Assembly (NCBI GenBank): GCA_030616085.1 | Contig: JAUWYA010000001.1 | Span: 74,692 to 134,377 of the forward strand | Length of the DNA stretch: 59,686 bases | Source of the DNA: Candidatus Nealsonbacteria bacterium | Lineage (GTDB): Bacteria; Patescibacteriota; Minisyncoccia; Minisyncoccales; GWA2-38-27 | Reading direction: 5' to 3' | Shown: positions 1-59,686 of the stretch, one piece after another | How positions within the stretch are numbered: the first letter of the stretch is position 1 | How the letters are laid out: each line of letters opens with the position of its first letter | The notes under the pieces: generated by a model | What the model saw: only the letters and a program-made list of their open reading frames with translations | Told to the model about the DNA's origin: nothing | The model's database searches: none | Program-made: the position numbers and the translations under genes

Positions 1-1
1 T

Positions 2-247
2 TATGCCCAAAAGCCGACTCTCCACGGTTATGTTAACGGTGGTTTTATGGTTTTTAATAGAAAATTCTTTGATTTCTTAAAACCAGGAAATATGATTGAA
101 GATACTTTTCCAGAATTAGCCAGTCAAAACCAGTTGGCTGTTTATAAACATCAAGGTTTTTGGTATGGTATGGATACTTATCGGGAGTATTTAATTTTAA
201 ATAAACTTTGGAGAGAAAATCCAAAGTGGAAAATATGGAAAAACTAA
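2..247 (+). CDS. rfbF: glucose-1-phosphate cytidylyltransferase, C-terminal fragment (5' end lies outside the window)
   Basis: Frame 2 is open from the window edge. The tail ...VNGGFMVFNRKFFDFL...YKHQGFWYGMDTYREYLILNKLW...WKIW matches the conserved C-terminus of RfbF/DdhA CDP-glucose pyrophosphorylases (GFWxxMDT motif). Confidence 0.75.
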   Translation, partial: YAQKPTLHGYVNGGFMVFNRKFFDFLKPGNMIEDTFPELASQNQLAVYKHQGFWYGMDTYREYLILNKLWRENPKWKIWKN

Positions 248-1170
248 CAAATATTTTAGTAACTGGCGGAGCTGGATTTATTGGGAGTCATTTAGTAGAT
301 AGATTAATAAAACAAAATCATAAAGTAGTGGTGATTGATAATTTGTCTTCTGGGAAAAAAGAGAATATAAACCCAAAAGCTAAGCTCTATAAAATTGATA
401 TTAGAGATTCAAAAATCTCCCAAATTTTTGAGAAAGAAAAACCGCAAGTTATTTTTCATTTAGCTGCTCAGTCCATTGTTGATATTGCTTATAAGAATCC
501 TTTAGAAACAATACAAACAAATATTATAGGCACAGCTAATATTTTGGAGGCCTGCAGGATAAAAGGGGATTTAAAATCTATAATAATAGTGTCTTCGGAT
601 AAAGCTTACGGCAAAGCCAAAAATCTGCCATACAAAGAAGAGGATCCTCTTTTAGGCGATCATCCTTACGATTTTTCAAAAACCGCTTCTGACTTATTAG
701 CTCAAACATATTTTAAAACCTATAACATGCCTATTGCTATAACCAGATTTAGCAACGTTTTTGGCTCCAGAGATTTTAATTTCGGTAGAATTATTCCGGA
801 TGTTTTTGAATCAATTATAAAAAATAAACAGCTTTTAATAAGAAGTAACGGCCAAATGATTCGGGAATATACTTATGTGGATGATATAGTGGATGGCTGT
901 ATTAAATTGAAAGAAAATATAGAAAAAATTAAAGGAGAGGCATTTAATTTTGGAAGCAAAAATATCTTCAACGTTATTAACCTTATTAAAAAAATAGAAC
1001 AAATATTAAATGTGAAGGTTAATTATAAGATATTAAATATTGCTAAAAATGAAATCCCAGAACAATATCTTGATTACACAAAAGCGGAAAAACTATTGGG
1101 TTGGCATCCTCAAACAACTTTTGAACAAACAATAAAAGAATCATTCAATTGGTACAAAGTTAATTTATGA
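235..1170 (+). CDS. rfbG: SDR-family NAD-dependent sugar dehydratase, CDP-glucose 4,6-dehydratase-like
   Basis: Rossmann motif VTGGAGFIGSHL, then SSDKAYG, YDFSK (YxxxK) and RFSNVFGSRDFNFGRIIPD, which resembles the RfbG/DdhB signature (SDKCY ... NVIGGGDW..DRIVPD). It sits directly after rfbF. I prefer the ATG at 235 over the ORF-track start at 208 because it reduces the overlap with rfbF. Confidence 0.65.
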   Translation: MEKLTNILVTGGAGFIGSHLVDRLIKQNHKVVVIDNLSSGKKENINPKAKLYKIDIRDSKISQIFEKEKPQVIFHLAAQSIVDIAYKNPLETIQTNIIGTANILEACRIKGDLKSIIIVSSDKAYGKAKNLPYKEEDPLLGDHPYDFSKTASDLLAQTYFKTYNMPIAITRFSNVFGSRDFNFGRIIPDVFESIIKNKQLLIRSNGQMIREYTYVDDIVDGCIKLKENIEKIKGEAFNFGSKNIFNVINLIKKIEQILNVKVNYKILNIAKNEIPEQYLDYTKAEKLLGWHPQTTFEQTIKESFNWYKVNL

Positions 1171-1916
1171 AAATTACATTTCTTGGAACAAATGGCTGGT
1201 ACGATACTGACACCGGCAATACTATCTGCACCCTTATAGAAACAGAGGATTGTTTTATTATTCTTGATGCTGGTAATGGTTTTTATAAATTAGATAAATA
1301 TATCAAAAATGATAAACCGATTTATCTTTTCTTAAGCCATTTTCATTTTGACCATATTGTCGGCTTACATTGTAAAAATAAATTTAATTTCAAACAAGGA
1401 ATTAAAATATATGGACAAAAAGGTACAAAAGATATTCTTAATAAAATAATTAACCAGCCCTTTACGCTTCCTCTTCAACATAAAGAAGTACTATTCAATA
1501 TAGAGGTTTATGAACTTCTTGAACAAGCAAATACTTTGCCTTTTTCTGTAAAATCTAAACCTTTATTGCATTGGTCTCCTTGTTTAGGTTTTCGTTTTGA
1601 ATTTGAAGAAAAAATAATTAGTTATTGTATAGATACTGGCCCATGCGAGAATCTTATAGAATTAGCTAAAAATGCTGACTTACTTATTGCGGAATGCTCT
1701 TTTAGAATTAATGAACATCATGAAGGTCTTGCCCACTTAAATCCAGGAACTGCTGCTAAAATTGGCCAAGAAGCAGAAGTCAAAAAATTGGCCTTAACCC
1801 ATTTTGATGCTTATAGATATCAAACCTTAGAACAAAGAAAAAAAGCAGAAGAATTTGCAAAAAAGATATTTCCTAATACAATTGTGGCAATAGACGATAT
1901 GCAAATTGAAATATAA
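1167..1916 (+). CDS. MBL-fold metallo-hydrolase (RNase Z/beta-lactamase-like)
   Basis: Metal-binding motif SHFHFDH, later HxxxD/H residues, and about 250 aa, typical of the family. ATGA overlap with the upstream gene. Confidence 0.75.
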   Translation: MKITFLGTNGWYDTDTGNTICTLIETEDCFIILDAGNGFYKLDKYIKNDKPIYLFLSHFHFDHIVGLHCKNKFNFKQGIKIYGQKGTKDILNKIINQPFTLPLQHKEVLFNIEVYELLEQANTLPFSVKSKPLLHWSPCLGFRFEFEEKIISYCIDTGPCENLIELAKNADLLIAECSFRINEHHEGLAHLNPGTAAKIGQEAEVKKLALTHFDAYRYQTLEQRKKAEEFAKKIFPNTIVAIDDMQIEI

Positions 1917-1921
1917 TAAAA

Positions 1922-1946
1922 AAGCACTCATATGTTATGAGTGCTT
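1922..1946. terminator. hairpin between convergent genes (bidirectional terminator-like)
   Basis: AAGCACTCATA-TGT-TATGAGTGCTT, an 11-bp perfect stem. The A-tract on the left gives a U-tract for the minus-strand transcript. There is no U-tract for the plus-strand reading. Confidence 0.55.
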
Positions 1947-1969
1947 GGAAGAGCTGATTATTTTCAGCA

Positions 1970-2482
1970 TTATTTCCAGCCAATGGCCCTTTTTAAGAAT
2001 TCCTTGTGGCTAGGAAGCATATCTTCCGGAACATTATCAAACCACTTGCCTTTTATTGGATTCACAGCCAGCTCAACCAGAAAAACAGTTCCAAGAGTAT
2101 GACCTCGAGTATCAACGCCGCCAGTGAGTACTCCAGTGAATTCTAATCTTTTTACATCTACATGGAGCTCTCTATTGATAACCTTGCGTACAGTTTGCTC
2201 GTAATCATCTCCAAACCGGATATAACCACCTGGGAAATGCGAGCCCTGATAATGTTCGTCATGTCTAGGCGTAACTAATATCCTATCTGGATTGTCAATA
2301 TTATCCACCACAATTGCTTCAATACAAGTTTGAGGCACCACTCTGATAATAGCATTAAAAAGCTCTGTGCCAATGCCTTTCTCAGGATCTTCAATGCGTT
2401 CCAAAGCACGAGCAGCCACTTCTTTCAATTCATCTTGAGACAACTTTGAAAAATCAAAATCCAAAATTTCATGTACATTCAT
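1970..2482 (-). CDS. Nudix-fold hydrolase, GDP-mannose mannosyl hydrolase (WcaH/Gmm)-like
   Basis: HFPGGYIRFGDDYEQTVRKVINRELHV is a degenerate Nudix box. Start moved to the ATG at 2482 (MNVHEILDF), which is preceded by AAAGGAAAG. The ORF-track start at 2515 is a TTG. Confidence 0.65.
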   Translation of the reverse strand: MNVHEILDFDFSKLSQDELKEVAARALERIEDPEKGIGTELFNAIIRVVPQTCIEAIVVDNIDNPDRILVTPRHDEHYQGSHFPGGYIRFGDDYEQTVRKVINRELHVDVKRLEFTGVLTGGVDTRGHTLGTVFLVELAVNPIKGKWFDNVPEDMLPSHKEFLKRAIGWK

Positions 2483-2593
2483 TTTCTTTCCTTTCAAAAT
2501 CAGATAATATTGCAATTTAGATAAAAAGAACTATGTTTAGCATTATAAATAAATATTCAAAAAAGTCAATAAAAAATAATTTAAAAATAGTTT
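2483..2593. promoter_or_regulatory. divergent intergenic region, presumed to hold promoters for both Nudix genes
   Basis: A 111-nt, very AT-rich gap between divergently oriented genes. Candidate hexamers (TTGCAA-N16-TATGTT on +) are weak, and no element can be fixed with confidence. Confidence 0.25.
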
Positions 2594-3085
2594 ATGAATA
2601 TAAATGAAGCAATAGAATTTTTAGATAAACAAGTTCCAAATCCTTCAGAGGGTTTGCCAGATGAGGTGTTTTATTATATCAGCAGAACAACTCCGTTGGT
2701 AAATGTTGATTTACTGATAAAAGATGAAAAAGGCCGGACGCTTTTATCCTGGAGAGATGACCAATATACTGGGAAAGGATGGCATGTGCCTGGCGGGATT
2801 ATAAGATTTAAGGAAAAACTTGAAACAAGAATTCAAAAAGTGGCAAAAAATGAAATTGGCGCCGCAGTTAAATTCGACCCGGTTCCGATTGCTATTAATC
2901 AAATAATGTGCAGAAACAATACGAGAGGTCATTTTATATCAATATTATATAAATGTTTTCTTACGAATAAATTTATTCCTAAAAATAAAAATCTAACAAA
3001 CAAAGATCCAGGGTATCTTAAGTGGCATACTACTTGTCCTGACAATCTGTTGAAATTTCATGAGATTTACAGGAAGTTTCTATGA
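2594..3085 (+). CDS. Nudix-fold hydrolase, WcaH/Gmm-like (paralog of 1970-2482)
   Basis: GWHVPGGIIRFKEKLETRIQKVAKNEIG is a degenerate Nudix box with the same architecture as the divergent neighbour. Confidence 0.65.
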   Translation: MNINEAIEFLDKQVPNPSEGLPDEVFYYISRTTPLVNVDLLIKDEKGRTLLSWRDDQYTGKGWHVPGGIIRFKEKLETRIQKVAKNEIGAAVKFDPVPIAINQIMCRNNTRGHFISILYKCFLTNKFIPKNKNLTNKDPGYLKWHTTCPDNLLKFHEIYRKFL

Positions 3086-4878
3086 ATAAAATAAGAGTAG
3101 CCGATTATATTTTTAAATATTTAGCCGATTATGGAATTAAACATGTTTTTTTGGTAGTCGGCGGCGGCGCTATGCATTTGAACGATGCATTGAGAAAAGA
3201 GAAGCGGATTAAACATATCTGCACCCATCATGAGCAGGCGGCTGCAGTTGCAGCTGAGGGGTATGCCAGGACACAAGAGGGATTGGCAGTGGTTAGTGTA
3301 ACTTCCGGCCCTGGAGGAACCAATGCTTTAACAGGAGTTATTGGACAGTGGCTTGATTCTGTTCCAGTATTATACTTGTCTGGCCAAGTAAAATATGAAA
3401 CAACAATTGCGTCTGTTCCTGATAACAACCTACGTCAATTAGGCGATCAAGAGATTAATATAATTGATATTGTCAGGCCAGTGACTAAATACGCAAAGAT
3501 GATAACTGATCCAAAGACGATAAAGGTCGAATTAGACAGGGCTATTCATATTGCTACTTCAGGAAGGCCGGGTCCAGTATGGTTGGATATACCGTTGAAT
3601 GTTCAGGGGGCATTGATTGACGAGCAGAGTTTTCAAAACGAGAGTATAAATAACGTTTTGCCAGAGATAGAAGATAAGACTATTTCTGCAGTTATCAAAG
3701 AGCTGCAAAAAGCCAAGAGACCATTGTTAATCGCTGGTCATGGTATTAGAATTTCAAAAGCTAAAGAACAATTTCTGAAATTAGTTGACTTGTTGGACAT
3801 TCCAGTTGTAACAACCTTTAATGGTTTTGACTTAATTCCTTCCAAATCAGATAATTTTGTCGGCAGAATAGGAACATTGGGCAGCCGCGCAGGAAATTTC
3901 GCGCTGCAAAACGCGGATCTTGTTATTTGTCTTGGAACCAGAAATAATATCAGGCAGGTTAGCTATAATTGGCCTTCGTTTGCCAGGCATGCGAAAAAAA
4001 TTATTGTTGATATTGATGATGCTGAATTGCATAAGAAAACAGTAAAAGGCGATTTTTTGATTCGTTCTGATGCGAAAGTTTTTATAACTAAGTTGTTGGG
4101 AAAAATTTCTGATGGTTTTAAGATTGATAAAACATGGCTTGAATGGTGTTTAACGCGCAAGAAAAAATATCCTGTTGTTTTAGATAAATATAAAATTCCA
4201 AATGAACATTGTGTTCATCCTTACCATTTTATTGAAGAATTGACAGCCGTATTAGATGATAATGTTATTGTGGTTGCGGGAAATGGAACGGCATGCGTTG
4301 TTTTGTTTCAGGCCGGTGCTGTCAAAGCGGGACAGCGTATTTTTTGGAATTCAGGTTGCGCGGCAATGGGGTATGCTTTGCCTGCATCTATGGGCGCGGC
4401 TTTGGCAGGGAATCGGGACGTAATTTGTATTACAGGAGATGGTAGTATTCAGATGAATCTTCAGGAGCTGCAAACTATTAAGCACTATAATTTGCCTGTG
4501 AAAATATTTATTTTAAATAATCAGGGTTATCGCTCAATTGAGATGACGCAGACAAAATTTTTTAATGGTGAGTTTATTGGCTGCAATAAAGAATCGGGTA
4601 TTTCTTTCCCAGATTTTTCCAAACTTGCGGATTTATATGATTTGAAATATTACAGAATAAATTCAACCATCAAGATGCGAGAAGTAATTAAGAGAGCTTT
4701 ATCTTATAAAGGAGCGCTGATATGCGAAGTTGTTTTGAATAATCGCTATATCTTTGCTCCTAAGCTGTCATCAAAAAAAATGCCTGACGGACGCATAGTA
4801 TCCAAACCATTAGAAGATCTTTCTCCGTTTCTTGATCCGGATGAATTTAAAACCAATATGATAATTCCTTTGCTTTAA
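3082..4878 (+). CDS. thiamine-diphosphate-dependent enzyme, acetolactate-synthase-large-subunit fold, YerE-like candidate
   Basis: 598 aa with the full three-domain ALS-like layout: N-terminal Pyr domain (HEQAAAVAAEGYAR, TSGPGGTNA) and a C-terminal PP domain with the ThDP-binding motif GDGSIQMNLQEL...LNN. ATGA overlap with the upstream gene. Confidence 0.8.
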   Translation: MNKIRVADYIFKYLADYGIKHVFLVVGGGAMHLNDALRKEKRIKHICTHHEQAAAVAAEGYARTQEGLAVVSVTSGPGGTNALTGVIGQWLDSVPVLYLSGQVKYETTIASVPDNNLRQLGDQEINIIDIVRPVTKYAKMITDPKTIKVELDRAIHIATSGRPGPVWLDIPLNVQGALIDEQSFQNESINNVLPEIEDKTISAVIKELQKAKRPLLIAGHGIRISKAKEQFLKLVDLLDIPVVTTFNGFDLIPSKSDNFVGRIGTLGSRAGNFALQNADLVICLGTRNNIRQVSYNWPSFARHAKKIIVDIDDAELHKKTVKGDFLIRSDAKVFITKLLGKISDGFKIDKTWLEWCLTRKKKYPVVLDKYKIPNEHCVHPYHFIEELTAVLDDNVIVVAGNGTACVVLFQAGAVKAGQRIFWNSGCAAMGYALPASMGAALAGNRDVICITGDGSIQMNLQELQTIKHYNLPVKIFILNNQGYRSIEMTQTKFFNGEFIGCNKESGISFPDFSKLADLYDLKYYRINSTIKMREVIKRALSYKGALICEVVLNNRYIFAPKLSSKKMPDGRIVSKPLEDLSPFLDPDEFKTNMIIPLL

Positions 4879-4922
4879 TTTGAAAATTATGTTATTATTC
4901 AAAATAAAAAAGTTCTTTAAAA

Positions 4923-4930
4923 AGGAGGTG
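4923..4930 (+). promoter_or_regulatory. Shine-Dalgarno sequence for the HAD gene
   Basis: AGGAGGTG lies 6 nt upstream of the ATG at 4937. It is the strongest SD-like sequence in the window. Confidence 0.6.
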
Positions 4931-4936
4931 ATAAAA

Positions 4937-5701
4937 ATGATAAAAGGCATTGCTTTTGATTTAGACGGCACACTTTACTATGGCAATAAAGTTATAGAGG
5001 GCGCCTTAGATACGGTAAATACTTTGATAAATTTAAATTATCAGATACTTTACTTTACAAATAATTCCGGGAAGACGCAGCAGCAGATTATTGACAAATT
5101 AAAAGGCTTTGGTTTTCGAGCAAATATGCAGAATACATATTGCTGTTCATACGTTATTTGTTCCTACCTGATGGAAAAGAAAATTACGTCTGTTTGCTTA
5201 ATAGGCACTGATGATTTAAGGAGCGATTTAGAATCTCATAACATCAGAGTTGAGAATTCTTTGGCCGTATCTGCGGTGGTCGTGGCTTTTGATTCATCTT
5301 TAAGTTATGACAAGATAACAATGGCGCTGGAGGCGATAAATAATGGGGCTAAATTAATAGTCGCCAACACAGACCCTTCTTATCCCATAGAAAACAATAG
5401 AAGATTACCTGGTTGTGGAGCTATGGTTGGCGCAATTGTCGGCGCAACATGTCATACCCCTGATTTTATTGTCGGCAAACCAAACACATACATGCTTGAA
5501 TTGCTTTGTAAAGAGCATAATTTTTCTTCGAAAGAAATTTGTATAGTGGGAGACAGTCCTGAAAGTGATATTAAAATGGCAGATAATTTTCAATGTCAAA
5601 GCATACTTTTTGACTCCGAGGACGCTTTCCCGACATTTTCAGGCAATAAAGTAAAAAGCCTGCATGAAGTTATTTCATTAATCAATAAGAAAGGAGATTA
5701 A
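4937..5701 (+). CDS. HAD-IIA family phosphatase (NagD-like)
   Basis: Motif I is FDLDGTLY and the late motif is VGDSPESDI. Start placed at the ATG at 4937 behind the strong SD. The ORF-track start at 4880 is a TTG with a lysine-rich leader. Confidence 0.75.
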   Translation: MIKGIAFDLDGTLYYGNKVIEGALDTVNTLINLNYQILYFTNNSGKTQQQIIDKLKGFGFRANMQNTYCCSYVICSYLMEKKITSVCLIGTDDLRSDLESHNIRVENSLAVSAVVVAFDSSLSYDKITMALEAINNGAKLIVANTDPSYPIENNRRLPGCGAMVGAIVGATCHTPDFIVGKPNTYMLELLCKEHNFSSKEICIVGDSPESDIKMADNFQCQSILFDSEDAFPTFSGNKVKSLHEVISLINKKGD

Positions 5702-5705
5702 AAAA

Positions 5706-6491
5706 ATGAACGTACTTGAATACAAAATGGTGGATATACTTAAAGTGTTAAAGAATGAGTATGGTGTTTTTGAGATTAAAGCTGAATTTGAGGCCGAAGG
5801 GAGCCGGATGGAGGAAATGATGCGCCTTAAAGATGTCACCACTTTTGTGGGATTACCGATTATATTAAAGACCGGTGGCGTAGAGGCGGTCACAGATGTA
5901 TATAACGCACTGTCAATAGGCGTGAAAGGACTTATTGCTCCCATGGTTGAAACTCCGTTTGCCTTGTCAAAATTCCTGGCTCTCATAAAAAATATGATTG
6001 CCGAGGATAATAGGAAAGATATTGAATTCGCTTTTAATTTGGAAACTATAACAGCTTTTCAAAACATAGATAAGATGTTTGAACTACCCGATGTTCCAAT
6101 GTTAACCGGAGTAACTGTCGGAAGGGTTGACTTAACTGGGTCTATGGGCTTAGGAAGGGAAGCCATTAATACATCCAGCGAAGTGTACAGCATTTGCGAA
6201 AAGGTTATGTCAAAAGCTAAAAAAAGAGGGCTTAAGACAGGTTTGGGCGGAGGTATTTCAAAAGAGGCCATACCGATTATAACAAAATTGACTAAAAGCA
6301 AATTGCTTGATAAGTTTGAAACGCGCAAGGTCGTATTTCCGGCTGCTTCTTGTAAGTATGGAAACGCCGCGATATTAAAGGCGGTTGAATTTGAGCTTTT
6401 ATGGCTTAAGAGCAAGCGAAGGTATTACTCGCGTGTCAAAGTTGAGGATGAAAATAGAATAACAATGCTTGAGAAAAGACTTAAGCAATAA
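5706..6491 (+). CDS. HpcH/HpaI aldolase / citrate-lyase-beta family protein
   Basis: The LIAPMVETPFA motif and TIM-barrel-length protein (261 aa) are typical of the class II pyruvate aldolase / CitE-like superfamily. Confidence 0.6.
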   Translation: MNVLEYKMVDILKVLKNEYGVFEIKAEFEAEGSRMEEMMRLKDVTTFVGLPIILKTGGVEAVTDVYNALSIGVKGLIAPMVETPFALSKFLALIKNMIAEDNRKDIEFAFNLETITAFQNIDKMFELPDVPMLTGVTVGRVDLTGSMGLGREAINTSSEVYSICEKVMSKAKKRGLKTGLGGGISKEAIPIITKLTKSKLLDKFETRKVVFPAASCKYGNAAILKAVEFELLWLKSKRRYYSRVKVEDENRITMLEKRLKQ

Positions 6492-6496
6492 TTTTA

Positions 6497-6528
6497 AAAC
6501 CCCGAGATACAAAAGTACCTCGGGGTTT
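6497..6528 (+). terminator. stem-loop after the aldolase gene (weak intrinsic-terminator candidate)
   Basis: AAACCCCGAGATAC-AAAA-GTACCTCGGGGTTT, 13 of 14 positions paired. The T-run is only 3 nt and lies inside the stem. Confidence 0.4.
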
Positions 6529-6540
6529 CAATTCTATATT

Positions 6541-7695
6541 ATGAATAATAATTGCCATTTATGTAACAATAAATTATTTCCTGATCCAGTTCTACAATTA
6601 AAGGGGATGCCAAAAGCTGCTCAATATTATCCAGAAAAAAATGAGTTTGCAGAAGATATTGGTATACTTTTAACTATCTGGCAATGTTCAAGCTGTGGTT
6701 TGGTCCAGCATACTATGAGACCAGTGGAGTATTTTAAAGAGGTAATTACCGCTGCTTCATTATCAGAGAAATCCAGGTTGTCCAGATTGAATCAAATAAA
6801 AGAGTTTGTTAACAGGTTTGGATTACATGGCAAAAAGGTTTTAGATATTGGCAGCAATAAGGGTGATATGATAGATGTTTTGGAGGAGGCGGGTTTAATA
6901 GCGACAGGAATTGAGGCTTCACAAAAATCAGTAGAAATAGGAAAATCTTTAGGAAGAAAAATGATTAAAGGCTATATCGGGGATATAGATGAAATAGAAG
7001 GCGGTTTATTTGATGCATTTATTTCTTTAAATTACATTGAACATTTGCCTGAACCAGGTCGTATTATCAGAAACATATATAAAAATACTTTTGCTAATTC
7101 AATGGGATTTGTAACAGTTCCTAATTTAGAGTATTTATTAAAAACAAAATGTTTCTATGAATTTGTCGTTGACCACATTTCATATTTTACCAAAAAAACA
7201 CTGACATACGCTTTTGAGGCAAATGGTTTTGATGTGTTAGAATGTCAAACCATTAATGAAGAAAACGATATTGCAGCAATAGTAAGAAAGAAAGAGGCCC
7301 TAGATATTTCTGGACATTTCAATGAAGTTGAAGAACTTATTAAAAATTTACAACAAATTGTAGCTGACTACAAATCAAAGAATAAGAAAGTGGCGGTTTG
7401 GGGAGCAGGCCACAGAACATTGGCATTGTTAGCTTTAAGCAAAGCGAATAATATTGAATATATAATTGATTCCGCGAAGTTCAAGCAAGGAAAATACGCC
7501 CCTATCTTGCATTTAAATATAGTGTCTCCAGAGCATTTGAAGAAAAAAAAGGTTGATTTAGTAATAGTTATGGTGCCCGGACTTTATCCTAGCGAAGTGT
7601 TAAAAACGCTGGCACAGATGAATGTCGGCGTGGAAGTCGCAACGCTTTGCGAAAACAAAATTGAGTTTATCCCGTTAGAAAACTCTGCCCTTTAG
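6541..7695 (+). CDS. NDP-hexose C-methyltransferase-like protein (Zn-ribbon + class I SAM MTase + C-terminal C-methyltransferase domain; TylCIII-like)
   Basis: N-terminal CHLCNN...CSSCGLVQH zinc ribbon, SAM motif VLDIGSNKGD, and a C-terminal VAVWGAGHRTLALL Rossmann-like domain. Start set at MNNNCHLC (6541), downstream of the hairpin. Confidence 0.7.
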   Translation: MNNNCHLCNNKLFPDPVLQLKGMPKAAQYYPEKNEFAEDIGILLTIWQCSSCGLVQHTMRPVEYFKEVITAASLSEKSRLSRLNQIKEFVNRFGLHGKKVLDIGSNKGDMIDVLEEAGLIATGIEASQKSVEIGKSLGRKMIKGYIGDIDEIEGGLFDAFISLNYIEHLPEPGRIIRNIYKNTFANSMGFVTVPNLEYLLKTKCFYEFVVDHISYFTKKTLTYAFEANGFDVLECQTINEENDIAAIVRKKEALDISGHFNEVEELIKNLQQIVADYKSKNKKVAVWGAGHRTLALLALSKANNIEYIIDSAKFKQGKYAPILHLNIVSPEHLKKKKVDLVIVMVPGLYPSEVLKTLAQMNVGVEVATLCENKIEFIPLENSAL

Positions 7696-7733
7696 GGCGG
7701 TTGGGTTGAAAACCCCGCCTTTTCTAACGGGAT
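7669..7733. repeat. palindromic element, copy 1 (arms ATCCCGTTAGAAAA / TTTTCTAACGGGAT)
   Basis: Perfect 14-bp inverted arms at 7669-7682 and 7720-7733 enclose a 37-nt spacer that contains its own hairpin. The left arm encodes the last codons (IPLEN) of the C-methyltransferase. Confidence 0.8.
7694..7724 (+). terminator. intrinsic-terminator-like hairpin after the C-methyltransferase gene
   Basis: GGCGG..GGTT-GAA-AACC.CCGCC followed by TTTTC. It lies inside the spacer of palindromic element copy 1. Confidence 0.45.
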
Positions 7734-7754
7734 TTATTAAAAATTAATAATTCA

Positions 7755-7983
7755 GTCCGGTAGGATCCGAACTAGCATCAATTTAGCGGAGCGAATTTTA
7801 TTCAGATTCAAGGCGCGAGGAGTGAAGTGTGCCTTTAGGCACACGAGCGACGAGCAACAAAGAAACTGTATAAAATTCGCCCGCCCGCAGGGAAGGAAAG
7901 AATAGGTCAATTTCCTCGTCGCGCCTCGAACCTGACCTATTCTTTCGCTTCTAAAGTTGATGATAGTTTGGATCCTACCGGGC
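7755..7983. other. GC-rich, highly self-complementary intergenic element (candidate structured ncRNA or non-autonomous mobile element)
   Basis: My hand count gives 112 G+C in 229 nt (about 49%), against an AT-rich background. A 16-bp closing helix pairs 7757-7772 CCGGTAGGATCCGAAC with 7966-7981 GTTTGGATCCTACCGG, with one G:T position. Inner helices are 7791-7800/7871-7880 (10 bp), 7827-7833/7838-7844 (7 bp) and 7896-7909/7933-7946 (14 bp). Confidence 0.6.
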
Positions 7984-7990
7984 ACAAAAA

Positions 7991-9043
7991 ATGGAAAGAA
8001 CAAATAGAGAAAAAAATAATAGGGTGAAATTGCAGGAAAAAAAGCCGTTAGCGTATGCAAAAATAATTAAACACTCAGAAAAGATAAAAAATAAAGAATG
8101 CGTCGCTTTAATTCAACTGCAATATAGATATAACTGCAATTTTATGTGCAAGCATTGCGCCATTGAGAGATTCAAACAAAAAGATGGCAGGCTTTTAGCT
8201 ATTGCAGACGTTAAACGAATTGCAGATCAAGCCGATGCAATGGGCTTGGCAAGCATTTGTATTTCCGGGGGAGAACCTCTAATTTTTCCTGATATAAAGG
8301 ATGTTATTGACGCAATAGGTCCAAATAGATTTGTTATTAGTATGGATACAAATGGATGGCTTCTAACGGAAGAGAAAGTAAAATGGCTTGTCGAAAAAGG
8401 TGTAGATAGGGTTCATTTAAGTATTGATGGTCTTGAATTCAATCACGATGATTTTAGAGGAACGAAAGGGTCATGGAAAAGATCTATTGAGGCTTTAGAA
8501 CATTGTAAGAAACATAATCTTGGCGTTATTATCAACATTGTTGCCACAAAAAGTCTAATTTCATCAGGTGAATTGATTAAACAATTAGATTTTTTAGCTA
8601 AATATGGACAACATACAAGTATAATTTTTGCGAAAGCTACAGGAGCTTTTGAGCAGTATAAGGATGAAATATTGGATACAAAAGATATAAAATACATACA
8701 GACCCTGCATCAGCAATTAGGTGGAAAATATAATACTTCAACCCATTTATCTCCGAATTGTGGATATGAATTTGGTTGCATGTGTTTTAAAAGACATATG
8801 TCGATTACTGCTCATGGAGATGTGTTGCCCTGTCCCTGGATTCCAATAAGAATAGGTAATATCTTTGATGAGGATTTAGAAACCATAATAAAGCGCGGGT
8901 TGGGCATAAAGTGGTTTTCTTATGATTGTAAATTCAGTTGTCTGAGCGGCAACAGAGATATGTCATTCTATAAGAATATTATGCCCCAAATAGAACAATC
9001 AGATGTTTATCCTGTTGATTGGAAAAAGATTAACTGGTTTTAA
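7991..9043 (+). CDS. radical SAM protein with C-terminal Cys-rich SPASM/Twitch-like domain
   Basis: CNFMCKHC is the CX3CX2C motif. GGEPL is present. The C-terminal cysteines are CGYEFGCMCF...LPCPW...CKFSC. The start codon is uncertain because the leader before the Cys motif is long. Confidence 0.8.
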   Translation: MERTNREKNNRVKLQEKKPLAYAKIIKHSEKIKNKECVALIQLQYRYNCNFMCKHCAIERFKQKDGRLLAIADVKRIADQADAMGLASICISGGEPLIFPDIKDVIDAIGPNRFVISMDTNGWLLTEEKVKWLVEKGVDRVHLSIDGLEFNHDDFRGTKGSWKRSIEALEHCKKHNLGVIINIVATKSLISSGELIKQLDFLAKYGQHTSIIFAKATGAFEQYKDEILDTKDIKYIQTLHQQLGGKYNTSTHLSPNCGYEFGCMCFKRHMSITAHGDVLPCPWIPIRIGNIFDEDLETIIKRGLGIKWFSYDCKFSCLSGNRDMSFYKNIMPQIEQSDVYPVDWKKINWF

Positions 9044-9046
9044 TAT

Positions 9047-9973
9047 ATGAGTATTTTGATAACTGGCTCAACAGGCTTTGTAGGCCGCAATTTGGTGGAG
9101 TTATTTTCAAAAAACAAATACCCAATATTGGCTTTGTCAAAGAAAGAGCTGGATCTTACTAAATCAGATGATGTGGGGAAATATTTTGAAAATAACCATA
9201 TTGAAGCCATTGTGCATTGCGCAACGACATTGAGAGAGCCCATAGCTTATCCAGCGGATACATGTGAAAATAATTTGCGTATGTTCTTTAATATACAAAA
9301 GCATATGACGCCATCGATGAAAATGATAAATTTAGGCAGCGGGTCTGAATATGGAAGAAACTATTGGCGCAAAAAAATGCCTGAAGAATATTTTAATAAG
9401 CATATTCCACAAGATAGTCATAGTTATTCAAAATATTTGATTTCAAAGTATATTCAAGATATAAATCGTGAAAATTTGATTTGTCTAAGGATATTCGGCA
9501 TATTTGGGAAATATGAGGATTATCGCTATAAATTTATATCTAATGCGATAGTAAAAAACTTGCTCAATATGCCGATCGTGATAAACCAAAACGTTATTTA
9601 TGATTATTTATACATTACTGATTTCTTCAAAATCGTAGAATACTTTATAAATAATAAGACAAAAAATAGAATTTTTAATGTCACGCCGACAAAATCAATT
9701 GATTTACTGACAATCGCAAATATTATTAATAAACTAAGCGACAAAAAAAGCGAAATACAAGTGCTGAATCAAGGAATCGCAGTTGATTATTCCGGGGATA
9801 ACAAAAGGCTTCTTTCGGAAATCAAAGATTTCCAATTTATTGAATACGAGAAGGCGATAGCCGAATTATTCGCATATTATAAAGAAACAAAAGATACTTT
9901 GGACGTAGATGCTATTAAACAGGATATTTACTTAGATTATGCAAAAGAGCTTCGTAAGAAATATTTCATATAA
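9047..9973 (+). CDS. NAD(P)-dependent sugar epimerase/reductase (extended SDR)
   Basis: ILITGSTGFVGRNL Rossmann motif, GSGSEYG and YSKYLISK (YxxxK-type). 308 aa. Confidence 0.7.
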   Translation: MSILITGSTGFVGRNLVELFSKNKYPILALSKKELDLTKSDDVGKYFENNHIEAIVHCATTLREPIAYPADTCENNLRMFFNIQKHMTPSMKMINLGSGSEYGRNYWRKKMPEEYFNKHIPQDSHSYSKYLISKYIQDINRENLICLRIFGIFGKYEDYRYKFISNAIVKNLLNMPIVINQNVIYDYLYITDFFKIVEYFINNKTKNRIFNVTPTKSIDLLTIANIINKLSDKKSEIQVLNQGIAVDYSGDNKRLLSEIKDFQFIEYEKAIAELFAYYKETKDTLDVDAIKQDIYLDYAKELRKKYFI

Positions 9974-9978
9974 TTTAT

Positions 9979-11118
9979 ATGGTCCAAAAATGTATACTTT
10001 GCAATAATAAAAAATTTAAAACTATTATTAAAATTAATAATGCGCCTGTTTGTGTGGCGAGATTATTAGATAAGAATGGGATACAGAAAGATAAAAAAAT
10101 CTTGATAGAATTAATAAGTTGTACAAGATGTAAATTGTGCCAATTGAAAAGAGATAATTTTGTAGAACGTAATTTCTATGATAATTATCAAATGCTAATT
10201 TCGTGTTCTAAACAAATGCAGGATTATCAGAAACAACAATCTGAAGATTTTGTTAAGTATTTTAACCTAAAAGGGAAATCTGCCTTTGAAATAGGTTGTG
10301 GCGATGGTACGTTTGCCTCATTTTTGAATAAATACGGCTTAAAGACTATTGGAGTTGAGCCGTCAGAACCTTTTTATAATTTAGCTAAAAAGAAAATTAA
10401 AGTTCTCAATCAATATCTAAATAAAAAAACCTGTTTAGAGAAAAAACACTATGACGCTTTTGTTTCAACACAGGTATTTGAACATTTAAGTAATCCTAAT
10501 CAAGTTCTAAGGGATGCAAAATTATATTTAAAGCCAAATGGAGTTGGTTTAATCGAGGTTCCATCTTTTTTAACCGCTATAAAAGATAACCGATATTATG
10601 ATATTTTTCGCGACCATGTTGCCTATTATACAAAGTACACATTAGAATATTTACTAGCTAGGAATAACTTTCAAGTTATAAAGACATTTCACTCAGCAGA
10701 TAATGAATATTTGACGACTTATTTTAAGAGCAATAATTATCATACTGATGAATTAAAATTATTTTCAACCGGCTATATTAATTATAAAAAAGATATTAAA
10801 AAACTATTTAGTTCATATAAAAATAAGAAAGTTGCTGTTTGGGGAGCTGGAGGAAAAGGTATAGCTCTTTTGTCTACATGCGATATTTCTCCGAAAGATA
10901 TTCTATTTGTTATTGATTCGGATATCCATAAACAAGGTAAATATACAATGGGTAGTCATATTTTAATTAAATCTCCAAAAGAGATTAATTTTAAGAAATT
11001 AGATTTAATAGTAATTTCAGCTGTTATGTATCAAAAAGAAATCATCAAAGATCTTAAGAGTAAATATAATTATAAAAATAAAATAGCTCTTATATCGCCC
11101 AAGCCGCATATTATTTAA
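9979..11118 (+). CDS. NDP-hexose C-methyltransferase-like protein (second copy, same three-domain layout as 6541-7695)
   Basis: CILCNN...CTRCKLCQL zinc ribbon, SAM motif FEIGCGDG, and C-terminal VAVWGAGGKGIALL. Clear paralog of 6541-7695. Confidence 0.7.
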   Translation: MVQKCILCNNKKFKTIIKINNAPVCVARLLDKNGIQKDKKILIELISCTRCKLCQLKRDNFVERNFYDNYQMLISCSKQMQDYQKQQSEDFVKYFNLKGKSAFEIGCGDGTFASFLNKYGLKTIGVEPSEPFYNLAKKKIKVLNQYLNKKTCLEKKHYDAFVSTQVFEHLSNPNQVLRDAKLYLKPNGVGLIEVPSFLTAIKDNRYYDIFRDHVAYYTKYTLEYLLARNNFQVIKTFHSADNEYLTTYFKSNNYHTDELKLFSTGYINYKKDIKKLFSSYKNKKVAVWGAGGKGIALLSTCDISPKDILFVIDSDIHKQGKYTMGSHILIKSPKEINFKKLDLIVISAVMYQKEIIKDLKSKYNYKNKIALISPKPHII

Positions 11119-11133
11119 TTCTCAAATCCTGTT

Positions 11134-12423
11134 ATGGAAAACGAAAAACAACTTAGAAAAGAAATTTTAAATAAGGTTAAAAAATTCTATAAAGCTCAGA
11201 AAGAAGAGAAATTCATTCCGGGCGAAAGCCGGGTTAATTACGCTGGCAGAGTTTATGATGAAAAAGAAATAATGAATTTAGTTGATTCTTCTTTAGATTT
11301 CTGGCTGACTGCTAGCAGATATGCCAAACAGTTTGAAAATGACTTTGCCAAATTTTTAGGTTTAAAACACTGTCTTTTAACTAATTCTGGCTCTTCTGCT
11401 AATCTTTTAGCTGTTTCTGCTTTAAGATTAAAGCCAGGGGATGAAGTTATAACTACTGCCTCTGGTTTCCCTACTACTTTAAATCCTATTATCCAAAATA
11501 ATTTAATGCCGGTTTTTATTGATATTGATTTAGGAACTTATAATATTAAAACAGAAGAAATTGAAAAAGCCATCTCGCCAAAGACAAAAGCCATTTTTAT
11601 TGCTCATACTTTAGGTAATCCAGCCAAGCTAGATAAGATTTTAGCAATTGTTAAAAAATATAATTTATATTTTATAGAAGATAATTGTGATTCCTTGGGT
11701 TCAAAATATAAAGGCAGATATACTGGCAGTTTTGGACATATTTCTACTTGTAGTTTTTATCCAGCTCATCATATTACAATGGGAGAGGGGGGAGCAGTTT
11801 GTACTAATAATCCCTTGCTTAAAAAAAACATTGCCTCTTTTCGCGACTGGGGCCGAGACTGCTTGTGTGAGCCTGGCTGTGATAATACTTGCGGCAAAAG
11901 ATTTTCTCAAAAGCTTGGCAAACTGCCTTTTGGCTATGACCATAAATATACTTATTCTCATATTGGTTATAATTTAAAAATTACTGATATGCAGGCCGCT
12001 ATTGGCTTAGCTCAGCTTGAAAAACTACCTCTTTTTATTAAAAAAAGAAAAGAGAATTTCAAAGAAATATATAAATTTCTAAAACCATATGAAAATTATT
12101 TTGTTTTGCCAAAACCTGAAAAAGATTCTGAGCCTTCTTGGTTCGGATTTCCAATTTTAATAAAACCAGCCGCGTCTTTTAAAAGAAAAGAAATTGTTGA
12201 TTATTTAGAAAATAATAATATCGCTACCAGAATGCTTTTCGGGGGAAATTTATTAAAACAGCCGGCTTATGAAAATATAAAACATCGTGTTTGCGGGACT
12301 CTAAAAAATACTGATTTGGCAATGAATAATCTTTTCTGGCTTGGCGTATATCCCGGAATTACCAAAGAGAAATTGAATTATATGATTAATACTATTAATA
12401 GATTTTTAAAAAACCATGAATAA
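11134..12423 (+). CDS. rfbH: CDP-4-keto-6-deoxy-D-glucose 3-dehydratase (E1, RfbH/DdhC family; DegT/DnrJ/EryC1 fold)
   Basis: FYPAHHITMGEGG has His where aminotransferases of this fold carry the Schiff-base Lys. The Cys cluster RDWGRDCLCEPGCDNTCGKRF is characteristic of the Fe-S containing E1 dehydratases. 429 aa. Confidence 0.8.
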   Translation: MENEKQLRKEILNKVKKFYKAQKEEKFIPGESRVNYAGRVYDEKEIMNLVDSSLDFWLTASRYAKQFENDFAKFLGLKHCLLTNSGSSANLLAVSALRLKPGDEVITTASGFPTTLNPIIQNNLMPVFIDIDLGTYNIKTEEIEKAISPKTKAIFIAHTLGNPAKLDKILAIVKKYNLYFIEDNCDSLGSKYKGRYTGSFGHISTCSFYPAHHITMGEGGAVCTNNPLLKKNIASFRDWGRDCLCEPGCDNTCGKRFSQKLGKLPFGYDHKYTYSHIGYNLKITDMQAAIGLAQLEKLPLFIKKRKENFKEIYKFLKPYENYFVLPKPEKDSEPSWFGFPILIKPAASFKRKEIVDYLENNNIATRMLFGGNLLKQPAYENIKHRVCGTLKNTDLAMNNLFWLGVYPGITKEKLNYMINTINRFLKNHE

Positions 12424-13555
12424 TAAGCCCCTATTAAGTATTGCTATTCTAACCTGGAACAGAGCTCCCTATTTAGAAAACCTTTTAAATAATATCTTGC
12501 CTCAAGCAAAAGAATTGAAAGAAAAGGTTGAAATATGTATTTCTAATAATGGCTCAACAGATAATACCCGCGAAGTTGTAATGGAATTTAAAGAAAAATA
12601 TCCAGGCCTGATAAAATATAATGAAAATAAAGAAAACTTAGGTTTTGATAGAAACTTGCTTAAAGTAATGGAGATGTCTATCGGAAGTTTTATCTGGACT
12701 TTCGGAGATGATGATGATATTGTAGAGAATGGTTTAAAAGAGGTTGTTGAGTTTATCAAAAAAATCCCTAAAGAAAATGTAGGACTAATTACTCTAAAAG
12801 GAGAAGCGTATTTTATTGATAAGCAAACCAGGAAGAAAATAATCTATTACAATAGTTTAGATAAAAAGCATTCAGAGATATATAAAATAGATAAAAAGGA
12901 TATTTTTTTTAGATTTGTGGAGTATATGTCTATATCAACACTGCTTTTTAATAATAAAACAGTTAAAAAGATATTTAGAGAAGATAAAGATATAATAGAA
13001 AAAGAGATTGGAGACGTGAGTATTCATGCCTTAATATATAGTTTAATGTTTTTAAAATATCCTCATATTAAGGGAATTACATTTAATAAAAAAATAGTTT
13101 ATTCCGAGTTGGCTTATCATAAACCTTTTATTGAAGATAGACTTAGAGCAAATTATGAAATGCCAAAGAAATTATATCACGTGATGATATCTAACAAGTA
13201 TATGGATGATTATTATGTTCCCTTGTTTGTTAAAAAAGATAAGGAATTAAGGCGAGCATTTGTTATAGATATGATGGTATTAAGAGCTTTTGATTCTTTT
13301 AATTATGTTTCTTATTCTGATTGTTTGAGATTATTTTTTCAATATGCAGTATTTATAGATGCTTTGTTATTTTCTTTGGTTTTTTCAATTCTTTTTCTAA
13401 TCCCTGGCAAGGTTTTAAGATTTATGTATAAAGTTTTATTAATGATTAGATGCGGCAAAAAGTGGCGAAAACAATGGCAGTTTATAACTAGTTACAACTC
13501 TCAGCAACTTGGGGGCGCCAGAAGGTCAGCAGATACAGATGATATAGCTAACTAA
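12416..13555 (+). CDS. family 2 glycosyltransferase with C-terminal membrane segment
   Basis: LSIAILTWNRAPYLENLL...NNGSTDNT and FGDDDDIV (DxD). Hydrophobic C-terminal region. Confidence 0.75.
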   Translation: MNNKPLLSIAILTWNRAPYLENLLNNILPQAKELKEKVEICISNNGSTDNTREVVMEFKEKYPGLIKYNENKENLGFDRNLLKVMEMSIGSFIWTFGDDDDIVENGLKEVVEFIKKIPKENVGLITLKGEAYFIDKQTRKKIIYYNSLDKKHSEIYKIDKKDIFFRFVEYMSISTLLFNNKTVKKIFREDKDIIEKEIGDVSIHALIYSLMFLKYPHIKGITFNKKIVYSELAYHKPFIEDRLRANYEMPKKLYHVMISNKYMDDYYVPLFVKKDKELRRAFVIDMMVLRAFDSFNYVSYSDCLRLFFQYAVFIDALLFSLVFSILFLIPGKVLRFMYKVLLMIRCGKKWRKQWQFITSYNSQQLGGARRSADTDDIAN

Positions 13556-13575
13556 TCATCTATTATTATGTTTTT

Positions 13576-15312
13576 ATGGAAATTATAATAGGAAAAGGAA
13601 ATAAAATAGAGCGTAGTTCTATCCCTTTGAAAAAGGGTTTAAATGTCATTGGCGATATTGATGGAATCGTAGTTCCAGGTATTTTTGAACTTCGTCCTAT
13701 AGATAAAAATGTAAGTAGTTCAGAATTATCGCAATTATCACCTGCCCAGATAAATGGAGCTGCAGTTTTTATTTTCTTAAGAGATGAAAATCACTTTGAG
13801 TGGGCTTCAGCTGATTTTTCAGGAATTTGTGATATTTTTTACGGCACAACATCTGATGGAAAACACATAATCGGAAATAATTTTTTTGAGATATTATCTA
13901 AATTTTCCTCTGTTACTTTAGAGAAAAAAGATATAATTTTTTTCATTCGCCACGGCTGTTTTCCTATGGGAAAAACTTTTTTCAAAGAAATTTCCCGTTC
14001 AAAAATTGGAAATAAACTGAAATTTAATGGTAATTTTTTTGAAGAAAATAATTTCAATTTAGAGAAAGATAAAATTGATATAAATTATGAAACTTTTAAA
14101 AGAATTTTTACATCGGTTTTAGAATGTATAGGAATTGAAAACGATGATGCGATATTTTTTAGTGGGGGGGTTGATTCTGGCCTTATAGCTGCTTTAAGTA
14201 TCTTAAAATTTTCAAAACATCCTATTGCGATTACCGAACGCTATAACCAAGTTTTGAAGTGTAATAGAATGGATTGGGTTTTAGCTGAGAAAATCGCTGA
14301 TTTTTTAGAAATGAAGCATTTAATAATAGATGTAGATTTTAATAAAGAAAGCGTTATTTCTCTTGTTAATGTTGTGGAAAATGTACCTTTATCGGCCCAT
14401 TTATCTTTGGGGCTTTTAGACTTAAGCCAAAAGGTCGTTGAAATGGGTATAAAAAAAGTATGGTGTGGCCAAAATGCAGATCATTTATATAATCTTGGCC
14501 CTACTGCAAAAAGCTCAATAAGCAGGGGTGGATTTATTAAAAGATTTTATCTTAGCAAAGAATATATTTGCTCGCTTCCTGATATTTCTGACAACAAAAC
14601 ACCACTGAGATTTTTATACCAAACAGTAGGGGAATTAGGTATACTGGCTTTTAAAACTAAGCGGGGTTGGGGTTGGAACGTAAGACAACCCAAAACATTT
14701 AAGGAGTTTTTAAGCGTCTATGAAAATTCGGAAGAATGTTTACCTTTGCCCTTTAAAGATAAATCTCCAATAGATAAAAATATATCTAATAATTCTTTAA
14801 GTTATTCCGCTGCTAAAAAATTATTCTTTGATAGAAAAGCTCAATATCTTACCTCAGGGGATTCTAGGGTAGTTTATGCCGCGGCAGAAAAAGTTGGAAT
14901 TAAAGCAATTTTGCCCTATTCGGCGACCAATATGATTTTTTTCTTTAGACATTTAGAGATGAATCTTGGCGATGTTTTGAAACCCAAAAAATTTATATAT
15001 CGTTACCTGAAAGAGTTTTACAGTAAGAAACAATATAAAAAGTTGTATTCACTGAAAAAGAAGGAATATCAAAGCAAATCAGAATCTTTTTTGACTTGGT
15101 CAGATTGGCAAAAAGCAATAATTCAAGATACTAAATTTGGACAAGAATTAAAAGAGGAAACAGAAAAAATAAATTTACCGTCGGATTTTGTAAAAAGAAT
15201 TAAAAATTCTTGCGATTTTTTAAATATTCAACATTTGGTTGGTATTTTTTGGTTTAAAAGTATTTTAGAAAAGGTAAAAAATTTGGGAATTAGTATAAAA
15301 ACTATTGAATGA
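13576..15312 (+). CDS. asparagine-synthetase-like PP-loop ATP pyrophosphatase lacking the N-terminal glutaminase nucleophile
   Basis: SGGVDSG PP-loop at about residue 195. The N-terminus is MEIIIGKG, with no Cys2, unlike the true AsnB at 56580. Confidence 0.65.
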   Translation: MEIIIGKGNKIERSSIPLKKGLNVIGDIDGIVVPGIFELRPIDKNVSSSELSQLSPAQINGAAVFIFLRDENHFEWASADFSGICDIFYGTTSDGKHIIGNNFFEILSKFSSVTLEKKDIIFFIRHGCFPMGKTFFKEISRSKIGNKLKFNGNFFEENNFNLEKDKIDINYETFKRIFTSVLECIGIENDDAIFFSGGVDSGLIAALSILKFSKHPIAITERYNQVLKCNRMDWVLAEKIADFLEMKHLIIDVDFNKESVISLVNVVENVPLSAHLSLGLLDLSQKVVEMGIKKVWCGQNADHLYNLGPTAKSSISRGGFIKRFYLSKEYICSLPDISDNKTPLRFLYQTVGELGILAFKTKRGWGWNVRQPKTFKEFLSVYENSEECLPLPFKDKSPIDKNISNNSLSYSAAKKLFFDRKAQYLTSGDSRVVYAAAEKVGIKAILPYSATNMIFFFRHLEMNLGDVLKPKKFIYRYLKEFYSKKQYKKLYSLKKKEYQSKSESFLTWSDWQKAIIQDTKFGQELKEETEKINLPSDFVKRIKNSCDFLNIQHLVGIFWFKSILEKVKNLGISIKTIE

Positions 15313-15379
15313 TTTTACACCATGGAAAACAAAAGAAAAAAACGTAGATATTATTTAAATTAGTATTTACAAAAAAATT

Positions 15380-16417
15380 ATGATTCAGGAAAAAAGATTC
15401 TCAAAAGAATTTCAAAAAATATCTAATCTTCAAGTTTCAGCTAATTCTTTGTTGAATTGGGTATTTCAAAAAAAATCACTATCTCTAAACAAAGAGCCCG
15501 ATTATGTTATGGATTTATTTAGAGTCCAGTTATTGAATACATATTGTTTATATTCCAGAAGAAAACAATGTCAAAGTATTCGTTTTAAAAAATTTATTAT
15601 TCCTAAAGGCAAAAAGTACGAACCTATTAGTCGGCTTGTCAAAAGTTTTCGCAATAAATCAGAATATTTTGTAGATGTTATTATTTATGGGAGTATTGCA
15701 GATAATACAGTGGTCAAAAATTGGAGTGATGTAGATATTTTTGCTATTGTCAAAGAAAAGGTTTTTGAAAATACCGATAGTTTTTTAACTCTGAGAATTT
15801 TTTTGACTTCAATTGAAGATGAGTTATATAAATTCGATTTTTTTCAACATCACGGAATTCAGTTTATAAACGAAGCTGATTTAAGATTTTATCCAGAATA
15901 CTTTTTACCTTTGGAAGTTTTAAGATTTGGTAAATCACTAATTAACAAAAATAAGATAGAGTTTTTTATTCGTGATTCTATTCCAGAAAAAGAAAATCGT
16001 TTTTATAAAATAGCTGATTTGCTTAATCAATCTTCTAAAACCGGAATTTTAAAGCATCATGCCCGCAATGGAGTTTATTTGGAAGAAAATTTTAAAAACA
16101 AAGAAGATAATTTTTATCAATTAAAGTATTTTATCTCTTTAATCTTGCTTCTTCCTGGTTTATTTGTTGAGTTAGTTGATAAACCCATTTATAAAAAAAA
16201 TTCTTTTGAAAAAATTAAAAGTCACTTCGATGATAAAAAAAATCTGGAAATAATCAACAAATGCGAAAAAATAAGATATTTATTTAAAGATTTAGAGGTT
16301 GTTGATAATACTATTCCAGATAAGGTCGTTGAGATTCTTGGCAATGGCTATTTTAAAAGAGCAAATATTTTGATGAAGAAATTAGTTAAAAGATATGAAA
16401 TATATAAATCTACCTAA
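15380..16417 (+). CDS. hypothetical protein with Pol-beta-superfamily nucleotidyltransferase motif
   Basis: VIIYGSIADNTVVKNWSDVDIFAIV fits the GS-x(9-13)-DxD minimal nucleotidyltransferase signature. The remaining roughly 200 aa are unassigned. Confidence 0.5.
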   Translation: MIQEKRFSKEFQKISNLQVSANSLLNWVFQKKSLSLNKEPDYVMDLFRVQLLNTYCLYSRRKQCQSIRFKKFIIPKGKKYEPISRLVKSFRNKSEYFVDVIIYGSIADNTVVKNWSDVDIFAIVKEKVFENTDSFLTLRIFLTSIEDELYKFDFFQHHGIQFINEADLRFYPEYFLPLEVLRFGKSLINKNKIEFFIRDSIPEKENRFYKIADLLNQSSKTGILKHHARNGVYLEENFKNKEDNFYQLKYFISLILLLPGLFVELVDKPIYKKNSFEKIKSHFDDKKNLEIINKCEKIRYLFKDLEVVDNTIPDKVVEILGNGYFKRANILMKKLVKRYEIYKST

Positions 16418-17411
16418 AAAACTTAACCAAGAGTTTTATCAGAAGTGTAGAATAGAATTGGTTAATCTTTGTCAAGGCAATCCTGATGTTGTTTCTATCT
16501 ATGAGATTGGGACTGTTTTGTATCCGGGAATATCGGATTTGGATCTTATGTTATGTCTCAAGAATAAATTAAATAATGATTTAAATATTGAAGAACAATT
16601 TAGTCAAGAGCTTAATTATATTACTTCGGGACATGTATTAAAAATAAATGAAGAGAATTTTAGAGATATGTGTATTATTGATGATCGTCCCGACCTGAAA
16701 TCAAAATATCTTTACGGAAGGAAATTTCAATTTTCAAATTTTGATGATAAAACATTTGAAATCTGTCGGATATTGGATTGGCTGCCAGTGTTGGTGTTTA
16801 CTTTGTTAAGGTCGAGAAACTCCAGTCAAGTAGATGTTATAAAAAAGCTTTTGATTATGAGCTCTGTTGTCATAAGTTTGGACAAAGTGTCAAAATTAAC
16901 AGGTAATTTTCAATTTTGTGAATTCGGAAAAAAAGTTTATAATTTGCGGTCAACTTGGTTCTCAAATAAAAATAGGATTCAAGATTTCGACATTTTATTT
17001 GTGGAGTCTGTAGTTCAAGTTCTCAAGGCTATAAAATTTATAGATGAATATTTAATCAAAAACAGATATATTTTTGGGGATTTAGGTAAAGTAGGAACGT
17101 TTCTTAAAATTCCCCGGGGACCGGAGTTTGTATTTGGTGACGAAACAGAAATAGAGAAAGGAAGAATAAGGTTACCAAAATCATTTTTCTTTTTTCTAGC
17201 CTCTCAAGCAGTTTCAAGCAATGGATTTATATCTAACCACCTTAAAAATTCATTCGATATAGAATTAACCGATTTGGATATAAATGACCACATTGATGAT
17301 AAATTAAAAAAGACCATAAAAAAAAGAATTGAGTACTGCAATAGTTTAGCTGATTTTTTTAGAGCAAATAACCTAAAGACTGGTTTATTTAAATATGGTT
17401 GGTTTATATAA
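16395..17411 (+). CDS. hypothetical protein, degenerate nucleotidyltransferase-fold paralog of 15380-16417
   Basis: VSIYEIGTVLYPGISDLDLMLCL aligns with the GS...DxD region of the upstream protein, and the length is similar (338 aa). It overlaps the upstream gene by 23 nt. Confidence 0.45.
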   Translation: MKYINLPKKLNQEFYQKCRIELVNLCQGNPDVVSIYEIGTVLYPGISDLDLMLCLKNKLNNDLNIEEQFSQELNYITSGHVLKINEENFRDMCIIDDRPDLKSKYLYGRKFQFSNFDDKTFEICRILDWLPVLVFTLLRSRNSSQVDVIKKLLIMSSVVISLDKVSKLTGNFQFCEFGKKVYNLRSTWFSNKNRIQDFDILFVESVVQVLKAIKFIDEYLIKNRYIFGDLGKVGTFLKIPRGPEFVFGDETEIEKGRIRLPKSFFFFLASQAVSSNGFISNHLKNSFDIELTDLDINDHIDDKLKKTIKKRIEYCNSLADFFRANNLKTGLFKYGWFI

Positions 17412-17432
17412 AACCCAAGATAAAATATAATT

Positions 17433-19388
17433 ATGATAAAAAACAAAAAAATAATCGCCATAATTCCAGCTAGAGGCGGTTCAAAGACGATTCCTCATAA
17501 AAATATTGTTGATTTAGACGGATATCCTCTTATTGCTTATTCAATAATAGTCGTCCGATTATCAAAATTGATTGACAGAGTAATCGTCAGTACTGACAGC
17601 CAGGAAATTGCTGAAATTGCAAAAAAGTATGGAGCAGAAGTTCCTTTTTTGCGTCCTAAAGAGTATGCTGGTGATTTGTCTCCGGATATAGAATTTTTCA
17701 AACATGCAATTGACTGGTTTCGTCAGAACGAAGGATATGAACCCGAATACTTTGTTCATGTCCGTCCCACAACGCCTCTTAGAGAACCGGAAATAGTTGA
17801 TCAAGCAATTGAAAAAATTCTTAATAATAAAGAAGCAACTTCTCTTCGTTCTGCTCATGAGCTAAGAGAACCCCCTCATAAGTTTTTCAAAATTGAAAAC
17901 AATTTCTTTAAAGGATTATTTCCAGAAGACAAAAGGCCAGGATACCATAATTTGCCTAGACAGGTTTTCCCATCTGCTTATCATCCAAATGGCTATGTAG
18001 ATGTTGTTAAGAGCCAGACAATTATAAATACTGACACTCTCCATGGAACAAAAATATTGCCATTTATAACTCCTGAGATTATAGAATTAGATCGTCCTGA
18101 AGATTTAAATTATATAAAGTTTGACTTAAATAGAAAAAAGTATAAAATAAAAGAGTTTTTGAAAAATAATTTTAATAAAATGACAAAATATAAAATTTCT
18201 TATATTCCAAAAGAAGTTCCAGAGATTAAGACAAGATTTAGACAGATAAAAACTAAAATTCCTGTTCTTGAGTCTGTTTCTTTGCTTCAAGATATGCAGA
18301 AATATGAGGTAAGTGATATGTGTATCCATGAATTGCCTATAGTTTGGGACAGAGCAGATGATTTTCAAGTTTATGATAGGTGGGGAAATAAATGGATAGA
18401 TTTCACTTCTGGTATATTTGTGGCTAATGTTGGTCATTGCGCAAAGGAAGTAAGTGCTGCCATTGTAAAAAAAGTTGATAATAAATTGATACATTCCTAT
18501 GTTTTCCCTAATGATTCGCGTGTAAAATTAGCAAAGAAATTATGTAAAATTACCCAGATGGATAAAACATTACTTGTTGTTACTGGTTCGGAAGCCAATG
18601 ATGCTGCAATACAGATGATGCAACGAAACAGAAAAGGGAAAATATTATCAATAGACGGGGCTTATTATGGTGGCACTACAGCCTGTAGATTACTTTCAAA
18701 GAATGTAATTGATGAATTAATGAACCCCGACAAAATTAATCCTACTGAAATTGCAGGTGTTTTCTTGCAAACTTTCCGAGGACGAGATGCAAAATTTATG
18801 CCTTATGATTGGATTAGGACTTGGTGTAAATGGGCTCAAGAGAATGATATCCCAGTTGGTTTTGACGAAATGCAGTCTGGATTTGGCAGAACAGGCAAAT
18901 GGTTTGGCTATCAAAATTATGATGTGCAGCCAGATTTTATTACTGTTGGCAAAGCTCTTGGTGGTGGATTACCTATCAGCGCTGTTATCGGCAGAAAGAA
19001 ACTGTTAGAATTAAGCGATGATCTTTGGTCTACTCATACAGGAAATCCAATATGTTGCGCTGCTGCCTTAGCCTCGTTAGAAATTATAGAAAATCAAAAG
19101 TTAGTAGAAAAAACCGCTGCCAGAACTGATTGGTTTGGTCAGTTGTTGAAAGAAACATTTCCTAATCATAAAATATACGGTCAAGGAATGATTTGGGCAT
19201 TATATACTGGTGATGCAAAACTAACACAAAAAATTATAGAAAAATGCGCAGAAAAGGGATTGCTTTTAGTTAGCACATACGGGCCTGCAATCAAGATCGG
19301 ACCGCCTTTAACCATACCTGATGAAGCCCTGATTGAGGGAATTAAAGTAATAGAGGAGTCTTTTGAAGAAGTAATAAATGAAATATAA
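17433..19388 (+). CDS. fusion protein: N-terminal acylneuraminate (CMP-sugar) cytidylyltransferase-family domain + C-terminal class-III PLP aminotransferase
   Basis: N-terminal IAIIPARGGSKTIPHKNI (NeuA/CMP-transferase motif). C-terminal FDEMQSGFGRTGKWFGY and TVGKALGGGLP (class III aminotransferase Lys motif). One uninterrupted 651-aa ORF. Confidence 0.8.
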   Translation: MIKNKKIIAIIPARGGSKTIPHKNIVDLDGYPLIAYSIIVVRLSKLIDRVIVSTDSQEIAEIAKKYGAEVPFLRPKEYAGDLSPDIEFFKHAIDWFRQNEGYEPEYFVHVRPTTPLREPEIVDQAIEKILNNKEATSLRSAHELREPPHKFFKIENNFFKGLFPEDKRPGYHNLPRQVFPSAYHPNGYVDVVKSQTIINTDTLHGTKILPFITPEIIELDRPEDLNYIKFDLNRKKYKIKEFLKNNFNKMTKYKISYIPKEVPEIKTRFRQIKTKIPVLESVSLLQDMQKYEVSDMCIHELPIVWDRADDFQVYDRWGNKWIDFTSGIFVANVGHCAKEVSAAIVKKVDNKLIHSYVFPNDSRVKLAKKLCKITQMDKTLLVVTGSEANDAAIQMMQRNRKGKILSIDGAYYGGTTACRLLSKNVIDELMNPDKINPTEIAGVFLQTFRGRDAKFMPYDWIRTWCKWAQENDIPVGFDEMQSGFGRTGKWFGYQNYDVQPDFITVGKALGGGLPISAVIGRKKLLELSDDLWSTHTGNPICCAAALASLEIIENQKLVEKTAARTDWFGQLLKETFPNHKIYGQGMIWALYTGDAKLTQKIIEKCAEKGLLLVSTYGPAIKIGPPLTIPDEALIEGIKVIEESFEEVINEI

Positions 19389-19390
19389 AA

Positions 19391-19415
19391 AAAGGTGAGA
19401 TTTTTTCTCACCTTT
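19391..19415. terminator. bidirectional terminator hairpin between convergent genes
   Basis: AAAGGTGAGA-TTTTT-TCTCACCTTT, a 10-bp stem with an A-run before and a T-run after, so it reads as hairpin plus U-tract on both strands. Confidence 0.65.
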
Positions 19416-19430
19416 GAGCGATATTTCTTT

Positions 19431-20315
19431 TTACCTAAAGAGAATAAGGAACGCTCCAATAATCCCGACCAGAAAACCCATCCACTCTTTTTTAGAAAGT
19501 TCTTTCCTTTCTTTAAGAATAAACCAACCAAAGAAAACTGGAATTATCGTAATACCCAATCCGTGTAAAGGAGTAGCTAAGCTTATAGGCGCTCCCAGTT
19601 GAAAGGTCCAATAGAGGGCAAAGAGATTTACAATCATGCTAAAACTTGAAGCCATAATTAATAAAATTATTTTTCTTGGAATTTGAAAAACTTGGATCAT
19701 TTTTTGTCTTTCCAGCTTAAGAATTATTATAGATCCTAAAAAAGCTCCGCAATACCAGCCCATAAGGAATATCTCTTGAGCAATGTCTTTAGAAGACAAT
19801 TTCATTAGGAAGATAACTGTCCCTAATATTGTAACCATTCCTAAGGTAAATAAGAACCATTTCTTATTGAGGATTTCCTTACTTTTATCTTGACTTTTCG
19901 TCGGTGATTGGAAAAGCCACATTGCCAAGAAACATAATCCTATTCCTAAAGTTGATTGAAAATTCCAAAGTTTGATTTCTGCTAAAAAAATTATCGCTAG
20001 GACAATAGGCACCATACTTATTAGCGGAAGAAATAACGCGGTTTTACTAAGACCTGCTTGGCATTCAAGCGCTCGCCATTGGAAGTAAACACCAAAGGAA
20101 GCTGTAAACCCCATAAGCCCCATTAAAATAATAATAGGATTTAGAGGAGCTTTTCCTAAAAAGAAAAAATAAACAACTGCCAGTAAGGCACAAAATAGAA
20201 ACTGGTAAAAAACCCCTATAGATTTTTTAGCCAGCTTATTAGAAAGTACCTTATTCAAAATTATAATAGAGCTGTTCATAATTATAACCATGCAGAGAGC
20301 ATATTTCCAAGACAT
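19431..20315 (-). CDS. EamA/DMT-superfamily polytopic membrane transporter
   Basis: 294 aa, about 10 hydrophobic segments, two-repeat organisation typical of drug/metabolite transporters. One of only two minus-strand genes. Confidence 0.65.
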   Translation of the reverse strand: MSWKYALCMVIIMNSSIIILNKVLSNKLAKKSIGVFYQFLFCALLAVVYFFFLGKAPLNPIIILMGLMGFTASFGVYFQWRALECQAGLSKTALFLPLISMVPIVLAIIFLAEIKLWNFQSTLGIGLCFLAMWLFQSPTKSQDKSKEILNKKWFLFTLGMVTILGTVIFLMKLSSKDIAQEIFLMGWYCGAFLGSIIILKLERQKMIQVFQIPRKIILLIMASSFSMIVNLFALYWTFQLGAPISLATPLHGLGITIIPVFFGWFILKERKELSKKEWMGFLVGIIGAFLILFR

Positions 20316-20427
20316 TTTTTCTCCTTTCAGAATAGTCCAATATGTTTATGTTAAAGTACTAATTTTTATATCTTATTATTCTAAAATAAAATAGAATAAA
20401 AGTCAATACAAAGTTTTAGTTAGAGAA

Positions 20428-20456
20428 GTCAAAAGGGGTCAGGAATCTTTTAAAAT
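20428..20456 (+). promoter_or_regulatory. candidate sigma70-type promoter for the 20483 operon
   Basis: GTCAAA-N17-TAAAAT ends 26 nt before the ATG at 20483. The -35 is weak. Confidence 0.3.
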
Positions 20457-20482
20457 AAAAAATTAAAAATTAATCTTGAATT

Positions 20483-20929
20483 ATGAAAAACATACGTCAT
20501 ACAGGCATTGTTATAGGTAATTTAGAAAAATCTCTTCATTTTTACAGAGATGTTTTAGGATTAAAGGTCCAAAGAGACATGTTGGAACAGGGTGAGTTTA
20601 TTGATAATATTTCTGATCTTAAAGATGTTAAAGTCAGAACAATTAAAATGTCAGCTGATGATGGCAATCTTGTAGAACTTTTATGGTATAAATCTCATCC
20701 AAGGAAAAGCAAGGGAGCAAAAGAGATTTGTACGACAGGAGTTTCCCATATTGCTTTTACAGTAGAAGATATTGATTATGAGTATAAAAGATTAAAGGAA
20801 AAAGGTGTTAAATTTCATTGTCCGCCCCAGATTTCTCCTGACGGCAGGGCAAAAGTTACCTTTTGCCAAGACCCGGAGGGAAATCTTATAGAATTAGTTG
20901 AAGAACTTAATGAATTTATGAAAAAATAA
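20483..20929 (+). CDS. VOC (glyoxalase/bleomycin-resistance/dioxygenase) family protein
   Basis: IRHTGIVIGNLEKSLHFYRDVLGL and GVSHIAF...DPEGNLIEL are paired beta-alpha-beta-beta-beta module signatures. Confidence 0.75.
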   Translation: MKNIRHTGIVIGNLEKSLHFYRDVLGLKVQRDMLEQGEFIDNISDLKDVKVRTIKMSADDGNLVELLWYKSHPRKSKGAKEICTTGVSHIAFTVEDIDYEYKRLKEKGVKFHCPPQISPDGRAKVTFCQDPEGNLIELVEELNEFMKK

Positions 20930-20932
20930 TCC

Positions 20933-21505
20933 ATGTTGTACGAATTTATAAAAAGAATTAAATTTTGGCGCAAAGAAGATAGGATAAGCCCGGAAAATCC
21001 TTTAAATCATTTGCGTTTGTATTTTCATGGCTCAATGACCAAGTTGTGTAAAAGGAAGTTTAAGCATTTTGGTACGGACGCAGAGCTAAGAACCCATGCT
21101 TTTGTAAGCGGGTGTTCAAATATAAGCATTGGGGATAGAGTTATAATAAGACCAAATTCAATTTTTTTTACTAAATCATTTGATCACAAAAATAGACAAG
21201 GTTCAATTACCATAGAAGATGATGTTTTATTGGGTCCAGCTATTCATATTTTTACTAACAGACACAGATTTACAGGATTAGATAAGCCAATTATTGATCA
21301 AGGATCAGAAAAATCTAAAGATGTCGTTATAAAAAAAGGAGCATGGGTTGGAGCAGGTTCAACTATTTTGCCCGGCGTTACCATAGGCAAGTACGCGGTT
21401 GTTGGGGCAGGCAGTGTAGTAACCAAAGACATTCCTGACCAAACATTAGCTGTTGGAGTTCCGGCTCGAGTTATTAGGGATTTGAAAAATCCAGAATCAA
21501 TTTAA
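20933..21505 (+). CDS. left-handed beta-helix (hexapeptide-repeat) acyl/acetyltransferase
   Basis: GAWVGAGSTILPGVTIGKYAVVGAGSVVTKDIP hexapeptide repeats. Confidence 0.8.
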   Translation: MLYEFIKRIKFWRKEDRISPENPLNHLRLYFHGSMTKLCKRKFKHFGTDAELRTHAFVSGCSNISIGDRVIIRPNSIFFTKSFDHKNRQGSITIEDDVLLGPAIHIFTNRHRFTGLDKPIIDQGSEKSKDVVIKKGAWVGAGSTILPGVTIGKYAVVGAGSVVTKDIPDQTLAVGVPARVIRDLKNPESI

Positions 21506-21507
21506 AC

Positions 21508-22254
21508 ATGAATTACTTAGAAAAATTTTCACTTTTAAATAAAATTGCTATAGTTACTGGCGCTGCACAAGGTAATGGTTTTGCTATTGCGAAAGGATTG
21601 TTAGGCGCGGGAGCAACAGTTTATTTTATTGATATTTTAAAACAGGAAATTTCAGACCCAAAAGCAAAATATATTATAGCAGATGTTATTAAAAAAGAAG
21701 ATCTGGAAAGGGTAGTTAACCAGGTATATCAAGAACAAGGCAGAATAGATATTTTAGTTAATAATGCTGGCATTACTATATCAGAGCCAAGTGAATCTTA
21801 CAGCCAGGAGAGTTGGGATAAAACATACAGAGTAAATTTAAAAGCAGTTTTTCAACTAAGCCAAATGGTGGCTAAACATATGATAGGACAAAAATCCGGA
21901 GTAATTATCAATATTACAAGTCTGGGTGCCGAACAAGGATTTCCTAATAATCCTGCTTATGTTGCTTTTAAAGGGGGATTGAAACAACTTAGTAAAGCAT
22001 TGGCTAATGATTGGGCAAAATATAACATTAGAGTTAATAATTTAATGCCGGGCTACATTAAAACAAATATGACCCAAAAGAGCTGGAACGATCCGGTTTT
22101 AAGAACAAAGCGACAAAAGAAAACTATGCTGGGAAGATGGGGAGAACCGGATGATTTGGTAGGCCCTGCTATATTTCTTGCTTCAGATGCTTCCAGTTAT
22201 ATCACCGGCCATGATTTATATGTAGATGGTGGTTGGTTAGCAAAAGGTCTTTAA
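21508..22254 (+). CDS. classical SDR oxidoreductase (FabG-like)
   Basis: TGAAQGNGFAI, NNAG and YVAFKGG (YxxxK). Confidence 0.8.
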   Translation: MNYLEKFSLLNKIAIVTGAAQGNGFAIAKGLLGAGATVYFIDILKQEISDPKAKYIIADVIKKEDLERVVNQVYQEQGRIDILVNNAGITISEPSESYSQESWDKTYRVNLKAVFQLSQMVAKHMIGQKSGVIINITSLGAEQGFPNNPAYVAFKGGLKQLSKALANDWAKYNIRVNNLMPGYIKTNMTQKSWNDPVLRTKRQKKTMLGRWGEPDDLVGPAIFLASDASSYITGHDLYVDGGWLAKGL

Positions 22255-22284
22255 TATAAAAATAAATTAATAAAAAATATGGAA

Positions 22285-22364
22285 TCCCGTTAGAAATTCT
22301 GTATTAACAGGTTTTTAATCGGGGTATCATATCCAAATAGAATTTATGAAAATTTCTAACGGGG
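22285..22364. repeat. palindromic element, copy 2 (arms TCCCGTTAGAAATT / AATTTCTAACGGGG)
   Basis: 13 perfect bp plus one T:G position. Arms at 22285-22298 and 22351-22364 with a 52-nt spacer. The right arm overlaps codons 2-7 of the annotated NeuB-like ORF. Confidence 0.75.
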
Positions 22365-23245
22365 TGGAACAAAAAAGTAAAAAAATAGTAAAAATTGGAA
22401 ATAAATTAATAGGCGATGAGCAACCAACTTTTATAACCGCAGAAATTGGAATTAATCATAATGGAGATATTGATATTGCCAAGAAATTAATAGATATGGC
22501 GGTTTTTGCCGGTTGTGATGCGGTCAAATTTCAGAAAAGGACTATTGAACTTGTCTATACTCCTGAAGAATTAGCCAGACCAAGAGAAAATCCTTTTGGA
22601 CCGACTAACGGTGACTTGAAAAAAGGACTGGAATTTGGCGAAAAAGAATATCAAGAGATAGATAGATATTGTAAAGAGAAAGGTATAATCTGGTTTGCTT
22701 CTCCCTGGGATATGAAAAGTGTTGACTTCTTGGAAAAATTTGATGTTCCTTGTTATAAAATAGCCTCTGCTTGTTTAACAGATGATGAATTAGTGAAACA
22801 GATTAAATCTAAAGGCAAGCCAATTATTCTATCTACTGGTATGAGCACTATAGAACAAATTAAGCATGTGGTTAATGTGTTGGGTGAAGAAAATTTAATT
22901 TTGCTTCATTGTACCTCAACCTATCCTTCAAAACTTGAGGAATTAAATTTGAATGTTGTTCCTTGGCTAAGAAAAACCTTTAATTACCCGATTGGTTATA
23001 GTGGTCACGGAATCGGTGTTGTTGGATCTGTGATAGCTGTAACCTTGGGAGCTTGTGTTGTGGAAAGGCATATTACTTTAGATAGAGCAATGTGGGGAAG
23101 CGATCAGGCAGCAAGTTTAGAACCTAATGGTTTGAATAGGGCAGTAAGGGATATTAGAAATCTGCCCAAGTGTTTAGGAGACGGCCAAAAGAGAGTTTAT
23201 GAAAGCGAAAAACCAATACTTGAGAAATTAAGAAAAGTTAAATAA
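22346..23245 (+). CDS. NeuB-family sialic-acid-type synthase (PEP-dependent ulosonic acid synthase)
   Basis: PTFITAEIGINHNGDIDIAKKLIDMA..GCDAVKFQ is the NeuB/PseI/LegI N-terminal signature. At 299 aa it is shorter than typical NeuB, with a reduced SAF-like tail. The start is uncertain: ATG at 22346 or in-frame GTG at 22364. Confidence 0.75.
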   Translation: MKISNGVEQKSKKIVKIGNKLIGDEQPTFITAEIGINHNGDIDIAKKLIDMAVFAGCDAVKFQKRTIELVYTPEELARPRENPFGPTNGDLKKGLEFGEKEYQEIDRYCKEKGIIWFASPWDMKSVDFLEKFDVPCYKIASACLTDDELVKQIKSKGKPIILSTGMSTIEQIKHVVNVLGEENLILLHCTSTYPSKLEELNLNVVPWLRKTFNYPIGYSGHGIGVVGSVIAVTLGACVVERHITLDRAMWGSDQAASLEPNGLNRAVRDIRNLPKCLGDGQKRVYESEKPILEKLRKVK

Positions 23246-23247
23246 GT

Positions 23248-25365
23248 ATGAAGAAACAAATAGGTCTTGAATTAGAGGAACATCTAAAAGTAATAAAAGA
23301 GTTAGGATCAGACAAAATAGAAAAAGCCGTTCAGATGATTGTTGATTGTTATAAGAATAATGGCAAAGTTGTTTTATTTGGTAACGGGGGTTCAGCTGCT
23401 GATGCTCAGCATATAGCAGCAGAATTTGTTGGAGAATATAAATTAGAGAGAAAAAGCTTACCTGCTATAGCTTTGACAACAAATACCTCAATAATGAGCG
23501 CTGTTGGAAATGATTATGGTTTTGAACGAGTTTTTGAAAGACAAATTGAAAGCATGGTTGAAAGCAAAGATATAGTTATTGGAATTAGCACAAGCGGGAA
23601 TTCAGAAAATGTAATAAAAGGAATATTAAAAGCTAAAGAAAAAGGAGCTAAAACTATTGGTTTTACTGGAAGGAGTGGCGGTCGGTTGAAAAACGTTGTT
23701 GATATTTTACTGAATGTTTCTTCAGATAGTACCCCAAGAATTCAAGAAGCTCATATTACAATAGGGCATATCATGTGTGGCTTAGTAGAAAAAGAGCTTT
23801 TTGAGAATGAAAACTTTAAATGGAAAGTTTCAAAAAATAAAATTACTATGTCGTCCCAAAAATTTAAAACACTATTTATCTACTCCAATCCTAGAATCAT
23901 GTCGCTGGTGCCGCCAGTGGTTGCTCTTCTTTATAGGATTTTATCAGATGCAGGGATTAAAATGAATCTTTTTGACACTAGTCTTTATGATGCCAGCAAG
24001 GGCATGGTTAACGCAGATGATTACGATAAGATGATAATGGCAGTTAAGCCATATCAAAAAGAATTAGAAGAAAAAGTAGGCGAGCTTAATAGTATTGATA
24101 ATTTAGTACCTGACCTTCAAGAAAAGGTTCGCTCTTTTTCACCTGATTTAATAATGGCTACTGTCACAGAAAGCACCTTTTTATACACAATAGATTTGCT
24201 TAAAAAGATTAAGCATTTTAATGTTCCAGTTTTGTTAGGCGGGGTATTCGCAACTTTCGCAAGCGATTTAGTAATAAAATATGATGAGATTGATATGCTT
24301 TGTATTGGAGAGGCAGAGAATATAATTGTTAGCCTTTGTGAATGTCTTGCAAAAGGCAAAGATCCTTCAGGCATGCAGAATTTATGGGTTAAGAAAAAAG
24401 ATGGAAGTATTGTTAAAGGTCCTCTTGCTCCACCGGTAGATATTAATAAAAATCCTCTGCCAGATATGTCTATTTTTGACGACAGAAGATTTTACCGGGC
24501 AATGGCAGGCAAGATTTATCGTATGTTTCCGGTTGAAACTCACCGTGGCTGTCCTCATACTTGCGGTTTTTGCAATTCTCCTTTGCAAAATAAACTTTAT
24601 CAAGAAAAAACCAATTCACACTATTTTAGAGCCAAATCCATTCCTTTGGTTATGAAGGAGATACGTTATTACGTTGAGAACTTTAACCCAGAATATTTCT
24701 TTTTCTGGGCTGACAATTTTTTCTTTTATCCTGAAAAAGAAATAGATGAATTCTGCGAAGCCTATTCAGAGATAAAAATACCATTTTTTGTCCAGTCACA
24801 CCCCAATCAATTATCAGAGCATAAAATAAAGAGATTGAAAGAGGTTGGTTTGCATCGGGTTACTATTGGTATTGAACATGGCAACGAAGAATTCAGAAGG
24901 AATGTTATTAATCGTTTTTATTCCAACGAACAGCTTTTAGAGGGAGTGAGAATTCTCCACAAGTATAATGTTCCTCTTGGTGCCAATAATATCTGTGGTT
25001 TTCCCACGGAAACTCCAGAACTTTTCATGGATACCGTAGAATTAAATAGAAAATTAAATGCTGACAATAATTCTTGCTCAATCTTTACGCCTTTCTACGG
25101 CACTCCTTTAAGAGTATTGGCTGTTGAAAAGGGCTATCTCAAAAACCCGGATATTATTGCTCCAACCAATACTGAAAGATCTATTTTGGATATGCCTCAA
25201 TTCACCAAAGAGCAGATTTCAGGCAAATCAAGGACTTTTAATCTCTATGTCCATTTTCCTAAAAATCGCTGGCCGGAAATAGAAAAGGCCGAAAAAATGA
25301 CTCCTGAAGGCAATAAAATTTGGAATGAGTTACGTCAAGAATATCAAAAAAATACGCTAACTTAG
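23248..25365 (+). CDS. fusion protein: N-terminal SIS (GmhA-like sugar-phosphate isomerase) domain + B12-binding-domain radical SAM enzyme
   Basis: N-terminal VVLFGNGGSAADAQHIAAEF (GmhA-type SIS). Residues from about 200 onward show a B12-binding-like Rossmann segment, then HRGCPHTCGFCNS (CX3CX2C). Single 705-aa ORF. Confidence 0.8.
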   Translation: MKKQIGLELEEHLKVIKELGSDKIEKAVQMIVDCYKNNGKVVLFGNGGSAADAQHIAAEFVGEYKLERKSLPAIALTTNTSIMSAVGNDYGFERVFERQIESMVESKDIVIGISTSGNSENVIKGILKAKEKGAKTIGFTGRSGGRLKNVVDILLNVSSDSTPRIQEAHITIGHIMCGLVEKELFENENFKWKVSKNKITMSSQKFKTLFIYSNPRIMSLVPPVVALLYRILSDAGIKMNLFDTSLYDASKGMVNADDYDKMIMAVKPYQKELEEKVGELNSIDNLVPDLQEKVRSFSPDLIMATVTESTFLYTIDLLKKIKHFNVPVLLGGVFATFASDLVIKYDEIDMLCIGEAENIIVSLCECLAKGKDPSGMQNLWVKKKDGSIVKGPLAPPVDINKNPLPDMSIFDDRRFYRAMAGKIYRMFPVETHRGCPHTCGFCNSPLQNKLYQEKTNSHYFRAKSIPLVMKEIRYYVENFNPEYFFFWADNFFFYPEKEIDEFCEAYSEIKIPFFVQSHPNQLSEHKIKRLKEVGLHRVTIGIEHGNEEFRRNVINRFYSNEQLLEGVRILHKYNVPLGANNICGFPTETPELFMDTVELNRKLNADNNSCSIFTPFYGTPLRVLAVEKGYLKNPDIIAPTNTERSILDMPQFTKEQISGKSRTFNLYVHFPKNRWPEIEKAEKMTPEGNKIWNELRQEYQKNTLT

Positions 25366-25372
25366 AGGAAAT

Positions 25373-26803
25373 ATGAATCAAAAAGGAAAAGTATTATTTA
25401 TTATTCATGATGTCTATCAAGATGACAATGATTTTGCATTAGGAATAGGTTATCTTGCGGCTGTCTTGAAAAAAGAAGGAAATGACGTAAAGGTTTGTTG
25501 CCAAGATATTTTTCATTATTCAAACGAGGAACTGGCTAAGCTTTTTTTAAAAAACCAGAATTATGATTTAATCAGTATTGGTTTTTTAGCAGCAAGATTT
25601 AGAGAAACAATATTGGACTTATGTACCACAGTAAATAAATTTAAGAAGAATGCTTGGTTGGTTTTGGGTGGACACGGTCCGTCGTCTATACCAAAATATG
25701 TATTAAAAGAAACTAATGCTGATATAGCGGTAATAGGAGAAGCCGAAGAAACAATTATTGAATTATTAAAATGCAAGCTTGAAAATAGAGATTTATCTCA
25801 AATAGAAGGTATTGCTTATTGTAATAATGGCGATATCGTGATTAATAAAAGAAGAGAACCGATTTGGGATTTAGATTCTATTCCTTTCCCAGAATGGTCT
25901 CTGTTTCCAATGGAGAGATATACAACCTGTTTACAGCTTTATCATATGTCTAAAGATGACAAAGCCTTAGGCATATCAACAAGCAGAGGATGTGTTAATC
26001 GATGTAACTTTTGTTATCGGATGGAAAAAGGCATCCGTTTTAGGAGTATAGAAAATATCATTGAGGAAATAAAATTTTTAAAAGAGAAATACAGAATAAC
26101 TTATTTTCAAATCCTTGATGAACTGTTTATTTTTTCTAAAAAAAGAATTTTTGAGTTTTACGAAGCATTGAGAAAAAATAATTTAAAAATAAAATTTAGT
26201 TGTAATGCTAGGGTAGATATTTTTGATGAGGAAATTGCTGTCTGTTTAAAAAAAAGTGGCTGTAATTTTCTAAACTTTGGAATGGAGTCTTCAGACCAGA
26301 ATGTCTTAAATTTAATGAAGAAAAATACCACGGTTGAGCAGAATATTCAAGCAGCCGAAATAACCGGAAAAATAGGAATTGGATTGGGCTTAAATTTTAT
26401 TTGGGGCAATAAAGGAGATACCGAGAAGTCATTAAGGAATAATGTAGAGTTAATTAAAAAATATAATAGTTATGACGAAATTAGAACCATTAGGCCAGTT
26501 ACTCCTTATCCTGGGAGCGAGTTGTATTATGAGGCAATAGAGAGGGGCTTGTTGTCCGGGCCAGAGGACTTTTTTAACAAGTTTAGAAATTCAGATTTAT
26601 TAACCGTTAATTTTACTGACATCCCGGAAGAAGAATTTTATAAATTACTATTTGGAGCTAACAAAGAATTGATAATTAATCATTTTGCTCATACCACAAA
26701 GAATATGAATAGTGCTAATAAATTAATAAAAGGTTTTTACGACTTATATTTTAAGAGTAAAGTTAGTTTTAGAGGAGCGCGGCATTATAATAAAAAGAAT
26801 TAA
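25373..26803 (+). CDS. B12-binding-domain radical SAM enzyme (class B-like)
   Basis: N-terminal cobalamin-binding-like domain (VLFIIHD...LGIGYLAAVLKKEG) and SRGCVNRCNFCY. Confidence 0.8.
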   Translation: MNQKGKVLFIIHDVYQDDNDFALGIGYLAAVLKKEGNDVKVCCQDIFHYSNEELAKLFLKNQNYDLISIGFLAARFRETILDLCTTVNKFKKNAWLVLGGHGPSSIPKYVLKETNADIAVIGEAEETIIELLKCKLENRDLSQIEGIAYCNNGDIVINKRREPIWDLDSIPFPEWSLFPMERYTTCLQLYHMSKDDKALGISTSRGCVNRCNFCYRMEKGIRFRSIENIIEEIKFLKEKYRITYFQILDELFIFSKKRIFEFYEALRKNNLKIKFSCNARVDIFDEEIAVCLKKSGCNFLNFGMESSDQNVLNLMKKNTTVEQNIQAAEITGKIGIGLGLNFIWGNKGDTEKSLRNNVELIKKYNSYDEIRTIRPVTPYPGSELYYEAIERGLLSGPEDFFNKFRNSDLLTVNFTDIPEEEFYKLLFGANKELIINHFAHTTKNMNSANKLIKGFYDLYFKSKVSFRGARHYNKKN

Positions 26804-26830
26804 TTAAAGCCTACGAGGCTAGAGAAAAAG

Positions 26831-28141
26831 ATGAAAAATTTATCTTATTATAACAAACTTGGCTTTGAAGACGCATTTTCTTGGAAACAAAAGGATTCTC
26901 CTGGATTTTTTTTGCTTGATGGCGAGTTTAAATCAGTAGAAAGTTTGCAGCTGAGCATATTACAAGGTGCCAAAAAAATAATGCAAGGATATAATAAATA
27001 CAAATTCGCTCTAAATTTTTATGACAGGTTTTTTCAGAAATTATGTTTTAAAAATAATAAAAAAGGCAAGAAGATTTTGTTTCACAGCATGAGATACTCC
27101 GACCTTATTTTGGAAAGTAAAAAACATTATCCTTTAGGATTGATGATAGAGGGAAAGAAAGATAGGTGGTTTTCATTGAAGAATTTTACTGGATATCTAA
27201 ATACGAGCGATTTATATCAATATGTTTATTATTATATGAAAGAAAAAAACATAGATTATCTTTATCAGTTAGTTGAAAAACTGGAAGAAAAATTAGAAGT
27301 TTTGAGACCAAATTATGTAGTATTATGGAGTAATGGCTTTCCAATTGAAAAAGCTATTGTATTGGTATGCAAAAAATTTGGCATTTCTACCTTATTAATT
27401 CAACACGGAGCATTTCAATCAAGCACATTTTCGTCTATGGGTAGCGAAAAAATGGCTGTTGATTATCTTTTAGTCTGGGGGCAATATTTTAAAGATTTAT
27501 ATGTCAAAGAAAATATAAGAAAGCCAGAAGAAATTTATATTTTAGGATATCCTTATAAAATTTGTAAACCTAAATTAAAAAAGAAGAAAAAATATACTGT
27601 TTGTTATTTAGGCCATCCTTTTGAAAAAGATAATAAAGAACTACTAAATCTGAAATTAAAAACCTTAACTGAATTAAATAAAATATGCGAAAAATTGAAC
27701 ATTGAATTTTTTTGTCGTCTTCATCCTCGAGACAACAGAAATCTTTTAAAAAGCAAGGCTCCAGACATAAGATTTGCTCCGAAAAATGAAAGATTATTTG
27801 ATACTATTGCTAAAGGAGATATTTTTATTTCTTTTAGTTCTACTTCTCTAATAGAAGCAGCAATGAGAGGTAAGATTAGTTTGCAATTAATGAATTATCC
27901 TTTGCATAGAGATAATCTTGAAAAATTAGGAGCTTGCACTAGAAGTTTTCAGAACATTGAACAATTAAGTGAATATCTTCAAAAAGTAATTAGAGATTCT
28001 CACTTGAAAGAAAATAAATTTGAGTTTAATAATTATTATATTGAAACTAGATATAATCCGGGCCAACGATTTGCAGAGATATTAAACCAAATTGAGAATA
28101 AACAAACTAAGGAGCTTAGCTCCTTGAACACTTTTTTATGA
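26831..28141 (+). CDS. hypothetical protein, putative glycosyl/ulosonyl transferase (paralog of 54159-55760)
   Basis: Shares ...VCKKFGISTLLIQHGAF...DYLLVWGQYFKDLY with the 54159 protein (...ACKLNKIKTYGFQHGQF...DKLFVWNKYWKKVL). I cannot name the family. Confidence 0.4.
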   Translation: MKNLSYYNKLGFEDAFSWKQKDSPGFFLLDGEFKSVESLQLSILQGAKKIMQGYNKYKFALNFYDRFFQKLCFKNNKKGKKILFHSMRYSDLILESKKHYPLGLMIEGKKDRWFSLKNFTGYLNTSDLYQYVYYYMKEKNIDYLYQLVEKLEEKLEVLRPNYVVLWSNGFPIEKAIVLVCKKFGISTLLIQHGAFQSSTFSSMGSEKMAVDYLLVWGQYFKDLYVKENIRKPEEIYILGYPYKICKPKLKKKKKYTVCYLGHPFEKDNKELLNLKLKTLTELNKICEKLNIEFFCRLHPRDNRNLLKSKAPDIRFAPKNERLFDTIAKGDIFISFSSTSLIEAAMRGKISLQLMNYPLHRDNLEKLGACTRSFQNIEQLSEYLQKVIRDSHLKENKFEFNNYYIETRYNPGQRFAEILNQIENKQTKELSSLNTFL

Positions 28142-29652
28142 AATGGGTTTTTTTAATAAATAACGCGCCGTTTTTAATGGAAGTTCTGGGAGAGTTTGCT
28201 TGTCAGATAGAGGAAGAAGGGGATGAGTGCATCGGGATTATAAGCGGCAAGATTGCCGAGTATAAAAAAAAGAAGTATTTTCCGAATAAGATGAGATTTA
28301 TTTCTAAAATTGATTGGTGTATTAGAAACTTTCAGAGAAATAAAAAAGAATTTGGCAATTTATCGTGGAGAAAAGTCTTTTTTGTCTTTGACAGGCTTAA
28401 ACGATCGGACTTTAGTTATGATAATTCATTAGACATGGTTTCGCAGGTTTATCAATTTTTTGAGTTTATTTTTAGAAAAGAAAGGCCTGATGTGATAATC
28501 AGTGAACCGTGCTCGGGTTTATTTAATGGGATTGCTTATTATTTCTGCCAAATGAATAAAGTGCCTTATTTTGGTTTAACGAGCTCTAGATTTAGAAATA
28601 GGATAGATGTTTATGATTTGGAAACTACTTGTTCAGAATATAGAAAAACTTTTAGAGAAATAAACCCCGTTAGAGATTCTAGGGACAGAGAAAAGATAGA
28701 GAAAGGAGGTATCTCTAACGGGGTAAATAATAATGATATTTCTGACAAAGAAAAGCAGTTTGCAAAGAATTTTATTGAAAAATTTATATCTCATAAAGAG
28801 CTGCCTTCTTATATGGAGTGCCAGAAAATTTATTTTACCCAGTTTGGTTTTATTAAACATTATCTGAGAAGAATAAAAGAACTCGGCCGTCCTTATTTTC
28901 AATATTTTTTAAATAGGAAACATTTTAAAAAGTTTGATTACGAGAGCGAAAATGTTTTCAAAAACGGTTTTCGGGCGCCTTTTAAGGCTGAAAGACGAAA
29001 GTTTAGAATTTTGTCCCAAAAGAATATTTTTAGCCGTTTAAGTAACCTAGATAACAATCAGAAATTTTTTCTGTTTCCTTTACAGCTTCAGCCAGAGGCC
29101 TCAACTTCTGTTTTAGCCACTTATTTTTGCGACCAGTTAAACACTATAAAAAATACAGCATTTGCCTTGCCTCTTCTCTATAAATTATATATAAAAGAGC
29201 ATCCTTCCGCTGTTGGCACTAAACCGAGAAGTTTCTATAAAGAGTTAGAAAAACTTCCTAATGTGGTTTTAATTTCTGCCCATGAAAATGTGGAAAATCT
29301 TATTAAAAAGTCATCAGGAGTTATTACTTTAACCAACACTATTGGAATAGAAGCAGCCCTTGTTGGCAAACCAGCATATGTTCTAGGAAATGTATTTTAT
29401 TCTTATCATCCTTTATGTAGAGAAGTGAAAAGTTTTGAAGAACTGAAAAATAGAATAGAGATGGATTTAATTAATAAGCCAAATACAGAAAACTTAGAAG
29501 ACATTAATTGTCGTTTTATTACTTCTTATTTCAGAAATACAATCCCCGGCATTATTGATGAAGCCGTTCTTAAAAATGACACAAATAATTATCAGTTTAT
29601 GTATAAAAATATAAAGAGATTGTATCAGGAGATAAACAAAAATGCAAAATAA
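28138..29652 (+). CDS. capsule-polysaccharide-biosynthesis (KpsC/KpsS, Capsule_synth-like) family protein
   Basis: FFLFPLQLQPEASTSV resembles the LPLQV..DSQ motif of KpsS/KpsC-type beta-Kdo transferases, and the length and context fit. The assignment is from motif memory only. Confidence 0.5.
   Translation: MKWVFLINNAPFLMEVLGEFACQIEEEGDECIGIISGKIAEYKKKKYFPNKMRFISKIDWCIRNFQRNKKEFGNLSWRKVFFVFDRLKRSDFSYDNSLDMVSQVYQFFEFIFRKERPDVIISEPCSGLFNGIAYYFCQMNKVPYFGLTSSRFRNRIDVYDLETTCSEYRKTFREINPVRDSRDREKIEKGGISNGVNNNDISDKEKQFAKNFIEKFISHKELPSYMECQKIYFTQFGFIKHYLRRIKELGRPYFQYFLNRKHFKKFDYESENVFKNGFRAPFKAERRKFRILSQKNIFSRLSNLDNNQKFFLFPLQLQPEASTSVLATYFCDQLNTIKNTAFALPLLYKLYIKEHPSAVGTKPRSFYKELEKLPNVVLISAHENVENLIKKSSGVITLTNTIGIEAALVGKPAYVLGNVFYSYHPLCREVKSFEELKNRIEMDLINKPNTENLEDINCRFITSYFRNTIPGIIDEAVLKNDTNNYQFMYKNIKRLYQEINKNAK
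28664..28724. repeat. palindromic element, copy 3, embedded in-frame in a CDS (arms ACCCCGTTAGAGAT / ATCTCTAACGGGGT)
   Basis: Perfect 14-bp arms at 28664-28677 and 28711-28724 with a 33-nt spacer. The segment translates as ...NPVRDSRDREKIEKGGISNGV... inside ORF 28138-29652. Confidence 0.75.
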
Positions 29653-30793
29653 AAAAATTATTTTCTTAATTCCTACACTGAATATAGGCGGCGGCGAAAG
29701 AGTGGCTTCAGAAGTGTCTTTAAATTTGCCAAATTATATTAAAATAACCTTTGTTTTGTTTAAAAATGAAATTTTTTATCCTTATAAAGGAAATTTGATT
29801 TGTTTAAACCTCCCAATTTCTATTAATTTTCTTTTAAGAATATATTACTTTTTTATTGGAATTTTTCGATTTAAAAAAATAGTTAAAAAAGAAAAACCTG
29901 ATTATATAATTAGTTTCTCAAAGCAGGCAGATATTATTAATGTTTTATCTAACAAGAAATCTGACAAAAAAGCGATATTAAGAGTTGACAACTTTATGTC
30001 AGAGGTTTGCAAAGGATTTGAGGGAAGAATATATAAAATTTTTATTAGATTTTTATTCAATAAATCATTCCAAATTATCAGCGTTTCCCAAGCAGCTGTC
30101 GATGATTTAGTCAAAAATTTTGGAATCAAAAAAGAAAAATTTAAAGTAATTTACAATCCTTTAAATGTAAAAAAAATCCAACAAATAATGATAGAACCGC
30201 TTGAAGACAAGTATAAGGAAATTTTTGAAAATCCAGTAGTAATCAATATAGGAAGATTAGCAAGACAAAAAAGTCAAAAGCGTTTGATAAAGGCCTTTAA
30301 AGACGTGAAAAACGAAATAAAAAACGTTAAACTTGTAATTTTGGGGCAGGGTTGTCTTGAGCAGGAGCTAAGACAACTAATTAAAGATTTGAACTTGGAA
30401 AAAGATGTTTACCTTTTAACATGGCAGGAAAATCCGTTTAAATTTTTAGCTAAATCAAAAGTATTTGTTTTATCTTCTTTGTATGAAGGATTTGGCAATG
30501 TAATAGTTGAAGCAATGGCTTGCAGTCTTCCTATTATATCAATGGATTGCAAGGCCGGACCAAGAGAAATTTTAGCTCCAGATACTGATATTAATGATCA
30601 GGCAGAGGATATTGAATACGCTGAATATGGAATTTTAACCCCACCCCTTAATGAACAAAAATTAAGTCAGGCAATGATTGAAATATTAACTAATAAGGAA
30701 TTGTCAGATAGTTTAATTGAAAAATCTAAACAAAGAGCAAATGATTTTGACACGAAAAAGATTATTAAAGATTGGGATTTTTTAGGATATTAA
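29642..30793 (+). CDS. GT4-family glycosyltransferase
   Basis: EGFGNVIVEAMACSLPIIS (E-x7-E region) and GT-B length. Confidence 0.8.
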   Translation: MQNKKIIFLIPTLNIGGGERVASEVSLNLPNYIKITFVLFKNEIFYPYKGNLICLNLPISINFLLRIYYFFIGIFRFKKIVKKEKPDYIISFSKQADIINVLSNKKSDKKAILRVDNFMSEVCKGFEGRIYKIFIRFLFNKSFQIISVSQAAVDDLVKNFGIKKEKFKVIYNPLNVKKIQQIMIEPLEDKYKEIFENPVVINIGRLARQKSQKRLIKAFKDVKNEIKNVKLVILGQGCLEQELRQLIKDLNLEKDVYLLTWQENPFKFLAKSKVFVLSSLYEGFGNVIVEAMACSLPIISMDCKAGPREILAPDTDINDQAEDIEYAEYGILTPPLNEQKLSQAMIEILTNKELSDSLIEKSKQRANDFDTKKIIKDWDFLGY

Positions 30794-30794
30794 T

Positions 30795-31787
30795 ATGACT
30801 ATTGGCTGGATTGAGATTAATAAAAAGAAATATGGCGGAGTTGTTTATGACGACAAAGCTAAAGATATTTTATCTAAAGAATTTGACTTAGATTTAATAA
30901 ATTCTGAGTCAAAATATTTTAAAAAAGTAAGATATCTAAAAATTCCAGAATCTTTATTTTATCTTTTTAAATTAAAAGGAAAAAAAGATTTATGGATAAG
31001 AGATTTTTTCTCTACCATTACTTTATCTTTAAAAAAAACCAAAGGTAAAAATTTAGTTATGGTTCATCATCTTGATCTTTCCGGCCTCCCCTTAATCTCA
31101 AGACCCTTTTTGAATTTACTTAAAAGATTTTTTTTCTATCCCAAGCTCCAAAAAGCAGATGCCATTGTAACAGTTTCTGAATATTGGAAAAATTACCTAA
31201 TAAAGAGGGGATATAAAAATGTTTATAAAATATATAATAGCTTTAATTTATCCAACTTTAATATTTTAGATAAAGAGGTTTTAGATTTTAAACAGAGATA
31301 TAATCTTCAAGATAAACCAATTATTTATTTAGGCAACTGCCAAAAAGCAAAAGGAGTAGTAGAAAGCTATAAAGCCCTGAAGGATTTAAATGTTCATTTG
31401 GTTACCTCCGGGACAAGGCAAGTTAAAATTCCAGCTTTAAATTTAAATTTGGGATATAAAGATTATTTAAAATTATTGAAAGCATCATCAGTAGTAATAA
31501 CTATGTCTAAATTTAAAGAGGGTTGGTGTAGAACTACTCATGAAGCAATGTTGTTAAAAACACCGGCAATAGGTTCGGGCACAGGCGGAATGAGAGAATT
31601 GTTAGAAGGAGGAAAACAGATAGTTTGTGAGGATTTTAGAAAACTGAAGGAAAAAGTAGAATATTTATTAGAAAATCCTGGGGTAAGAGAAAAAATGGGA
31701 GAAAATGGTTATATTTTTGCTAAAAAATTTACCTTGGAGGAGTTTGAAGAAAAATGGATAGATTTAATTGAAAAAGTTTTAAAATAA
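30795..31787 (+). CDS. GT-B fold glycosyltransferase (GT4-like, divergent)
   Basis: EGWCRTTHEAMLLKTPAIGSGTGGMRELL. Confidence 0.65.
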   Translation: MTIGWIEINKKKYGGVVYDDKAKDILSKEFDLDLINSESKYFKKVRYLKIPESLFYLFKLKGKKDLWIRDFFSTITLSLKKTKGKNLVMVHHLDLSGLPLISRPFLNLLKRFFFYPKLQKADAIVTVSEYWKNYLIKRGYKNVYKIYNSFNLSNFNILDKEVLDFKQRYNLQDKPIIYLGNCQKAKGVVESYKALKDLNVHLVTSGTRQVKIPALNLNLGYKDYLKLLKASSVVITMSKFKEGWCRTTHEAMLLKTPAIGSGTGGMRELLEGGKQIVCEDFRKLKEKVEYLLENPGVREKMGENGYIFAKKFTLEEFEEKWIDLIEKVLK

Positions 31788-31790
31788 TGT

Positions 31791-32684
31791 ATGCTTAAAG
31801 AGTATTATCAAATTATAAAACAATTATTTTGTATATTAATAATTAATCCAAGATATTTTTTCAAAAGAATTTTTCTTGAATTAAAAGCTTTTGTTTTGCC
31901 GCTTCCCAGGTCTTCTATTTTAAAGAAAATGAATGGAGTATTATTTAGATTTGATTTTGATTATAGTCCAAACATAAAAAGAATGTATTTCAAAATCTAT
32001 GAACCGGGAATTGGTGAAATTTTAAGAACTTTTTTAAAAGAGGGGGATAGCTTTATTGATGTTGGGGCAAGTATCGGCTATTTTAGCGCAATTGCTGCTG
32101 GATGTGTTGGAAAGAATGGAGAAGTTCATAGTTTTGAACCTATACCCGAATATTTCTCAAAACTGAAAAGTTTTGCTGAAATGAATAGAGAATACAAAAT
32201 AAAGGCAAATCAATGTGCCTTAGGCGACAAAGAAGAATCTAAAAAAATCTATATTAAAGGTTATCCTTATATTGGAAGCAATTCATTTTTCCCTAAGTTA
32301 TTGTTGACAGATAATGTAAAAGAGAATAAAAATAAGACTGCTGAAGTTCCTATTCAACGGCTTGATAAATATATTAAAGAAAGAAAAATAAATAATATAA
32401 AGATGATAAAAATTGACGTAGAAGGTTTTGAGTTTCCAGTACTTTTGGGATTAGAGAGATATTTTTTAAGATGTCAAGATACTGGTTTTTATCCTTTGAT
32501 TATATGTGAAATTATTGCGAGCGTTTATCCTTCTTTGGAGTATAAATTAGAAGACCTTTTTGATTATATGAAAAGATTTTCTTATTACCCATTTGAAATT
32601 ATTAATACTAAGAAAAGAATAAAGATAGATAAAATAAGGAAAAAAGGATTAGTTAATGTTTTTTTTAAATTTTGCAAACCATGA
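31791..32684 (+). CDS. FkbM-family methyltransferase
   Basis: FIDVGASIGYFS and IKIDVEGFEFPVLLG. Confidence 0.8.
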   Translation: MLKEYYQIIKQLFCILIINPRYFFKRIFLELKAFVLPLPRSSILKKMNGVLFRFDFDYSPNIKRMYFKIYEPGIGEILRTFLKEGDSFIDVGASIGYFSAIAAGCVGKNGEVHSFEPIPEYFSKLKSFAEMNREYKIKANQCALGDKEESKKIYIKGYPYIGSNSFFPKLLLTDNVKENKNKTAEVPIQRLDKYIKERKINNIKMIKIDVEGFEFPVLLGLERYFLRCQDTGFYPLIICEIIASVYPSLEYKLEDLFDYMKRFSYYPFEIINTKKRIKIDKIRKKGLVNVFFKFCKP

Positions 32685-34081
32685 AATTCTTAATACCCAT
32701 TATTTTAGGTCTGACAATTATTGGTTTTTTTGACAAAACCTTAGCCATAGGCTTTATATTTATTGGTTTTCTGTGTCTAATTACCTTTTTAGTATTTTCT
32801 AAGACCAGAATAAAAGGCAAAGCATTGGTTTTACTTATTTTAATTACCCTTTTGATTCATATTGGAGCGGTCTTATTTGTCCATTATGCTAATTTTCAGC
32901 CCTTTAGCGGCGGATCCGGCGATTATACTGTTTATCAGGAGCGAGCCCAAGAAGTAGCCCAGAGAGTTCGTCAAGGAAATTTTTCTTTAGAAGGAGTGAC
33001 AGGTCATCGTTATCCGGTGATTATAGGATATATATATGTCCTTACAACACCGGAAATGCTTATTGGTCAGTTATTTAGCGCTTGGTTAGCAGTTATTTCT
33101 GTTCTTTTAACTTATTTAATAGTTCTTGAAATCAACGGTTCAAAAAAACAGGCCTTTTTAATTGGTTTAATTGTTTGTCTTTATCCAAGTTATCTTTTTT
33201 ATGGAAGTTTATTACTTAAAGATACTTTAGTTATCCCTTTGACTTTATTTGGACTTTTATTAACCTTAAAACTAATTAAGAATTTTTCCTGGAGAAATTT
33301 TCTATTTTTTTGTATTATTTTAGGAGCTGTAACCCATTTTCGCTTTTATATCGGTTACGCGCTTTTATTCACTTTTATTCCTTGCTGGCTCCTGGTTTCT
33401 AAATTAAATTTAAAGAAAAAATTTATCTATGGAATAATAATTATCATTGTTTTAGGGTTTGTACCTCAATTTTTAGGTCATGGTTATTATGGGTTCAAGA
33501 GCATCAAAGGATTTCTAAATCCAAAGACCATTGTTCATTATCGAGAGATAGTTTATGCTCCTGTGTCTTCTTCAATTGTTGAAGCTCCAGAGATATCAGA
33601 TCCAGAGACATCAGTCCCAGAGACATCAGTCCCAGAGACATCAGGCCTAGAGAGGGTTTTTAAAAAAATAGTTGTAAAAATATTTCCTAATATTGAAAAA
33701 GCGCCAAGCGTGAATAGGTCATCAATAGAAGTAAAAACAGAGATTGAGAAGCCTTCTAATTTTTTAATAAATTACTCAAAATCTTTTATTTATGTATTAT
33801 TAGGACCTCTACCTTGGCACATACAAAATTATCGGCAACTGTTTGTTTTATTGGAAACCATTCCTTGGTATTTTTTACTATTTTTTGTAATAAAAGGAGC
33901 TTTTATAACCTTAAAACAAAAACGTATTGCTTTACCTTTATTGGTTTTTAGTATAATATCATTAGGCGTTCTCGCCCTTTTTATAAGTAATTTTGGAATT
34001 ATTACCAGGATTCGTATGCCTAGTTTTATAGCTCTTTTATGTTTAATCCCACTGGGTTTTAAAAAATTTTTAAAGATATGA
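32681..34081 (+). CDS. polytopic membrane protein (GT-C glycosyltransferase / polymerase-like)
   Basis: At least 10 hydrophobic segments, with a hydrophilic loop carrying a pentapeptide repeat. Start set at the ATG at 32681 (ATGA overlap). The track start at 32672 is a TTG. Confidence 0.55.
   Translation: MKFLIPIILGLTIIGFFDKTLAIGFIFIGFLCLITFLVFSKTRIKGKALVLLILITLLIHIGAVLFVHYANFQPFSGGSGDYTVYQERAQEVAQRVRQGNFSLEGVTGHRYPVIIGYIYVLTTPEMLIGQLFSAWLAVISVLLTYLIVLEINGSKKQAFLIGLIVCLYPSYLFYGSLLLKDTLVIPLTLFGLLLTLKLIKNFSWRNFLFFCIILGAVTHFRFYIGYALLFTFIPCWLLVSKLNLKKKFIYGIIIIIVLGFVPQFLGHGYYGFKSIKGFLNPKTIVHYREIVYAPVSSSIVEAPEISDPETSVPETSVPETSGLERVFKKIVVKIFPNIEKAPSVNRSSIEVKTEIEKPSNFLINYSKSFIYVLLGPLPWHIQNYRQLFVLLETIPWYFLLFFVIKGAFITLKQKRIALPLLVFSIISLGVLALFISNFGIITRIRMPSFIALLCLIPLGFKKFLKI
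33587..33655 (+). repeat. 15-bp tandem repeat, 4 copies plus a partial one, in-frame
   Basis: CCAGAGATATCAGAT / CCAGAGACATCAGTC / CCAGAGACATCAGTC / CCAGAGACATCAGGC / CTAGAGAGG encodes PEISD-PETSV-PETSV-PETSG-LER. Confidence 0.9.
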
Positions 34082-34896
34082 AAATTATTATTAAACCAAA
34101 AAAAGGATTAGCTAATTTAGATTTTAAGGAACTATGGTTATATAGGGAGCTTTTTTACTTTTTTGCCTGGCGGGACATTAAATTGCGCTATAAACAAACT
34201 ATTTTTGGGATTGCCTGGGCAGTGATGAGGCCCTTTATCACTATGGTGGTGTTTACTGTTGTTTTTGGTAAGTTAGCTAATATGCCTTCAGATAATATTC
34301 CTTATCCTATTTTTGTTTATGCCGGGCTTTTACTCTGGAATATTTTTTCAAATTCTCTCAGTGATTCTAGTCAAAGTTTGATGAGGAATATTAATATTAT
34401 TCAAAAAGTTTATGTGCCCAAAATAATTGTACCGACCGCTTCTATTATCGTGAGTTTGGTTGATTTTTTGTTCGCTGCTTTGATTCTTGGAGGAATTCTT
34501 ATTTATTATGATTTTATGCCTCATTTTCAAGGATTACTTCTTTTGCCTCTGCTTTTACCGATAGTTATTTTTGCCAGTTTGGGTTTAGGTTGGTTTTTTG
34601 CTGCTGTTAATGTTAAATATCGCGATGTTCGTTATGCTTTGCCTTTTTTTATTCAATTACTAATATTTGTAACGCCGGTTATTTATCCAGTAAGTATTGT
34701 TCCCCAAAAATATCAATGGATTTTGGCTTTAAATCCAATGACTGGAGTAATAGAGACCTTTAAAGCAGGTTTTTTAGGCACTACTTCAATAAATTGGCTG
34801 ACTTTGGGAATTTCAGCTGTTGTTAGTATTATATTTTTGATTTTTGGTTTATTATATTTTCTTAAAACTGAAAAAACTTTCGCTGACGTAATTTAA
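34078..34896 (+). CDS. wzm: ABC-2 type polysaccharide exporter permease
   Basis: YRELFYFFAWRDIKLRYKQTIFGIAWAVMRP is the typical N-terminal signature of Wzm/TagG/KpsM, with 6 TM segments. Confidence 0.85.
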   Translation: MKIIIKPKKGLANLDFKELWLYRELFYFFAWRDIKLRYKQTIFGIAWAVMRPFITMVVFTVVFGKLANMPSDNIPYPIFVYAGLLLWNIFSNSLSDSSQSLMRNINIIQKVYVPKIIVPTASIIVSLVDFLFAALILGGILIYYDFMPHFQGLLLLPLLLPIVIFASLGLGWFFAAVNVKYRDVRYALPFFIQLLIFVTPVIYPVSIVPQKYQWILALNPMTGVIETFKAGFLGTTSINWLTLGISAVVSIIFLIFGLLYFLKTEKTFADVI

Positions 34897-34898
34897 CG

Positions 34899-36212
34899 AT
34901 GCCAAAATATATGTCAATAATTAAAGTTGAAAATTTATCAAAAAAATATCGGATTTCTCGTCGAAAAAGGAACATAATTTATTCTGCCTCTACTACTATC
35001 CGTGATGAATTAACCGATACTATAAAAAAACCATTCCAATGGTTGTCTGGTCAAAAAACAAGCAAAGAGAATGTCTGGGCTTTAAAAGATATAAATTTTG
35101 AAGTTGAACATGGTGAGATTCTGGGAATCATTGGGTCTAATGGGGCAGGAAAAAGCACTCTTTTGAAAATTTTAACCCGGATTACCCCACCAACTGAGGG
35201 GAAAGCGATTATTAATGGTCAGGTGAGTAGTTTATTAGAAGTAGGAACTGGTTTTCATTCCGAGTTAACCGGCAAGGAAAATATTTATTTTAATGGGGCG
35301 GTTTTAGGAATGAGAAAAAAAGAGATTGAGAGAAAATTTGATGAAATTGTAGAATTTGCTGGAGTCGGGAAATTTTTAAATACTCCAGTTAAACGTTATT
35401 CCAGTGGAATGACTGTAAGATTAGCTTTTTCAGTAGCTGCTCATCTTGAGCCAGATATTTTATTGGTTGATGAGGTTTTATCAATTGGCGATGCTGCTTT
35501 TCAAAAGAAATCTTTTGGCAAAATGGAAGAAGTTACTAAACAAGGTGATAGAACTATTCTTTTTGTCAGTCATAATATGGAAGCAATCCAGGGTTTATGT
35601 AAAAGAACAATATTATTGGATAAAGGAAAAATAATTAAAATTGGTCCAACCGAAGAAATAGTTCGGAGTTATTTAGGTTCCAGCAAGATTTCTCCAGCTG
35701 AGAAAACCTGGGAAAATATTCATCAGGCGCCTGGAGATGATATTATTCGCTTAAAGGCTGTAAGGGTTAAAGATGAGTCAGGTAAGATTTCCGAAAATAT
35801 TGATATTAGAAAACCGGTTTTTATTGAGATAGAATATTGGAATTTAAAACCAGGCCCTCAAAGAGTAACCGGTCTTCATTTTTGTAACGAAAAAGCAGTT
35901 CCTCTCTTTACGTCTTATGATTTGCATAATTTGGACTGGCGCGAAAAAATTCTAAAAACAGGTTTAGTAAAATCAATTTGCAAGATTCCTGGTAATCTTT
36001 TTGCTGAAGGACGTATTTTTGCAAACATTACCGTAAGTACTTACCTTTTTGTTTTGCTTAAGCATGCTAAGGCGCTCAATGCTGTTTCATTTAATGTATT
36101 TGATCCTTTTAGCGGAGACAGCGTGCGTGGAGATTTTAAGGACTCCTGGGCTGGTCTTGTTCGTCCTATGCTTGAATGGGAAAATGTTTTTGAGGAGAAA
36201 GAAATAATATGA
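34899..36212 (+). CDS. wzt: polysaccharide ABC exporter ATP-binding protein with C-terminal extension (Wzt-type)
   Basis: Walker A GSNGAGKST, signature YSSGM, Walker B ILLVDE, plus about 190 extra C-terminal residues, as in Wzt proteins with a glycan-cap-binding domain. Confidence 0.85.
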   Translation: MPKYMSIIKVENLSKKYRISRRKRNIIYSASTTIRDELTDTIKKPFQWLSGQKTSKENVWALKDINFEVEHGEILGIIGSNGAGKSTLLKILTRITPPTEGKAIINGQVSSLLEVGTGFHSELTGKENIYFNGAVLGMRKKEIERKFDEIVEFAGVGKFLNTPVKRYSSGMTVRLAFSVAAHLEPDILLVDEVLSIGDAAFQKKSFGKMEEVTKQGDRTILFVSHNMEAIQGLCKRTILLDKGKIIKIGPTEEIVRSYLGSSKISPAEKTWENIHQAPGDDIIRLKAVRVKDESGKISENIDIRKPVFIEIEYWNLKPGPQRVTGLHFCNEKAVPLFTSYDLHNLDWREKILKTGLVKSICKIPGNLFAEGRIFANITVSTYLFVLLKHAKALNAVSFNVFDPFSGDSVRGDFKDSWAGLVRPMLEWENVFEEKEII

Positions 36213-37033
36213 CTTTAAAAAAATTAAAATTCGGCGTAATTGGCGTAGGAATGGTGGGTGGAGCTTTGAAAAGCTATTTTGAAAAGCAAGATATTAAACC
36301 ATTTTTATACGATAAAGGTAAAAATCTCGGTTCTGTTGAACAAGCAAATCAGGCTGACATTATTTTTATTTGTGTTCCAACTCCATTTTCTCAAGAAAAG
36401 GGTTTTGATTTATCTTTTGTTGAACAGGCCTGCGAAAATATTTCTTCACAAAAAATTATAGTGATTAAGTCAACTGTTTTGCCTGGCACCACAGAGAAAC
36501 TTCAACAAAAATATCCTCAGCATAAATTTCTATTTAATCCTGAGTTTTTAACTGAACTTACTGCTGATCAAGATATGCAGTACCCAGATAGACAGATTAT
36601 TGGCTATACAAAACAAAGCTATAATATAGCAGGAGATGTTTTGCAGATTTTGCCTTTAGCGCCTTTTGAGAAAATAATGCCGGTTACTGAAGCTGAAATG
36701 GTTAAATATTTTGGCAATACTTGGTTTGCAGCTAAAGTTATTTTCGCAAATCAGATGCACGATCTGTGCAAAAAAATCGGAATTGATTATGAAAGAGTGA
36801 TGGAGGCAGTTGCTGTTGATAAAAGGATTGGGAGAACGCATCTTGAGGTTTTTCATAAAAATTATCGTGGATATGGAGGAAAATGCTTAGTAAAAGATAT
36901 TAGAGCTTTGATTCAGTTTGCTAATGACCAGGGCATTGATTTAAAACTTCACAAAATAGTTGAGGAAATTAATAATAAATTAATGCAAGAGCAGGGGATA
37001 GATGACCCAGAAAAATTCTCAAAAAGAAATTAA
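36209..37033 (+). CDS. short UDP-glucose/GDP-mannose dehydrogenase family protein (NAD-binding + central domain only)
   Basis: FGVIGVGMVGGAL Rossmann motif and GYGGKCLVKD (catalytic Cys motif). It ends at 274 aa with no C-terminal sugar-nucleotide-binding domain. Confidence 0.65.
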   Translation: MTLKKLKFGVIGVGMVGGALKSYFEKQDIKPFLYDKGKNLGSVEQANQADIIFICVPTPFSQEKGFDLSFVEQACENISSQKIIVIKSTVLPGTTEKLQQKYPQHKFLFNPEFLTELTADQDMQYPDRQIIGYTKQSYNIAGDVLQILPLAPFEKIMPVTEAEMVKYFGNTWFAAKVIFANQMHDLCKKIGIDYERVMEAVAVDKRIGRTHLEVFHKNYRGYGGKCLVKDIRALIQFANDQGIDLKLHKIVEEINNKLMQEQGIDDPEKFSKRN

Positions 37034-37035
37034 TT

Positions 37036-38109
37036 ATGAAATTAGCTTTGTTTTTTGTCAAAGGAGTTTCTCTAAAGGTTTATGGAAAAATCGGGACCTT
37101 AGATAGAGAAATTAAACCCTATCAAGAGTTAGCAAAATATTTTGATGAAATACTTTTTTTAACTTATGATAGAAAAGAGCTTGCTCTTGAAAATATAAAA
37201 GTTTTAGATAATAAATGGAATGTACCAAGTTTAATTTACAGTTTTTTACTCCCATTTTTATATTGGAAAGAGTTAAAACAAGTAGATGTTTTAAAAACCG
37301 ATCAGATGTTTGGTTCTTGGACAGCAATAATAGCAAAATTCTTTTTTCAAAAAAAATTAGTAATTCGCTGTGGTTATCAATTATCATTTCTTGTCCCAAA
37401 AAAAGGTATCAAACGATGGAAACTATTAATAATTCAACTTTTAGAAAGGTTTGTTTATAGAAACGCCGATGCGATTATCGTTGCTTCAAAAAAAGATAAA
37501 AAATACATAGAAGAAAAATATAATATTTTACCCAAAAAGATAAAATATATCCCAAATTATATTGATACAGGACTGTTTAGGCCTTTAGATATTGGCAAAG
37601 AGAATAGAATTTGTTTTGTTGGGAGATTAGAAGAAGAAAAAAACCTTTTTAATTTAATTAAAGCAGTTTCAGGTTTAGGAGAAAAGTTAGTTATTTTTGG
37701 AAGTGGCTCTCTTGGACCCAAATTAAGAAGATTAGCTGGTTCAAATGTTGAATTTAAAGGGAATATTTCTAATAAAGATTTACCCATGGAGCTGAATAAA
37801 AGTAAGTTATTTATTTTGCCCTCATTGTATGAAGGCTGTCCAAAAGTTTTACTAGAAGCAATGGCCTGTGAGATGCCAGTAATTGGAACAAATACTTATG
37901 GCATAAATGAAATAATAAAAGATAAAGGAAACGGCTATCTATGCGGAACAGACGTTCTTTCAATAAGGAAGGCAATAATAGAAGTTTTGAGTAATAAAGG
38001 TCTTCAGAAAAAACTTTCTAAAAATGCCCGAAAAACAATTTTACAAAACTTTAGCTTAGAAAAAATTTTGGAAAAAGAAAAGAATATTTATGATAATTTA
38101 TATAACTAA
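37036..38109 (+). CDS. GT4-family glycosyltransferase
   Basis: EGCPKVLLEAMACEMPVIGT. Confidence 0.8.
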   Translation: MKLALFFVKGVSLKVYGKIGTLDREIKPYQELAKYFDEILFLTYDRKELALENIKVLDNKWNVPSLIYSFLLPFLYWKELKQVDVLKTDQMFGSWTAIIAKFFFQKKLVIRCGYQLSFLVPKKGIKRWKLLIIQLLERFVYRNADAIIVASKKDKKYIEEKYNILPKKIKYIPNYIDTGLFRPLDIGKENRICFVGRLEEEKNLFNLIKAVSGLGEKLVIFGSGSLGPKLRRLAGSNVEFKGNISNKDLPMELNKSKLFILPSLYEGCPKVLLEAMACEMPVIGTNTYGINEIIKDKGNGYLCGTDVLSIRKAIIEVLSNKGLQKKLSKNARKTILQNFSLEKILEKEKNIYDNLYN

Positions 38110-38710
38110 ATTAATACTAAGATTGCATAATTTTTGCTCTAGATTAATCAGTTTCTTTTCCGTAAAAACTGAAAGGGGACTGCATCCAAAACATCGGTTG
38201 ATGAATTATCATAAATTCTTTATAGATAATATTAATCCAGAAGATACAGTTTTAGATATTGGATGTGGAAATGGCGCTTTAACTTTTGACATTGCTAAAA
38301 AAGCTACAAAAGTTATTGGCATTGATTTAAATGGAAAAAACATAGAATTTGCTAAAGAAAGATTTTCTGCCCCTAATGTTGAGTATATTATTGGTGATGT
38401 CACAGAAAACCTACCAGATAAAAGATTTGACGCAATAATTCTCTCAAATGTTTTGGAACATATTGAGAATAGAATAGAGCTCTTGAAAAAAATAAGGAGC
38501 TTAGCTCCTAAGATTTTAATTAGGGTTCCAATGTTCAATAGGGACTGGATGGTTTTATACAAAAAGGAACTGGGAGTTGAGTGGCGATCAGATAAAACAC
38601 ATTATACAGAATATACTTTAGAAAGCTTTAAACATGAATTAAATCAAGCAAGTTTAAATTTAAGTAATTATTCAATTCAATTTGGCGAAATATGGGCAAA
38701 AGTAAGATAA
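38090..38710 (+). CDS. class I SAM-dependent methyltransferase
   Basis: VLDIGCGNGALT motif I, FDAIILSNVLEH. The start is uncertain (38090, or the ATG at 38204). Confidence 0.75.
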   Translation: MIIYITKLILRLHNFCSRLISFFSVKTERGLHPKHRLMNYHKFFIDNINPEDTVLDIGCGNGALTFDIAKKATKVIGIDLNGKNIEFAKERFSAPNVEYIIGDVTENLPDKRFDAIILSNVLEHIENRIELLKKIRSLAPKILIRVPMFNRDWMVLYKKELGVEWRSDKTHYTEYTLESFKHELNQASLNLSNYSIQFGEIWAKVR

Positions 38711-39729
38711 AAATTTTTGTATTTGGAAAAGATAATGTTGGATGGGCAATAGATAAATTAAGAGATAATTCAATCTATTTTTTAAGAGAAAATAAATTTG
38801 AAATTACAAGAAACATTTTTAAAGCTGACTATGTTTTTTGTGTATGGCATAGTTTATTGTTACTTCATCGGAATCTTTGGATTCAGTTATTAAGAAAAAT
38901 TTTCTCATTTAAGATTGTTGCGATAATTACCGATAACATTATTGTTTATTCTGGGAAATTAAATAAAATAAGAAAATATGCAGATGCTTTTATTGTTCCA
39001 TCCGCAGAATTATATAGTTTTTTAACAAAAGAAAAAATACAAGTTTATAAAATTCCTTCTTTTGTTAACCCAAAAGTTTTTAAACTTTTAAATTTTTCTA
39101 AGAAAGAAATTTGTGAGAAATTAAACATAGATCGGCAAATATTAAAAGATAAAATTATTATTTCTTCTTTTCAAAGAGATTCTTTTGGTATGGACTTATC
39201 TAAACCTAAATGGGAAAAAAATCCTGATTTGTTAATCCAAATCTTAAAAGAACTGCCAAGGGAAAAATTTGTTTTTTTGTTAGCAGGACCCAGAAGACAT
39301 TATATCATTAATCAATGTTTAGAAAAAAACATACCTTATTTGTTTTATGGAGATAATTCTTGTATTCAAAAAAAACAAGACGATATATTAATAAATAATA
39401 TTTCTTTAGAAACAATAAACTATTTATATAATTTAACTGATATTTACGTTATAACTTCAAAAAGTGAAGGAAATCCTTTGCAGATTTCAGAAAGCTCTTT
39501 AACAAGAACTTTAATTTTTTCAACAAAGGTTGGATTAGCGCCAGATTTTTTAGATCCTTATTTAATTTTTGTTAATAGAAAACAGGTTTGTGATAAAATT
39601 AAGAGATATATTAGTGATCCTGATTTTTTTGATGAGTTTATACAAAAGAATTATCAAAGAGTAAAAAAAGAAATGAATGAGCAAGTTGTTAAGCAAAGAT
39701 ATAAAGTAGCTATTTTAGAAACAAGTTAA
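38692..39729 (+). CDS. GT-B fold glycosyltransferase-like protein (divergent)
   Basis: TSKSEGNPLQISESSLTRTLIFS resembles a degenerate E-x7-E region. Supported by position in the GT block. Confidence 0.5.
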   Translation: MGKSKIKIFVFGKDNVGWAIDKLRDNSIYFLRENKFEITRNIFKADYVFCVWHSLLLLHRNLWIQLLRKIFSFKIVAIITDNIIVYSGKLNKIRKYADAFIVPSAELYSFLTKEKIQVYKIPSFVNPKVFKLLNFSKKEICEKLNIDRQILKDKIIISSFQRDSFGMDLSKPKWEKNPDLLIQILKELPREKFVFLLAGPRRHYIINQCLEKNIPYLFYGDNSCIQKKQDDILINNISLETINYLYNLTDIYVITSKSEGNPLQISESSLTRTLIFSTKVGLAPDFLDPYLIFVNRKQVCDKIKRYISDPDFFDEFIQKNYQRVKKEMNEQVVKQRYKVAILETS

Positions 39730-39734
39730 TTAGT

Positions 39735-40763
39735 ATGAAAATTCATATCCTATATAACTTTCAAAAAAGTCCCTGGGGAGGTGGAAATCAGTTTTTGGAA
39801 GCCCTAAGAAAAGAATTTGAGAAGCAAGATGTTTATGAACAAAATTCAGAAAAAGCAGATGTAATTTTATTTAACAGCCATCATAATTTTAATAAGGTTT
39901 TTAATTTTAAAAAAAGATTTAAAAATAAGATATTTATCCATAGAATAGACGGCCCAGTTTATTTAATAAGAGGAACAAATAAGGACTTGGATAAAATAAT
40001 TTATAAATTTAATGAGTTAATTGCTGATGGTATAGTTTTTCAATCAAATTGGTCAAAAACTCAAAACAACAAATCTTTTAAAATTTTATGTAAATATCAG
40101 ACAATTATTCATAATGCTTCAGATAAAAAGATTTTTAATAAAGATAATAAAAAAACATTTAATCCGGATAAAATTAAGCTTATTGTTAATTCCTGGTCTT
40201 CTAATTTGCGAAAAGGGTTTGATATCTATAAATTTTTAGATGAAAATTTAGATTTTTCAAAATATGAAATGTGCTTTATTGGTAATTCTCCAGTTGAATT
40301 TAAAAACATAAAATATATAAAGCCGGTTTGTTCAGAAGAATTAGCTAAGTTCTTAAAAGAACATGATGTTTATATTACTGCCAGTCAGAATGATCCTTGT
40401 TCTAATTCTTTGATTGAAGCATTGTCTTGTGGATTACCTGCAGTAGCGAGAAACAATGGAGGGCATCCAGAATTGGTCAAGAATGGGGGAGAATTGTTTG
40501 AGGGAAAACAGGATATAATTGAAAAAATTGAAAAAGTAGCAAAAAATTATTCTTATTATCAATCACAAATTCCAGAATTTTCAATTAAAAAAATTGCCCA
40601 ATTTTACTATAAATTTGCTGAAAGGATTTATGACGATGTTCAAAATAAACAATATAAATCAAAACAAGTTAGTTTTTCAACAGAAATCAATTTTTGCAAA
40701 ATGAAATATATGATTTTAAAGTGGAGGGTTTTTAATAAAATAAAAAAGGTATGCAGAATATAA
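39735..40763 (+). CDS. GT4-like glycosyltransferase
   Basis: DPCSNSLIEALSCGLPAVARNNGGHPELV. Confidence 0.7.
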   Translation: MKIHILYNFQKSPWGGGNQFLEALRKEFEKQDVYEQNSEKADVILFNSHHNFNKVFNFKKRFKNKIFIHRIDGPVYLIRGTNKDLDKIIYKFNELIADGIVFQSNWSKTQNNKSFKILCKYQTIIHNASDKKIFNKDNKKTFNPDKIKLIVNSWSSNLRKGFDIYKFLDENLDFSKYEMCFIGNSPVEFKNIKYIKPVCSEELAKFLKEHDVYITASQNDPCSNSLIEALSCGLPAVARNNGGHPELVKNGGELFEGKQDIIEKIEKVAKNYSYYQSQIPEFSIKKIAQFYYKFAERIYDDVQNKQYKSKQVSFSTEINFCKMKYMILKWRVFNKIKKVCRI

Positions 40764-41956
40764 ACCGGTTTTCCTATTACTATATTGCTTATAGCTTTAT
40801 AGAGGAAGAGAATTCAGCAAATCAGATTCAGAGTAAAAATACTTTTGAGAATCTAAAAAAAATAAACCCTTCTTTCAAGGGGATATTTCTGGGAAATCAA
40901 AAACGTTTATTTTGGAATATAAGACAGGAAGGAGATAAGTATTTTATAGATATGGTTGGTTATAAAACAGGAATTATCGAAAAATATCTTAAAATAGGAA
41001 TATTAGGAAAAAATTTGTTCCCACATATATTTGCTTGGAAGACCAGTAGGATATTAAAAAAAGATAGAAATATAAAAAATATTTATACAAGGTTAGCTAG
41101 CGCAGAAGAAGGGATTTTTTATTTAAAAAGGTTAAACGAATTAAATATAAATATGGTTACATTTGAATTTCATAATTTAACTTTTAAGCTTCCTAATTTT
41201 TATTATTGGAATTTTGAAAAGAAATATTGTTATAAAAAACATGTTCAATTTTTTAGCTTATTAAAGAATAATTCTCCAAGGGCAAAATTGGTTACTTTGA
41301 CTAAAAGTTTAGCAGATATTATAAGAGATAAATTTGATTATAAAGAAAATATTGAGATTATTCCTGACGCGCATAATTTTATAAAAGATAAGCCTAAAGA
41401 TATTAATTTTTACAAAGAGAAAATAGAAATTATTTATACTGGTTTAACTTTTCGTAATAGAGGAGTAAAGATTATTATTAAAGCATTAGAATTTTTGCCA
41501 GATAATTTTTATCTTAGATTAGTAGGCGGAAGAAAACATGAAAGAGAGAATTTAAGAAAAAAATATTCTTTTTTTATTAAACAGCAAAAGTTAATTTTGG
41601 AAGAACCTATTTCTTATTCTGAAGTTAAAGAAAAACTCATAAATGCAGATATTGCTATTCTTCCTACTCTTTTATCAGGGTTTGCCAATTTTACTTCTCC
41701 TTTAAAGTTATTTGATTATATGGCAATGGGAATACCTATTATTGCGAGCAATACCCAAAGCTTTAAAGAGATTCTGAATCGTGAAAATGCTTTGTTTTTT
41801 GAAGAAAATAATAGTAAAAATTTAGCTGAAAAAATTAATTATCTGGCAAAAAACAAAAAATTAGCAGATAGAATCAGCAAGAAAGCTTTTGAAGATTCAA
41901 AAAGATATACTTATCAAAAAAGAGCAGAAAGAATATTAAAATTATTAAAAAAATAA
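40751..41956 (+). CDS. GT4-like glycosyltransferase
   Basis: SPLKLFDYMAMGIPIIASNTQSFKEIL. Confidence 0.7.
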   Translation: MQNINRFSYYYIAYSFIEEENSANQIQSKNTFENLKKINPSFKGIFLGNQKRLFWNIRQEGDKYFIDMVGYKTGIIEKYLKIGILGKNLFPHIFAWKTSRILKKDRNIKNIYTRLASAEEGIFYLKRLNELNINMVTFEFHNLTFKLPNFYYWNFEKKYCYKKHVQFFSLLKNNSPRAKLVTLTKSLADIIRDKFDYKENIEIIPDAHNFIKDKPKDINFYKEKIEIIYTGLTFRNRGVKIIIKALEFLPDNFYLRLVGGRKHERENLRKKYSFFIKQQKLILEEPISYSEVKEKLINADIAILPTLLSGFANFTSPLKLFDYMAMGIPIIASNTQSFKEILNRENALFFEENNSKNLAEKINYLAKNKKLADRISKKAFEDSKRYTYQKRAERILKLLKK

Positions 41957-42604
41957 ATGGGATTAGGGCTTACTTCAAAAATTACTCGTAAAGAATTGAA
42001 AAAATTTTTAGAGAGGCATCAAGATAATGGTTTAACTCTTGACCTTGGTTGTGGAAGGTCTGTTTATCGTAATTATTTTCCAAACCGAATTGGTTTTGAT
42101 ATTGAAACAAGACCAGGAGTAGATATTGTTGGTGATGCTCACCATTTATCTTTTGAAGACGAAAAATTTGATAATATTCTGTGCACTGAAGTTTTAGAAC
42201 ACTTGCATTCTCCTCACATTGCTATTTTTGAAATGAAACGAGTTTTAAAAAAAGGAGGGAAATTAATTTTAACTACCCGTTTTATTTTTCCTCTTCACGA
42301 TGTGCCGGAAGATTATTATCGTTATACCAGGTATGGCTTGAAATACCTTTTTAGAGATTGGGAGATTATAGAATTAAAAGAAGAAGTGAAAACAATTGCT
42401 ACACTTGCAGTATTATTTCAACGTATTGGCTACCAATGCGAGATTTTAAGATTTCGTCCTTTTAAATATACGTTTTTTGTTCTGGCTAAAATATTAAAAT
42501 TTTGTGATTTTTTAATTACCAAAGAGTATGGCGATAAGAAAAATATGGTATTAGAAAATAATATTTTGACTAGTGGTTATTATTTAGTTTGTAGAAAAAA
42601 ATGA
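41957..42604 (+). CDS. class I SAM-dependent methyltransferase (Methyltransf_11-like)
   Basis: LDLGCGRSVY, FDNILCTEVLEHL, GGKLILTT. Confidence 0.75.
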   Translation: MGLGLTSKITRKELKKFLERHQDNGLTLDLGCGRSVYRNYFPNRIGFDIETRPGVDIVGDAHHLSFEDEKFDNILCTEVLEHLHSPHIAIFEMKRVLKKGGKLILTTRFIFPLHDVPEDYYRYTRYGLKYLFRDWEIIELKEEVKTIATLAVLFQRIGYQCEILRFRPFKYTFFVLAKILKFCDFLITKEYGDKKNMVLENNILTSGYYLVCRKK

Positions 42605-44178
42605 AAAATATAAATAAAACAAAAAATTTTAACATGAATAAAAAAATAATTCAAAAATTTGGTTCTGAACTGAAACTGGATATCGGCTGCGGTAAAAATA
42701 AAAAGACGGGATTTATTGGCGTGGATATTGATAAAAATAGTGATGTTGATATAGTAGCTTCTGCTTTAAATCTTCCTTTTGAAGACTCGACAGTAAGCGA
42801 GGTTAATTCTTCTCATTTAGTTGAGCATTTGTATCCAAATGAAGTCCCAAAATTTTTCAATGAAATTTACCGAGTTTTGAAAAAAGGGGGAGTAGCTAAA
42901 ATTAAAATTGATAGAGATTGGTCAGAAAGGAAACTTTTAAAAAAAGACCCAGAACACAAAAAAAGATACTCAGTGGAAGAAATAAAAGAAATGGTAAAGA
43001 AATTTAGATTTTCAAAAGTAAAAAGAAGAATATATCGCTATGGTTGGCACATTAGGCAAAAAATATTTGTGGAACTAAAGAAAAGTCCAATGAAAATAGG
43101 AATAATCACCTCTTCATTATCAGAAACAAATGGTTGGGGTAGGTATTCCTTGGAAATAGTAAAAGAATTAAAAAATTTTGGTGAAGTGAAAGTGATTTCT
43201 CACCAAATAGAGGAGTTAAAAGAAATTGAAACATATCCTATATTGCCTCCTCCTTTAGGCAATTCCTTAAAAAAGATATGGGCTCTGCTAAAAATTATAA
43301 AGTATCTTAAAGGTTGTGATATTTTTCATTGTTTAATCGAACCTTATGCTCCAATAATAGCCCTTGCCAATCTTAGTCTAAAAAAACCTTTTGTAATCAC
43401 TGCTCACGGAACATATGCAATTCAACCTATTAATAAAAAAGGAATAAATTCTTTCTTAATGAAATTTGCTTATAAAAAAGCCAATAAAATAATCTGCGTT
43501 AGCAATTTTACAAAAAATGAGATATTAAAAAAATGTAACTTAAATAATTTAGAAGTTATTCCTAATGGTGTTGATTACAGTGCTTTCTCGAATTATGAAC
43601 CAAACAAAGCAAGACCAAACAGAACTATAATCCTTTCGGTAGGGCCCATTAAGTCCAGAAAAGGATATGACGCCTCTATAAAGGCTATTTCCAGATTAAA
43701 AAAAGAAAATTTAAAATATTATATTATCGGAGATATTATTCCTAATGACTTTTTTTACAAACAATTAAAAGAGCTAATTAAAAAAGAGAATTTAGAAGAA
43801 AAAGTAAAATTCTTAGGCAGAGTTTCTAATGAAGAACTTCTTAATTTATATAATAAATGCAATATATTTTTACTTACGCCTAAAAATGTTAATTGTAAAG
43901 TTGAGGGATTTGGATTGGTTTATCTTGAGGCAAACGCTTGCGGAAAACCAGTGATTGGAACATATAATTGCGGGGCCGAGGAGGCAATTATCAATGGATA
44001 TAATGGATTTTTAGTGCCTCAAAATGATCCCGAAAAAACTGCCAAAGCTATTAAGTATCTATTAAATAATCCAGAGGTTGCTAGAAAAATGGGTGAGAAT
44101 GGAAGAAAGAGAGCTCAGGATCTCTCCTGGGAGAATATTGTTAAGGAAATAATAAAAATCTATGAACAAAGCCTTTGA
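42601..44178 (+). CDS. bifunctional methyltransferase (N-terminal) - GT4 glycosyltransferase (C-terminal) fusion
   Basis: N-terminal LDIGCGKNKKTGFIGVD...SSHLVEHL...GGVAKI. C-terminal EGFGLVYLEANACGKPVIGT. Confidence 0.8.
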   Translation: MKNINKTKNFNMNKKIIQKFGSELKLDIGCGKNKKTGFIGVDIDKNSDVDIVASALNLPFEDSTVSEVNSSHLVEHLYPNEVPKFFNEIYRVLKKGGVAKIKIDRDWSERKLLKKDPEHKKRYSVEEIKEMVKKFRFSKVKRRIYRYGWHIRQKIFVELKKSPMKIGIITSSLSETNGWGRYSLEIVKELKNFGEVKVISHQIEELKEIETYPILPPPLGNSLKKIWALLKIIKYLKGCDIFHCLIEPYAPIIALANLSLKKPFVITAHGTYAIQPINKKGINSFLMKFAYKKANKIICVSNFTKNEILKKCNLNNLEVIPNGVDYSAFSNYEPNKARPNRTIILSVGPIKSRKGYDASIKAISRLKKENLKYYIIGDIIPNDFFYKQLKELIKKENLEEKVKFLGRVSNEELLNLYNKCNIFLLTPKNVNCKVEGFGLVYLEANACGKPVIGTYNCGAEEAIINGYNGFLVPQNDPEKTAKAIKYLLNNPEVARKMGENGRKRAQDLSWENIVKEIIKIYEQSL

Positions 44179-44213
44179 TGAAAAAATAGCGATTTTTATG
44201 ACTTAGAATACCT

Positions 44214-44242
44214 TTTACATAAAACATAAATTATGGTATATA
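44214..44242 (+). promoter_or_regulatory. sigma70-like promoter with extended -10, positioned for a leaderless or near-leaderless transcript
   Basis: TTTACA (44214-44219), 17-nt spacer ending in TGG, then TATATA (44237-44242). The ATG of the next gene is at 44250. Confidence 0.45.
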
Positions 44243-44249
44243 AAAATAT

Positions 44250-45482
44250 ATGCGAAAAATCATTTTAGTTGGCACAGGAGATTATTATAAAAATATTGTT
44301 TCTTCCTCTCTAAACATTATGAAAAAAGAGGGATTACTTGAATTGTTTGCTACCTGCAGTAGGGATTTAAAAGATTTAAATAAGCCAGATGTTTTTAGTA
44401 GAATTGAGCATATAGGAAGGAGCGGGCCAGAGAAACTTAGTGTTTTACTTTCTGATTTTAGGAATGAAGAAACCATTGTTCTCTTAAGTCATGCTAATAA
44501 ATTTCATACACCAGATGCAGAAGATTTGGTGAGGAATAATTTTAAGGTAATAGTTGAAAAACCCTATTGTATAAACAAATCTCAATTAGGGACTTTGCAA
44601 AATTTGATAAGTAGTCAACCCGATAAAATTGGCTTATTAGAGTACTATTTAACAATGAAATCAATCCCTCTGCTTATTCTGGCAGGAGAAATTAAGAAAG
44701 ATAGTTTTTATTTCAAAAAAGAAGGATTGTTAAAGAAGTGTAAGGGGTTGCGCTCTTTTGTTGATAATATAACTAAGTTGTCTGGGAGAATAGAAGAATT
44801 TATTGGCAAGCCAAAATTTGTATTGGTGGATCTTTTTGAAGGAGAGGGTCAGACAGGAAGATTAAACCATAGAGGAGCATCTCTCTGCGATCTTAGAAAA
44901 GGCGGGGGAATGATTCAGGATTTGGGCATTCATGCAGTATCTCCTCTTTTTGCCTTGGAGGATTATTTAGGCAATATTGATGAGTCGTTTAAGAAAGGAA
45001 AAGTAAGAATAGCTAAATGTAAAGAATATATTCAGATGGTTAAAAGAAAGTTTGGCTTGCCTAATAACTATATTGGAGAAACCTATGCTGAGATTGAATT
45101 TTCTACCTCAAAAAGTGTGCCAATAAAGGTGTCGGTAGGAAAGTATGTTTTAAATAACAAAAATCAAAGAAAAATGGTTATAATAGGTAGTAAGGGTAAA
45201 GCTTTTCTTGATCTTTCTTCTTGTTCCTTATTCCTTTCAACTAACAATAGACCTGAGATAAAAATAATAGAAATTCCCCAAAAGCCATCTTCTAAGTATT
45301 ATCCTGTTATAAGGGCAGGCTTGGAAGTATTAGAAGGGCATAGTCCTTTTAGCTTTAATGTTAGAGAAACAGCTTTAAGAGCTCAGTTGTTTATTTTAAA
45401 TGTTTTGGAAAAGGCCTATTTAGGAAAAATTAAGATTGGTTTATATAAATCAGGGGTCTTGCCTCAAGATATCTTTAAATAA
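44250..45482 (+). CDS. Gfo/Idh/MocA-like oxidoreductase (divergent)
   Basis: N-terminal ILVGTGDYY Rossmann-like segment and the VIVEKPY (EKP) motif. Confidence 0.55.
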   Translation: MRKIILVGTGDYYKNIVSSSLNIMKKEGLLELFATCSRDLKDLNKPDVFSRIEHIGRSGPEKLSVLLSDFRNEETIVLLSHANKFHTPDAEDLVRNNFKVIVEKPYCINKSQLGTLQNLISSQPDKIGLLEYYLTMKSIPLLILAGEIKKDSFYFKKEGLLKKCKGLRSFVDNITKLSGRIEEFIGKPKFVLVDLFEGEGQTGRLNHRGASLCDLRKGGGMIQDLGIHAVSPLFALEDYLGNIDESFKKGKVRIAKCKEYIQMVKRKFGLPNNYIGETYAEIEFSTSKSVPIKVSVGKYVLNNKNQRKMVIIGSKGKAFLDLSSCSLFLSTNNRPEIKIIEIPQKPSSKYYPVIRAGLEVLEGHSPFSFNVRETALRAQLFILNVLEKAYLGKIKIGLYKSGVLPQDIFK

Positions 45483-45519
45483 AGAAATTATAATATTTTA
45501 AAATTTTATTGAAAATTAT

Positions 45520-46527
45520 ATGAAAAAAATTATTTTCTCAAATTATTTTCATGAATCAGAAATGAGGCCGCGAACTTTGTTTAAGCACTGGAAAGAAATT
45601 CTCAGAGGAGAACTTTCTCTACGTTTTGCTGATAAGAATGATTTTGTGGATATAAATTGTCCAGGATGTGGTAGTAAGGAATTTAACCCAGCATTTATGA
45701 AATTCGGATTTGAATATCAAAGATGCAATGTTTGCGATAGTTTATTTGTTTCTCCTAGGCCAACAGCTCTGGCCCTAAAGAGATTTTATCAAGATTCTCA
45801 GGCAACGAAGTTCTGGAGAGATAAGATATTGAAGGCCTCTATGGATGCCCGCCGCCGTTATCAAGTGTCCCCGCTATACACCTGGTTTTTGGATTTAGTA
45901 AAAGATTATCAGCCCAGAGCTAAATTCGCTATTGATTATAAACCAAAATATTTTAGTTTATTTCTTTATGATAAAGATTTCTATAGGCAACTTGAGAAGA
46001 TTATTTTTGTAGAACCTTTAGCTTTAGAGCAAAATTTTTCGGCTAAGAATATTAAAATAACCAGCGATTTAAAAGAGTTAGAAAATAAAGCTGATGTTTT
46101 TACTGCTTTTGAGGTTTTAGAGAGAGAGTTTGACCCGGCTTATTTTATTAAACAAGTAAGTAGAATTTGCCGTAAGGGGGGATTATTTTTTCTAACTACC
46201 AATACAATTAGCGGTTTTGAATATCAAATACTGGGCAGAAATTCACCCCGACTTGTCCCGCCAGACCGTTTAAATCTTCTCTCTACAGAAGTCATTCATA
46301 AATTTTTAGTCAAAGAAGGGTTTGAAATACTTGATTTGAGTACGCCTGGTAAGTTGGATGTGGAGCTGGTAGTTAACACCTTTAAAGAAAACCCAAACAT
46401 TGAAATGCCTGAGTTTTTGAGATACATGTTTAAATGTCGAGATGGAGATACATGGGAATCTCTTCAAGATTTTCTTCAGTTAAGCCGTCTAAGTTCTTTT
46501 TTGAGAGTTGCCGCTATAAAGAAGTAA
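45520..46527 (+). CDS. Zn-ribbon-containing class I SAM methyltransferase (paralog of 52368-53387)
   Basis: CPGCGSKEF...CNVCDSLFVSPRP, then an MTase core (FEVLERE, GGLFFLTT) and ...LNLLSTE...GFEILDLSTPGKLDV shared with the paralog. Confidence 0.65.
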   Translation: MKKIIFSNYFHESEMRPRTLFKHWKEILRGELSLRFADKNDFVDINCPGCGSKEFNPAFMKFGFEYQRCNVCDSLFVSPRPTALALKRFYQDSQATKFWRDKILKASMDARRRYQVSPLYTWFLDLVKDYQPRAKFAIDYKPKYFSLFLYDKDFYRQLEKIIFVEPLALEQNFSAKNIKITSDLKELENKADVFTAFEVLEREFDPAYFIKQVSRICRKGGLFFLTTNTISGFEYQILGRNSPRLVPPDRLNLLSTEVIHKFLVKEGFEILDLSTPGKLDVELVVNTFKENPNIEMPEFLRYMFKCRDGDTWESLQDFLQLSRLSSFLRVAAIKK

Positions 46528-46530
46528 AAA

Positions 46531-46558
46531 AACAATTAACAATTAACAATTAATAATT
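46531..46558. repeat. heptamer tandem repeat (AACAATT x3 plus degenerate AATAATT) in an intergenic spacer
   Basis: AACAATTAACAATTAACAATTAATAATT lies directly upstream of the SIS gene start at 46565. Confidence 0.8.
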
Positions 46559-46564
46559 ATTAAT

Positions 46565-47185
46565 ATGGCCAAAAGAAATATAAAAAAAATGTATAAAAAA
46601 TCTTCCTGTCCCACAGAATATTTTAGAGAATATTCTAAATATTTTTTTCATTTGCTGGCAAATCTGGACTATAACACCATTGAAAAAATAACCAATGTTA
46701 TTTTAGAAAAATCTAAGCAAGGGAAAACAATATTTTTAATTGGTAACGGCGGAAGCGCTGCCACCGCTTCCCATTTTGTCACTGATCTTTCTCATGGTAT
46801 TTTGTTTAAAAATAAACCTTTAATTAAAGCGGTGAGTTTAGTTGATAACATTCCTTTATTAACCGCTATCAGCAACGATAAAGGATATGAGAAAGTTTTT
46901 ACTGACCAAATTAGAAATTTATTTCGGAAGGAGGACATATTAATGGCAATTTCCGCCAGCGGCAGCTCTCCTAATCTGGTTGAAGCCGTAAACCTTGTTA
47001 AAAAAATGGGTGGTATAACCATTGGCTTGGTAGGGTTTGACGGAGGGAAATTAGCCAAAATTTGCGATTATGTTATTCAGGTTCAAACAGAAAAAGATCA
47101 ATATGGTCCGGTAGAAGATGTCCATATTTTTTTGGGCCATATAATTACTTCTTATTTAGGTTTAAGTTTAAGCAAAAAAAAGTGA
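46565..47185 (+). CDS. SIS-domain sugar-phosphate isomerase (GmhA-like)
   Basis: IFLIGNGGSAATASHFVTDL and AISASGSSPN. Confidence 0.8.
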   Translation: MAKRNIKKMYKKSSCPTEYFREYSKYFFHLLANLDYNTIEKITNVILEKSKQGKTIFLIGNGGSAATASHFVTDLSHGILFKNKPLIKAVSLVDNIPLLTAISNDKGYEKVFTDQIRNLFRKEDILMAISASGSSPNLVEAVNLVKKMGGITIGLVGFDGGKLAKICDYVIQVQTEKDQYGPVEDVHIFLGHIITSYLGLSLSKKK

Positions 47186-47204
47186 ATCTTGTTTTTAAAA
47201 ATCT

Positions 47205-48326
47205 ATGAAAACTCCTAATAAGGTAAAAAAACTTAAAGTTGGCGTTGTTGGGGCTGGTAGAGCAACCAGAGAGCTGACCATACCAGCATTTAATTGTCTG
47301 TCAGATGCAGAGCTTATTGCTATTTGTGATGTAGATTTAGAAACAGCCAAGGGGCTTGTCAAACCTCTTAAAATTTCAGCTTATTCTGGTCTATCAGAAA
47401 TGTTGGATAAAGAAGATCTTCAAGTAGTAATTATTAATACTCCCGTCCAGACTCATACCGATTTAGCAATTGAAGCTATGCGGAAAGGATGCAGTGTGAT
47501 TATTGAGAAACCGGTTGTTGCTCGTCTAGAGGAATTAGAAAAACTTCGGCAGGCGAGGGATGAAACCGGCATGAAGCTGACTGCTGTTCACAATTATAAA
47601 TTTTATCAAGGTCCTCAAAAAGCTTTCCAAATGTATCAGAATGGTCTATTAGGGGAAATTATCCATATAGACAGAATATGGATGACTCCTCCTCAAGAAG
47701 ATAGAATGGAACGTAATTCTAAAGGATGGTGGCATCGCAGTGTTGGAGGTAGATTAGCTGACGCTTTGCCCCACATGCTTTATCTTCCTTATATGTTTGT
47801 AGGACCTATGGAGCTTGTAGCTGTTACTGTCAGAAAGTTAGCCAAAGACCGGCCCTGGTCCTTTTGCGATGAGTCAAATATTGTTCTTCGCACCCCTAAA
47901 GCTTATGTCAATATTCGTCAATCAACCAATCAAGAATCCTGGCCCTATAAAGGCTACATCTACCATACCTTTATTTATGGGACAAAGCTTAGTGCAGCTA
48001 CCAATCATCACGATGCCGAGATTATTTGGAAACATTCTAATCTCAGAGATTTTTTAAGAGGGACGAAGTCAGGAATGAGTCTTTTTAAAAGTCAATTAGT
48101 CAAGATTATTCCTGGATTAGTCAAGATTATTCCTGAAAAAAAGCGAAAAGTAGTTTCTCGGGGAGCCCATAATGTTTTATATGAAAAATTTATTGATTAT
48201 ATTTTAGAAAAAGGTCCAAATCCTGTTCCTTGGGAAGAGATAGTAAATGTGGCCACTCTTACTGAGCAAATTTCAGCTAAAATGCAGGAATGTATAGATA
48301 AAAATAAGAAGGTAATATGTGAATAA
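47205..48326 (+). CDS. Gfo/Idh/MocA family oxidoreductase
   Basis: KVGVVGAGRATREL Rossmann motif and VIIEKPV. Confidence 0.8.
   Translation: MKTPNKVKKLKVGVVGAGRATRELTIPAFNCLSDAELIAICDVDLETAKGLVKPLKISAYSGLSEMLDKEDLQVVIINTPVQTHTDLAIEAMRKGCSVIIEKPVVARLEELEKLRQARDETGMKLTAVHNYKFYQGPQKAFQMYQNGLLGEIIHIDRIWMTPPQEDRMERNSKGWWHRSVGGRLADALPHMLYLPYMFVGPMELVAVTVRKLAKDRPWSFCDESNIVLRTPKAYVNIRQSTNQESWPYKGYIYHTFIYGTKLSAATNHHDAEIIWKHSNLRDFLRGTKSGMSLFKSQLVKIIPGLVKIIPEKKRKVVSRGAHNVLYEKFIDYILEKGPNPVPWEEIVNVATLTEQISAKMQECIDKNKKVICE
48096..48137 (+). repeat. 21-bp tandem duplication inside the oxidoreductase CDS
   Basis: TTAGTCAAGATTATTCCTGGA / TTAGTCAAGATTATTCCTGAA (20 of 21 identical) encodes LVKIIPG-LVKIIPE. 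Confidence 0.9.
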
Positions 48327-48329
48327 AAA

Positions 48330-49214
48330 ATGAAACCAGTAATCTTTTTTAAAAAAATAATTAGAAAATTTTTTCTAAAAAAAGAGAAAAATTTATTATT
48401 GAATTTAAGCAATAATCGTCGGGGACTTACTAGGAATCAATTTCTTTTAAGTCGTCCTTCAACCAGTGAAAATATTTGGAGGAAATTATCAGGATTTTAC
48501 TTGTCACTTTCAAAACCACCGAGGATTCTTGAATATGGTTCTGGAATTTCCACTTTCTATCATTTCGAAAGTCTTAGAAAAAAAAATGGGGGAGAGTTAG
48601 TAAGCGTGGAACACAGCTTGGACTGGTACTATAAGTTGAAAAATTCTTTTCAAGCAATTTATTCTTCAGAAATTCCTGATTTTCAAGAAACTACAAAGAC
48701 AGATATAAATCAAAAAAAGATTAATTGGTCATTTTCTATACCTTTTTCCTTTTCTGAAAATAAAAATAATTTAATATTTCAATATTTATATCGTCCGGCC
48801 CAAGGAAGAACAGGCTGTGGCACTTTTAAAGAGTTTAAAGAATACGTTACTGCTCCTTCAGGAAAATTTGATGTGATTATAATTGACGGAAGAGCCAGAA
48901 AAGCTTGTATTCAATATGTTCTAAAAAACCAATTATTATCTGAAAACGGATTGTTGGTGTTATTTGAGGCTGGGCGTGGTAGCTCATTGTGGCCGAAAAA
49001 AGATCAATTAACTAGTATCTATAATTATCAACCAGAAGTTGACATTTTACTTAAGATGGGGGCAGAATTAGTAGATGGAAATGGATTCGAAAGGTGGGAA
49101 AATTGGATCCCTAATCGACCAAAACATAAATATTTTTCTGATCATTGTCCTGGGGAAGCTTGTTTTTGGTATAAAGAAACTATTAAAAATAATGGGCTAG
49201 AAAAACCAATATGA
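48330..49214 (+). CDS. hypothetical protein, possible class I methyltransferase fold
   Basis: ILEYGSGISTFY (GxGxG-like), an acidic residue after beta2 (VSVEH), and FDVIIIDG. Weak assignment. Confidence 0.4.
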   Translation: MKPVIFFKKIIRKFFLKKEKNLLLNLSNNRRGLTRNQFLLSRPSTSENIWRKLSGFYLSLSKPPRILEYGSGISTFYHFESLRKKNGGELVSVEHSLDWYYKLKNSFQAIYSSEIPDFQETTKTDINQKKINWSFSIPFSFSENKNNLIFQYLYRPAQGRTGCGTFKEFKEYVTAPSGKFDVIIIDGRARKACIQYVLKNQLLSENGLLVLFEAGRGSSLWPKKDQLTSIYNYQPEVDILLKMGAELVDGNGFERWENWIPNRPKHKYFSDHCPGEACFWYKETIKNNGLEKPI

Positions 49215-50134
49215 ATGGGAAAAATAAAATATTAATTACTCCTTCGTCTTTTGGGGAATTAGATTTAGAACCAATAGATGAATTAGTTAAAAATGGTTTT
49301 GAGGTAGTTAAAAATCCTTTTGGAAGAAAAATCACTACCCAGGAATTAAAAGAGCTTTTATTGGGAACTGTTGGTTTAATTGCCGGTTTGGAAACAATAG
49401 ATAGAGAGACCTTAAGAAATTCTACACTCAAAGTTATTTCCCGCTGCGGGGTAGGGATGAGCAATATTGATTTGAAAGCAGCTAAAGAATTGGGAATTAT
49501 TGTTAAAAATACGCCCGATGCTCCGACCATTGCTGTAGCTGAGTTAACTCTTGGAGCTTTACTTGGGTTGTTAAGGATGATACCCCAAATGAGCCAAGAT
49601 TTACATCAAGAAGGGTGGAATAAAAAAATTGGGACTCAACTTTCAGGAAAGAATGTTTTAATAATTGGTTTTGGTAGGATCGGTCGTTATCTAGTCAAAT
49701 TATTAAGACCATTTAATGTAAAATTATTAGCAGTAGACCCTGCCTTATCGGGGATAGTTGATGGTGTTCCAATAGTTTCAATTAAGAGAGCTCTTCCCCA
49801 AGCAGATATAATCTGCCTCCATCTTAGTGGTGCTACTCAAGTTTTAGGGAAAGAGGAATTCTCAAAGGTAAAAAAAGGGGTTTTAATTCTAAATGCAGCG
49901 AGGGGTGGGGTTATTGATGAAGAAGGTTTAGAGGAAGCAATAAAAGAAGAAAAAGTGGCCGGAGTATGGTTAGATGTTTTTGCTGAAGAACCTTATGCTG
50001 GTCCCTTGGTTGATTATCCTCAAGTTTTACTTACCCCTCATGTTGGTTCTTATACCAGAGAGTGCCGGAAGAGAATGGAGATGGAAGCAGTCAGTAATCT
50101 ACTCTCTGCTCTCAGGCAAAATGCAAATGAATAA
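49211..50134 (+). CDS. D-isomer-specific 2-hydroxyacid dehydrogenase (PGDH-like)
   Basis: GKNVLIIGFGRIGRYL, ARGGVIDE, LTPHVGSYT. Confidence 0.85.
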   Translation: MNGKNKILITPSSFGELDLEPIDELVKNGFEVVKNPFGRKITTQELKELLLGTVGLIAGLETIDRETLRNSTLKVISRCGVGMSNIDLKAAKELGIIVKNTPDAPTIAVAELTLGALLGLLRMIPQMSQDLHQEGWNKKIGTQLSGKNVLIIGFGRIGRYLVKLLRPFNVKLLAVDPALSGIVDGVPIVSIKRALPQADIICLHLSGATQVLGKEEFSKVKKGVLILNAARGGVIDEEGLEEAIKEEKVAGVWLDVFAEEPYAGPLVDYPQVLLTPHVGSYTRECRKRMEMEAVSNLLSALRQNANE

Positions 50135-50164
50135 GAAAAATTTAAATCAATATCTTTCATTTTG

Positions 50165-51574
50165 ATGAACATTCTATTTTTAAATTCAAGTGTTAATATT
50201 GCTAAAAATACATGGTGGCATCACGGTTTGGGTTGTCTTGTTGCTATTCTCAAAGATAATGGATTCAAGGTAGAAGTAACAACCTTATTTTCTGAAAAAG
50301 AACATCTCAAGGTTTTTTCAAAAATAGAATCTTTCCAGCCAAAAATTATTGGCTTTAGCTCTGTTGCTTCTCAATTCAAGTTTATTAAAAGTTTATCGTT
50401 GGAGATTAAAAAAAAATTCCCTCATCTAATTGTTGTTTGTGGCGGCGTTCATCCAACTATCTTTCCTGATTGTTTAAAAGAAGCACCAGGATTAGATGGT
50501 ATTTTCCGCGGAGAATCAGAGTTTGCTTTTTTAGAGCTTGCCATCAGAGTTAAAGAAGGAAAACCCTTTCATGATATTTCTAATTTCGCCTATTTAAACG
50601 ATGCCGAAGAATTGGTTTTAAACCCTCTTCGTCCTCTTATTGAGAATCTTGATATGCTACCTTTTTCCGACAGGGAAGCATTTAATTATGAGGAAATTTT
50701 AAAATCAACTAAAGGTAGAACTCGATTTATCTTCAACCGTGGCTGTCCTTATTCCTGTACCTATTGCTGTAATCATGCTTTGGCTAAAGTTTACGGGTTA
50801 AAGATTATGAAGCCCCGCTTCAGAAGTCCCGAATTGTCGGTTAAAGAAATAATGCGTGTTTTAAAAAAATATAAAGTTAAAAACATTTTTATCATTGATG
50901 AAATATTTGGATTAAATAGAGAATGGTTATTAGAATTTTGTGCTTTGTATAAAAAATATATTAAGTTACCTTTTGAGTGTTTCCAGCGGGCTAATTTTGT
51001 TGATGAGGAGAAATTAATAAGATTGAAAGACGCTGGTTGTTTCTCGGTTGCTTTTGGAGTTGAATCTGGTAGTGATTTTATTCGCAATAAAATTATGAAT
51101 CGACAAATGACAAGAGAGCAGATAATTTCTGCTTTTAGACTTTGTCATAGATTAGGATTAAAAACAGTAGCCTCCAATATTATCGGCTTGCCTTTTGAAA
51201 CAAAAGAGATGATTTTTGAAACAATTAAACTGAATCGAGAGATATTGCCTCATAGTAGCATCGTTGGAATTTTCTATCCTTATCCTGGAACAGAGTTGGA
51301 AAAATTATGCCGAGAGAAAAACTTAATAAATGAGGAAAAACTTAATGACCCTAATTTTGTAGAAAGGAAAAGAGGGTCGGTATTGAATTTAGAAATTCCT
51401 GACGGGGAGCTAGATTGGTTTAGAAAAAATTGGTATAGATTAATTTATCGAAACCCAAATACTATGTTCCTACATCCCAAAAGATTGATTCTTGGAGAAG
51501 GATATAAGGGGCTAAGAAGAGCGGCCAGAAAGGTCCCTTTTATATATAATATATACCAAAATATAAAATATTAG
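50165..51574 (+). CDS. B12-binding-domain radical SAM enzyme (third copy in the window)
   Basis: N-terminal ILFLNS...HHGLGCLVAILKDNG and NRGCPYSCTYCCN. The ATG at 50165 is preferred over the TTG at 50162. Confidence 0.8.
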   Translation: MNILFLNSSVNIAKNTWWHHGLGCLVAILKDNGFKVEVTTLFSEKEHLKVFSKIESFQPKIIGFSSVASQFKFIKSLSLEIKKKFPHLIVVCGGVHPTIFPDCLKEAPGLDGIFRGESEFAFLELAIRVKEGKPFHDISNFAYLNDAEELVLNPLRPLIENLDMLPFSDREAFNYEEILKSTKGRTRFIFNRGCPYSCTYCCNHALAKVYGLKIMKPRFRSPELSVKEIMRVLKKYKVKNIFIIDEIFGLNREWLLEFCALYKKYIKLPFECFQRANFVDEEKLIRLKDAGCFSVAFGVESGSDFIRNKIMNRQMTREQIISAFRLCHRLGLKTVASNIIGLPFETKEMIFETIKLNREILPHSSIVGIFYPYPGTELEKLCREKNLINEEKLNDPNFVERKRGSVLNLEIPDGELDWFRKNWYRLIYRNPNTMFLHPKRLILGEGYKGLRRAARKVPFIYNIYQNIKY

Positions 51575-51592
51575 ACTGAAGAATTAAAAAAA

Positions 51593-52363
51593 ATGCAAAA
51601 CCCAATAAAAAAGAAATTAAAAGAAGGAAAAGCTTCAATTGGCAGCTGGCTTCAATTACCTTCTCCAACTATTGCTGAAATTATGGCAAAAAGCGGTTTT
51701 GAATGGCTGGTTATAGATATGGAACACTCAACTATTGGTATTCAGGATATTGAGAATTTGGTTCGGGCTATTGAAGGAGCGGGCTCCGTTCCTTTAGTTC
51801 GGCTTTGGAGTAATGACCCGGTTTTAGCAAAAAAAGTAATGGATGCTGGAGCTTACGGAGTAATTGTACCGATGATAAATACAGCTCAGGAGGCAGAAAG
51901 AGCAGTAAAGTCAGTGAAATATCCACCTGAGGGTAAAAGGGGAGTGGGTCTTTATCGAGCCCAGGGTTTCGGGACTGATTTTGAAGAATATAAAAAAACT
52001 GTAAATAGAGAAAGTTTAGTGATTGTTATGATTGAGCACAAAAAGGCAGTGGAAAATATTCGGGATATCCTTTCAGTAGAAGGTGTTGATGGGTTGCTAA
52101 TTGGCCCCTATGATATGTCGGGCTCTTTTGGAGTGCCCGGTCAATTAGACCATCCCTTAGTAAAAGAGGCTCAAAAAAAAGTATTAGTGGTAGCTAAAAA
52201 TTTAGGGGTAGCTGCTGGAATACATGTGGTTCATCCTTCTTTAGAAGAAGTTAAAGCAAGAATTGAAGAGGGTTTTAGATTTATTGCTTTTAGCACCGAC
52301 GCTATATTACTTAATACCAGCTGTCGAGAAATAATCTCGAAATTGAATGGATTAAGCAAATAA
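51593..52363 (+). CDS. HpcH/HpaI-family class II (pyruvate) aldolase
   Basis: GSWLQLPSPTIAEIMAKSGFEWLVIDMEHS, VRL..ND, VPMINTAQEAE, IGPYDMS. Confidence 0.85.
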   Translation: MQNPIKKKLKEGKASIGSWLQLPSPTIAEIMAKSGFEWLVIDMEHSTIGIQDIENLVRAIEGAGSVPLVRLWSNDPVLAKKVMDAGAYGVIVPMINTAQEAERAVKSVKYPPEGKRGVGLYRAQGFGTDFEEYKKTVNRESLVIVMIEHKKAVENIRDILSVEGVDGLLIGPYDMSGSFGVPGQLDHPLVKEAQKKVLVVAKNLGVAAGIHVVHPSLEEVKARIEEGFRFIAFSTDAILLNTSCREIISKLNGLSK

Positions 52364-52367
52364 TTTT

Positions 52368-53387
52368 ATGAAAGAAGAAGAAATTCGGCCTAAAAATCTT
52401 CACGATACTATTATTGAGCTTTCTCGTCAAGATGTAGAAAGACTTATTTTGCCTGAGAAGAACAAGTTAGAAGAGATAGCTTGTCCGGGATGTGGTAGCA
52501 AAAATTCAACTTTTCAGTTCAAAAAATTTGGCCTGGATTATGTTTTATGCCAGGATTGTTATTCTCTATATTTGTCTCCCAGACCAAAAGAATCTTTTTT
52601 AAATCAAATTTACCCGAAAATGAAATCTGTTCAATATTGGGAGGCCCACTTTTATAAAGAAACTGCTGAACCAAGAAGAGAAAAAATATATGTTCCCAGA
52701 GCCAAAAAGGTTGTTGATCTAATTAACCAATATAAGGTTCCGGATAAAGAGGTATTAATAGATATTGGTTCCGGTTTTGGTATTTTTCTTGAGGAATTAA
52801 GAAAAGTATCTGATTTCAAGAAACTAATCGCTACTGAACCAACTTTATCTTTGGCTAAAGTTTGTGAAAGTAAGGGATTAGACGTTATTAAAAAACTAGG
52901 CCGAGACCTGTCTCTTTCTGATATTTCAAAAAAAGCTTCGGTGATCACTTGTTTTGAGGTATTAGAACATATAGTTGACCCTTTAAAATTTTTAACTGTT
53001 TTAAGCAAGATTTTAAAACCAGGGGGATTATTAATTTTAACTGCCCCTAGTGTTAGCGGAATAGATGTCCAGCTGCTTTGGGAAAAATCAAAAACAGTTT
53101 ATCCGCCTCATCACATTAATTTACTATCGGTTGAGGGAGTGAAAGAGCTTATAGGGAGAGTAAATGGTTTAGAACTTTTGGATATCTCTACCCCTGGAGC
53201 GCTGGATGTAGATATTATCCGAAATGCCAAAAGAGAAGGAGTCATTGAAAATTTGGGCAAGTTCTTTGATTACCTTTTTTCACGAGAGGACGAGAATCTT
53301 TTTGAAAATTTACAACAGTTTTGTCAAAAACATGACTTAAGCTCTCATTTAATGGTCGTAATTAAAAAAATAATAATTAATAATTAA
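52368..53387 (+). CDS. Zn-ribbon-containing class I SAM methyltransferase (paralog of 45520-46527)
   Basis: CPGCGSKNS...CQDCYSLYLSPRP, LIDIGSGFGIF, FEVLEHI, GGLLILTA, INLLSVEG...LELLDISTPGALDV. Confidence 0.75.
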   Translation: MKEEEIRPKNLHDTIIELSRQDVERLILPEKNKLEEIACPGCGSKNSTFQFKKFGLDYVLCQDCYSLYLSPRPKESFLNQIYPKMKSVQYWEAHFYKETAEPRREKIYVPRAKKVVDLINQYKVPDKEVLIDIGSGFGIFLEELRKVSDFKKLIATEPTLSLAKVCESKGLDVIKKLGRDLSLSDISKKASVITCFEVLEHIVDPLKFLTVLSKILKPGGLLILTAPSVSGIDVQLLWEKSKTVYPPHHINLLSVEGVKELIGRVNGLELLDISTPGALDVDIIRNAKREGVIENLGKFFDYLFSREDENLFENLQQFCQKHDLSSHLMVVIKKIIINN

Positions 53388-53394
53388 CCAGTTT

Positions 53395-54162
53395 ATGAAT
53401 ATTATTAGTATTATTCCAGCTCGAATGGCTTCTACTCGCTTCCCTGGAAAATCGTTAGCAAAAATTCAGGGTCTCTCCATGGTTGGCCATGTTTATTTTA
53501 GGAGCAAGATGGCTGAGTTGTTAAACGGGGTTTATGTGGCCACGCCTGATAAAGAAATTTCAGATTATATTAAATCAATTGGGGGAAATTCAATTATGAC
53601 CAAATTTACCCATCGGTCTGCCCCTGACCGAACAGCAGAAGCAATGGCAAAAATAGAAAAAAGATTCAAGAAAAAAATAGATATTGTAGTAATGGTTCAG
53701 GGAGATGAGCCAATGGTCAGGCCCGAGATGATTGATGAGACAGTAAAACCGATGATAGAGGATAAATCCATTCAGATTTCTAACCTCGGGGCCCCAATTA
53801 CTAACCGCCAAGAACACAACGACTCAAATGTAGTAAAAGTGGTGGTGGACAAAAATAACTTCGCTCTCTATTTTTCCAGAGAGCCCATTCCTTCTTTTAA
53901 AAAGGGGGCAAGAGAAGTGCCGATGCTAAAACAGACCGGTATTATCGCCTTTAGGAGAGATTTCTTGATTAAGTTCAATAATATGCCACCAACTCCCTTG
54001 GAACTCATTGAATCGGTAGATATGTTGAGGTTGCTTGAGAATGGCTTCAAAGTAAAAATGATCTTTTCAGATTATCCTCTCTTCAGCGTTGATACTAAAG
54101 AAGATTTAGGATTTGTTGAAAAAAAGATGGCAAAGGATGATTTAATAAAATCTTATTTATGA
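53395..54162 (+). CDS. KdsB-like 3-deoxy-ulosonate cytidylyltransferase
   Basis: IISIIPARMASTRFPGKSLAKIQGLSMVGHV and VMVQGDEP match the KdsB/CMP-Kdo synthetase signature. Confidence 0.8.
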   Translation: MNIISIIPARMASTRFPGKSLAKIQGLSMVGHVYFRSKMAELLNGVYVATPDKEISDYIKSIGGNSIMTKFTHRSAPDRTAEAMAKIEKRFKKKIDIVVMVQGDEPMVRPEMIDETVKPMIEDKSIQISNLGAPITNRQEHNDSNVVKVVVDKNNFALYFSREPIPSFKKGAREVPMLKQTGIIAFRRDFLIKFNNMPPTPLELIESVDMLRLLENGFKVKMIFSDYPLFSVDTKEDLGFVEKKMAKDDLIKSYL

Positions 54163-55760
54163 TAGTTAAAATAAGTCAAAAAAGAGAAAACCAGATATTT
54201 ATATATGACGAAGAAGATAATTTGTTGAAAAGTTTTGAAATAAAAGAAAATCTTCAGAGGGCTCTCGAATTTTTAAAACAACTCAACTCTGTTAAAACCA
54301 CTGACGGCGTTCCTATCTACAAGACAAAAATGTTTAAGGGGATATCGGTTTGGTCATTTCATCAGCACGTCTTATTTTTGAATTTCTTGCGAGGTTATGT
54401 CAAATACGAAGAAATTATAAAATTTTTGATTGAAAATAAAGTTGAAAAGGTAATTGTTGATGGTAACAACGAAAATCTCAAAGAATATTTAAAGATAAAT
54501 AAGATTGAAGTGAATAACGATTCTGGTAGAGCTCGGAAAGTGCGCTTTTTTTTAATTTCTTCTTTTATGAAAATGACTGCCTTGATAATTACTTTTTTGG
54601 CATTTTTAAAAATTTTGCTTCATAAAACCCCCCTCTTAATTTATACCCCGGATAAATTTTCAAAAAAGCACAACTGTGATTTCAGATTTTACCCTGTTTA
54701 TCAATATCTGAAAGAAAGAAAAATTCCTTACATTGAAATATTTCACACTCTCTTAAATCGTGAATTTTTTAAAAACATTATAAGCCGAAAACGTTTAGCT
54801 ATCTATTTAGAAGTTTTCCCTGTTTTTTCGAGTAAAAAGTGGAAGAGCAGGGAATATAATTTATCTCTTTTTGAACCACATAATCAAAGATATTTTCAGT
54901 ATCTTCTGAGAATAATAGACCTAAAGTCTCAAAAGAGCATTAGACAGATAGATGCGATATCCTGGCTTCTAAAATTTACTAAAATAAAAAAACTCCTAGC
55001 TATAGATGATGTTAGATATACCAACGAGCTTATTGTTGCCTGTAAGTTAAATAAGATAAAAACTTATGGATTTCAGCACGGCCAGTTTACTAAATATCAT
55101 GTAGGTTGGATGAATTATAATATTCCAAAAGAGGTGTCAATTACTTTTGATAAATTATTTGTTTGGAATAAATATTGGAAAAAAGTATTGTTTTCTTATA
55201 GTACTCAGTATAATGAAGAAAATATAGAAATTAGCGGATTATTACGAGAGCTAAAACCGATAGAATATAAAAAAAAGGAATTTAAAATTGGAAGAATGTC
55301 TGAGTTAAAGATCTTAGTGCCCTATGAAACCTTCGCCCCAAAAGCAGAAGTTAAAGATTATTTAAATAGGCTTTCGAGCTTAGGTGTTAAAATCTTTTTC
55401 AAGCCCAGGCCTGATATTCCATATAATCAACAGCTCGCGGAATATGATTTTCAAGAAGGAAAAGGCATTGAATTTGCTGAAAAAATTAACGCAGATATTT
55501 TATTAGAAATAGACGTCGTTGGAGGCACTTACAGCACTTTTTTAAACGAAATGATTTTTTATGAAAAACCATTATTTATTTTTGAAACATCGTTTGACCA
55601 GGGACACCGGTTGATAGAAGACAACTTAGGATTTTTAATAAAAAAAGATTTTAACCCTTCGATTTTACTGGATTACATAAATAATTATCAAAGTAAAAAA
55701 AATCAGGCCTGGCCGTCTGTTCAAACAAGCATAGAAGAAACCCTGGACAGTCTTAACTAA
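54159..55760 (+). CDS. hypothetical protein, putative glycosyl/ulosonyl transferase (paralog of 26831-28141)
   Basis: Shared QHG...VW.KYW block with the 26831 protein. One internal hydrophobic segment. It directly follows the cytidylyltransferase with an ATGA overlap. Confidence 0.4.
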   Translation: MIVKISQKRENQIFIYDEEDNLLKSFEIKENLQRALEFLKQLNSVKTTDGVPIYKTKMFKGISVWSFHQHVLFLNFLRGYVKYEEIIKFLIENKVEKVIVDGNNENLKEYLKINKIEVNNDSGRARKVRFFLISSFMKMTALIITFLAFLKILLHKTPLLIYTPDKFSKKHNCDFRFYPVYQYLKERKIPYIEIFHTLLNREFFKNIISRKRLAIYLEVFPVFSSKKWKSREYNLSLFEPHNQRYFQYLLRIIDLKSQKSIRQIDAISWLLKFTKIKKLLAIDDVRYTNELIVACKLNKIKTYGFQHGQFTKYHVGWMNYNIPKEVSITFDKLFVWNKYWKKVLFSYSTQYNEENIEISGLLRELKPIEYKKKEFKIGRMSELKILVPYETFAPKAEVKDYLNRLSSLGVKIFFKPRPDIPYNQQLAEYDFQEGKGIEFAEKINADILLEIDVVGGTYSTFLNEMIFYEKPLFIFETSFDQGHRLIEDNLGFLIKKDFNPSILLDYINNYQSKKNQAWPSVQTSIEETLDSLN

Positions 55761-55803
55761 GGATTTTAGAAAATGAAGATTATCTATAATTAGCAATATT
55801 AGA

Positions 55804-56592
55804 ATGCCAAAAATATCAGTAATAATGTCGGTTTATAATGGAGAGAAATATTTAGAAGAATCAATTCAAAGTATTTTGAATCAAAGCTTTAGGGACTTTG
55901 AATTTATTATTGTTGATGATGGTTCTAGTGACAGAACTCTGGAGATTTTAAAAGATTATACAGAGAAAGACTCTCGAGTTAAGATAATCACTAATGAAAA
56001 AAATATTGGTTTGACCAAATCTCTTAATAAAGCTATAAAAATAGCGCAAGGTAAATATATTGCTCGTCAGGATGCCGATGATATCTCTTTGCCTCAAAGA
56101 TTAGAAAAACAGATTGAATTTTTAGAAAAGAACCCTGAAATTAAAATTTTAGGCACTTTTGGTTATAGAATAGACAAACATGGAAAGATTTTGAAAAGAG
56201 AGATTGTGCCGGTTTCTTTTTCAGAAGTTAAAAAAACCCTTATCAAGAGAAACCCTTTTATTCATACTTCAGTAATTATGACCAGGGAATTAAGCTCCTA
56301 TAACGAAAATTTTAAAGTTTCTCAAGATTATGAATTATGGTTTAGAATTCTAAGAATTGCCAAGGGAGAGAACTTACCTTTATTTTTAGTAAAAAAAAGA
56401 TATCGAACAGAGATGATTTCTTTTAATAGAGGCAGGGAGCAAATAAAATATATGCTTTTTCTTCAAAAAGAAGCTATAAAAAGAGGAGATTATTCAAAGT
56501 TTTCATATGTTTATCTTTTGAGAACTTATCTTTCTTTAATATGTCCTTTGTTTTTAAAAAGATATATTAAAATAAAATTATGTGCGGTATAG
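55804..56592 (+). CDS. family 2 glycosyltransferase
   Basis: ISVIMSVYNGEKYLEESIQSILNQSFRDFEFIIVDDGSSDRT and ARQDADDIS. Confidence 0.85.
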   Translation: MPKISVIMSVYNGEKYLEESIQSILNQSFRDFEFIIVDDGSSDRTLEILKDYTEKDSRVKIITNEKNIGLTKSLNKAIKIAQGKYIARQDADDISLPQRLEKQIEFLEKNPEIKILGTFGYRIDKHGKILKREIVPVSFSEVKKTLIKRNPFIHTSVIMTRELSSYNENFKVSQDYELWFRILRIAKGENLPLFLVKKRYRTEMISFNRGREQIKYMLFLQKEAIKRGDYSKFSYVYLLRTYLSLICPLFLKRYIKIKLCAV

Positions 56593-58460
56593 TTGGAATT
56601 TATAATTTAAAAGGAAAACCTGTTGATTCTTTTTTAATTCAAAGAATGACTGATGTTTTAAAACATCGGGGTCCGGATGACAAAGGGATTTTTTGCCATA
56701 ATCAGATTGGTCTTGGTCATCGCCGGCTTTCAATTATTGATTTGTCAAAAGCTGGTCATCAGCCCATGTCAAACGAAGAGGCCAGTGTTTGGATTATTCA
56801 TAACGGTGAAATATATAATTTCCAGGAATTAAGAAAAACTTTAACTGGCTTAGCTCACAAATTTAAATCAAGAACTGATACAGAGGTAATTTTACATAGT
56901 TATCAGGAGTGGGGCGTGAACTGTCTTGAGAAATTCAATGGAATGTTTGCTTTTGCAATTTGGGACAAGAGGAAACAACAAATATTTTTAGCCCGAGACA
57001 GATTAGGACAAAAGCCCTTATATTATTATTTTGACCAAGAAAAATTTGTTTTTGCTTCAGAAATAAAAGCTATTTTACAAGATAAAAGCATTCAAAGAGA
57101 ATTAGATTCTCAAGGGATAGTCAATTATTTTACTTTTGGTCATTCTATTGCTCCAGGTACTATTTATAAAGGAATAAAAAAACTTTTACCTGGTCATTAT
57201 TTAATTCTAAAAAATGGAAAAATTGAAATTAAACAATATTGGGAAGCATATTCAGCAACAACAGAACAGGAAGATAAAGGAAGAGAATATTATCAGCAAG
57301 GCATAAGAGAACTTTTTGAAAAGTCAGTTAAACAAAGATTGATTTCCGATGTTCCTTTAGGTGTTTTTTTGAGTGGAGGCATTGATTCCAGTTCAATAGT
57401 GGCAATGATGGCAAAATGTAATGTTTCTCATATAAAAACTTTTTCAGTTGGGTTTAATATTAAGGGTAAAGAATTTAACGAACTTTCTGATGCTGAAATC
57501 GTAGCTAATTACTTTAAAACCGAGCACCATCAGGTAGTTTTGGAAGAATTAGATTTAGTAAACACTTTAAATAAACTGGTCTATCATTTTGATGAGCCGT
57601 TTGGAGATGCTGCTAATTTCCCTGTTTTTTATATCAGTCAATTCGCTAAAAACTATGTAACGGTTGCTTTAACTGGAGATGGGGGGGATGAGATTTTCGG
57701 AGGATACCGGAGATATATAATTGAAAGAAACCATTCCAAATTTTTGGTTCTAAATTGGCTTTTAAGAAATAGTTTAGTTAAAGAATTTGCCAATTCGTTG
57801 CCAAAATTTAGGAGAGTAAAAAGACTTGTTAAAACTTTGCCAATTAAAGATGATTTGTTAAGGTATACTAATTGGCTCACTTTTTTTTCAGAAGAGATGA
57901 GGAACCAACTTTTCCGAAGCGATTTGTTGAAAAATGAAGATAATCCTTTAAAAGTTTATAAAGAGTATTTTCCTCAAAATAATTCCCGAGATTTACTTAA
58001 AACTTTTATGTATCTTGACCAAAAGATTTTATTGCCTGATCGTTATTTAGAAAAAGTTGACAAGCCGAGTATGGCAAATGGATTGGAAACCAGGGCTCCA
58101 TTTTTAGATCATCATTTGGTTGAATTTGCTAATTCCATTCCTTCAAAATATAAGATAAAAGGACTTAAGACTAAATATATTTTTAAACAAGCTATGAAAG
58201 ATTTTTTGCCAGAGCAAATTTTAAGAAAAAGAAAACACGGCTTTAGCGTTCCAATCAATCTTTGGTTTAGAGGAAAATTAAAAGATTATTTATTTGAAGT
58301 AATTTTTGACAAAAAAACTAAATCAAGAGGATATTTTAATTTTGATTATATTGAAAAACTTTATAGATGTTACCAAGAAAAAAATCAGCCCTTTGATTCT
58401 CAACTTTGGCTAATTCTAAACTTTGAACTTTGGCATCGTCAATTTATAGATAAAAACTAA
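56580..58460 (+). CDS. asnB: asparagine synthase (glutamine-hydrolysing) family amidotransferase
   Basis: MCGIVGIY (Cys2 Ntn nucleophile), LSGGIDSS PP-loop, 626 aa. Confidence 0.85.
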   Translation: MCGIVGIYNLKGKPVDSFLIQRMTDVLKHRGPDDKGIFCHNQIGLGHRRLSIIDLSKAGHQPMSNEEASVWIIHNGEIYNFQELRKTLTGLAHKFKSRTDTEVILHSYQEWGVNCLEKFNGMFAFAIWDKRKQQIFLARDRLGQKPLYYYFDQEKFVFASEIKAILQDKSIQRELDSQGIVNYFTFGHSIAPGTIYKGIKKLLPGHYLILKNGKIEIKQYWEAYSATTEQEDKGREYYQQGIRELFEKSVKQRLISDVPLGVFLSGGIDSSSIVAMMAKCNVSHIKTFSVGFNIKGKEFNELSDAEIVANYFKTEHHQVVLEELDLVNTLNKLVYHFDEPFGDAANFPVFYISQFAKNYVTVALTGDGGDEIFGGYRRYIIERNHSKFLVLNWLLRNSLVKEFANSLPKFRRVKRLVKTLPIKDDLLRYTNWLTFFSEEMRNQLFRSDLLKNEDNPLKVYKEYFPQNNSRDLLKTFMYLDQKILLPDRYLEKVDKPSMANGLETRAPFLDHHLVEFANSIPSKYKIKGLKTKYIFKQAMKDFLPEQILRKRKHGFSVPINLWFRGKLKDYLFEVIFDKKTKSRGYFNFDYIEKLYRCYQEKNQPFDSQLWLILNFELWHRQFIDKN

Positions 58461-58463
58461 ACT

Positions 58464-59378
58464 ATGAAAAAATATTTAATCACTGGTGGAGCCGGCTTTA
58501 TTGGTTCCCATTTAGTAGATAAATTAATAGGGCAGGGACATAAAGTGATTGTTATTGATAATCTTTCTACTGGCAAGAAAGAAAATTTAAACTCAAAAGC
58601 AGATTTTCACAATCTTAATATCTGCGATTTTGGGGAAATTAAATCTCTTTTTCAAAATATTGATTATGTTTTTCATCTAGCTGCTATTCCTAGGGTACCT
58701 ATTTCAATTGAAGACCCTGTTTCTACTTCAAAAGCAAATATTTTGGGAACAATTAATGTTTTTAAAGCGGGGATTGATAATAAAGTAAAAAGAATTGTTT
58801 TTGCTTCGTCGTCTTCTGTTTATGGAAATCAAGAAAAACTGCCTTTGCAAGAGGATATGAGGCCAAGTCCTCTTAGTCCTTATGCTTTGCAAAAATTAAC
58901 CAGTGAAAGGTTTGCTAAATTATTTGTTCAGCTTTACAAAGTTCCAATAATTTGTTTAAGATATTTCAATGTTTATGGGCCAAGAATTGATTTTGATTCT
59001 GATTATAGTTTAGTTCTTGGCAAATTTTTGAAGTTGAGAACTCAAAATAAACCTTTAACAATTTTTGGTGATGGAGAACAAACCAGAGGCTTTTGCTATA
59101 TTGATGATGTAATACAAGCTAATATTAAAGCTATGCAGAGCAATAATTTAAAAGGCAAAGAAGTAATTAATATTGGCAATAATAAATCCTATTCTATAAA
59201 TTATTTAGCAGAAATAATTGGAGGCAAGGTTGAGTTTTTACCCACTAGATTAGGTGATATTCGTCATACACAAGCAGATATTAGCTTAGCTAAAAAACTT
59301 ATTGATTGGGAGCCAAAAATAGATTTTCGGCAAGGCGTAGAAAAAACAAAACAATGGTTTAAAGAAAATGGAAAATAA
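58464..59378 (+). CDS. NAD-dependent nucleotide-sugar epimerase (GalE/WbpP-like extended SDR)
   Basis: ITGGAGFIGSHLVDKL, SSSSVYG, YALQK (YxxxK). Confidence 0.8.
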   Translation: MKKYLITGGAGFIGSHLVDKLIGQGHKVIVIDNLSTGKKENLNSKADFHNLNICDFGEIKSLFQNIDYVFHLAAIPRVPISIEDPVSTSKANILGTINVFKAGIDNKVKRIVFASSSSVYGNQEKLPLQEDMRPSPLSPYALQKLTSERFAKLFVQLYKVPIICLRYFNVYGPRIDFDSDYSLVLGKFLKLRTQNKPLTIFGDGEQTRGFCYIDDVIQANIKAMQSNNLKGKEVINIGNNKSYSINYLAEIIGGKVEFLPTRLGDIRHTQADISLAKKLIDWEPKIDFRQGVEKTKQWFKENGK

Positions 59379-59686
59379 AGAAATAAAAATTTGTTATGTA
59401 ACCAGCGTTGATATAACATTGAGGTTTATATTATTAAACCATATGAAGTTCCTTATTCGGCAAGGTTATAATGTTTCTGCTGTTTGTTCACCTGGAAAGT
59501 GGCTAAAAGACGTTGAAAACGAAGGAATTAAAATTAAGACTATAAATATTAAAAGAAAGATGGCTCCCTTTTCTGATATTATTGCTTTTCTGAAACTTTA
59601 TTTCTATTTTAGAAAAGAGAAGTTTGATATAATCCATACACATACTCCAAAACCAGAAATTTATGGACAGATAGCTGCCAAATTAG
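59368..59686 (+). CDS. GT4-family glycosyltransferase, N-terminal fragment (runs off the window)
   Basis: My own translation from the ATG at 59368: MENKEIKICYVTSVDITLRFILLNHMKFLIRQGYNVSAVCSPGKW...FDIIHTHTPKPEIYGQIAAKL, typical of the N-terminal domain of WbuB-like GT4 enzymes. It is open to the window end and absent from the ORF track because it has no stop. Confidence 0.65.
   Translation, partial: MENKEIKICYVTSVDITLRFILLNHMKFLIRQGYNVSAVCSPGKWLKDVENEGIKIKTINIKRKMAPFSDIIAFLKLYFYFRKEKFDIIHTHTPKPEIYGQIAAKL

Follow-up and report, generated by a model that had tools for sequence, protein, structure and literature searches.

Bacterial MITEs are 70-300 bp long and end in terminal inverted repeats (TIRs) of 15-30 bp (PMC3733652). 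Rickettsia palindromic elements (RPEs) are palindromic selfish DNA, found in frame in functional genes and translated as an extra peptide, and REP and REPIN palindromes have as their defining feature a tetranucleotide tag, GTAG (or CGTC), at one end (PMC3733652). The piggyBac elements have a 4-bp TTAA target-site duplication (TSD) and CCC-type TIR tips (CCCTT/CCCTC motifs), with IS1380 as their prokaryotic outgroup (PMC10813416).

We examined a 59,686-nucleotide stretch of a Candidatus Nealsonbacteria genome (contig JAUWYA010000001.1, positions 74,692 to 134,377), here called the window, in which three palindromic loci share one core. The elements at these loci resemble the Correia/CREE elements of Neisseria and MITEAba12 of Acinetobacter in being short, non-coding, bounded by TIRs, flanked by TSDs, multicopy, and polymorphic for presence or absence, and, like bacterial MITEs, they can add expression signals at the borders of genes or break existing ones. 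They are much smaller, however, with the shortest only 29 bp; their interiors are not conserved within a genome, the inner bases of their two TIRs change in concert, and the ends, instead of being limited to one genus or family, occur in at least ten phyla, with no known parent IS. Like RPEs, they are palindromic, in frame, and translated, but RPEs, which occur only in Rickettsia, are longer and have CGTC at their ends. None of this holds for the present family, whose members have clear 4-bp TSDs and target start codons also. With REPs and REPINs they share abundant hairpin palindromes, occasionally intragenic, whose stem pairing matters, but they are untagged, with TSDs and symmetric arms, and cross phylum boundaries, and no RAYT was found nearby in the loci examined.

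Three hairpins and their insertion sites in the window

The arm positions and the spacers of 37, 52, and 33 nt described in an earlier note on this DNA were reproduced exactly. Copy 1 has 14-nt arms with 100% complementarity (7669-7682 and 7720-7733, 37 nt between them). The arms of copy 2 (22285-22298 and 22351-22364) are 52 nt apart and have T:G as their outermost pair, and those of copy 3 (28664-28677 and 28711-28724) are 33 nt apart. Exact matches to the 9-mer CCCGTTAGA number six on the two strands of the window, and all six fall into the three inverted pairs with none left over. As the note had it, the 9-bp core is constant and the family is far from chance. The three single-mismatch matches elsewhere in the window are unpaired and at chance level, and among perfect inverted repeats of at least 10 bp containing TTAGA, no others share the core of the three hairpins. 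The interiors of the three copies have no sequence in common, again as the note had it, and the inner stem bases change together in both arms, both in these copies and in 154 members of the wider family. The description of a repeat family able to form hairpins, its core constant and its inner stem covarying, stands. Copies 1 (MFE -34.9, z -5.9) and 3 (z -5.6) fold better than all of 200 shuffles. Copy 2 folds more weakly (z -3.7, with 2 of 200 shuffles equally good), and in its MFE fold the left arm pairs with a decayed internal right arm, not with the outer one.

All three copies touch coding sequence, as had been reported. Copy 1 proper is 63 nt, T-CCCGTTAGA-AAA ... TTT-TCTAACGGG-A (7670-7732), with an interior of two small hairpins that gives a Y shape. 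It is flanked by TTTA at 7666-7669 and by the same tetranucleotide at 7733-7736, in the register that TSDs have throughout the family. A methyltransferase ORF (6469-7695, Methyltransf_14/23) terminates within the element (...IEFIPLENSAL*), and the C-terminus of the methyltransferase is replaced by copy 1. Related strains (runs X1 and X3) lack the copy, with 7668/7670 joined to 7986.

Copy 3 proper is 59 nt, C-CCCGTTAGA-GAT ... ATC-TCTAACGGG-G (28665-28723), between TAAA duplications at 28661-28664 and 28724-28727; the joint runs from 28660 to 28724, with 4 ambiguous bases. Counting one TSD copy, the in-frame addition to a PF05159 capsule-biosynthesis protein (ORF 28138-29652) is 63 nt, or 21 amino acids (NPVRDSRDREKIEKGGISNGV). 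The insertion is missing from 25 of 25 aligned homologues, the closest of which is 77% identical, and these read FREI|NNND. Contigs with the empty site, recovered in runs X2 and X4 from populations 90-95% identical, skip exactly 63 nt and leave 4 ambiguous bases at the joint. Presence/absence polymorphism at orthologous loci, which the note had proposed as a check, is thus found. Just inside the right arm lies a Shine-Dalgarno-like AAAGGAGGT (28703-28711, forward strand). This motif marks a subfamily, CCCGTTAGA(ga)TACCTCCTT when read on the other strand, and turns up again in three phage contigs (L127, L128, and L130) and at Omnitrophota locus L069; in L127 and L069 the element bearing it stands directly 5' of an ATG. 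In copy 3, where it is internal to an ORF, it is probably without function.

Copy 2 is inserted on the start codon of a NeuB-family gene. The presumed original start, ATG GAA at 22279-22284 on the forward strand, is identified from the sequence, the ORF list, and the NeuB Pfam match; the frame from this ATG meets a TAG (22291-22293) in the left arm of the element. TGGAA at 22280-22284 is the left copy of a 5-bp duplication, and because of that duplication we infer that the ATG at 22279 is the ancestral start. The element proper, 80 nt long, is T-CCCGTTAGA-AATT ... AATT-TCTAACGGG-G (22285-22364), and its interior holds the decayed right arm TTTTTAATCGGGG (about 22312-22324) and, at 22346, an ATG in frame. 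It abuts the present start codon: G22364 and the right TGGAA (22365-22369) rebuild a start (GTG GAA CAA...) from which the NeuB ORF is read in frame. A search for an empty allele of the copy 2 site recovered none.

Anatomy, target duplications, and distribution of the family

Members take the form Y-CCCGTTAGA-NNN...NNN-TCTAACGGG-R, and the arm pattern may also be given as YCCCGTTAGANNN. The 13-bp TIRs comprise Y, CCCGTTAGA, and three variable, mutually complementary bases, and they enclose an interior of 4 to about 90 nt whose sequence is free to vary. Elements span 29-110 bp and have no coding capacity. Terminal bases are C..G in 94 elements and T..A in 42. Stem positions 10-12, inside the core, are paired in 91, 86, and 71% of 154 members, compared with 42, 51, and 36% in shuffles; pairing at position 13 is at chance level. 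Perfectly complementary inner triplets come in 15 distinct versions. In a GC-rich subfamily a branched interior is kept across different CPR classes, with some compensatory pairs. At least eight loci show nested arms, two left arms followed by two right arms, and some interiors contain a nested copy of the same element. Depth in run X3 was 84-95 over the arms and 6 over the interior.

Of 147 elements, 70 are flanked by a direct repeat of 4 bp that is perfect and always in the same register, against a mean of 10.6 and a maximum of 23 when the pairing is shuffled. Targets mostly read TNNA, and almost all are a single mismatch away from TTAA. TTAA itself accounts for none of 62 perfect TNNA duplications, and palindromic tetramers as a class were never observed as duplications where 14.4 were expected (P=8e-8). 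Duplications of 5 bp occur at copy 2 in the window and at L017, L041, and L105. A perfect 4-bp duplication is absent from 85 of 158 elements, about 20-25 of which have inverted-symmetric flanks (TTYAC|..|GTRAA) and no direct repeat in any register. One locus (L004) has an element at GAGCGACGAG|CGAGCAAC, where its counterpart in the window reads an uninterrupted GAGCGACGAGCAAC. The family thus shows three features of MITEs: terminal inverted repeats, a TSD of fixed length that is single in empty sites, and small, non-coding, multicopy units.

The note had suggested a pattern search for copies elsewhere, and such a scan turned up more than 120 additional loci in at least ten phyla, including Patescibacteria, Omnitrophota, Planctomycetota, Desulfobacterota, Cloacimonadota, Nitrospirota, and Bacteroidota. 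One archaeal MAG (Methanosarcinales) and ten viral contigs, some of them phage, are also represented. Copies can be dense, with three in the 60-kb window and up to three, with related interiors, in 2.7 kb of locus L034. The sole match in a cultured organism, a Paenibacillus (L095), has no paired termini, stem extension, or TSD and looks like an expected chance match. A blastn search of a plasmid collection with the minimal element returned nothing meaningful, and exact-string and topical searches of the literature found no description of the element family.

Elements within genes and at start codons

Thirty-nine elements lie in long ORFs, their hosts being unrelated housekeeping genes such as those for PheT, RsmH, DnaE, and RpoC. 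The element length is divisible by three in 38 of these 39, compared with 38 of 103 outside ORFs. The three reading frames are used 32, 7, and 0 times, and the unused one is the frame that contains stops (TAG/TAA in the arms). Because lengths are so constrained and the stop frame is never used, in-gene elements must be viewed as translated rather than spliced. In-gene copies persist only if the frame is kept and the stop frame avoided, and they are predicted to be read as surface-friendly ..PVR..SNG.. or ..PLE..LTG.. peptides. A conserved protein motif (PVR...SNG) was considered and rejected, since the same DNA is found between genes, in two frames, and on both strands.

Start codons are a further setting. 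An ATG or GTG that opens an ORF of at least 80 codons adjoins 24 of 159 elements, six of which contain a Shine-Dalgarno sequence. Copies on ATGAA-type start codons persist because the duplication rebuilds the start codon. One subfamily brings its own Shine-Dalgarno sequence, and a AAGGAGGT-bearing subfamily precedes genes. For the annotation of MAGs, the element would account for gene-prediction artefacts of three kinds: extra loops of 15-25 amino acids, displaced start codons, and changed C-termini.

Nature of the elements and the search for a transposase

We consider it likely that the three hairpins belong to a MITE-like family of transposable elements that are very small, non-coding, and palindromic. 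Insertion duplicates 4 bp of target, occasionally 5, and the elements would be moved in trans by a transposase making 4-nt staggered cuts. That enzyme may, as a weak lead, belong to the piggyBac/IS1380 superfamily, to judge by the CCC-type ends and the 4-5-bp T..A duplications. The identical ends in many phyla would imply horizontal spread, of the element or of the enzyme, through communities of anoxic sediment and groundwater. The possibility raised earlier, that the arms are part of a larger known IS or MITE, holds in part: the arms do bound a MITE-like element as its TIRs, but that element is not among the known ones. Some observations sit poorly with the MITE account. A young MITE burst is rarely without a common interior, and the three window copies have none; the inner 3 bp covary, which would not be expected if a transposase bound the two double-stranded ends independently of each other; and it is unusual for a MITE family to keep one 13-bp end conserved between phyla and domains. 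The MITE account does not explain the stem covariation or the total lack of palindromic duplications.

A more far-reaching reading, which we think rather unlikely, treats the elements as minimal "hairpin transposons", an unrecognized prokaryotic system that spans phyla and domains. Its enzyme, possibly a DDE transposase of piggyBac-like type, would be widely transferred and would recognize the 13-bp stem by sequence in its outer 10 bp and by pairing in its inner 3 bp. Copies at the cognate palindromic target (TTAA-like) would remain excisable and vanish, and those at near-cognate sites would be trapped. Harmlessness would have evolved through two open, loop-friendly frames in both orientations and through rebuilding of start codons, with a Shine-Dalgarno sequence of its own in one subfamily.

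REP-like identity had been suggested in the earlier note, and a REP/REPIN-type palindrome would be made by a HUH (Y1) transposase (RAYT/TIRYT) reading a single-stranded hairpin. The fixed 13-bp stem, sequence-specific in its outer part and covarying in its inner part, would suit such a reader of structure plus sequence. HUH transposition (IS200/IS605), however, leaves no target duplication, and the elements have variable 4-bp duplications that are single in empty sites. Their arms read YCCCGTTAGA / TCTAACGGGR, with neither a GTAG nor a CGTC tag, and are symmetric, whereas REPs have a tagged head; one sequence recurs across phyla, whereas REP/RAYT pairs are lineage-specific. In favor of such an origin, intragenic REPs and in-frame RPEs are documented, and Planctomycetes (R. 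baltica) are rich in tyrosine transposases with flanking repeats (PMC3733652). The present elements are often intragenic, and in the loci examined no recurrent ORF of 90-260 amino acids, and no recurrent Y1 ORF, lies near them. We judge a REP/REPIN origin improbable. A functional structured RNA or regulatory hairpin, not itself mobile, is more doubtful still, whether as terminator, mRNA stabilizer, ribozyme, or portable ribosome-binding site. The stable folds of the elements (z -3.7 to -8), the stem covariation, the branched interior with some compensatory pairs that the GC-rich subfamily keeps in different CPR classes, and the subfamily with a Shine-Dalgarno sequence directly ahead of start codons are all as such a role would have them. 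But Rfam yielded no match at gathering score to elements in the window and 18 loci, only chance-level matches at E<=10, and the arms fall in no terminator call, which, with the in-frame copies in unrelated ORFs, tells against the terminator or RNA-stability element that the note had also offered. The interiors are unrelated between copies, a Shine-Dalgarno sequence is present in just 6 of 24 start-codon copies, and TSDs with empty sites mean insertion.

Two further accounts have very little in their favor. If the elements were intervening sequences, either new mini-introns or ribosomal bypass sites as in phage T4 gene 60, the direct repeats would be splice junctions or take-off and landing codons. 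A stable hairpin between direct repeats would fit, as would copy 2, where ATG GAA meets TAG in the arm and GAA recurs past the element. Removal from the message would, however, lift the constraint on length, yet 38 of 39 in-ORF copies are divisible by three and stop-free and lengths outside ORFs are random; where genes seemed disrupted, the element in fact sits at a gene boundary, immediately ahead of a start codon. This explanation is hardly credible. Least credible of all are integron attC recombination sites, despite the imperfect palindromes, the conserved core containing GTT/AAC, and the variable, sometimes branched center. The attC architecture is RYYYAAC...GTTRRRY on either strand, whereas the order here is GTTAGA...TCTAAC on both strands; the elements are intragenic and in frame, they have TSDs, and the window contains no cassette array or integrase.

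For the MITE-like family, a transposase or autonomous copy was sought in about 1 Mb of loci, and none was found. A search of the same loci for half-sites and long-range arm pairs found no long-range pair, and all-against-all clustering of ORFs of at least 200 amino acids and of 90-260 amino acids in the loci examined revealed no recurrent mobile-gene ORF. Viral contigs inspected for an autonomous partner had none. No IS1380-like or piggyBac-like gene linked to these ends (PF13701/PF13843-type DDE/DDD) was found in the loci, and tblastn of 42 IS1380-family proteins against them gave no match. A search for ISEcp1 homologues returned only relatives more than 83% identical, and a search of representatives returned diverse family members without genomic context; a cluster look-up brought up no taxa of relevance. 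The one other IS1380 member inspected, from Persicobacter, has no CC-type tip and no similar ends.

If the family is confirmed, few mobile DNA families of prokaryotes would be as small or as widespread, with a single 13-bp end linking CPR bacteria, Omnitrophota, Planctomycetota, sulfate reducers, an archaeal MAG, and some of their phages. The family would also serve to trace horizontal DNA exchange in the communities of anoxic sediment and groundwater, and it would be a natural example of a transposon shaped for harmlessness within genes. Stem covariation and the lack of palindromic duplications suggest an undescribed mechanism of recognition or excision, and the enzyme, if found, could yield a small, sequence-defined insertion tool.

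The elements resemble piggyBac/IS1380 members such as ISEcp1 in having a TSD of 4 bp (sometimes 5) that starts with T and ends with A and a TIR of about 13 bp; IS1380 target duplications are 4-5 bp. They differ from piggyBac in that the duplication is never TTAA and the tip is YCCC(G), with an extra Y. The ends are alike over a short stretch, and chance could account for this: the end of ISEcp1 (IS1380 family), CCTAGATTCTACGT, reads CCTAGA and the present end YCCCGTTAGA, each a run of C followed by TAGA.

Three hairpin elements and their insertion sites

The hairpin elements of the window (copy 1, 7669-7733; copy 2, 22285-22364; copy 3, 28664-28724) have arms in which the core CCCGTTAGA pairs with its reverse complement, and on re-reading, the earlier note proved correct on where the arms lie, how long they are and how far apart (spacers of 37, 52 and 33 nt). 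Exact CCCGTTAGA occurs six times in the window, counting both strands, and all six occurrences are arms of the three inverted pairs; three one-mismatch matches elsewhere are unpaired and at chance level. A window scan for perfect inverted repeats of at least 10 bp with TTAGA returned only the three family pairs and one unrelated AGTTAGAAAA pair. Because window G+C is 31.8%, the CCCG/CGGG arm ends are conspicuous. Compared with dinucleotide shuffles, copies 1 and 3 fold with z-scores of -5.9 and -5.6; copy 2 folds more weakly (z -3.7), and in its best fold the right arm that pairs is a decayed one in the interior.

Copy 3 lies in a 504-aa capsule-biosynthesis ORF (PF05159) whose database homologues are mostly 470-500 aa. 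All 25 aligned homologues, one of them 77% identical, read ...FREI|NNND... without insertion, and the window protein has 21 extra residues, NPVRDSRDREKIEKGGISNGV. In the DNA, ATAAAT becomes ATAAA-C[CCCG...CGGG]G-TAAAT, with the gain of a 59-nt element and a second TAAA. Assembled contigs from 90-95%-identical populations (groundwater and sediment metagenome) lack copy 3 and join 28660 to 28724, a joint that skips exactly 63 nt, with 4 bases ambiguous. Copy 1, flanked by TTTA/TTTA, provides the final residues and stop codon of a methyltransferase ORF and is missing from related strains in two runs. The presence/absence polymorphism at orthologous loci that the earlier note had proposed looking for was thus found for copies 1 and 3. 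A second filled/empty pair joins a Patescibacteria MAG (L004), which has an element at GAGCGACGAG|CGAGCAAC with CGAG duplicated, to the uninterrupted GAGCGACGAGCAAC at window 7845-7858.

Copy 2 is flanked by a 5-bp repeat, TGGAA/TGGAA. The presumed NeuB ATG GAA upstream of it now reads into the TAG of the left arm, the right-hand TGGAA yields GTG GAA CAA... in frame with NeuB, and an ATG within the element is likewise in frame. We infer from these flanks that copy 2 landed on the former NeuB start; an empty allele was looked for and none recovered. All three copies therefore touch coding sequence, as previously claimed: an ORF end, the NeuB start and an ORF interior.

The window (1-59686) is a single long polysaccharide/nonulosonic-acid biosynthesis cluster, nearly all co-directional, encoding NeuB, a radical SAM/SPASM enzyme, C-methyltransferases, short-chain dehydrogenases and capsule-synthesis proteins, with no tRNA. 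The nearest homologues are labelled Staskawiczbacteria/Patescibacteria, and its source run is a marine sediment metagenome. In a related population (run X3), the intergenic gap 5' of the NeuB gene carries another small palindrome, GTGTTAGACCGAGCTTCTAACAC, at window 22254-22260; it has the inner GTTAGA/TCTAAC of the hairpin family with a GTG/CAC tip, not CCC/GGG, and hints at sister families with other tips.

A widespread family with shared ends

A pattern scan of one genome per species, using CCCGTTAGA-N25-55-TCTAACGGG, found at least 120 loci. By our own arithmetic, about 270 random matches to this pattern are expected in 596 Gb of uniform composition. The locus count alone therefore proves nothing, and weight must rest on features that the pattern does not impose. 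The terminal bases are paired as C..G in 94 and as T..A in 42 of 147 elements. The three bases inside the core (arm positions 10-12) pair in 91, 86 and 71% of cases, against 42, 51 and 36% in shuffles, with 15 distinct complementary triplets, and pairing at the next arm position is at chance. The covariation of inner stem bases noted in the three window copies thus extends to the family. Direct repeats of 4 bp, perfect and always in the same register, flank 70 of the 147 (shuffled pairings: mean 10.6, maximum 23), and several loci have two or three clustered copies. The sole cultured-organism match among the loci listed, in Paenibacillus (L095), has no paired termini, stem extension, target-site duplication (TSD) or clustering, and illustrates within the data set what a chance match looks like.

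By record title, the family occurs in many classes of Patescibacteria, Omnitrophota, Desulfobacterota, Cloacimonadota, Nitrospirota, Nitrospinota, WOR-3, Planctomycetota (Pirellulales, Phycisphaerae, Sedimentisphaerales), Bacteroidota/Ignavibacteriota, one gammaproteobacterial MAG and one Methanosarcinales MAG with two good copies. Ten viral contigs carry copies; plasmids of cultured bacteria gave no meaningful match. Copies on different contigs of several MAGs argue against binning artefacts. For the 13-bp end to be conserved across phyla, the element or its enzyme must often have moved horizontally.

The elements sampled, a set biased by the gap allowed in the search, measure 29-110 bp. At their most minimal, copies consist of a palindrome around a 4-nt loop (e.g. 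L044), many interiors hold a second, often decayed, copy (as in copy 2), at least eight loci have nested arms (two left, then two right), and some interiors, including that of copy 1, form two small hairpins. One GC-rich subfamily, whose branched interior is conserved, occupies non-orthologous sites, dnaE included, in several CPR classes; there are thus subfamilies that share an interior and have spread, as copied elements would be expected to do. The unrelated spacers of the window copies, correctly noted earlier, represent three different subfamilies, and the copy 3 interior (TACCTCCTT, other strand) matches elements of three related phage contigs and an Omnitrophota MAG.

Elements within and beside genes

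Thirty-nine of 142 elements lie within ORFs, counted where the frame runs on without a stop for 40 codons or more to either side, in unrelated housekeeping genes. Core-to-core length is divisible by three in 38 of these 39, compared with 38 of the 103 others. The frame PVR...SNG is used 32 times, PLE...LTG 7 times, and the remaining frame, which puts TAG and TAA in the arms, never. This pattern marks purifying selection on insertions that are translated, as likewise for Rickettsia RPEs, and it argues strongly against removal from mRNA or ribosomal bypass. Cases in which excision apparently fused two long ORFs proved to be gene boundaries, with the element directly 5' of a start codon.

Elements abut the ATG or GTG of an ORF of at least 80 codons in 24 of 159 cases. 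Typical flanks are ATGAAT|...|ATGAAx, so that the TGAA duplication rebuilds the start codon. GGAG or GAGG lies just inside the right arm in 6 of the 24, compared with two in the control orientation. We attribute the start-codon and Shine-Dalgarno patterns to survivorship, which the element's own adaptation may have sharpened. In one subfamily a full Shine-Dalgarno motif, AAGGAGGT or GGGGAGGT, lies just inside one arm, in phage L127 (4734-4776, 9059-9116), Omnitrophota L069 (2497-2543, 6524-6588), loci L128 (2709-2758) and L130 (3740-3798), and the window (28703-28711). In L127 and L069 it lies 8-11 nt 5' of ATG, and the elements directly precede a start codon rebuilt by TGAA duplication; there the subfamily may act as a ribosome-binding site that moves with the element. 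L128 and L130 share the motif alone, since no start codon flanks them on the right.

Mobility, relationships and an adjoining structured region

The elements are non-coding, multicopy and polymorphic, with 13-bp inverted ends and a TNNA-type target duplicated over 4 bp (sometimes 5). A transposase acting in trans, and cutting with a 4-nt stagger, would mobilise them. The commonest TSDs, TTTA (18), TTCA (11-13, the higher figure with viral loci counted), TAAA (9), TTGA (7), TGAA (7) and TCAA (4), are each one mismatch from TTAA, and the tips are a C-run followed by TAGA. piggyBac duplicates TTAA and has CCCTT/CCCTC tips, with IS1380 as its prokaryotic relative (PMC10813416); the end of ISEcp1 (IS1380 family), read from plasmid pCTX-M3, is CCTAGATTCTACGT. 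Membership of the enzyme in the piggyBac/IS1380 superfamily is a weak lead; no transposase gene bounded by CCCGTTAGA arms was found in the loci searched or through IS1380-family protein searches. Separately, transposases with 83-90% identity to ISEcp1 (P0121-P0240, outside the window) occur in well over 100 distinct clusters from environmental metagenomes, including MAGs labelled Labilibaculum and ANME-2 archaeon; an ISEcp1-type element is itself, therefore, very widespread beyond Enterobacteriaceae.

The REP-like identity suggested earlier, whether REP or REPIN, is not supported, since the family lacks the GTAG/CGTC tag (PMC3733652), has TSDs, and no RAYT was seen in the loci examined. An attC site has the opposite box order, no Rfam family matches, and no description was found in the searchable literature. 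The family has the structural features of MITEs, save a known parent IS, and it behaves as MITEs and Rickettsia RPEs do. We file it as MITE-like; it stands out for how small it is, its covarying ends, its target pattern and its breadth across phyla. Four features go beyond what a simple MITE model explains: the cross-phylum conservation of the end, the covariation at arm positions 10-12, the lack of palindromic TSDs and the elements with no perfect duplication. The covariation implies either that a 13-bp stem is under selection, so that a hairpin or cruciform is important, or that the two arms evolve in concert. None of 62 perfect TNNA duplications is palindromic (TTAA, TATA, TCGA, TGCA), whereas 14.4 would be predicted by the tetranucleotide content of the loci themselves (P = 8e-8); either copies of this kind are excised again with high efficiency, or a junction that is palindromic throughout is unstable. 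Roughly half of the elements sampled have no perfect duplication; some of these have 5-bp repeats, some are nested, and approximately 20-25 show inverted symmetry in their flanks, TTYAC|...|GTRAA, without a repeat in any register.

Another inverted repeat in the window, TTAAAACCCCGAGATAC / GTACCTCGGGGTTTCAA (6494-6531; 17 nt, 4-nt loop, 88% complementary), lies at the extreme start of the methyltransferase ORF 6469-7695 and is unrelated to the CCCGTTAGA family. Adjoining copy 1 is a rod-like structured element of 235 nt (7753-7987) with a 30-bp closing stem (MFE -118 kcal/mol, z -11.5). Related strains lack it, too, at this site, and in three metagenomes its depth is 10-30x the local baseline. 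Relatives lie at L004 3045-3375 and L133-L143; eleven were full-length (about 290 nt), all in Patescibacteria. The relatives share covarying stems and long conserved blocks (ATCAATTTAGCGGAG, AGCGACGAGCAACGAAGAAG, CGCCCGCCCGAAGGGAAGC, GCTTCTAAAGTTGAT); in the window copy about 46 nt are missing. An Rfam scan gave no match even at E<=10. Two MAGs have two copies each, and the neighbours differ at every locus. The element is a candidate for an undescribed structured RNA or a mobile element with long terminal inverted repeats of CPR bacteria, and merits separate study.

Follow-up and report, generated by a model that had tools for sequence, protein, structure and literature searches.

A structured palindromic element between two operon genes and its relatives in ribosomal RNA, tRNA-adjacent and phage loci: a candidate family of mobile, intervening-sequence-like insertions

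Introduction

The window considered here (the whole stretch of DNA that was analysed, 59.7 kb in length) is occupied by one long, co-directional gene cluster of glycan type, in which genes for a TPP enzyme, a HAD hydrolase, an aldolase, a C-methyltransferase, a radical SAM/SPASM protein, an epimerase, an aminotransferase, glycosyltransferases and others follow one another in the same direction with a median gap of 3 nt. The largest gap between consecutive co-directional genes, at 295 nt, lies immediately upstream of the radical SAM/SPASM gene (positions 7991-9043, + strand) and contains a GC-rich, repeatedly self-complementary stretch of 229 nt (7755-7983, + strand). What kind of element is this, and what brought it to a junction of two genes in so tightly packed a cluster? 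A first-pass annotation of the DNA had put forward three candidates: a cis-regulatory leader of the radical SAM operon, a free-standing structured non-coding RNA, or a non-autonomous mobile element, with a leaning towards the last of these in the form of a ‘MITE’.

An extremely stable fold in the largest gap of the cluster

The G+C content of the element is 48.9%, against a mean of 31.8% for the window (sd 5.1%, calculated across 229-nt windows), in agreement with an earlier hand count of about 49% in a background of about 30%; only 0.03% of 229-nt windows are as rich in G+C. The + strand of the element folds with an MFE of -116.9 kcal/mol (z = -10.6, with 0 of 200 shuffled sequences equally stable) and the - strand with an MFE of -107.8 kcal/mol (z = -9.9). 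Across approximately 400 sliding 229-nt windows the mean MFE is -40.9 (sd 8.5), so placed that the element lies at -9.6 sd after correction for G+C and is the most stable 229-nt stretch of the window; a coding stretch of equal G+C (around position 3155) reaches just -65.7. The GC-rich stretch is a real and extremely stable fold, present in a single copy in the 59.7-kb window.

The fold is closed by a long helix, P1, whose 5' arm (7755-7784) and 3' arm (7954-7983) form 29 bp that are interrupted by one G.A mismatch and include three G.U pairs; the closing helix of 16 bp that had been recognised on first inspection is part of this longer duplex. Between the 3' arm and the radical SAM ATG at 7991 lie 7 nt, and the element begins 21 nt past a neighbouring palindrome (distances that had been counted as 8 and 22 nt, respectively). 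Within P1, a GCGG strand (7786-7789) and the 5' strand of a second helix, P2 (7791-7809), are predicted to pair with 7862-7884, which supplies the 3' side of both P2 and the GCGG/CCGC helix, and these pairings covary in the family described below. P2 is tipped by a hairpin, H (GTGTGCC-TTTA-GGCACAC, 7827-7844), that has a different sequence in each lineage. The hairpin is flanked by two strands of what is termed here the core: the purine-rich and nearly invariant strand a (CAAGGCGCGAGGAG, 7809-7822), which forms the 5' side of the P2 internal loop, and strand b (7845-7862), in which GACGAGCAAC (7849-7858) is invariant in nine of nine aligned copies. There follow a small, family-conserved hairpin, h (CCC-GCA-GGG, 7884-7892), which overlaps the adjacent helices in the window copy, and a P3 arm (7891-7952, formed by pairing of 7891-7914 with 7928-7952), whose loop holds core strand d (CCTCGTCGCGCCTCG, 7914-7928), complementary to strand a.

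Several of these features had been noticed in the first-pass annotation, and recur in the predicted fold: a 10-bp helix (GCGAATTTTA/TAAAATTCGC), the GTGTGCC hairpin and a 14-bp hairpin. The loop pairing that it had proposed as a pseudoknot or alternative fold is also borne out, in that CCTCGTCGCGCC is complementary to 7811-7822 within a 28-nt inverted repeat of 79% identity, and this complementarity between loop and internal loop proved to be conserved across the family. Its weak hint of a + strand RNA is matched by a bias that is also weak: the strong helices contain four G.U pairs and no A.C mismatches on that strand (approximately p = 0.06, one-sided).

The failure of the first-pass annotation to match the element to a familiar RNA was repeated in database searches. 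Rfam 15, whose families include group I/II introns, ribozymes, 6S, HEARO and retron msr, gave no match at the gathering threshold for the whole window, and chance-level matches (E > 0.1) were the sole result when the element region and two full-length relatives were searched at E <= 10. No sigma-70-like promoter or + strand terminator was found inside 7755-7983. A tRNA or tRNA-derived gene was rejected on the negative result of ARAGORN, for the element and for the family members alike, and 6S RNA on the lack of an Rfam match and on its absence in relatives. Two further repeats of the window are recorded as separate observations: a 15-nt tandem repeat (CCAGAGACATCAGTC, about four copies, 33587-33646) within an ORF, and a 155-nt direct repeat (255-409 and 58475-58629, 73% identity) near the window ends, which probably reflects paralogous genes.

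Two insertions at one gene junction

The closest radical SAM homologues available (at loci L001, L002 and L003) are 85-86% identical to that of the window, and the named relatives, which belong to Elusimicrobiota or Omnitrophota MAGs, are 78-80% identical. The distance from the methyltransferase stop codon to the radical SAM start codon is 4-6 nt at these three loci and 26 nt at a fourth (L011), all four having the same gene order as the window, and at a fifth (L012) the same junction is occupied by an unrelated 116-nt spacer (503-618). The element is absent at five of five of these loci. If the element and the neighbouring palindrome (best fit, 7665-7731) are both deleted from the window, what is left aligns colinearly with L011, and the same double deletion gives the methyltransferase a C-terminus that resembles those of its counterparts at the related loci. 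The two inserts are separated by 21 nt of AT-rich DNA with homology to the native spacer, and are therefore two separate insertions.

The empty site in L011 reads AATTCA^TATAAAAAT, versus AATTCA-element-ACAAAAA in the window, and no target-site duplication was found by this comparison or at any other copy of the family (eight insertion sites in total). The element inserted into the short, AT-rich methyltransferase/radical SAM spacer in the lineage of the window; given the L012 spacer, that junction seems prone to acquiring inserts.

The palindrome upstream (7665-7733, with arms at 7669-7682 and 7720-7733) lies outside the element and is a separate insertion, with TTTAT on either side. It belongs to a second palindromic family, with copies at 7665-7733 and 22284-22365 of the window and at 5139-5205 of L002, in which the outer arms (CCCGTTAGAAA...TTTCTAACGGG) are conserved and the interiors are variable; the copy at 7669-7733 folds with z = -5.9. 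The C-methyltransferase stop codon (7693-7695) now lies inside this palindrome, with a resulting change to the C-terminus of the protein.

Three recognised types of structured or mobile element were considered and set aside. An integron attC site has its core sites in the reverse order (checked by eye on the neighbouring palindrome). A retron would be accompanied by a reverse transcriptase, and no RT domain was found among the nine window genes flanking the element (3082-13555) or in the gene tables of the family loci. Finally, paired subterminal hairpins and a common target motif, as expected of an IS200/IS605 PATE, are both lacking.

Recovery of relatives through spurious reading frames

Relatives of the element were reached by way of an accident of its coding potential. 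One minus-strand frame is open across its whole length and can be translated into a 77-residue ‘peptide’; a word-indexed protein search with this peptide returned nothing useful, and an exhaustive phmmer search against a library of 1.84 billion representative proteins returned six short proteins with 46-58% identity to it. A profile built from these six reached 26 protein clusters at E <= 10. Because the peptide patterns of these clusters switch among the reading frames of the element, as expected of homology at the level of nucleotides, the matching proteins are spurious ORFs over homologous DNA. Copies of the DNA were then taken from the contigs that carry the spurious ORFs and were confirmed by nhmmer and by a covariance model of the core without P1; the window copy itself is matched by the family profile at E = 2e-62 and by the covariance model at 134.5 bits. 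The copies lie at unrelated loci on other contigs, and the element belongs to a dispersed, multi-copy family.

Approximately 25 ‘hypothetical protein’ clusters in public metagenome gene calls (P0121-P0148) are spurious ORFs across the element family, in several frames. A coding remnant was rejected for the element, which has stops in five frames and an open frame matched by spurious homologues only, and an assembly or vector artefact was rejected on the presence of homologues in independent samples.

Other routes led nowhere. Exact and degenerate scans for the terminal repeats in genome, metagenome and viral contigs gave only matches that BLAST identified as chance ones in coding DNA. Chance matches were also the sole result of blastn of the element against plasmids and phages and of two more pattern scans of viral contigs (negative by nhmmer). 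A partner IS with the same ends was found neither in the window nor in the genome, metagenome and viral scans. Literature searches on the sequence motifs retrieved primers only, and no paper describing the family was found.

Genomic settings of the family

The copies recovered occupy a wide range of settings (orientations are given relative to the window + strand). Ten of the loci, L019 to L028, are a single locus seen in ten samples, amid small hypothetical genes. The copy of L029/L030 interrupts a 23S rRNA gene in the sense orientation, approximately 500 nt from the 5' end of the gene, where 288 nt stand in place of 19 nt of the Rfam LSU model; when matched to E. coli, the insertion site is at, or just 5' of, the hairpin of nt 375-399, and the rRNA stem GUCCUG/CAGGAC runs on into P1 of the element. 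In L031/L032, a tRNA-Glu gene is followed after 10 nt by a full copy that is in sense with its neighbours; a second copy within 10 kb has the opposite orientation and is cut by the contig end, and 6 nt separate its 5' end from the start codon of a divergent gene for a Zn-ribbon (RNHCP) protein. The L033 copy (sense, full-length, 9953-10223) begins at the upstream stop codon and ends 6 nt before the next ATG, and the L034 copy (antisense) spans the interval from the rpsI stop (+3 nt) to the next ATG (+5 nt). Two further copies, both sense and with 62% G+C, are found on a 16-kb tailed-phage contig (L035/L036) that carries terminase, portal, protease, major head and baseplate genes; each starts 2-3 nt past a stop codon, and the 3' arm of P1 of each includes GGAGG and the ATG of the next gene.

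Of the eight copies whose context is clear, six run in the same sense as the transcription around them, and several abut a start codon, a hint of a cis function. The genes downstream are unrelated to one another (radical SAM, a nuclease-like protein, a baseplate protein, a cation ATPase and 23S rRNA itself), the hosts range from 31 to 62% G+C, and no consistent tie to one gene family or pathway was found among the family loci. From a LAGLIDADG-intron-rich 23S gene, DUF5667 proteins and small genes, the bacterial contigs with copies look like those of CPR/Patescibacteria. A leader dedicated to the radical SAM operon, as the first-pass annotation had entertained, is excluded, because the element is absent from the orthologous operons and has unrelated neighbours elsewhere; a riboswitch specific to that operon is not supported.

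The rRNA genes that host a family copy show other peculiarities. In the CPR-like contig L029 (6475-10639, - strand), two LAGLIDADG ORFs and three tRNA genes (8237-8507) fall within the 23S rRNA match, which suggests that this 23S gene is intron-laden and may be split by a tRNA-containing spacer. In L030 (~511-576, - strand), a second, unrelated insertion of ~66 nt is present in the same 23S gene, at Rfam LSU position 312.

Fold and invariant core

Members of the family measure ~230-290 nt (~262-272 nt when full-length), and each of them, folded singly, takes on a Y shape. Across seven lineages, P1 (27-31 bp), P2 (16-20 bp), H (6-9 bp), h (3 bp), P3 (15-20 bp) and a further hairpin, H2 (5-9 bp, weaker in phage), are all kept, in sequences that are unrelated. 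The purine-rich internal loop of P2, made of strands a and b, surrounds the variable hairpin H; in full-length members, P3 is built in the same way, with the complementary and pyrimidine-rich strands c and d around the second variable hairpin, H2. The family alignment shows that strand c and H2 are absent from the window copy, which is thus a shortened derivative of the family.

Covariation, proposed by the first-pass annotation as a test should homologues exist, is heavy. For four copies, RNAalifold finds compensatory change in 23 of 92 pairs, and in a hand-trimmed structure double changes are seen in 22 of 80 pairs with 96.8% of cells paired, against 33-47% in slid controls and with none of 500 shuffles matching the observed value. 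An alignment of seven copies fitted to the model, which is biased to the structure by construction, has double changes in 38 of 55 pairs and 95.7% of cells paired (slid controls, 34-47%; 0 of 500 shuffles). The proposal of a structured non-coding RNA was therefore right in part, because compensatory change of this kind is characteristic of an RNA or single-strand fold under selection.

The core behaves in the opposite manner to the helices around it. In nine aligned copies its strands are invariant or nearly so, with strand a reading C.AG.CG..AGGA, strand b GACGAGCAAC and strand d TCG..G.GCCT.G. The a:d and b:c pairings are 92% paired and include five double changes (0 of 500 shuffles), the single changes giving G.U pairs; the competing c:d pairing is compatible with the sequences and is without covariation. 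Since a:d and b:c cross P2 and P3, the core corresponds either to a double pseudoknot or to an alternative, rod-like fold. The rod, when forced, costs 1-28 kcal/mol (median ~10), and an alternative fold with a:d and b:c lies 1-13 kcal/mol above the MFE in most members. The element also has a quasi two-fold symmetry, strand a resembling the reverse complement of d and strand b that of c, with the consequence that the covariance model also matches the opposite strand. Folding energy does not consistently favour one strand across the family, and on the + strand of the window copy and of L032 there are more G.U pairs than A.C mismatches.

The arms of P1 are not conserved across the family. The window copy has P1 arms with no relation to those in L029, L034 and the phage copies, and the motif GGAT.CGAAC is common to one subgroup only; copies in one genome have the same P1 sequence. 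As a side observation, the P1 arms of the CPR-type copies contain GGAT(T/C)CGAAC and its complement GGTTCG(A/C)ATCC, which resemble the tRNA T-loop consensus (window, 7763-7772 and 7966-7975; L031, 8657-8667 and 8895-8905; and the P1 arms of L033).

Interpretation and rival explanations

The element is best read as a mobile module and not as a dedicated regulator of the radical SAM operon, because the same family is found between other genes, in 23S rRNA and in phage. The reading preferred here, to which a probability of roughly 0.55 is attached, is that the window copy is one representative of an uncatalogued family of structured, non-coding, mobile elements that resemble intervening sequences (IVSs), and that it is co-transcribed with the operon. 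A mobile element whose propagation or tolerance depends on a folded single strand would fit the polymorphism of the insertion, the several copies at unrelated sites in one genome, the occurrence of both orientations, the break of an assembly at a copy and the presence of copies in phage. Set against mobility are the single copy in the window and the failure to find a target-site duplication, conserved termini, a transposase or another associated gene.

Since the element has sense orientation in a tight co-directional cluster and lacks promoter and terminator signals of its own, it is expected to form part of the operon mRNA, in which it would fold into its Y shape. The near-perfect 29-bp duplex of P1 is probably a substrate of RNase III. 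By analogy with the intervening sequences of 23S rRNA and with Correia elements, a cut there would release the element from the transcript, or split the transcript, and such processing would make the element tolerable between cistrons, in rRNA and in phage operons. An uncut P1 would bury positions -8 to -37 of the radical SAM gene, with lower translation and loss of coupling to the upstream gene as the predicted outcome. Cleavage in the window copy would free an A-rich radical SAM leader that otherwise offers 7 unpaired nt before the AUG, and in the phage copies it would unmask a Shine-Dalgarno sequence together with the AUG. The invariant core most likely serves the element's own propagation or processing, and not the radical SAM operon.

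An invariant core within covarying helices, kept in hosts of 31-62% G+C, is also what is expected of a functional RNA of benefit to its host. In this reading the element would be a cis-acting RNA with a core that acts as a ribozyme or as a sensor of a ligand or protein and that, by determining whether P1 is opened or cleaved, sets the translation of the gene immediately downstream. The placement of sense copies speaks for it, with the 3' arm of P1 ending 6-7 nt before the next start codon in the window and L033 and enclosing GGAGG and the next ATG in both phage copies, as do the a:d/b:c alternative fold (1-13 kcal/mol above the MFE in most members) and the excess of G.U over A.C on the + strand of the window copy and L032. 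However, orthologous operons do without the element, the genes downstream of the copies have nothing in common, the copies of L034 and the second copy of L031 are antisense to their neighbours, a P1 of 27-31 bp is far too stable for a reversible switch, and the window copy has lost strand c and H2; a host-serving role is accordingly judged unlikely. A classical MITE, that is, a deletion derivative of a DDE-type IS whose terminal repeats are recognised in trans and whose fold is a by-product of those repeats, would account for the polymorphic insertion, the several copies per genome (with one contig breaking at a copy), the two orientations and the P1 sequence common to the copies of one genome, and the element does have terminal inverted repeats (28-30 bp; 28-nt arms 89% complementary, extended to 29 bp). 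The broader claim of the first-pass annotation, that of a non-autonomous mobile element, is supported by the absence of the insertion in syntenic relatives and by the dispersed family; its leaning towards a MITE is not. The termini differ wholly between lineages while the interior is invariant, eight of eight insertion sites lack a target-site duplication, the terminal-repeat scans of genome, metagenome and viral contigs produced chance matches and no partner IS, and the internal helices covary in a way that a by-product fold would not need. On these grounds a classical MITE is regarded as highly improbable.

The conservation pattern (an invariant, possibly pseudoknotted core with variable peripheral helices) is like that of a ribozyme, the rRNA, tRNA-adjacent and phage-operon sites are typical habitats of introns, and insertion occurs without duplication. 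All of this would suit a self-mobile, intron-like or ribozyme-like RNA capable of self-excision and of a reverse reaction or homing. Such an RNA, or alternatively a stand-alone small RNA gene, is nevertheless thought very unlikely: the element resembles no group I or group II intron and no Rfam ribozyme, the start codon inside the phage copies means that precise excision would destroy the start of the gene, antisense copies exist, and a separate small RNA would have to do without a detectable promoter or terminator. A bolder version, quite unlikely in its turn, is that of a new self-propagating structured RNA or single-stranded nucleic acid with a double-pseudoknot core (a:d and b:c) that is catalytic or recruits a protein, and that excises from any transcript. 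If this were true, self-excision from rRNA, tRNA-linked, operon and late phage mRNA transcripts would permit harmless colonisation of compact CPR-like genomes and of phages.

The preferred reading, of mobile, IVS-like insertions, is of interest for several reasons. Compact CPR and phage genomes have almost no room for selfish DNA, yet this element is found in them at gene junctions, next to tRNA and within 23S rRNA. The combination of invariant complementary loops with freely covarying helices is unusual in a repeat element, and makes the family a good candidate for self-processing, RNase III action or protein binding. For annotators, the family explains why certain spurious ‘hypothetical proteins’ turn up among metagenome gene calls.

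Comparison with known systems

Among the closest counterparts of the element are the IVSs of 23S rRNA, which RNase III cuts out and whose flanks are not rejoined (Tsurumaki et al. 2024, PMC11270868; general knowledge). Insertions are carried by 82% of CPR 23S genes; many of these inserts lack ORFs, are not introns, have not been characterised and are presumed to be IVSs of the RNase III type (Tsurumaki et al. 2024, PMC11270868). The L029/L030 copy would be an insert of this sort. The element resembles IVSs in its lack of ORFs, in a length within 100-300 nt, in the long helix formed by its ends (27-31 bp for P1 of the family) and in its sporadic distribution, and the L029/L030 copy itself lies on the sense strand inside a 23S rRNA gene. 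The differences are those of location: the window copy is found between protein-coding genes, as most copies are found outside rRNA, and the L029/L030 site, at or next to the hairpin of E. coli nt 375-399, is not one of the classical sites. The latter are in helices 9, 25 and 45 of 23S rRNA. No invariant core is known to be common to IVSs, nor are they known from mRNA operons or phages.

Small palindromic MITEs that are co-transcribed with their host genes are familiar from the intergenic parts of operons, where the Correia elements of Neisseria and the ERIC/IRU elements of enterobacteria form long hairpins; RNase III cleaves Correia RNA, which alters the stability of the mRNA on either side. 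The present element is similarly small, palindromic, non-coding and intergenic within operons. However, Correia and ERIC elements keep their terminal repeats and overall sequence and make TA-like duplications, whereas this family has variable termini, an invariant core, covarying helices and no duplication. The palindromic elements of Rickettsia offer a parallel of another kind, being selfish inhabitants of reduced genomes that are tolerated in RNA genes, in coding regions and by gene ends; they typically lie in-frame inside proteins, occupy other hosts, and have no sequence similarity to the element, as judged by negative Rfam and BLAST results only.

REPINs are doublets of REP units mobilised by RAYT transposases (review context PMC3733652; general knowledge). 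As inverted doublets of a hairpin unit that can fold as two hairpins or one long hairpin, and that leave no target duplication, they recall the quasi two-fold symmetry of the element. In contrast, REP units are 20-40 nt long, bear GTAG/CGTC tags and occur in tens to hundreds of copies, whereas the units of the element are ~110 nt long with other motifs, and the gene tables of all loci show no RAYT gene nearby.

Taken together, these comparisons place the family among small palindromic mobile or IVS-like elements, with a minority chance that it represents a class of self-processing mobile RNA. The novelty lies in a defined family, with an invariant core of complementary loops, that joins an insert in 23S rRNA to intercistronic and phage copies. 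It provides a searchable, sequence-defined family for a part of the ‘uncharacterised ORF-less insertions’ in CPR rRNA genes (PMC11270868), and suggests that the intervening sequences of rRNA and the palindromic elements of intergenic regions can be one and the same mobile entity.

Follow-up and report, generated by a model that had tools for sequence, protein, structure and literature searches.

The 705-aa open reading frame (ORF) at 23248–25365, which joins a GmhA-type SIS isomerase domain to a B12-binding radical SAM enzyme, is a one-off and not a conserved architecture, and it is probably the accidental by-product of a gene swap and not a designed bifunctional enzyme. The ORF belongs to a region at ~15380–29652 of the window (the whole 59,686-nt stretch of DNA analysed here) that most plausibly forms one variable cassette of an extensive cell-surface glycan locus, which is encoded on a single strand and also has an ABC-2 exporter at 34078–36212. 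Judged from sequence, the predicted role of the cassette is to synthesise a non-canonical 3-deoxy-2-ulosonic acid, convert it to its activated form and transfer it. The genes themselves are confirmed, and together they resemble an uncharacterised pathway to an acidic surface sugar of unusual type, with B12 radical enzymes as tailoring enzymes.

Gene content of the cassette

Five ORFs, all on the plus strand, run from 22346 to 29652, and the module genes contain zero frameshifts and zero premature stops (Table 1). The domain assignments made in the sequence-only reading were all upheld by Pfam/NCBIfam profile searches, and its two motifs, NGGSAADAQHIAAEF and HRGCPHTCGFC, both occur in the 705-aa translation. 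The genes that it had placed upstream (VOC, hexapeptide acetyltransferase, SDR and a CTP_transf_3::Aminotran_3 fusion) were likewise recovered. The SDR is 76% identical to the SDR gene directly upstream of NeuB in a related locus, L011. The NTP_transf_2-like/338-aa pair travels with the module, as the gene order of L176 is NeuB-[pair]-CTP_transf_3-rSAM2. No Pfam match was obtained for the 436-aa ORF. The 504-aa ORF also matches the BFO_1060 and TIGR04396 surface-carbohydrate models, under their cut-offs, and is 45% identical to the Capsule_synth gene of L005, where two genes, NeuB and a methyltransferase, separate it from the rSAM1-family gene upstream.

Table 1 Features of the cassette (window coordinates)
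Feature	Position	Strand	Basis
NTP_transf_2-like protein (345 aa) and 338-aa protein, pair	15380..17411	+	82–86% identity to L176
CTP_transf_3 (PseF-like CMP-ulosonate synthetase) :: class III aminotransferase	17433..19388	+	Pfam, NCBIfam
EamA-like membrane protein, weak call	19431..20315	-	PF00892, 24.9 bits, under cut-off
VOC/glyoxalase-fold protein	20483..20929	+	PF00903, 78 bits; 87% to L011 VOC gene, same cassette
Hexapeptide-repeat acetyltransferase	20933..21505	+	PF00132; NCBIfam sugar O/N-acetyltransferase models under cut-offs
SDR oxidoreductase, KduD/gluconate-5-dehydrogenase-like	21508..22254	+	PF13561, 203 bits
SAF-less NeuB-family PEP-aldose condensing synthase (NeuB_A), 299 aa	22346..23245	+	PF03102, 272 bits
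GmhA-type SIS isomerase domain, fusion aa 1–191	23248..23820	+	TIGR00441, 197 bits
Vestigial 5' end of KdsC-like phosphatase gene, ~14 codons, another frame; linker in SIS frame	23807..23847	+	DNA alignment
TGG (Trp192), site of SIS stop codon (TAA) in relatives	23821..23823	+	protein alignment A1, DNA alignments
B12-binding radical SAM enzyme rSAM1, fusion aa 201–705, native ATG 23848	23848..25365	+	standalone relatives, blastn
Second B12-binding radical SAM enzyme rSAM2, 476 aa	25373..26803	+	Pfam: B12-binding and Radical_SAM
Putative surface-glycan transferase, BFO_1060/TIGR04396-like, 436 aa	26831..28141	+	NF046086 59 bits, TIGR04396 37 bits, both under cut-off
KpsC/KpsS-like (Capsule_synth) putative ulosonic-acid transferase, 504 aa	28138..29652	+	PF05159, 50 bits

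The fusion ORF and its relatives

The 705-aa ORF is uninterrupted in the sequence as given. Its profile scores are 108 bits for SIS_2 (aa 10–141), 34.5 bits for B12-binding and 85 bits for Radical_SAM. The identity of the N-terminal domain as an SIS isomerase is upheld both by the SIS_2 score and by a 185-bit match to the GmhA structure of B. pseudomallei (2xbl), while the TIGR00441 GmhA score of this half stands against a cut-off of 209. Standalone relatives of rSAM1 (502–510 aa) start at a Met equivalent to the ATG at 23848, and the CxxxCxxC motif is invariant across alignment A3. The AF2 model of rSAM1 (pLDDT 92) has a class-B radical-SAM fold, the closest PDB folds being TsrM, MgmA, AprD4, OxsB, CysS and TokK. 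The dN/dS values for NeuB, SIS, rSAM1 and rSAM2 range from 0.09 to 0.18, an average over the entire divergence and not since the swap, and both halves of the fusion look intact and under purifying selection.

Searches for the SIS plus B12-radical-SAM architecture considered the best hits from a set of 5.8 billion clusters and from 1.84 billion representative proteins, and yielded no second example. The best 120 relatives of rSAM1 are all 473–537 aa long and lack SIS (identity up to 83%); the best 120 relatives of SIS are all standalone, mostly of 187–229 aa with one 148-aa fragment (identity up to 87%). Among the best 150 hits in the scan of the 1.84 billion representatives, no other protein combined the two domains, and the three long hits in that scan carry inteins, not both halves. 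The junction pattern had no match in the JGI metagenomes.

Origin of the fusion by gene swap

These data raise the question of how two genes came to share one ORF. The standalone SIS homologues, 187–195 aa long, end in ...ELFENEKNK*, and the window reads ...ELFENENFKW KVSKNKIT M...; the SIS stop codon is TAA in four relatives and TGG in the window. Past this stop, L010, L011 and L175 carry the overlapping start of a KdsC-like gene, to which positions 23807–23847 of the window align without gaps. The blastn comparison gives a mosaic, in which 22365–23845 matches L011 (82%), 23853–25362 matches L001 (85% nt identity) and 25372–26796 matches L176 (85%) and L175 (79%); homology stops at 23845 with L011 and at 23847 with L175.

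The gene order of L175 (NeuB-SIS-Hydrolase_3-rSAM2) suggests an ancestral arrangement of NeuB-SIS-phosphatase-rSAM2, as defined by about five related loci, the closest of which is no nearer than ~85% nt identity. The DNA comparison shows that the body of the phosphatase ORF was exchanged for the rSAM1 gene of a different NeuB/CMP-transferase cassette, of the kind present in L001 and L005, and that the breakpoints coincide with ORF boundaries. Some 14 codons from the start of the phosphatase gene are left over as the linker and, with the SIS stop changed to TGG, a 9-codon remnant stands in frame with the rSAM1 gene's own ATG.

The earlier reading had seen in the fusion a sign of substrate channelling. 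That the SIS::B12-radical-SAM protein is purpose-built to channel an isomerised sugar phosphate into radical chemistry seems very unlikely to us, even though its halves are intact in an unbroken ORF and, in the Rhodospirillales MAG L030, an SIS gene immediately precedes one of the rSAM1 family. Channelling is not supported, since relatives have separate genes and the phosphatase body was replaced by rSAM1: related genomes carry the two halves as separate ORFs, the fusion here resulting from the cassette swap and the loss of a stop codon; the best hits include no second protein of this kind; and the linker is a relic of the displaced phosphatase gene. Moreover, the type of cassette from which the rSAM1 half comes mostly lacks SIS (present at 9/80 loci of the rSAM1 family), the natural fusion partner of SIS in relatives is the phosphatase (P0385), and the proposed pathway places the NeuB step after the isomerase and ahead of any tailoring of the ulosonate. 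The change of TAA to TGG nevertheless requires two substitutions and might reflect selection; if read-through was indeed selected, the fusion would have some functional value.

Another question is whether the fusion could be an artefact, either of chimeric assembly at 23845–23853 or of base-call errors that erased the stop codon. A frameshift error is not an obvious cause, and we find an artefact highly improbable: the sequence shared at the breakpoint amounts to just ~3–5 nt, much too little to lead an assembler to a join; the stop was lost by two substitutions inside one codon, with no indel; no known contig is identical to either flank; and the breakpoints fall exactly at ORF boundaries, with homology resuming at the rSAM2 start codon, which is typical of glycan-cassette exchange. 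What does speak for an artefact is the mosaic nature of the contig, with segments closest to different contigs, the lack of an independent copy of the junction among our searches, and a second end-to-start fusion, CTP_transf_3::Aminotran_3, in the same module. The latter corresponds to two genes in L011/L012 (72% and 82% identity); the aminotransferase part has an ATG of its own at 18180, and the window lacks the 10 nt that hold the stop codon in those loci. As an out-of-frame TAATAA lies beside a T4 run at this junction, a 1-nt homopolymer error could yield that fusion.

The NeuB synthase and the radical SAM families

NeuB_A is supported as a diverged, SAF-less member of the NeuB family. The profile search found no SAF domain in it, it scores below the TIGR03569 and TIGR03586 (NeuB, PseI equivalog) cut-offs, and its closest PDB match is 6ncs, a short NeuB of 290 aa with which the metal-binding His residues and the AE..NH motif align. 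Its identity is 82–84% to L010/L011 and 81% to L176. Of 63 metagenome loci with NeuB_A relatives, 42 have a KdsC-like phosphatase gene directly downstream of NeuB_A, and in L010, L011 and L175 NeuB is followed by SIS and then the phosphatase. This usual position just upstream of a KdsC-like phosphatase points to a Kdo/Kdn-like sugar-phosphate logic. SIS genes occur at just 11 of the 34 long NeuB_A loci. Natural fusions among relatives join these activities, namely SIS::Hydrolase_3, CTP_transf_3::Hydrolase_3 and NeuB::cupin isomerase. The previously suggested origin of the sugar from a sugar phosphate agrees with this linkage of NeuB_A relatives to GmhA-type isomerase and KdsC-like phosphatase genes.

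There is little chance, in our view, that this NeuB makes an ordinary nonulosonic acid of the Neu5Ac, Leg or Pse type, with GmhA and the radical SAM enzymes serving other sugars of the glycan. Pathways are freely mixed in glycan loci, the NeuB catalytic motifs are kept, and the window holds other sugar modules (DegT, epimerases/dehydratases, C-methyltransferases); DegT-type aminotransferase and SDR dehydratase genes are present elsewhere in it. Yet the synthase is SAF-less and well under the equivalog cut-offs, its relatives keep company with SIS and phosphatase genes as described above, no Epimerase_2 of the NeuC/LegG/PseG type was detected by profile search among the window ORFs of at least 120 aa, and rSAM1 is tied to CTP_transf_3 and NeuB across phyla. 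The claim that the cluster is non-canonical relative to Neu/Pse/Leg clusters is also borne out.

In 80 named genomes, CTP_transf_3 lies no more than 10 kb from an rSAM1-family gene in 57 and NeuB in 33, while SIS is present at nine of the 80 loci. Neighbour clustering of rSAM1 loci ranks CTP_transf_3 first (56/87) and NeuB third (30/87). The genomes with a CMP-ulosonate synthetase nearby include SAR11, Nitrospina, CPR bacteria and archaea, and rSAM1 also occurs beside ulosonate genes in Desulfobaccales and Acidobacteria. Relatives of rSAM2 (65–84% identity) follow NeuB-SIS-phosphatase in L175 and NeuB-..-CTP_transf_3 in L176. The proposed link of B12 radical SAM enzymes to ulosonic acids is thus sustained, as both families recur by NeuB/CMP-transferase genes elsewhere; our literature search found no account of the association of the rSAM1 family with CMP-ulosonate synthetases.

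Proposed pathway

The families and the conserved gene order suggest a core pathway of Kdo/Kdn-like logic. The GmhA-type isomerase would convert a ketose phosphate to a manno-configured aldose phosphate, most likely sedoheptulose-7-P to D-glycero-D-manno-heptose-7-P, and the SAF-less NeuB would condense the aldose phosphate with PEP. The terminal phosphate would be taken off by the KdsC-like phosphatase in relatives, and CTP_transf_3 would make the CMP-sugar. Oxidation, amination and N-acetylation could be performed by the SDR, the class III aminotransferase and the hexapeptide acetyltransferase, and radical modification, with C-methylation as the likeliest chemistry, by the pair of class-B radical SAM enzymes. 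Transfer of the sugar would fall to the KpsC/S-like and BFO_1060-like proteins. We infer the sugar product and its radical chemistry from these assignments, and the aldose substrate, the order of steps and the position and type of radical modification are likewise presumptive. Alternatively, GmhA could supply a heptose for another sugar of the glycan, as the rarity of SIS at NeuB_A and rSAM1 loci would suggest.

A sugar-phosphate route needs a phosphatase, and no Hydrolase_3 (KdsC-like) homologue was found anywhere in the 59.7-kb window, which may leave the chimeric cassette compromised. On another reading, the swap removed the phosphatase and fused two genes, and the cassette is a variant that was damaged not long ago, no longer works or is in decay; this would also fit the separation of rSAM1 from its usual NeuB_B partner and the two unusual fusions in a single module. 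We nonetheless consider decay unlikely: the reading frames are clean, the dN/dS values are low, though averaged over the whole divergence, and sugar phosphatases are often redundant. The Kdn pathway of P. parvum works without a recognisable dedicated phosphatase (PMC6200933).

Comparison with known systems

The closest systems are CMP-Kdn synthesis in Bacteroides thetaiotaomicron (Kdn-9-P synthase BT1714, Kdn-9-P phosphatase and CMP-Kdn synthetase) and the vertebrate Neu5Ac-9-P route. The Kdn-9-P route consists of a synthase, a phosphatase and a CMP-synthetase (PMC6200933), and the cassette shares with it a NeuB-family synthase, a KdsC-type HAD phosphatase (here in relatives), a CTP_transf_3 activator and probably a phosphorylated manno-configured aldose as the substrate (PMC6200933). 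Unlike in CMP-Kdn synthesis, NeuB here is SAF-less, the window has lost the phosphatase, and the aldose would come from a GmhA-type SIS isomerase, which makes a heptose and hence a C10 product possible. The extra tailoring set (SDR, class III aminotransferase, acetyltransferase, VOC and two B12 radical SAM enzymes) is a further difference.

The succession of isomerase, PEP condensation, dephosphorylation and CMP activation resembles Kdo synthesis (KdsD SIS isomerase, KdsA, KdsC, KdsB), but the condensing enzyme here is of the NeuB family, not the KdsA/DAHP-synthase family, and the isomerase is GmhA-like, not KdsD (SIS+CBS). The downstream Capsule_synth transferase recalls the KpsC/KpsS beta-Kdo transferases, with a partial match covering profile positions 104–275 of 310.

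Class B radical SAM enzymes with sugar or nucleotide-linked substrates include GenK/GenD1, Fom3 (on cytidylyl-HEP), AprD4 and OxsB, and Fom3 provides a precedent for B12 radical SAM methylation of a CMP-linked substrate. The enzymes of the cassette share with them the N-terminal Rossmann B12 domain and the CxxxCxxC barrel, but sequence kinship to the solved or named members is remote (at most 43–74 bits against the PDB, and far under every NCBIfam cut-off), and the substrate here is presumably an ulosonic acid, radical-SAM tailoring of which is not described in the literature within reach of our search.

In the Kdo8N pathway of Shewanella, the oxidase KdnB, which is Fe-ADH-like, and the aminotransferase KdnA carry out oxidation and then transamination of a 3-deoxy-ulosonic acid. 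The SDR and aminotransferase of the cassette resemble this pair of steps, although the oxidoreductase here is an SDR and the aminotransferase is of class III and fused to the CMP-transferase.

Gene content and domain assignments

The window is a one-strand glycan locus of 59.7 kb with a GC content of ~30% and an ABC-2 exporter. The ORF positions given by the sequence-only reading were exact and all of its domain calls were upheld by Pfam and NCBIfam; both motifs that it cited are present in the translation. An epimerase of the NeuC/LegG/PseG type is absent from the window. The Capsule_synth match is partial (profile positions 104-275 of 310), with the gathering score exceeded. An Rfam scan of the window returned no RNA family, and hence no cobalamin riboswitch, despite the presence of three B12 radical SAM genes.

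Table. Features of the window, with mosaic segments from blastn (L-numbers denote related loci)
Feature	Position	Profile or closest match	Remarks
Module resembling branched or C-methyl deoxysugar synthesis	3082-12423		
NTP_transf_2-like 345-aa protein and 338-aa protein	15380-17411	L176 7213-9244, 82-86% identity	conserved pair
CTP_transf_3::class III aminotransferase	17433-19388		end-to-start fusion
NeuB-family protein (NeuB_A)	22346-23245 (+)	PF03102, 272 bits	299 aa, without SAF
SIS::B12-binding::Radical_SAM fusion	23248-25365 (+)		single uninterrupted 705-aa ORF; GmhA-type SIS at aa ~10-188
Second B12-binding radical SAM protein (rSAM2)	25373-26803 (+)	Pfam/NCBIfam	
Surface-carbohydrate-type protein	26831-28141	BFO_1060 and TIGR04396 models only, below cut-off	no match in a Pfam search
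Capsule_synth (KpsC/KpsS-like)	28138-29652	PF05159, 50.4 bits (cut-off 20)	
UDPG_MGDP_dh-like protein	36209-37033		274 aa
Second keto-acid-sugar-like module	44250-55760		
Standalone SIS	46565-47185		30% identical to the fused SIS
Third B12 radical SAM	50162-51574		
HpcH/HpaI aldolase	51593-52363		
CTP_transf_3 of the second module	53395-54162		
Mosaic segment 1	22365-23845	L011, 82% nt identity	
Mosaic segment 2	23853-25362	L001, 85% nt identity	
Mosaic segment 3	25372-26796	L176 / L175, 85% / 79% nt identity	

Several other parts of the window deserve mention. The second keto-acid-sugar-like module also contains GFO/IDH/MocA, 2-hydroxyacid dehydrogenase and methyltransferase genes; its HpcH/HpaI aldolase and CTP_transf_3 share 53-57% identity with neighbours of rSAM1-family genes in the Desulfobaccales locus L013, and this pair is present in the SAR11 loci L071 and L074 as well. 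The deoxysugar-like module consists of a TPP-dependent acetolactate-synthase-like enzyme, a HAD protein, a weak HpcH-like aldolase, two C-methyltransferases (Methyltransf_14), a radical-SAM/SPASM protein, an epimerase and a DegT aminotransferase. The UDPG_MGDP_dh-like protein, with a partial N-terminal domain and no C-terminal domain, appears truncated; proteins of similar length occur in L176 (86% identity), L005 and L011, in many cases close to B12 radical SAM or epimerase genes, and it thus represents a real short family. The NTP_transf_2-like/338-aa pair lies in L176 between NeuB and CTP_transf_3-rSAM2, and thus probably belongs to the same pathway as these genes.

Origin of the SIS::radical SAM fusion

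A key question is whether the joining of a GmhA-type SIS domain (aa 1-191) and a B12-binding radical SAM enzyme (rSAM1, aa 201-705) in one ORF represents a conserved architecture, from which substrate channelling had been proposed, or an event specific to this lineage. When the 705-aa protein was searched against 5.8 billion protein clusters, the top 120 matches were all standalone B12 radical SAM proteins of 473-537 aa, reaching 83% identity and spanning only aa ~201-705; with aa 1-200 as the query in the same search, the top 120 were all standalone GmhA-like proteins of up to 87% identity, almost all of them 187-229 aa long (one is a 148-aa fragment). None of the best 150 matches in a HMMER scan of 1.84 billion representatives covers both SIS and rSAM1, and a degenerate DNA pattern for the junction (SIS C-terminus, 45-75 nt, rSAM1 N-terminus) had 0 matches in the JGI metagenomes, a collection that may not sample this lineage. 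A conserved SIS::B12-radical-SAM architecture is thus not borne out by any of these searches. Where this SIS type is naturally fused, its partners are HAD phosphatases (SIS::Hydrolase_3, as in protein P0385, and HAD::SIS).

Long rSAM1 homologues, the three long matches among the best 150 of the HMMER scan, were considered as candidate SIS fusions and rejected, as they carry inteins. In the distant homologues P0275, P0291 and P0325 (637-910 aa), the insertions lie inside the radical SAM enzyme: an intein splicing domain was found in P0275 and P0325, with HNH and NUMOD3 in addition in P0275, and P0291 matches a LAGLIDADG homing-endonuclease domain only.

In alignment A1, the standalone SIS homologues terminate in ...GLVEKELFENEKNK*, and the window continues as ...GLVEKELFENENFK-W-KVSKNKIT-MSSQKF.... 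In the related loci L010, L011 and L175 the SIS gene ends in a TAA stop, which in a gapless alignment falls on TGG at 23821-23823 of the window; the ~25 nt beyond it correspond to the beginning of the next gene in these loci, coding for a KdsC-like HAD phosphatase, the 5' end of which overlaps the SIS 3' end in all three loci. The window retains ~14 phosphatase codons (23807-23847) in a different frame; beyond them, homology is to rSAM1 from another cassette. The rSAM1 half begins at its native methionine (M201), in agreement with MSQKFKTLFIY of the standalone L001 protein. The blastn mosaic (Table) changes its closest locus at two breakpoints, each at an ORF boundary. No KdsC-like homologue was found across the entire window. 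The order in L175, GFO-SDR-NeuB-SIS-phosphatase-rSAM2-unknown, is presumed to be the parental arrangement; the window keeps this order, except that rSAM1 takes the place of the main part of the phosphatase ORF.

Could the fusion be an artifact? The SIS stop was lost through two substitutions in one codon with zero indels, which makes a simple sequencing error unlikely; a homopolymer frameshift at the SIS–rSAM1 junction was ruled out, since the window aligns there with L010, L011 and L175 without any gap and substitutions account for the missing stop. The left breakpoint shares just ~3-5 nt, and an assembler join over so few bases is unlikely. The dN/dS values of NeuB, SIS, rSAM1 and rSAM2 against their nearest relatives were 0.09-0.18. 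We also considered that read-through rescued rSAM1 after the swap had removed its Shine-Dalgarno site (GAGGAG is present upstream of the L001 rSAM1), an idea dropped as uninformative because only 10 of the 52 gene starts in the window have a Shine-Dalgarno-like motif within 25 nt upstream.

As judged from these alignments, the fusion is a lineage-specific product of a cassette swap that also eliminated the pathway phosphatase. Being a singleton and a by-product of this swap, it provides no evidence for channelling and is not usable as a new domain architecture; the window copy of the cassette may even be functionally compromised. It illustrates how accidental fusions come about through cassette exchange in glycan loci.

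A second end-to-start fusion, CTP_transf_3::class III aminotransferase, is found in the same module. In L011 and L012 the two parts are separate genes, and the window lacks 10 nt including the TAA stop. The junction, TTTTAATAAAATG, has an out-of-frame TAATAA beside a T4 run, so that this fusion could alternatively have arisen from a 1-nt homopolymer error.

NeuB_A and the SIS domain

NeuB_A covers positions 1-241 of the PF03102 profile, far above the cut-off of 22.1 bits. Its GYSGH and ERHITLD motifs align with GYSDH and EKHYTVD of 6ncs and with the same motifs of PseI (8h2c), as does the N-terminal AEIGINHNGD (AE..NH motif); the histidines of the former two form the metal-binding pair. The cut-offs of the Neu5Ac synthase equivalog TIGR03569 (262 bits vs 399.65) and the pseudaminic acid synthase equivalog TIGR03586 (226 bits vs 340.25) were not reached, and the protein has no PF08666 (SAF) match. 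NeuBs without SAF form environmental clades with no assigned function (PMC8208679). The family is large and well conserved, with more than 594 relatives in the JGI metagenomes. Among 63 loci with 61-80% identity and sufficient downstream sequence, the gene directly after NeuB is a KdsC-like phosphatase in 42 and SIS in 3; in L010, L011, L012 and L175, NeuB, SIS and phosphatase follow one another in this order and overlap.

The SIS domain scored 197 bits against the GmhA equivalog TIGR00441 (cut-off 209.45) and 185 bits against the solved GmhA of B. pseudomallei (2xbl), with a gapless block in which the H/E and Q/H motifs are aligned. It appears closely homologous to true phosphoheptose isomerases. 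Neither a GHMP/HldE kinase nor GmhB was found in the cassette or in L010, L011 and L175, so that the association expected of NDP-heptose synthesis was not seen; the SIS neighbours there are NeuB and, in the relatives, the KdsC-like phosphatase.

Two conserved families of radical SAM proteins with a B12-binding domain

Both rSAM1 and rSAM2 match PF04055 (85 and 70 bits) and, N-terminally, PF02310, the Rossmann-type cobalamin-binding domain (34.5 and 39.1 bits; cut-off 32.1). The CxxxCxxC motif of rSAM1 (C235/C239/C242) is invariant across 22 aligned sequences. PDB sequence searches with either protein gave remote matches only. The AF2 model of rSAM1 (pLDDT 92) has a class-B fold, with TM ~0.6 to TsrM, MgmA, AprD4, OxsB, CysS and TokK; since the nearest PDB folds are mostly methylases, with some non-methylases, C-methylation would be the most likely chemistry.

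The rSAM1 family is widespread, with 357 relatives among 185,579 species representatives, including Pelagibacteraceae, Nitrospina, Saccharibacteria and other CPR, Omnitrophota, Planctomycetia, Methanoperedens and Thaumarchaeota. Within 10 kb around the best 80 loci, neighbours are a CTP_transf_3 homologue (57 loci), NeuB (33), SIS (9) and a KdsC-like phosphatase (2). Unsupervised clustering of the neighbours at 87 loci ranked CTP_transf_3 (56), Epimerase (34), NeuB (30), an unannotated, possibly LIC12162-like family of ~630 aa (25), a Radical-SAM/SPASM protein (23) and a Zn-ribbon methyltransferase (23); the context is alike in Desulfobaccales and Acidobacteria loci. rSAM2 represents another conserved family (relatives 65-84% identical), following NeuB-SIS-phosphatase in L175 and NeuB-..-CTP_transf_3 in L176.

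A homologue with 78% identity to the window rSAM1 (P0005, L002 10001-11515) lies among housekeeping genes, flanked by a Gmad2-domain gene and acetyl-CoA synthetase and with ribosomal protein genes nearby. Neither NeuB nor CTP_transf_3 is present within 10 kb of it, and the family is therefore not invariably found in glycan loci.

Literature searches on radical SAM enzymes in nonulosonic or ulosonic acid biosynthesis (NeuB, sialic acid synthase, Pse, Leg, CMP-Kdo) found nothing relevant. The durable lead is the genomic link of two well-conserved B12 radical SAM families with SAF-less NeuB and CMP-ulosonate synthetases across many phyla, abundant lineages of marine and groundwater habitats among them, for which we found no described chemistry. 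If confirmed, this link would extend the known range of sialic-acid-like sugars by radical C-modification, and possibly by a C10 backbone, and would provide a substrate class for a sizeable set of orphan class-B radical SAM enzymes.

A putative ulosonic-acid pathway

The window holds an isomerase, a synthase and a CMP-transferase and lacks the phosphatase of a Kdo/Kdn-type set, which is complete in L010, L011 and L175; the ancestral cassette, as distinct from the window copy, would therefore have encoded a Kdo/Kdn-type pathway. Natural fusions in the relatives include CTP_transf_3::Hydrolase_3 (L013 307-1512), SIS::Hydrolase_3 (P0385) and NeuB joined to a cupin resembling mannose-6-P isomerase or lyxose isomerase (L014 3970-5517). 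These are much stronger evidence than the window fusion that isomerase, synthase, phosphatase and activating enzyme serve a single pathway. The interpretation in the sequence-only reading is half right: a so far uncharacterised ulosonic-acid pathway, tailored by B12 radical SAM enzymes, is plausible for this region, stripped of the fusion and channelling.

With a GmhA-like isomerase and NDP-heptose genes absent, the simplest inference is that the aldose would be D-glycero-D-manno-heptose-7-P, giving a C10 acid; Man-6-P, leading to Kdn, is the conservative alternative. The SDR, class III aminotransferase and VOC genes are common to the window and the L011-type cassette (76-87% identity), and the hexapeptide acetyltransferase is found in the window only; taken together, the SDR, the aminotransferase and the acetyltransferase point to tailoring by oxidation, transamination and N-acetylation.

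If the heptose phosphate is indeed the substrate, the NeuB–GmhA–(KdsC-like) core would join it with PEP, and the product would be Kdn plus one CHOH (free acid, ~298 Da). The rSAM1 and rSAM2 families would then act as C-methylases, or in other radical tailoring, on CMP-linked or free ulosonic acids. We consider it improbable that both parts hold, that is, that a C10 3-deoxy-2-ulosonic acid tailored by rSAM1/rSAM2 represents a class of higher-carbon, radical-modified acidic sugars so far unrecognised. If true, many uncultivated bacteria and archaea (SAR11, Nitrospina, CPR, Omnitrophota, Methanoperedens) would bear sugars of this class on their surfaces.

The region is best placed as a variant among Kdo/Kdn-type CMP-ulosonate pathways. 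The Kdo and Kdn-9-P pathways, the latter summarised for B. thetaiotaomicron in PMC6200933, follow the same logic: an isomerase step, condensation of a sugar phosphate with PEP, removal of the phosphate and CMP activation.

Follow-up and report, generated by a model that had tools for sequence, protein, structure and literature searches.

An aldolase-cytidylyltransferase cassette that may offer a PEP-independent route to a CMP-activated 2-ulosonic acid

The block at 44250-55760 of the window (the whole 59,686-nucleotide stretch of DNA that was analyzed) belongs to a widespread, uncharacterised cassette of bacteria and archaea, of which it is one version; a literature search found no published description of it. 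We consider it somewhat probable that its enzymes synthesise a CMP-activated, methylated 2-ulosonic acid by a PEP-independent aldolase route and then transfer the sugar. As the sequence-only reading had described, 11 co-directional genes are present, all on the + strand and tightly packed (intergenic gaps of -4 to 37 bp), and the identities given to them agree with the Pfam and NCBIfam results:

44250-45482, +, divergent Gfo/Idh/MocA-type NAD(P) oxidoreductase, 410 aa (GxGxxG N-terminus, VEKPY, PF01408 of homologs)
45520-46527, +, zinc-ribbon SAM methyltransferase, 335 aa (Methyltransf_23, E 3e-6)
46565-47185, +, GmhA-like SIS sugar-phosphate isomerase, 206 aa (SIS_2, E 6e-20)
47205-48326, +, Gfo/Idh/MocA oxidoreductase, 373 aa (PF01408, GFO_IDH_MocA, E 7.9e-26)
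48330-49214, +, putative methyltransferase-fold protein, 294 aa (Methyltransf_24, E 4.6e-4)
49211-50134, +, PGDH/glyoxylate-hydroxypyruvate-reductase-like D-2-hydroxyacid dehydrogenase, 307 aa (2-Hacid_dh_C, E 2e-41)
50162-51574, +, B12-binding radical SAM enzyme, 470 aa, TTG start (PF02310 and PF04055)
51593-52363, +, class II, metal-dependent HpcH/HpaI-family 2-oxoacid aldolase, 256 aa (PF03328, E 5.6e-39)
52368-53387, +, second zinc-ribbon SAM methyltransferase, 339 aa (Methyltransf_23, E 8e-15)
53395-54162, +, KdsB-like CMP-ulosonate cytidylyltransferase, 255 aa (CTP_transf_3, E 2e-44)
54159-55760, +, GT-B-fold putative glycosyltransferase of an unnamed family, 533 aa (AF2 model and Foldseek)

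The promoter of its own that had been proposed for the block at 44214 (TTTACA-17-TATATA) is absent from the scan listing, and promoter-like sites occur in the region at chance level (50 found vs. 44.3 ± 7.5 expected from shuffles), so that claim is not supported. The statement that the block holds neither a KdsA nor a NeuB homolog stands: a phmmer search of the whole window with E. coli KdsA as query was empty, and the only NeuB (22346-23245) lies 29 kb upstream, outside the block. The block lacks the transporter, kinase and dehydratase genes that usually mark sugar-acid catabolism, and the window, unlike most related loci, has no phosphatase.

Neighbors within ∼10 kb on each side were recorded at 144 non-redundant loci that encode an aldolase of the same clade. 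A CTP_transf_3 protein of any type was present in 135 loci and a KdsB-like one in 111, the co-occurrence that the sequence-only reading had wanted checked. A PGDH-like 2-Hacid_dh was present in 115 loci, a phosphatase in 97 and NeuB in only 24, and a KdsA homolog was found within the ∼10 kb flanks of none of the 144. In a first set of 85 loci, 53 had at least 6 kb on both flanks; a cytidylyltransferase was present in 51 of these and NeuB was absent from 38. The clade's hosts span many phyla of bacteria and archaea; among them are cultured Nitrosomonas and Nitrosospira as well as Methanoregula, Methanoperedens, Hadarchaeia, Patescibacteria, Dehalococcoidia and Syntrophomonas, the last six being lineages known to lack LPS.

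By far the commonest cassette is a minimal CT-ALD-2HADH-SDR-HAD, which contains no aldose dehydrogenase; the operon of cultured Nitrosomonadaceae reads KdsB-ALD-2HADH-SDR-HAD. The close relatives L030 and L122 keep the order A-B-SIS-...-2HADH-InoP-ALD-(MT)-CT-GT, and the mid-block GFO, MTase-like and rSAM genes vary between relatives. In many related loci the cassette cytidylyltransferase is PseF-like, not KdsB-like. Phosphatases of the inositol-monophosphatase or HAD_2 type usually adjoin the 2-Hacid_dh gene directly. In 12 loci their slot is filled by a DHQS-like enzyme plus an SDR, never together with a phosphatase, and the DHQS-like enzyme scores above the threshold for TIGR04425, 'sugar phosphate phospholyase'. 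This match and the slot swap suggest a sugar-phosphate intermediate.

The window's cytidylyltransferase passes the KdsB cut-offs (NF009905, 293.6 vs. 255; TIGR00466, 163 vs. 155.2), and its best PDB matches are KpsU and KdsB. In a reciprocal test, 78 KdsB-centered loci were divided into the 18 whose enzyme most resembles that of the window and the other 60. The aldolase or an adjacent 2-Hacid_dh accompanied 15/18 of the window-like enzymes vs. 6/60 of the others (Fisher p = 7.6e-9), KdsA was nearby in 2/18 vs. 38/60 (Fisher p = 1e-4), and aldolase and KdsA were never found in the same locus (0/78). The window's enzyme belongs to a KdsB subgroup that adjoins the aldolase/2-Hacid_dh rather than KdsA, and the counts support that the aldolase holds the genomic place that KdsA has beside ordinary KdsB.

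The aldolase (PDB matches at E 1e-38 to 1e-48) scores below the NCBIfam equivalog cut-offs of HpaI, GarL and RhmA. Its residues H45, R70, E148 and D174 do not vary within the clade and correspond in the alignment to catalytic and metal residues of HpaI, and further clade-specific invariant residues include Y173, S178 and H211, where HpaI has A, D and L. The phylogenetic placement that had been called for was carried out by NJ: the clade is monophyletic, apart from HpaI, GarL, RhmA and 26 context-less homologs, at distances of 0.63-0.67 to the three E. coli enzymes vs. ≤0.52 within the clade. None of 29 more distant homologs (≤47-48% identity) has any partner gene. In vitro, aldolases of the HpcH family take hydroxypyruvate as nucleophile and polyhydroxy aldehydes as electrophiles; the characterised members whose physiological role is known are all catabolic (PMC7610986).

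The 2-hydroxyacid dehydrogenase reached 208 bits with PGDH TIGR01327, below the cut-off of 454. Its top PDB matches are human PHGDH; the alignment retains the catalytic Arg (in ARGG) and His (in PHVG), but Gly replaces the phosphate-binding R54. This PGDH-like enzyme is the steadiest partner of the aldolase, which fits the supply of a special 2-oxoacid donor, e.g. hydroxypyruvate, with a 3-hydroxy sugar acid as the product, and is also compatible with an oxidation that creates the 2-keto group. The role given to it in the aldolase route is a rationalisation.

The 44250-45482 protein yielded no match in the Pfam search; homologs with 35-69% identity match PF01408/PF22725 and are named Gfo/Idh/MocA. 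Some homologs are fused to SIS (P0205, P0209, P0211 and P0218), CTP_transf_3 (P0213) or a Methyltransf_23 domain (P0227), and the gene is syntenic in L030, L122 and L193. The two Methyltransf_23 proteins share 35% identity and carry the zinc-ribbon motifs CPGCGS...CNVCDS (45520-46527) and CPGCGS...CQDCYS (52368-53387); the family of the former is present in 38/85 related loci. The SIS protein has phosphoheptose isomerases as top PDB matches, scores 110 bits with gmhA TIGR00441 (below the cut-off of 209) and shares 33% identity with the SIS domain that is fused to a B12-rSAM (SIS::B12-rSAM) in module 1, the window's NeuB module. The second Gfo/Idh/MocA protein, whose matches to sugar dehydrogenases are all sub-threshold, occurs together with SIS in 22 related loci. 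The 48330-49214 protein, which has a shorter homolog in L122, scores below the Methyltransf_24 gathering score; its putative methyltransferase fold is the least secure assignment in the block. The B12-rSAM enzyme has CPYSCTYC (CxxxCxxC) at residue 195, reached no NCBIfam equivalog, is 28% identical to each of the two B12-rSAMs of module 1 and is optional among relatives (20/144 aldolase loci).

The 533-aa product of the last gene has no Pfam or PDB sequence match. Its AF2 model (pLDDT 93.2, pTM 0.90) resembles GT-B glycosyltransferases and UDP-GlcNAc 2-epimerases in Foldseek (E 3e-9, with a TM of only 0.4-0.5); it models as a putative GT-B-fold glycosyltransferase, in line with the transferase role proposed earlier. 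By hhalign it is related to large cassette-flanking proteins elsewhere (U600a, 97.9%; c55, 93.7%; c35, 85%). The claim that both modules end in paralogous transferases holds in part: the 533-aa family matches the 436-aa ORF at 26831-28141 across only the C-terminal 168 columns (hhalign probability 86%, E 5e-6), but module 1 continues past this ORF with a KpsS/C-like gene that is no relative of the 533-aa protein. SIS, B12-rSAM and GT-B-like genes of the NeuB module are paralogs of those in the block, and the module has its own cytidylyltransferase (17433-19388), so that the window contains one NeuB, one aldolase and two cytidylyltransferases.

Like the Kdo pathway (KdsD, KdsA, KdsC and KdsB), the cassette has a SIS isomerase, a C-C bond former adding a C3 keto-acid unit, a KdsB-type cytidylyltransferase and, in most relatives, a phosphatase. 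Unlike it, a class II HpcH aldolase stands in the place of KdsA, the SIS protein is GmhA-like and not KdsD/KpsF-like (TIGR00393, 20 bits vs. a cut-off of 204), the phosphatases of relatives are not KdsC, the gene set further includes a PGDH-like dehydrogenase, oxidoreductases, methyltransferases and a B12-rSAM, and organisms without LPS are also among the hosts. The nonulosonic acid and Kdn pathways (NeuB, LegI, PseI or Kdn-9-P synthase; NeuA, LegF or PseF) likewise lie in surface-glycan loci and end in a CTP_transf_3 protein and a dedicated transferase, and the PseF-like cassettes and the paralogs in the NeuB module add to the likeness. A NeuB-family synthase, however, is not part of the aldolase module, and the block has no NDP-sugar dehydratase, aminotransferase, acetyltransferase or hydrolysing 2-epimerase. 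With the catabolic HpaI, GarL and RhmA/YfaU and the promiscuous hydroxyketoacid aldolase SwHKA, the block aldolase shares the PF03328 fold family, the catalytic His and Arg and the metal-binding Glu and Asp, but it forms a separate clade below every equivalog cut-off, in a biosynthetic context (cytidylyltransferase, glycosyltransferase and methyltransferases) rather than a degradation operon. SerA and the glyoxylate/hydroxypyruvate reductases share the 2-Hacid_dh fold and the catalytic Arg/His with the dehydrogenase, PHGDH being the nearest solved structure, and the phosphatase gene that usually follows in relatives recalls the pairing of SerA with SerB. In contrast to SerA, the enzyme has no ACT/ASB regulatory domains, lacks the one phosphate-binding Arg, and its type sits in a glycan cassette, once fused to the cytidylyltransferase.

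The dehydrogenase-cytidylyltransferase pair is the tightest core of the cassette. It occurs without the aldolase in L121, L193, L201, L202, L204, L205 and L214, and L202 encodes a CT3::2-Hacid_dh fusion protein. At L121 and L193, both with full 10-kb flanks, the aldolase is absent and the cytidylyltransferase, the 2-Hacid_dh and the same transferase family are kept; in L121 CT and GT are each 63% identical to those of the window and a GT2::Zn-ADH fusion is present, L193 reads 2HADH-A-B-SIS-InoP-CT-GT, and L204 and L214 read KdsB-2HADH-GT2::ZnADH. The aldolase is therefore not proven indispensable, and the dehydrogenase, not the aldolase, may create the keto acid. Because these variants and the fusion make that pair the tightest core, an oxidative route is a serious rival, albeit one we judge unlikely. 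The CMP-activated alpha-keto acid would arise by oxidation and not by an aldol reaction: an aldose (from SIS and phosphatase) would be oxidised at C1 by Gfo/Idh/MocA or Zn-ADH to an aldonic acid, and the 2-hydroxyacid dehydrogenase would then oxidise C2 to a 2-keto-aldonic acid. A variant of this route would start from a phospho-aldonate, e.g. 6-phosphogluconate, and oxidise it directly. The aldolase would be accessory, e.g. a C3 epimeriser acting via enolisation, or a branching or skeleton-exchange enzyme. Consistent with such a route, loci without the aldolase encode either the GFO-like protein A or a GT2 fusion with a Zn-ADH that resembles glucose dehydrogenase (PF16912); 2-ketoaldonate reductases are members of the 2-hydroxyacid dehydrogenase family, and the window dehydrogenase has weak GhrB matches; and the Gfo/Idh/MocA family includes aldose 1-dehydrogenases, with a weak match to the xylose 1-dehydrogenase Gfo6. 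However, oxidation leaves no role for the aldolase clade, the most specific marker of the cassette given its linkage to CT, and the minimal cassette of the cultured nitrifiers has no aldose dehydrogenase. The L121 and L193 dehydrogenases are only 32 and 40% identical to that of the window, vs. 46-74% for cross-phylum orthologs in aldolase loci, and may therefore act on other substrates; some 'aldolase-less' contigs, e.g. L214, stop near the cassette.

It is improbable, in our estimate, that the KdsB-like enzyme activates ordinary Kdo or a known ulosonic acid from a KdsA or NeuB elsewhere, with the aldolase, dehydrogenase and phosphatase building a non-sugar substituent (glyceroyl, lactyl or hydroxy-oxo-acid) or serving catabolism or salvage. 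The KdsB scores above the NCBI thresholds, the NeuB 29 kb upstream, the catabolic role of known HpcH aldolases (PMC7610986) and the ±10 kb span of the genomic survey around each gene are in keeping with it. Against it stand the scarcity of KdsA beside window-like KdsB, the cytidylyltransferases without NeuB at 38 of the 53 full-flank loci, the separate cytidylyltransferase of the window's NeuB, the lack in the block of catabolism-type genes, and a cassette present in archaea, CPR bacteria, Dehalococcoidia and Firmicutes, hosts in which one would not expect Kdo of the LPS type. It is far less probable still that unrelated sugar-modifying genes came to lie together by chance in a large mosaic glycan locus. 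Glycosyltransferase and tailoring genes form a patchwork over the surrounding 60 kb and the middle genes differ among relatives, but synteny checked across relatives reveals a conserved unit: in >100 loci from ∼20 phyla and two domains the aldolase is linked to the cytidylyltransferase and dehydrogenase, with conserved order and fusions. For the core genes, the 144-locus linkage and the 78-locus reciprocal test rule chance out.

In the aldolase route that we favor, the GmhA-like SIS isomerase would convert a ketose phosphate to an aldose phosphate, which the two Gfo/Idh/MocA oxidoreductases would adjust. In most relatives phosphate would be removed by the phosphatase, or eliminated via the DHQS-like phospholyase and SDR. 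The PGDH-like dehydrogenase would supply or regenerate the 2-oxoacid, our best guess being hydroxypyruvate from D-glycerate or 3-phosphoglycerate. The class II HpcH aldolase would condense the aldose with pyruvate or hydroxypyruvate as 2-oxoacid donor, forming the C3-C4 bond of the ulosonic acid, a step for which known pathways use KdsA or NeuB with PEP. O- and C-methylation of the sugar may be performed by the two zinc-ribbon MTases, the third MTase-like protein and the B12-rSAM. The KdsB-like enzyme would produce the CMP-sugar, and the GT-B-fold protein would move the sugar onto the glycan of the surrounding ABC-transporter-type locus.

Of the earlier proposal that an aldolase acts in place of a PEP-dependent synthase, the substitution itself is backed by the cytidylyltransferase linkage, the occupation of KdsA's position, the absence of KdsA and the few NeuB; a pyruvate donor and a 3-deoxy product are unsupported. 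To our knowledge, every known pathway to CMP-activated acidic sugars of this kind uses a PEP-dependent synthase. If the aldolase route is true, a pyruvate-type aldolase does the job of that synthase.

The 11 open reading frames at 44250-55760 are co-directional on the + strand, with spacings of -4 to 37 bp, and encode the proteins that the sequence-only reading had listed. The first product has no Pfam match and carries GxGxxG and VEKPY motifs; because its homologs match PF01408, its labelling as an EKP-motif oxidoreductase was right. Besides the enzymes treated below, the block encodes:

within the block, +: a Gfo/Idh/MocA oxidoreductase, the second of this type (Pfam)
within the block, +: a protein with a weak Methyltransf_24 match (Pfam/NCBIfam)
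within the block, +: two Methyltransf_23 proteins, both bearing zinc ribbons of the pattern CPGCGS...CxxC

The SIS protein (SIS_2, E = 6e-20) had its best PDB matches, at ~100 bits, with GmhA, and did not reach the GmhA equivalog score (TIGR00441, 110.5 vs. a cut-off of 209.45). It is not of the KdsD/KpsF type (SIS plus CBS), as it scored 20.5 vs. 203.7 with the kpsF model TIGR00393 and has no CBS domain. The B12-binding radical SAM enzyme (PF02310, 56.5 bits; PF04055, 88.5 bits; CPYSCTYC at residue 195, with the CxxxCxxC core) is encoded between the dehydrogenase and the aldolase, and reached no specific subfamily model in NCBIfam. No phosphatase, cyclase or DHQS-like gene was detected in the window at E <= 0.01. 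A sugar-acid catabolic operon was rejected, because transporter, kinase and dehydratase are all absent and the context is biosynthetic.

A promoter of its own, which had been proposed for the block at 44214 (TTTACA-17-TATATA), was not recovered: the scan did not report it, and promoter-like sites in the region were no commoner than in shuffled sequences (50 vs. 44.3 +/- 7.5). The co-directional gene array extends past the block on both sides. The 15-nt stretches 5' of the start codons of the module (44235-55803) are all A/T-rich, with no recognisable Shine-Dalgarno sequence.

As far as we know, the carbon skeleton of a CMP-activated keto sugar acid (Kdo, Kdn, and sialic, legionaminic and pseudaminic acids) is formed in all characterised pathways by a KdsA- or NeuB-type PEP-dependent synthase. 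The block contains neither, as had been read from the sequence: the E. coli KdsA query matched nothing in the window, and the sole NeuB (22346-23245) belongs to the other module. By its sequence, the aldolase of the block is placed as a true member of PF03328 (HpcH/HpaI; E = 5.6e-39, 134 bits vs. a 25-bit cut-off, profile positions 2-216 of 221) and not as an HpaI, GarL or RhmA equivalog, since it scored below every equivalog cut-off (HpaI, 206 vs. 369; GarL, 186 vs. 407; RhmA, 172 vs. 441). Its H45, R70, E148 and D174 align with the catalytic His45 and Arg70 and the metal ligands Glu149 and Asp175 of HpaI (4b5s, HpaI numbering), and are invariant in 48 clade members. In a neighbour-joining tree, the window aldolase grouped with the 85 aldolases that were context-positive in the first scan, in one 86-leaf clade, which leaves out HpaI (4b5s), E. 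coli GarL and RhmA, and 26 homologs without cassette context. The phylogenetic placement that the sequence-only reading had proposed thus sets this clade apart from HpaI, GarL and RhmA. An exact-match lookup returned no record identical to the window aldolase; metagenomes contain many homologs at 54-77% identity. As a negative control, 29 distant homologs (<=47-48% identical; single-protein scan of GTDB genomes) had zero cassette partner genes. The aldolase, the dehydrogenase and the GT-B-like protein each lack a specific NCBIfam model.

With two aldolase profiles, 80 + 80 loci were retrieved from species-representative genomes, all open reading frames were clustered, and 144 non-redundant loci were retained.

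Genes found within ~10 kb of a clade aldolase
CTP_transf_3 cytidylyltransferase, any type: 135/144 loci
KdsB-like cytidylyltransferase: 111/144 loci
2-Hacid_dh: 115/144 loci
HAD or inositol-P-type phosphatase: 97/144 loci
extended SDR: 95/144 loci
Gfo/Idh/MocA: 34/144 loci
SIS: 27/144 loci
NeuB: 24/144 loci
B12-radical SAM: 20/144 loci

The co-occurrence of the aldolase clade with KdsB-like genes, put forward earlier as a check, was therefore observed. The genes keep their synteny, and the inspected flanks contain no KdsA or NeuB dedicated to the module; this argues against a chance juxtaposition and, within those flanks, against a separate synthase.

The window cytidylyltransferase passes the KdsB models (TIGR00466, 163 > 155.2; NF009905, 293.6 > 255; NF003952, 268.6 > 193). 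KdsA beside KdsB is the expected arrangement of LPS-type Kdo genes. This partnership was not found here: KdsA is absent from the window and from the inspected flanks of all the aldolase loci (0 of 144). In the reciprocal test, a profile of the cassette KdsB-like proteins retrieved 78 loci, which were ranked by similarity to the window enzyme. The aldolase or an adjacent 2-Hacid_dh accompanied 15 of the top 18 vs. 6 of the other 60 (Fisher, p = 7.6e-9), and KdsA accompanied 2 vs. 38 (p = 1e-4), in the latter group mostly as the immediate neighbour or one gene off. Aldolase and KdsA occurred together in none of the 78 loci. Such a pattern would be expected if, for a distinct subgroup of KdsB, the aldolase cassette served as a non-orthologous substitute for KdsA.

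The commonest, minimal form of the cassette reads cytidylyltransferase, aldolase, 2-Hacid_dh, SDR and HAD, and lacks SIS and Gfo/Idh/MocA genes. An extended form adds SIS, Gfo/Idh/MocA and an inositol-P-type phosphatase; that of the window is of this type, though itself without a phosphatase. Close to it are two of the loci fetched with ~10 kb flanks. In L030 (Nealsonbacteria) we found a Gfo-like protein, a methyltransferase, SIS, two radical SAM proteins, 2-Hacid_dh, an inositol-P-type phosphatase, the aldolase, a methyltransferase, the cytidylyltransferase and a 537-aa uncharacterised protein. L122 encodes a Gfo-like protein, a methyltransferase, SIS, a Methyltransf_24-like protein, a B12-radical SAM and a radical SAM protein, 2-Hacid_dh, a phosphatase, the aldolase, the cytidylyltransferase and a 530-aa homolog of the last window protein. 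Elsewhere, gene fusions join the Gfo-like first protein to SIS (~612 aa; P0205, P0209, P0211, P0218), to CTP_transf_3 (P0213, 612 aa) or to a zinc-ribbon Methyltransf_23 (P0227, 717 aa).

At 12 loci, the place of the phosphatase is taken by a DHQS-like gene together with a short-chain dehydrogenase (e.g., L054 vs. L055):

L054, 6779-7549 and the next gene: DHQS-like pair
L084, 13480-14592: a further one of the 12 loci

The DHQS-like gene passes TIGR04425, 'AroB-related putative sugar phosphate phospholyase' (439 > 400). None of the 12 loci has a phosphatase (~8 expected under independence), which points to a sugar-phosphate intermediate whose phosphate is lost by hydrolysis or by elimination. 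The mutual exclusion also hints at deoxy sugar variants.

The cassette ranges over about twenty phyla of both prokaryotic domains, among them Dehalococcoidia, Omnitrophota, Planctomycetota, Desulfobacterota, Nitrospirota, Acidobacteriota and Patescibacteria in the bacteria, and Methanoregula, Methanoperedens, Thermoplasmatales, Hadarchaeia, Woesearchaeota and Micrarchaeota in the archaea. Cultured hosts are Nitrosomonas, Nitrosospira and Nitrosovibrio strains and Syntrophomonas wolfei subsp. methylbutyratica. The nitrifier operon reads KdsB, aldolase, 2-Hacid_dh, SDR and HAD; beside it, the opposite strand encodes a GT-B-like protein, an FkbM methyltransferase and a GT2:

L135, L136, L146, L149, L155, L160, L166, L170, L171, L173, L181: nitrifier loci, cassette around position 10001

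This five-gene operon was seen in Nitrosospira briensis, N. multiformis, Nitrosomonas marina, N. mobilis, N. halophila and Nitrosovibrio spp. These Gram-negative ammonia oxidisers are expected to have the LPS kdsA/kdsB pair, so that the cassette KdsB would be their second KdsB-type gene. Full-text literature searches turned up no account of linkage between an HpcH aldolase and a cytidylyltransferase, nor of the cassette in nitrifiers or archaea.

The 2-Hacid_dh protein is the most constant partner of the aldolase after the cytidylyltransferase across the 144 loci. It does not score as a PGDH (TIGR01327, 208.5 vs. 454); relative to human PHGDH, the catalytic Arg and His are present and the phosphate-binding arginines are mixed (R54 replaced by Gly, R75 conserved, R135 replaced by Lys). 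We favour the reading that this dehydrogenase supplies hydroxypyruvate, from glycerate or 3-PG, as the donor for the aldolase, in which case the product would be a 3-hydroxy (Ko-like) and not a 3-deoxy ulosonic acid. Phe210 of SwHKA is the residue tied to hydroxypyruvate use. Hydroxypyruvate is a usable substrate for HpcH aldolases, and polyhydroxy aldehydes serve well as electrophiles (PMC7610986).

In a less favoured reading, the dehydrogenase itself makes the keto acid and the aldolase is accessory, as suggested by cassettes that lack the aldolase and still keep the cytidylyltransferase and 2-Hacid_dh (L121, L193, L204, L214). The cytidylyltransferase and GT-B-like protein of L121 are each 63% identical to those of the window, and no aldolase is found within 10 kb; the locus carries 2-Hacid_dh and a fusion of GT2 to a glucose-dehydrogenase-like Zn-ADH. 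L193 has 2-Hacid_dh, Gfo-like, methyltransferase, SIS, phosphatase, cytidylyltransferase and GT-B-like genes, and L204 and L214 both read KdsB, 2-Hacid_dh and GT2::Zn-ADH:

L121, 7207-9072: fusion of GT2 to a Zn-dependent alcohol/glucose dehydrogenase (620-670 aa in the three loci)
L204, 2903-4858: the same fusion
L214, 3952-5967: the same fusion
L202, 10766-12565: fusion of CTP_transf_3 to 2-Hacid_dh, 600 aa

GT2::Zn-ADH is an unusual glycosyltransferase-dehydrogenase fusion that recurs beside KdsB-like and 2-Hacid_dh genes in aldolase-less cassettes. The 2-keto acid can thus apparently also be supplied without this aldolase, most plausibly by oxidation of an aldose to the aldonate and then to the 2-keto-aldonate. 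However, the minimal, commonest cassette has no aldose dehydrogenase, and the dehydrogenases of L121 and L193 (32 and 40% identical to that of the window) are far more divergent than the cross-phylum orthologs in aldolase loci (46-74%). For these reasons, and because it gives every conserved gene a role, we prefer hydroxypyruvate supply; its 3-hydroxy product would be of the same chemical class as that of the aldolase-less cassettes.

The last gene of the block encodes a 533-aa protein with no Pfam match and no PDB sequence match. A confident AlphaFold (AF2) model built on 53 homologs (pLDDT 93.2, pTM 0.90) is predicted to have two Rossmann-like domains and an inter-domain cleft, as in a GT-B fold. 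Foldseek aligned it with CalG4, CalG2, BshA, MurG and UDP-GlcNAc 2-epimerases (probability 1.00, E down to 3e-9, TM only 0.4-0.5). By hhalign, the family is related to large, unannotated cassette-flanking proteins of other phyla (U600a, 97.9%; c55, 93.7%; c35, 85%). No sequence or profile match to known Kdo or sialyl transferase families (GT30, GT99/107 KpsS/C-like, GT38/52/80) was found, and a KpsS/C-like beta-Kdo transferase was ruled out, there being no similarity to the Capsule_synth protein of the window. Iterative HMM searches with the 410-, 533- and 436-aa proteins within the fetched loci recovered nothing outside L030. The simplest reading is that the 533-aa family represents a new GT-B family dedicated to the cassette CMP-sugars. 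GT9 enzymes (heptosyltransferase family) are normally tied to LPS cores; GT9 genes lie near 533-aa homologs in L193 (154-1317) and L194 (2300-3448), on contigs that are probably from Patescibacteria, judged by named homologs.

The window (G+C ~30%) is nearly all one glycan locus, including Wzm/Wzt ABC transporter genes (34078-36212), many GT4 genes and the first, NeuB-based module. Among named homologs, those closest to the block proteins are from Patescibacteria and Nealsonbacteria, so that the DNA probably comes from a CPR bacterium. The first module comprises:

15380-29652: NeuB-based module
17433-19388: fusion of a cytidylyltransferase to a class-III aminotransferase
21508-22254: SDR
22346-23245: NeuB
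23248-25365: fusion of SIS to a B12-radical SAM enzyme
25373-26803: second B12-radical SAM enzyme
26831-28141: GT-B-like 436-aa protein
28138-29652: KpsS/C-like Capsule_synth protein

Paralogous transferases had been read at the end of both modules. The 436-aa protein is indeed related to the 533-aa one (hhalign 86%, E = 5e-6), but through the C-terminal domain only. The presence of two B12-radical SAM enzymes beside NeuB suggests that the nonulosonic acid is C-methylated and chain-extended; in Magnetospirillum, C10 ulosonic acids that are CMP-activated and unexplained have been reported (2026 preprint, 10.64898/2026.04.20.719630).

A third sugar-tailoring gene set (3082-9043), which may make a branched-chain sugar, encodes a TPP-dependent enzyme of 598 aa and a HAD phosphatase (Hydrolase_6), along with a TylC3-like C-methyltransferase (6469-7695) and a radical SAM-SPASM protein (7991-9043). 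The second HpcH-like protein of the window (5706-6491), also in this set, is very divergent (PF03328, only 34 bits) and by BLAST unrelated to the block aldolase. A 525-aa methyltransferase::GT4 fusion (42601-44178) lies immediately upstream of the block, and a PMT-like membrane protein (32672-34081) near the Wzm/Wzt-type genes; together these suggest an ABC-transporter-dependent glycan with methylated residues. A 274-aa UDP-glucose/GDP-mannose dehydrogenase-like reading frame (36209-37033), without the first ~70 profile positions of the N-terminal domain and the entire C-terminal domain, may be a truncated or decayed gene.

The observation made from the sequence was confirmed, and its interpretation is supported in part. 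These data firmly establish that (i) an uncharacterised cassette, conserved and widespread, brings together in surface-glycan loci a class II aldolase of a distinct clade, a dehydrogenase resembling PGDH and a cytidylyltransferase of the KdsB or PseF type; and (ii) this cassette is complementary to KdsA. Like the Kdo and Kdn pathways, it would combine an isomerase, condensation with a C3 unit, dephosphorylation, CMP activation and transfer. In contrast to them, it has no KdsA or NeuB, its SIS protein is GmhA-like and not KdsD-like, its phosphatases are of another type, and its KdsB subgroup is unlinked to KdsA. It differs from a nonulosonic acid module in that the block has no NeuB-family PEP-dependent synthase, and NeuB is near only a minority of the related loci (24/144).

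On balance, we lean towards the aldolase forming the carbon skeleton of a CMP-activated sugar acid. More tentatively, the cassette may represent a third, PEP-independent route to nucleotide-activated ulosonic acids, widespread in bacteria and archaea (CPR bacteria, methanogens, Dehalococcoidia, nitrifiers). A dedicated class II aldolase would join an aldose to hydroxypyruvate, from the linked PGDH-like dehydrogenase, or to pyruvate. The products would be new 3-hydroxy (Ko-like) or higher-carbon, O/C-methylated ulosonic acids, with a possible chain length anywhere from C6 to C10, activated by the distinct KdsB subgroup and installed by the new GT-B family.

The presence of the cassette in cultured Nitrosomonas, Nitrosospira and Syntrophomonas strains makes the hypothesis directly testable. 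If true, it would define a new glycosyltransferase family, provide a PEP-free, thermodynamically different enzyme set for ulosonic acid synthesis, and correct automatic annotation, in which the genes are currently labelled KdsB, 'glucarate aldolase' and 'phosphoglycerate dehydrogenase'. It would also add to the known biosynthetic logics and, probably, to the known classes of surface sugars, both in little-studied hosts (CPR bacteria, methanogens, Dehalococcoidia) and in ammonia oxidisers of environmental importance.
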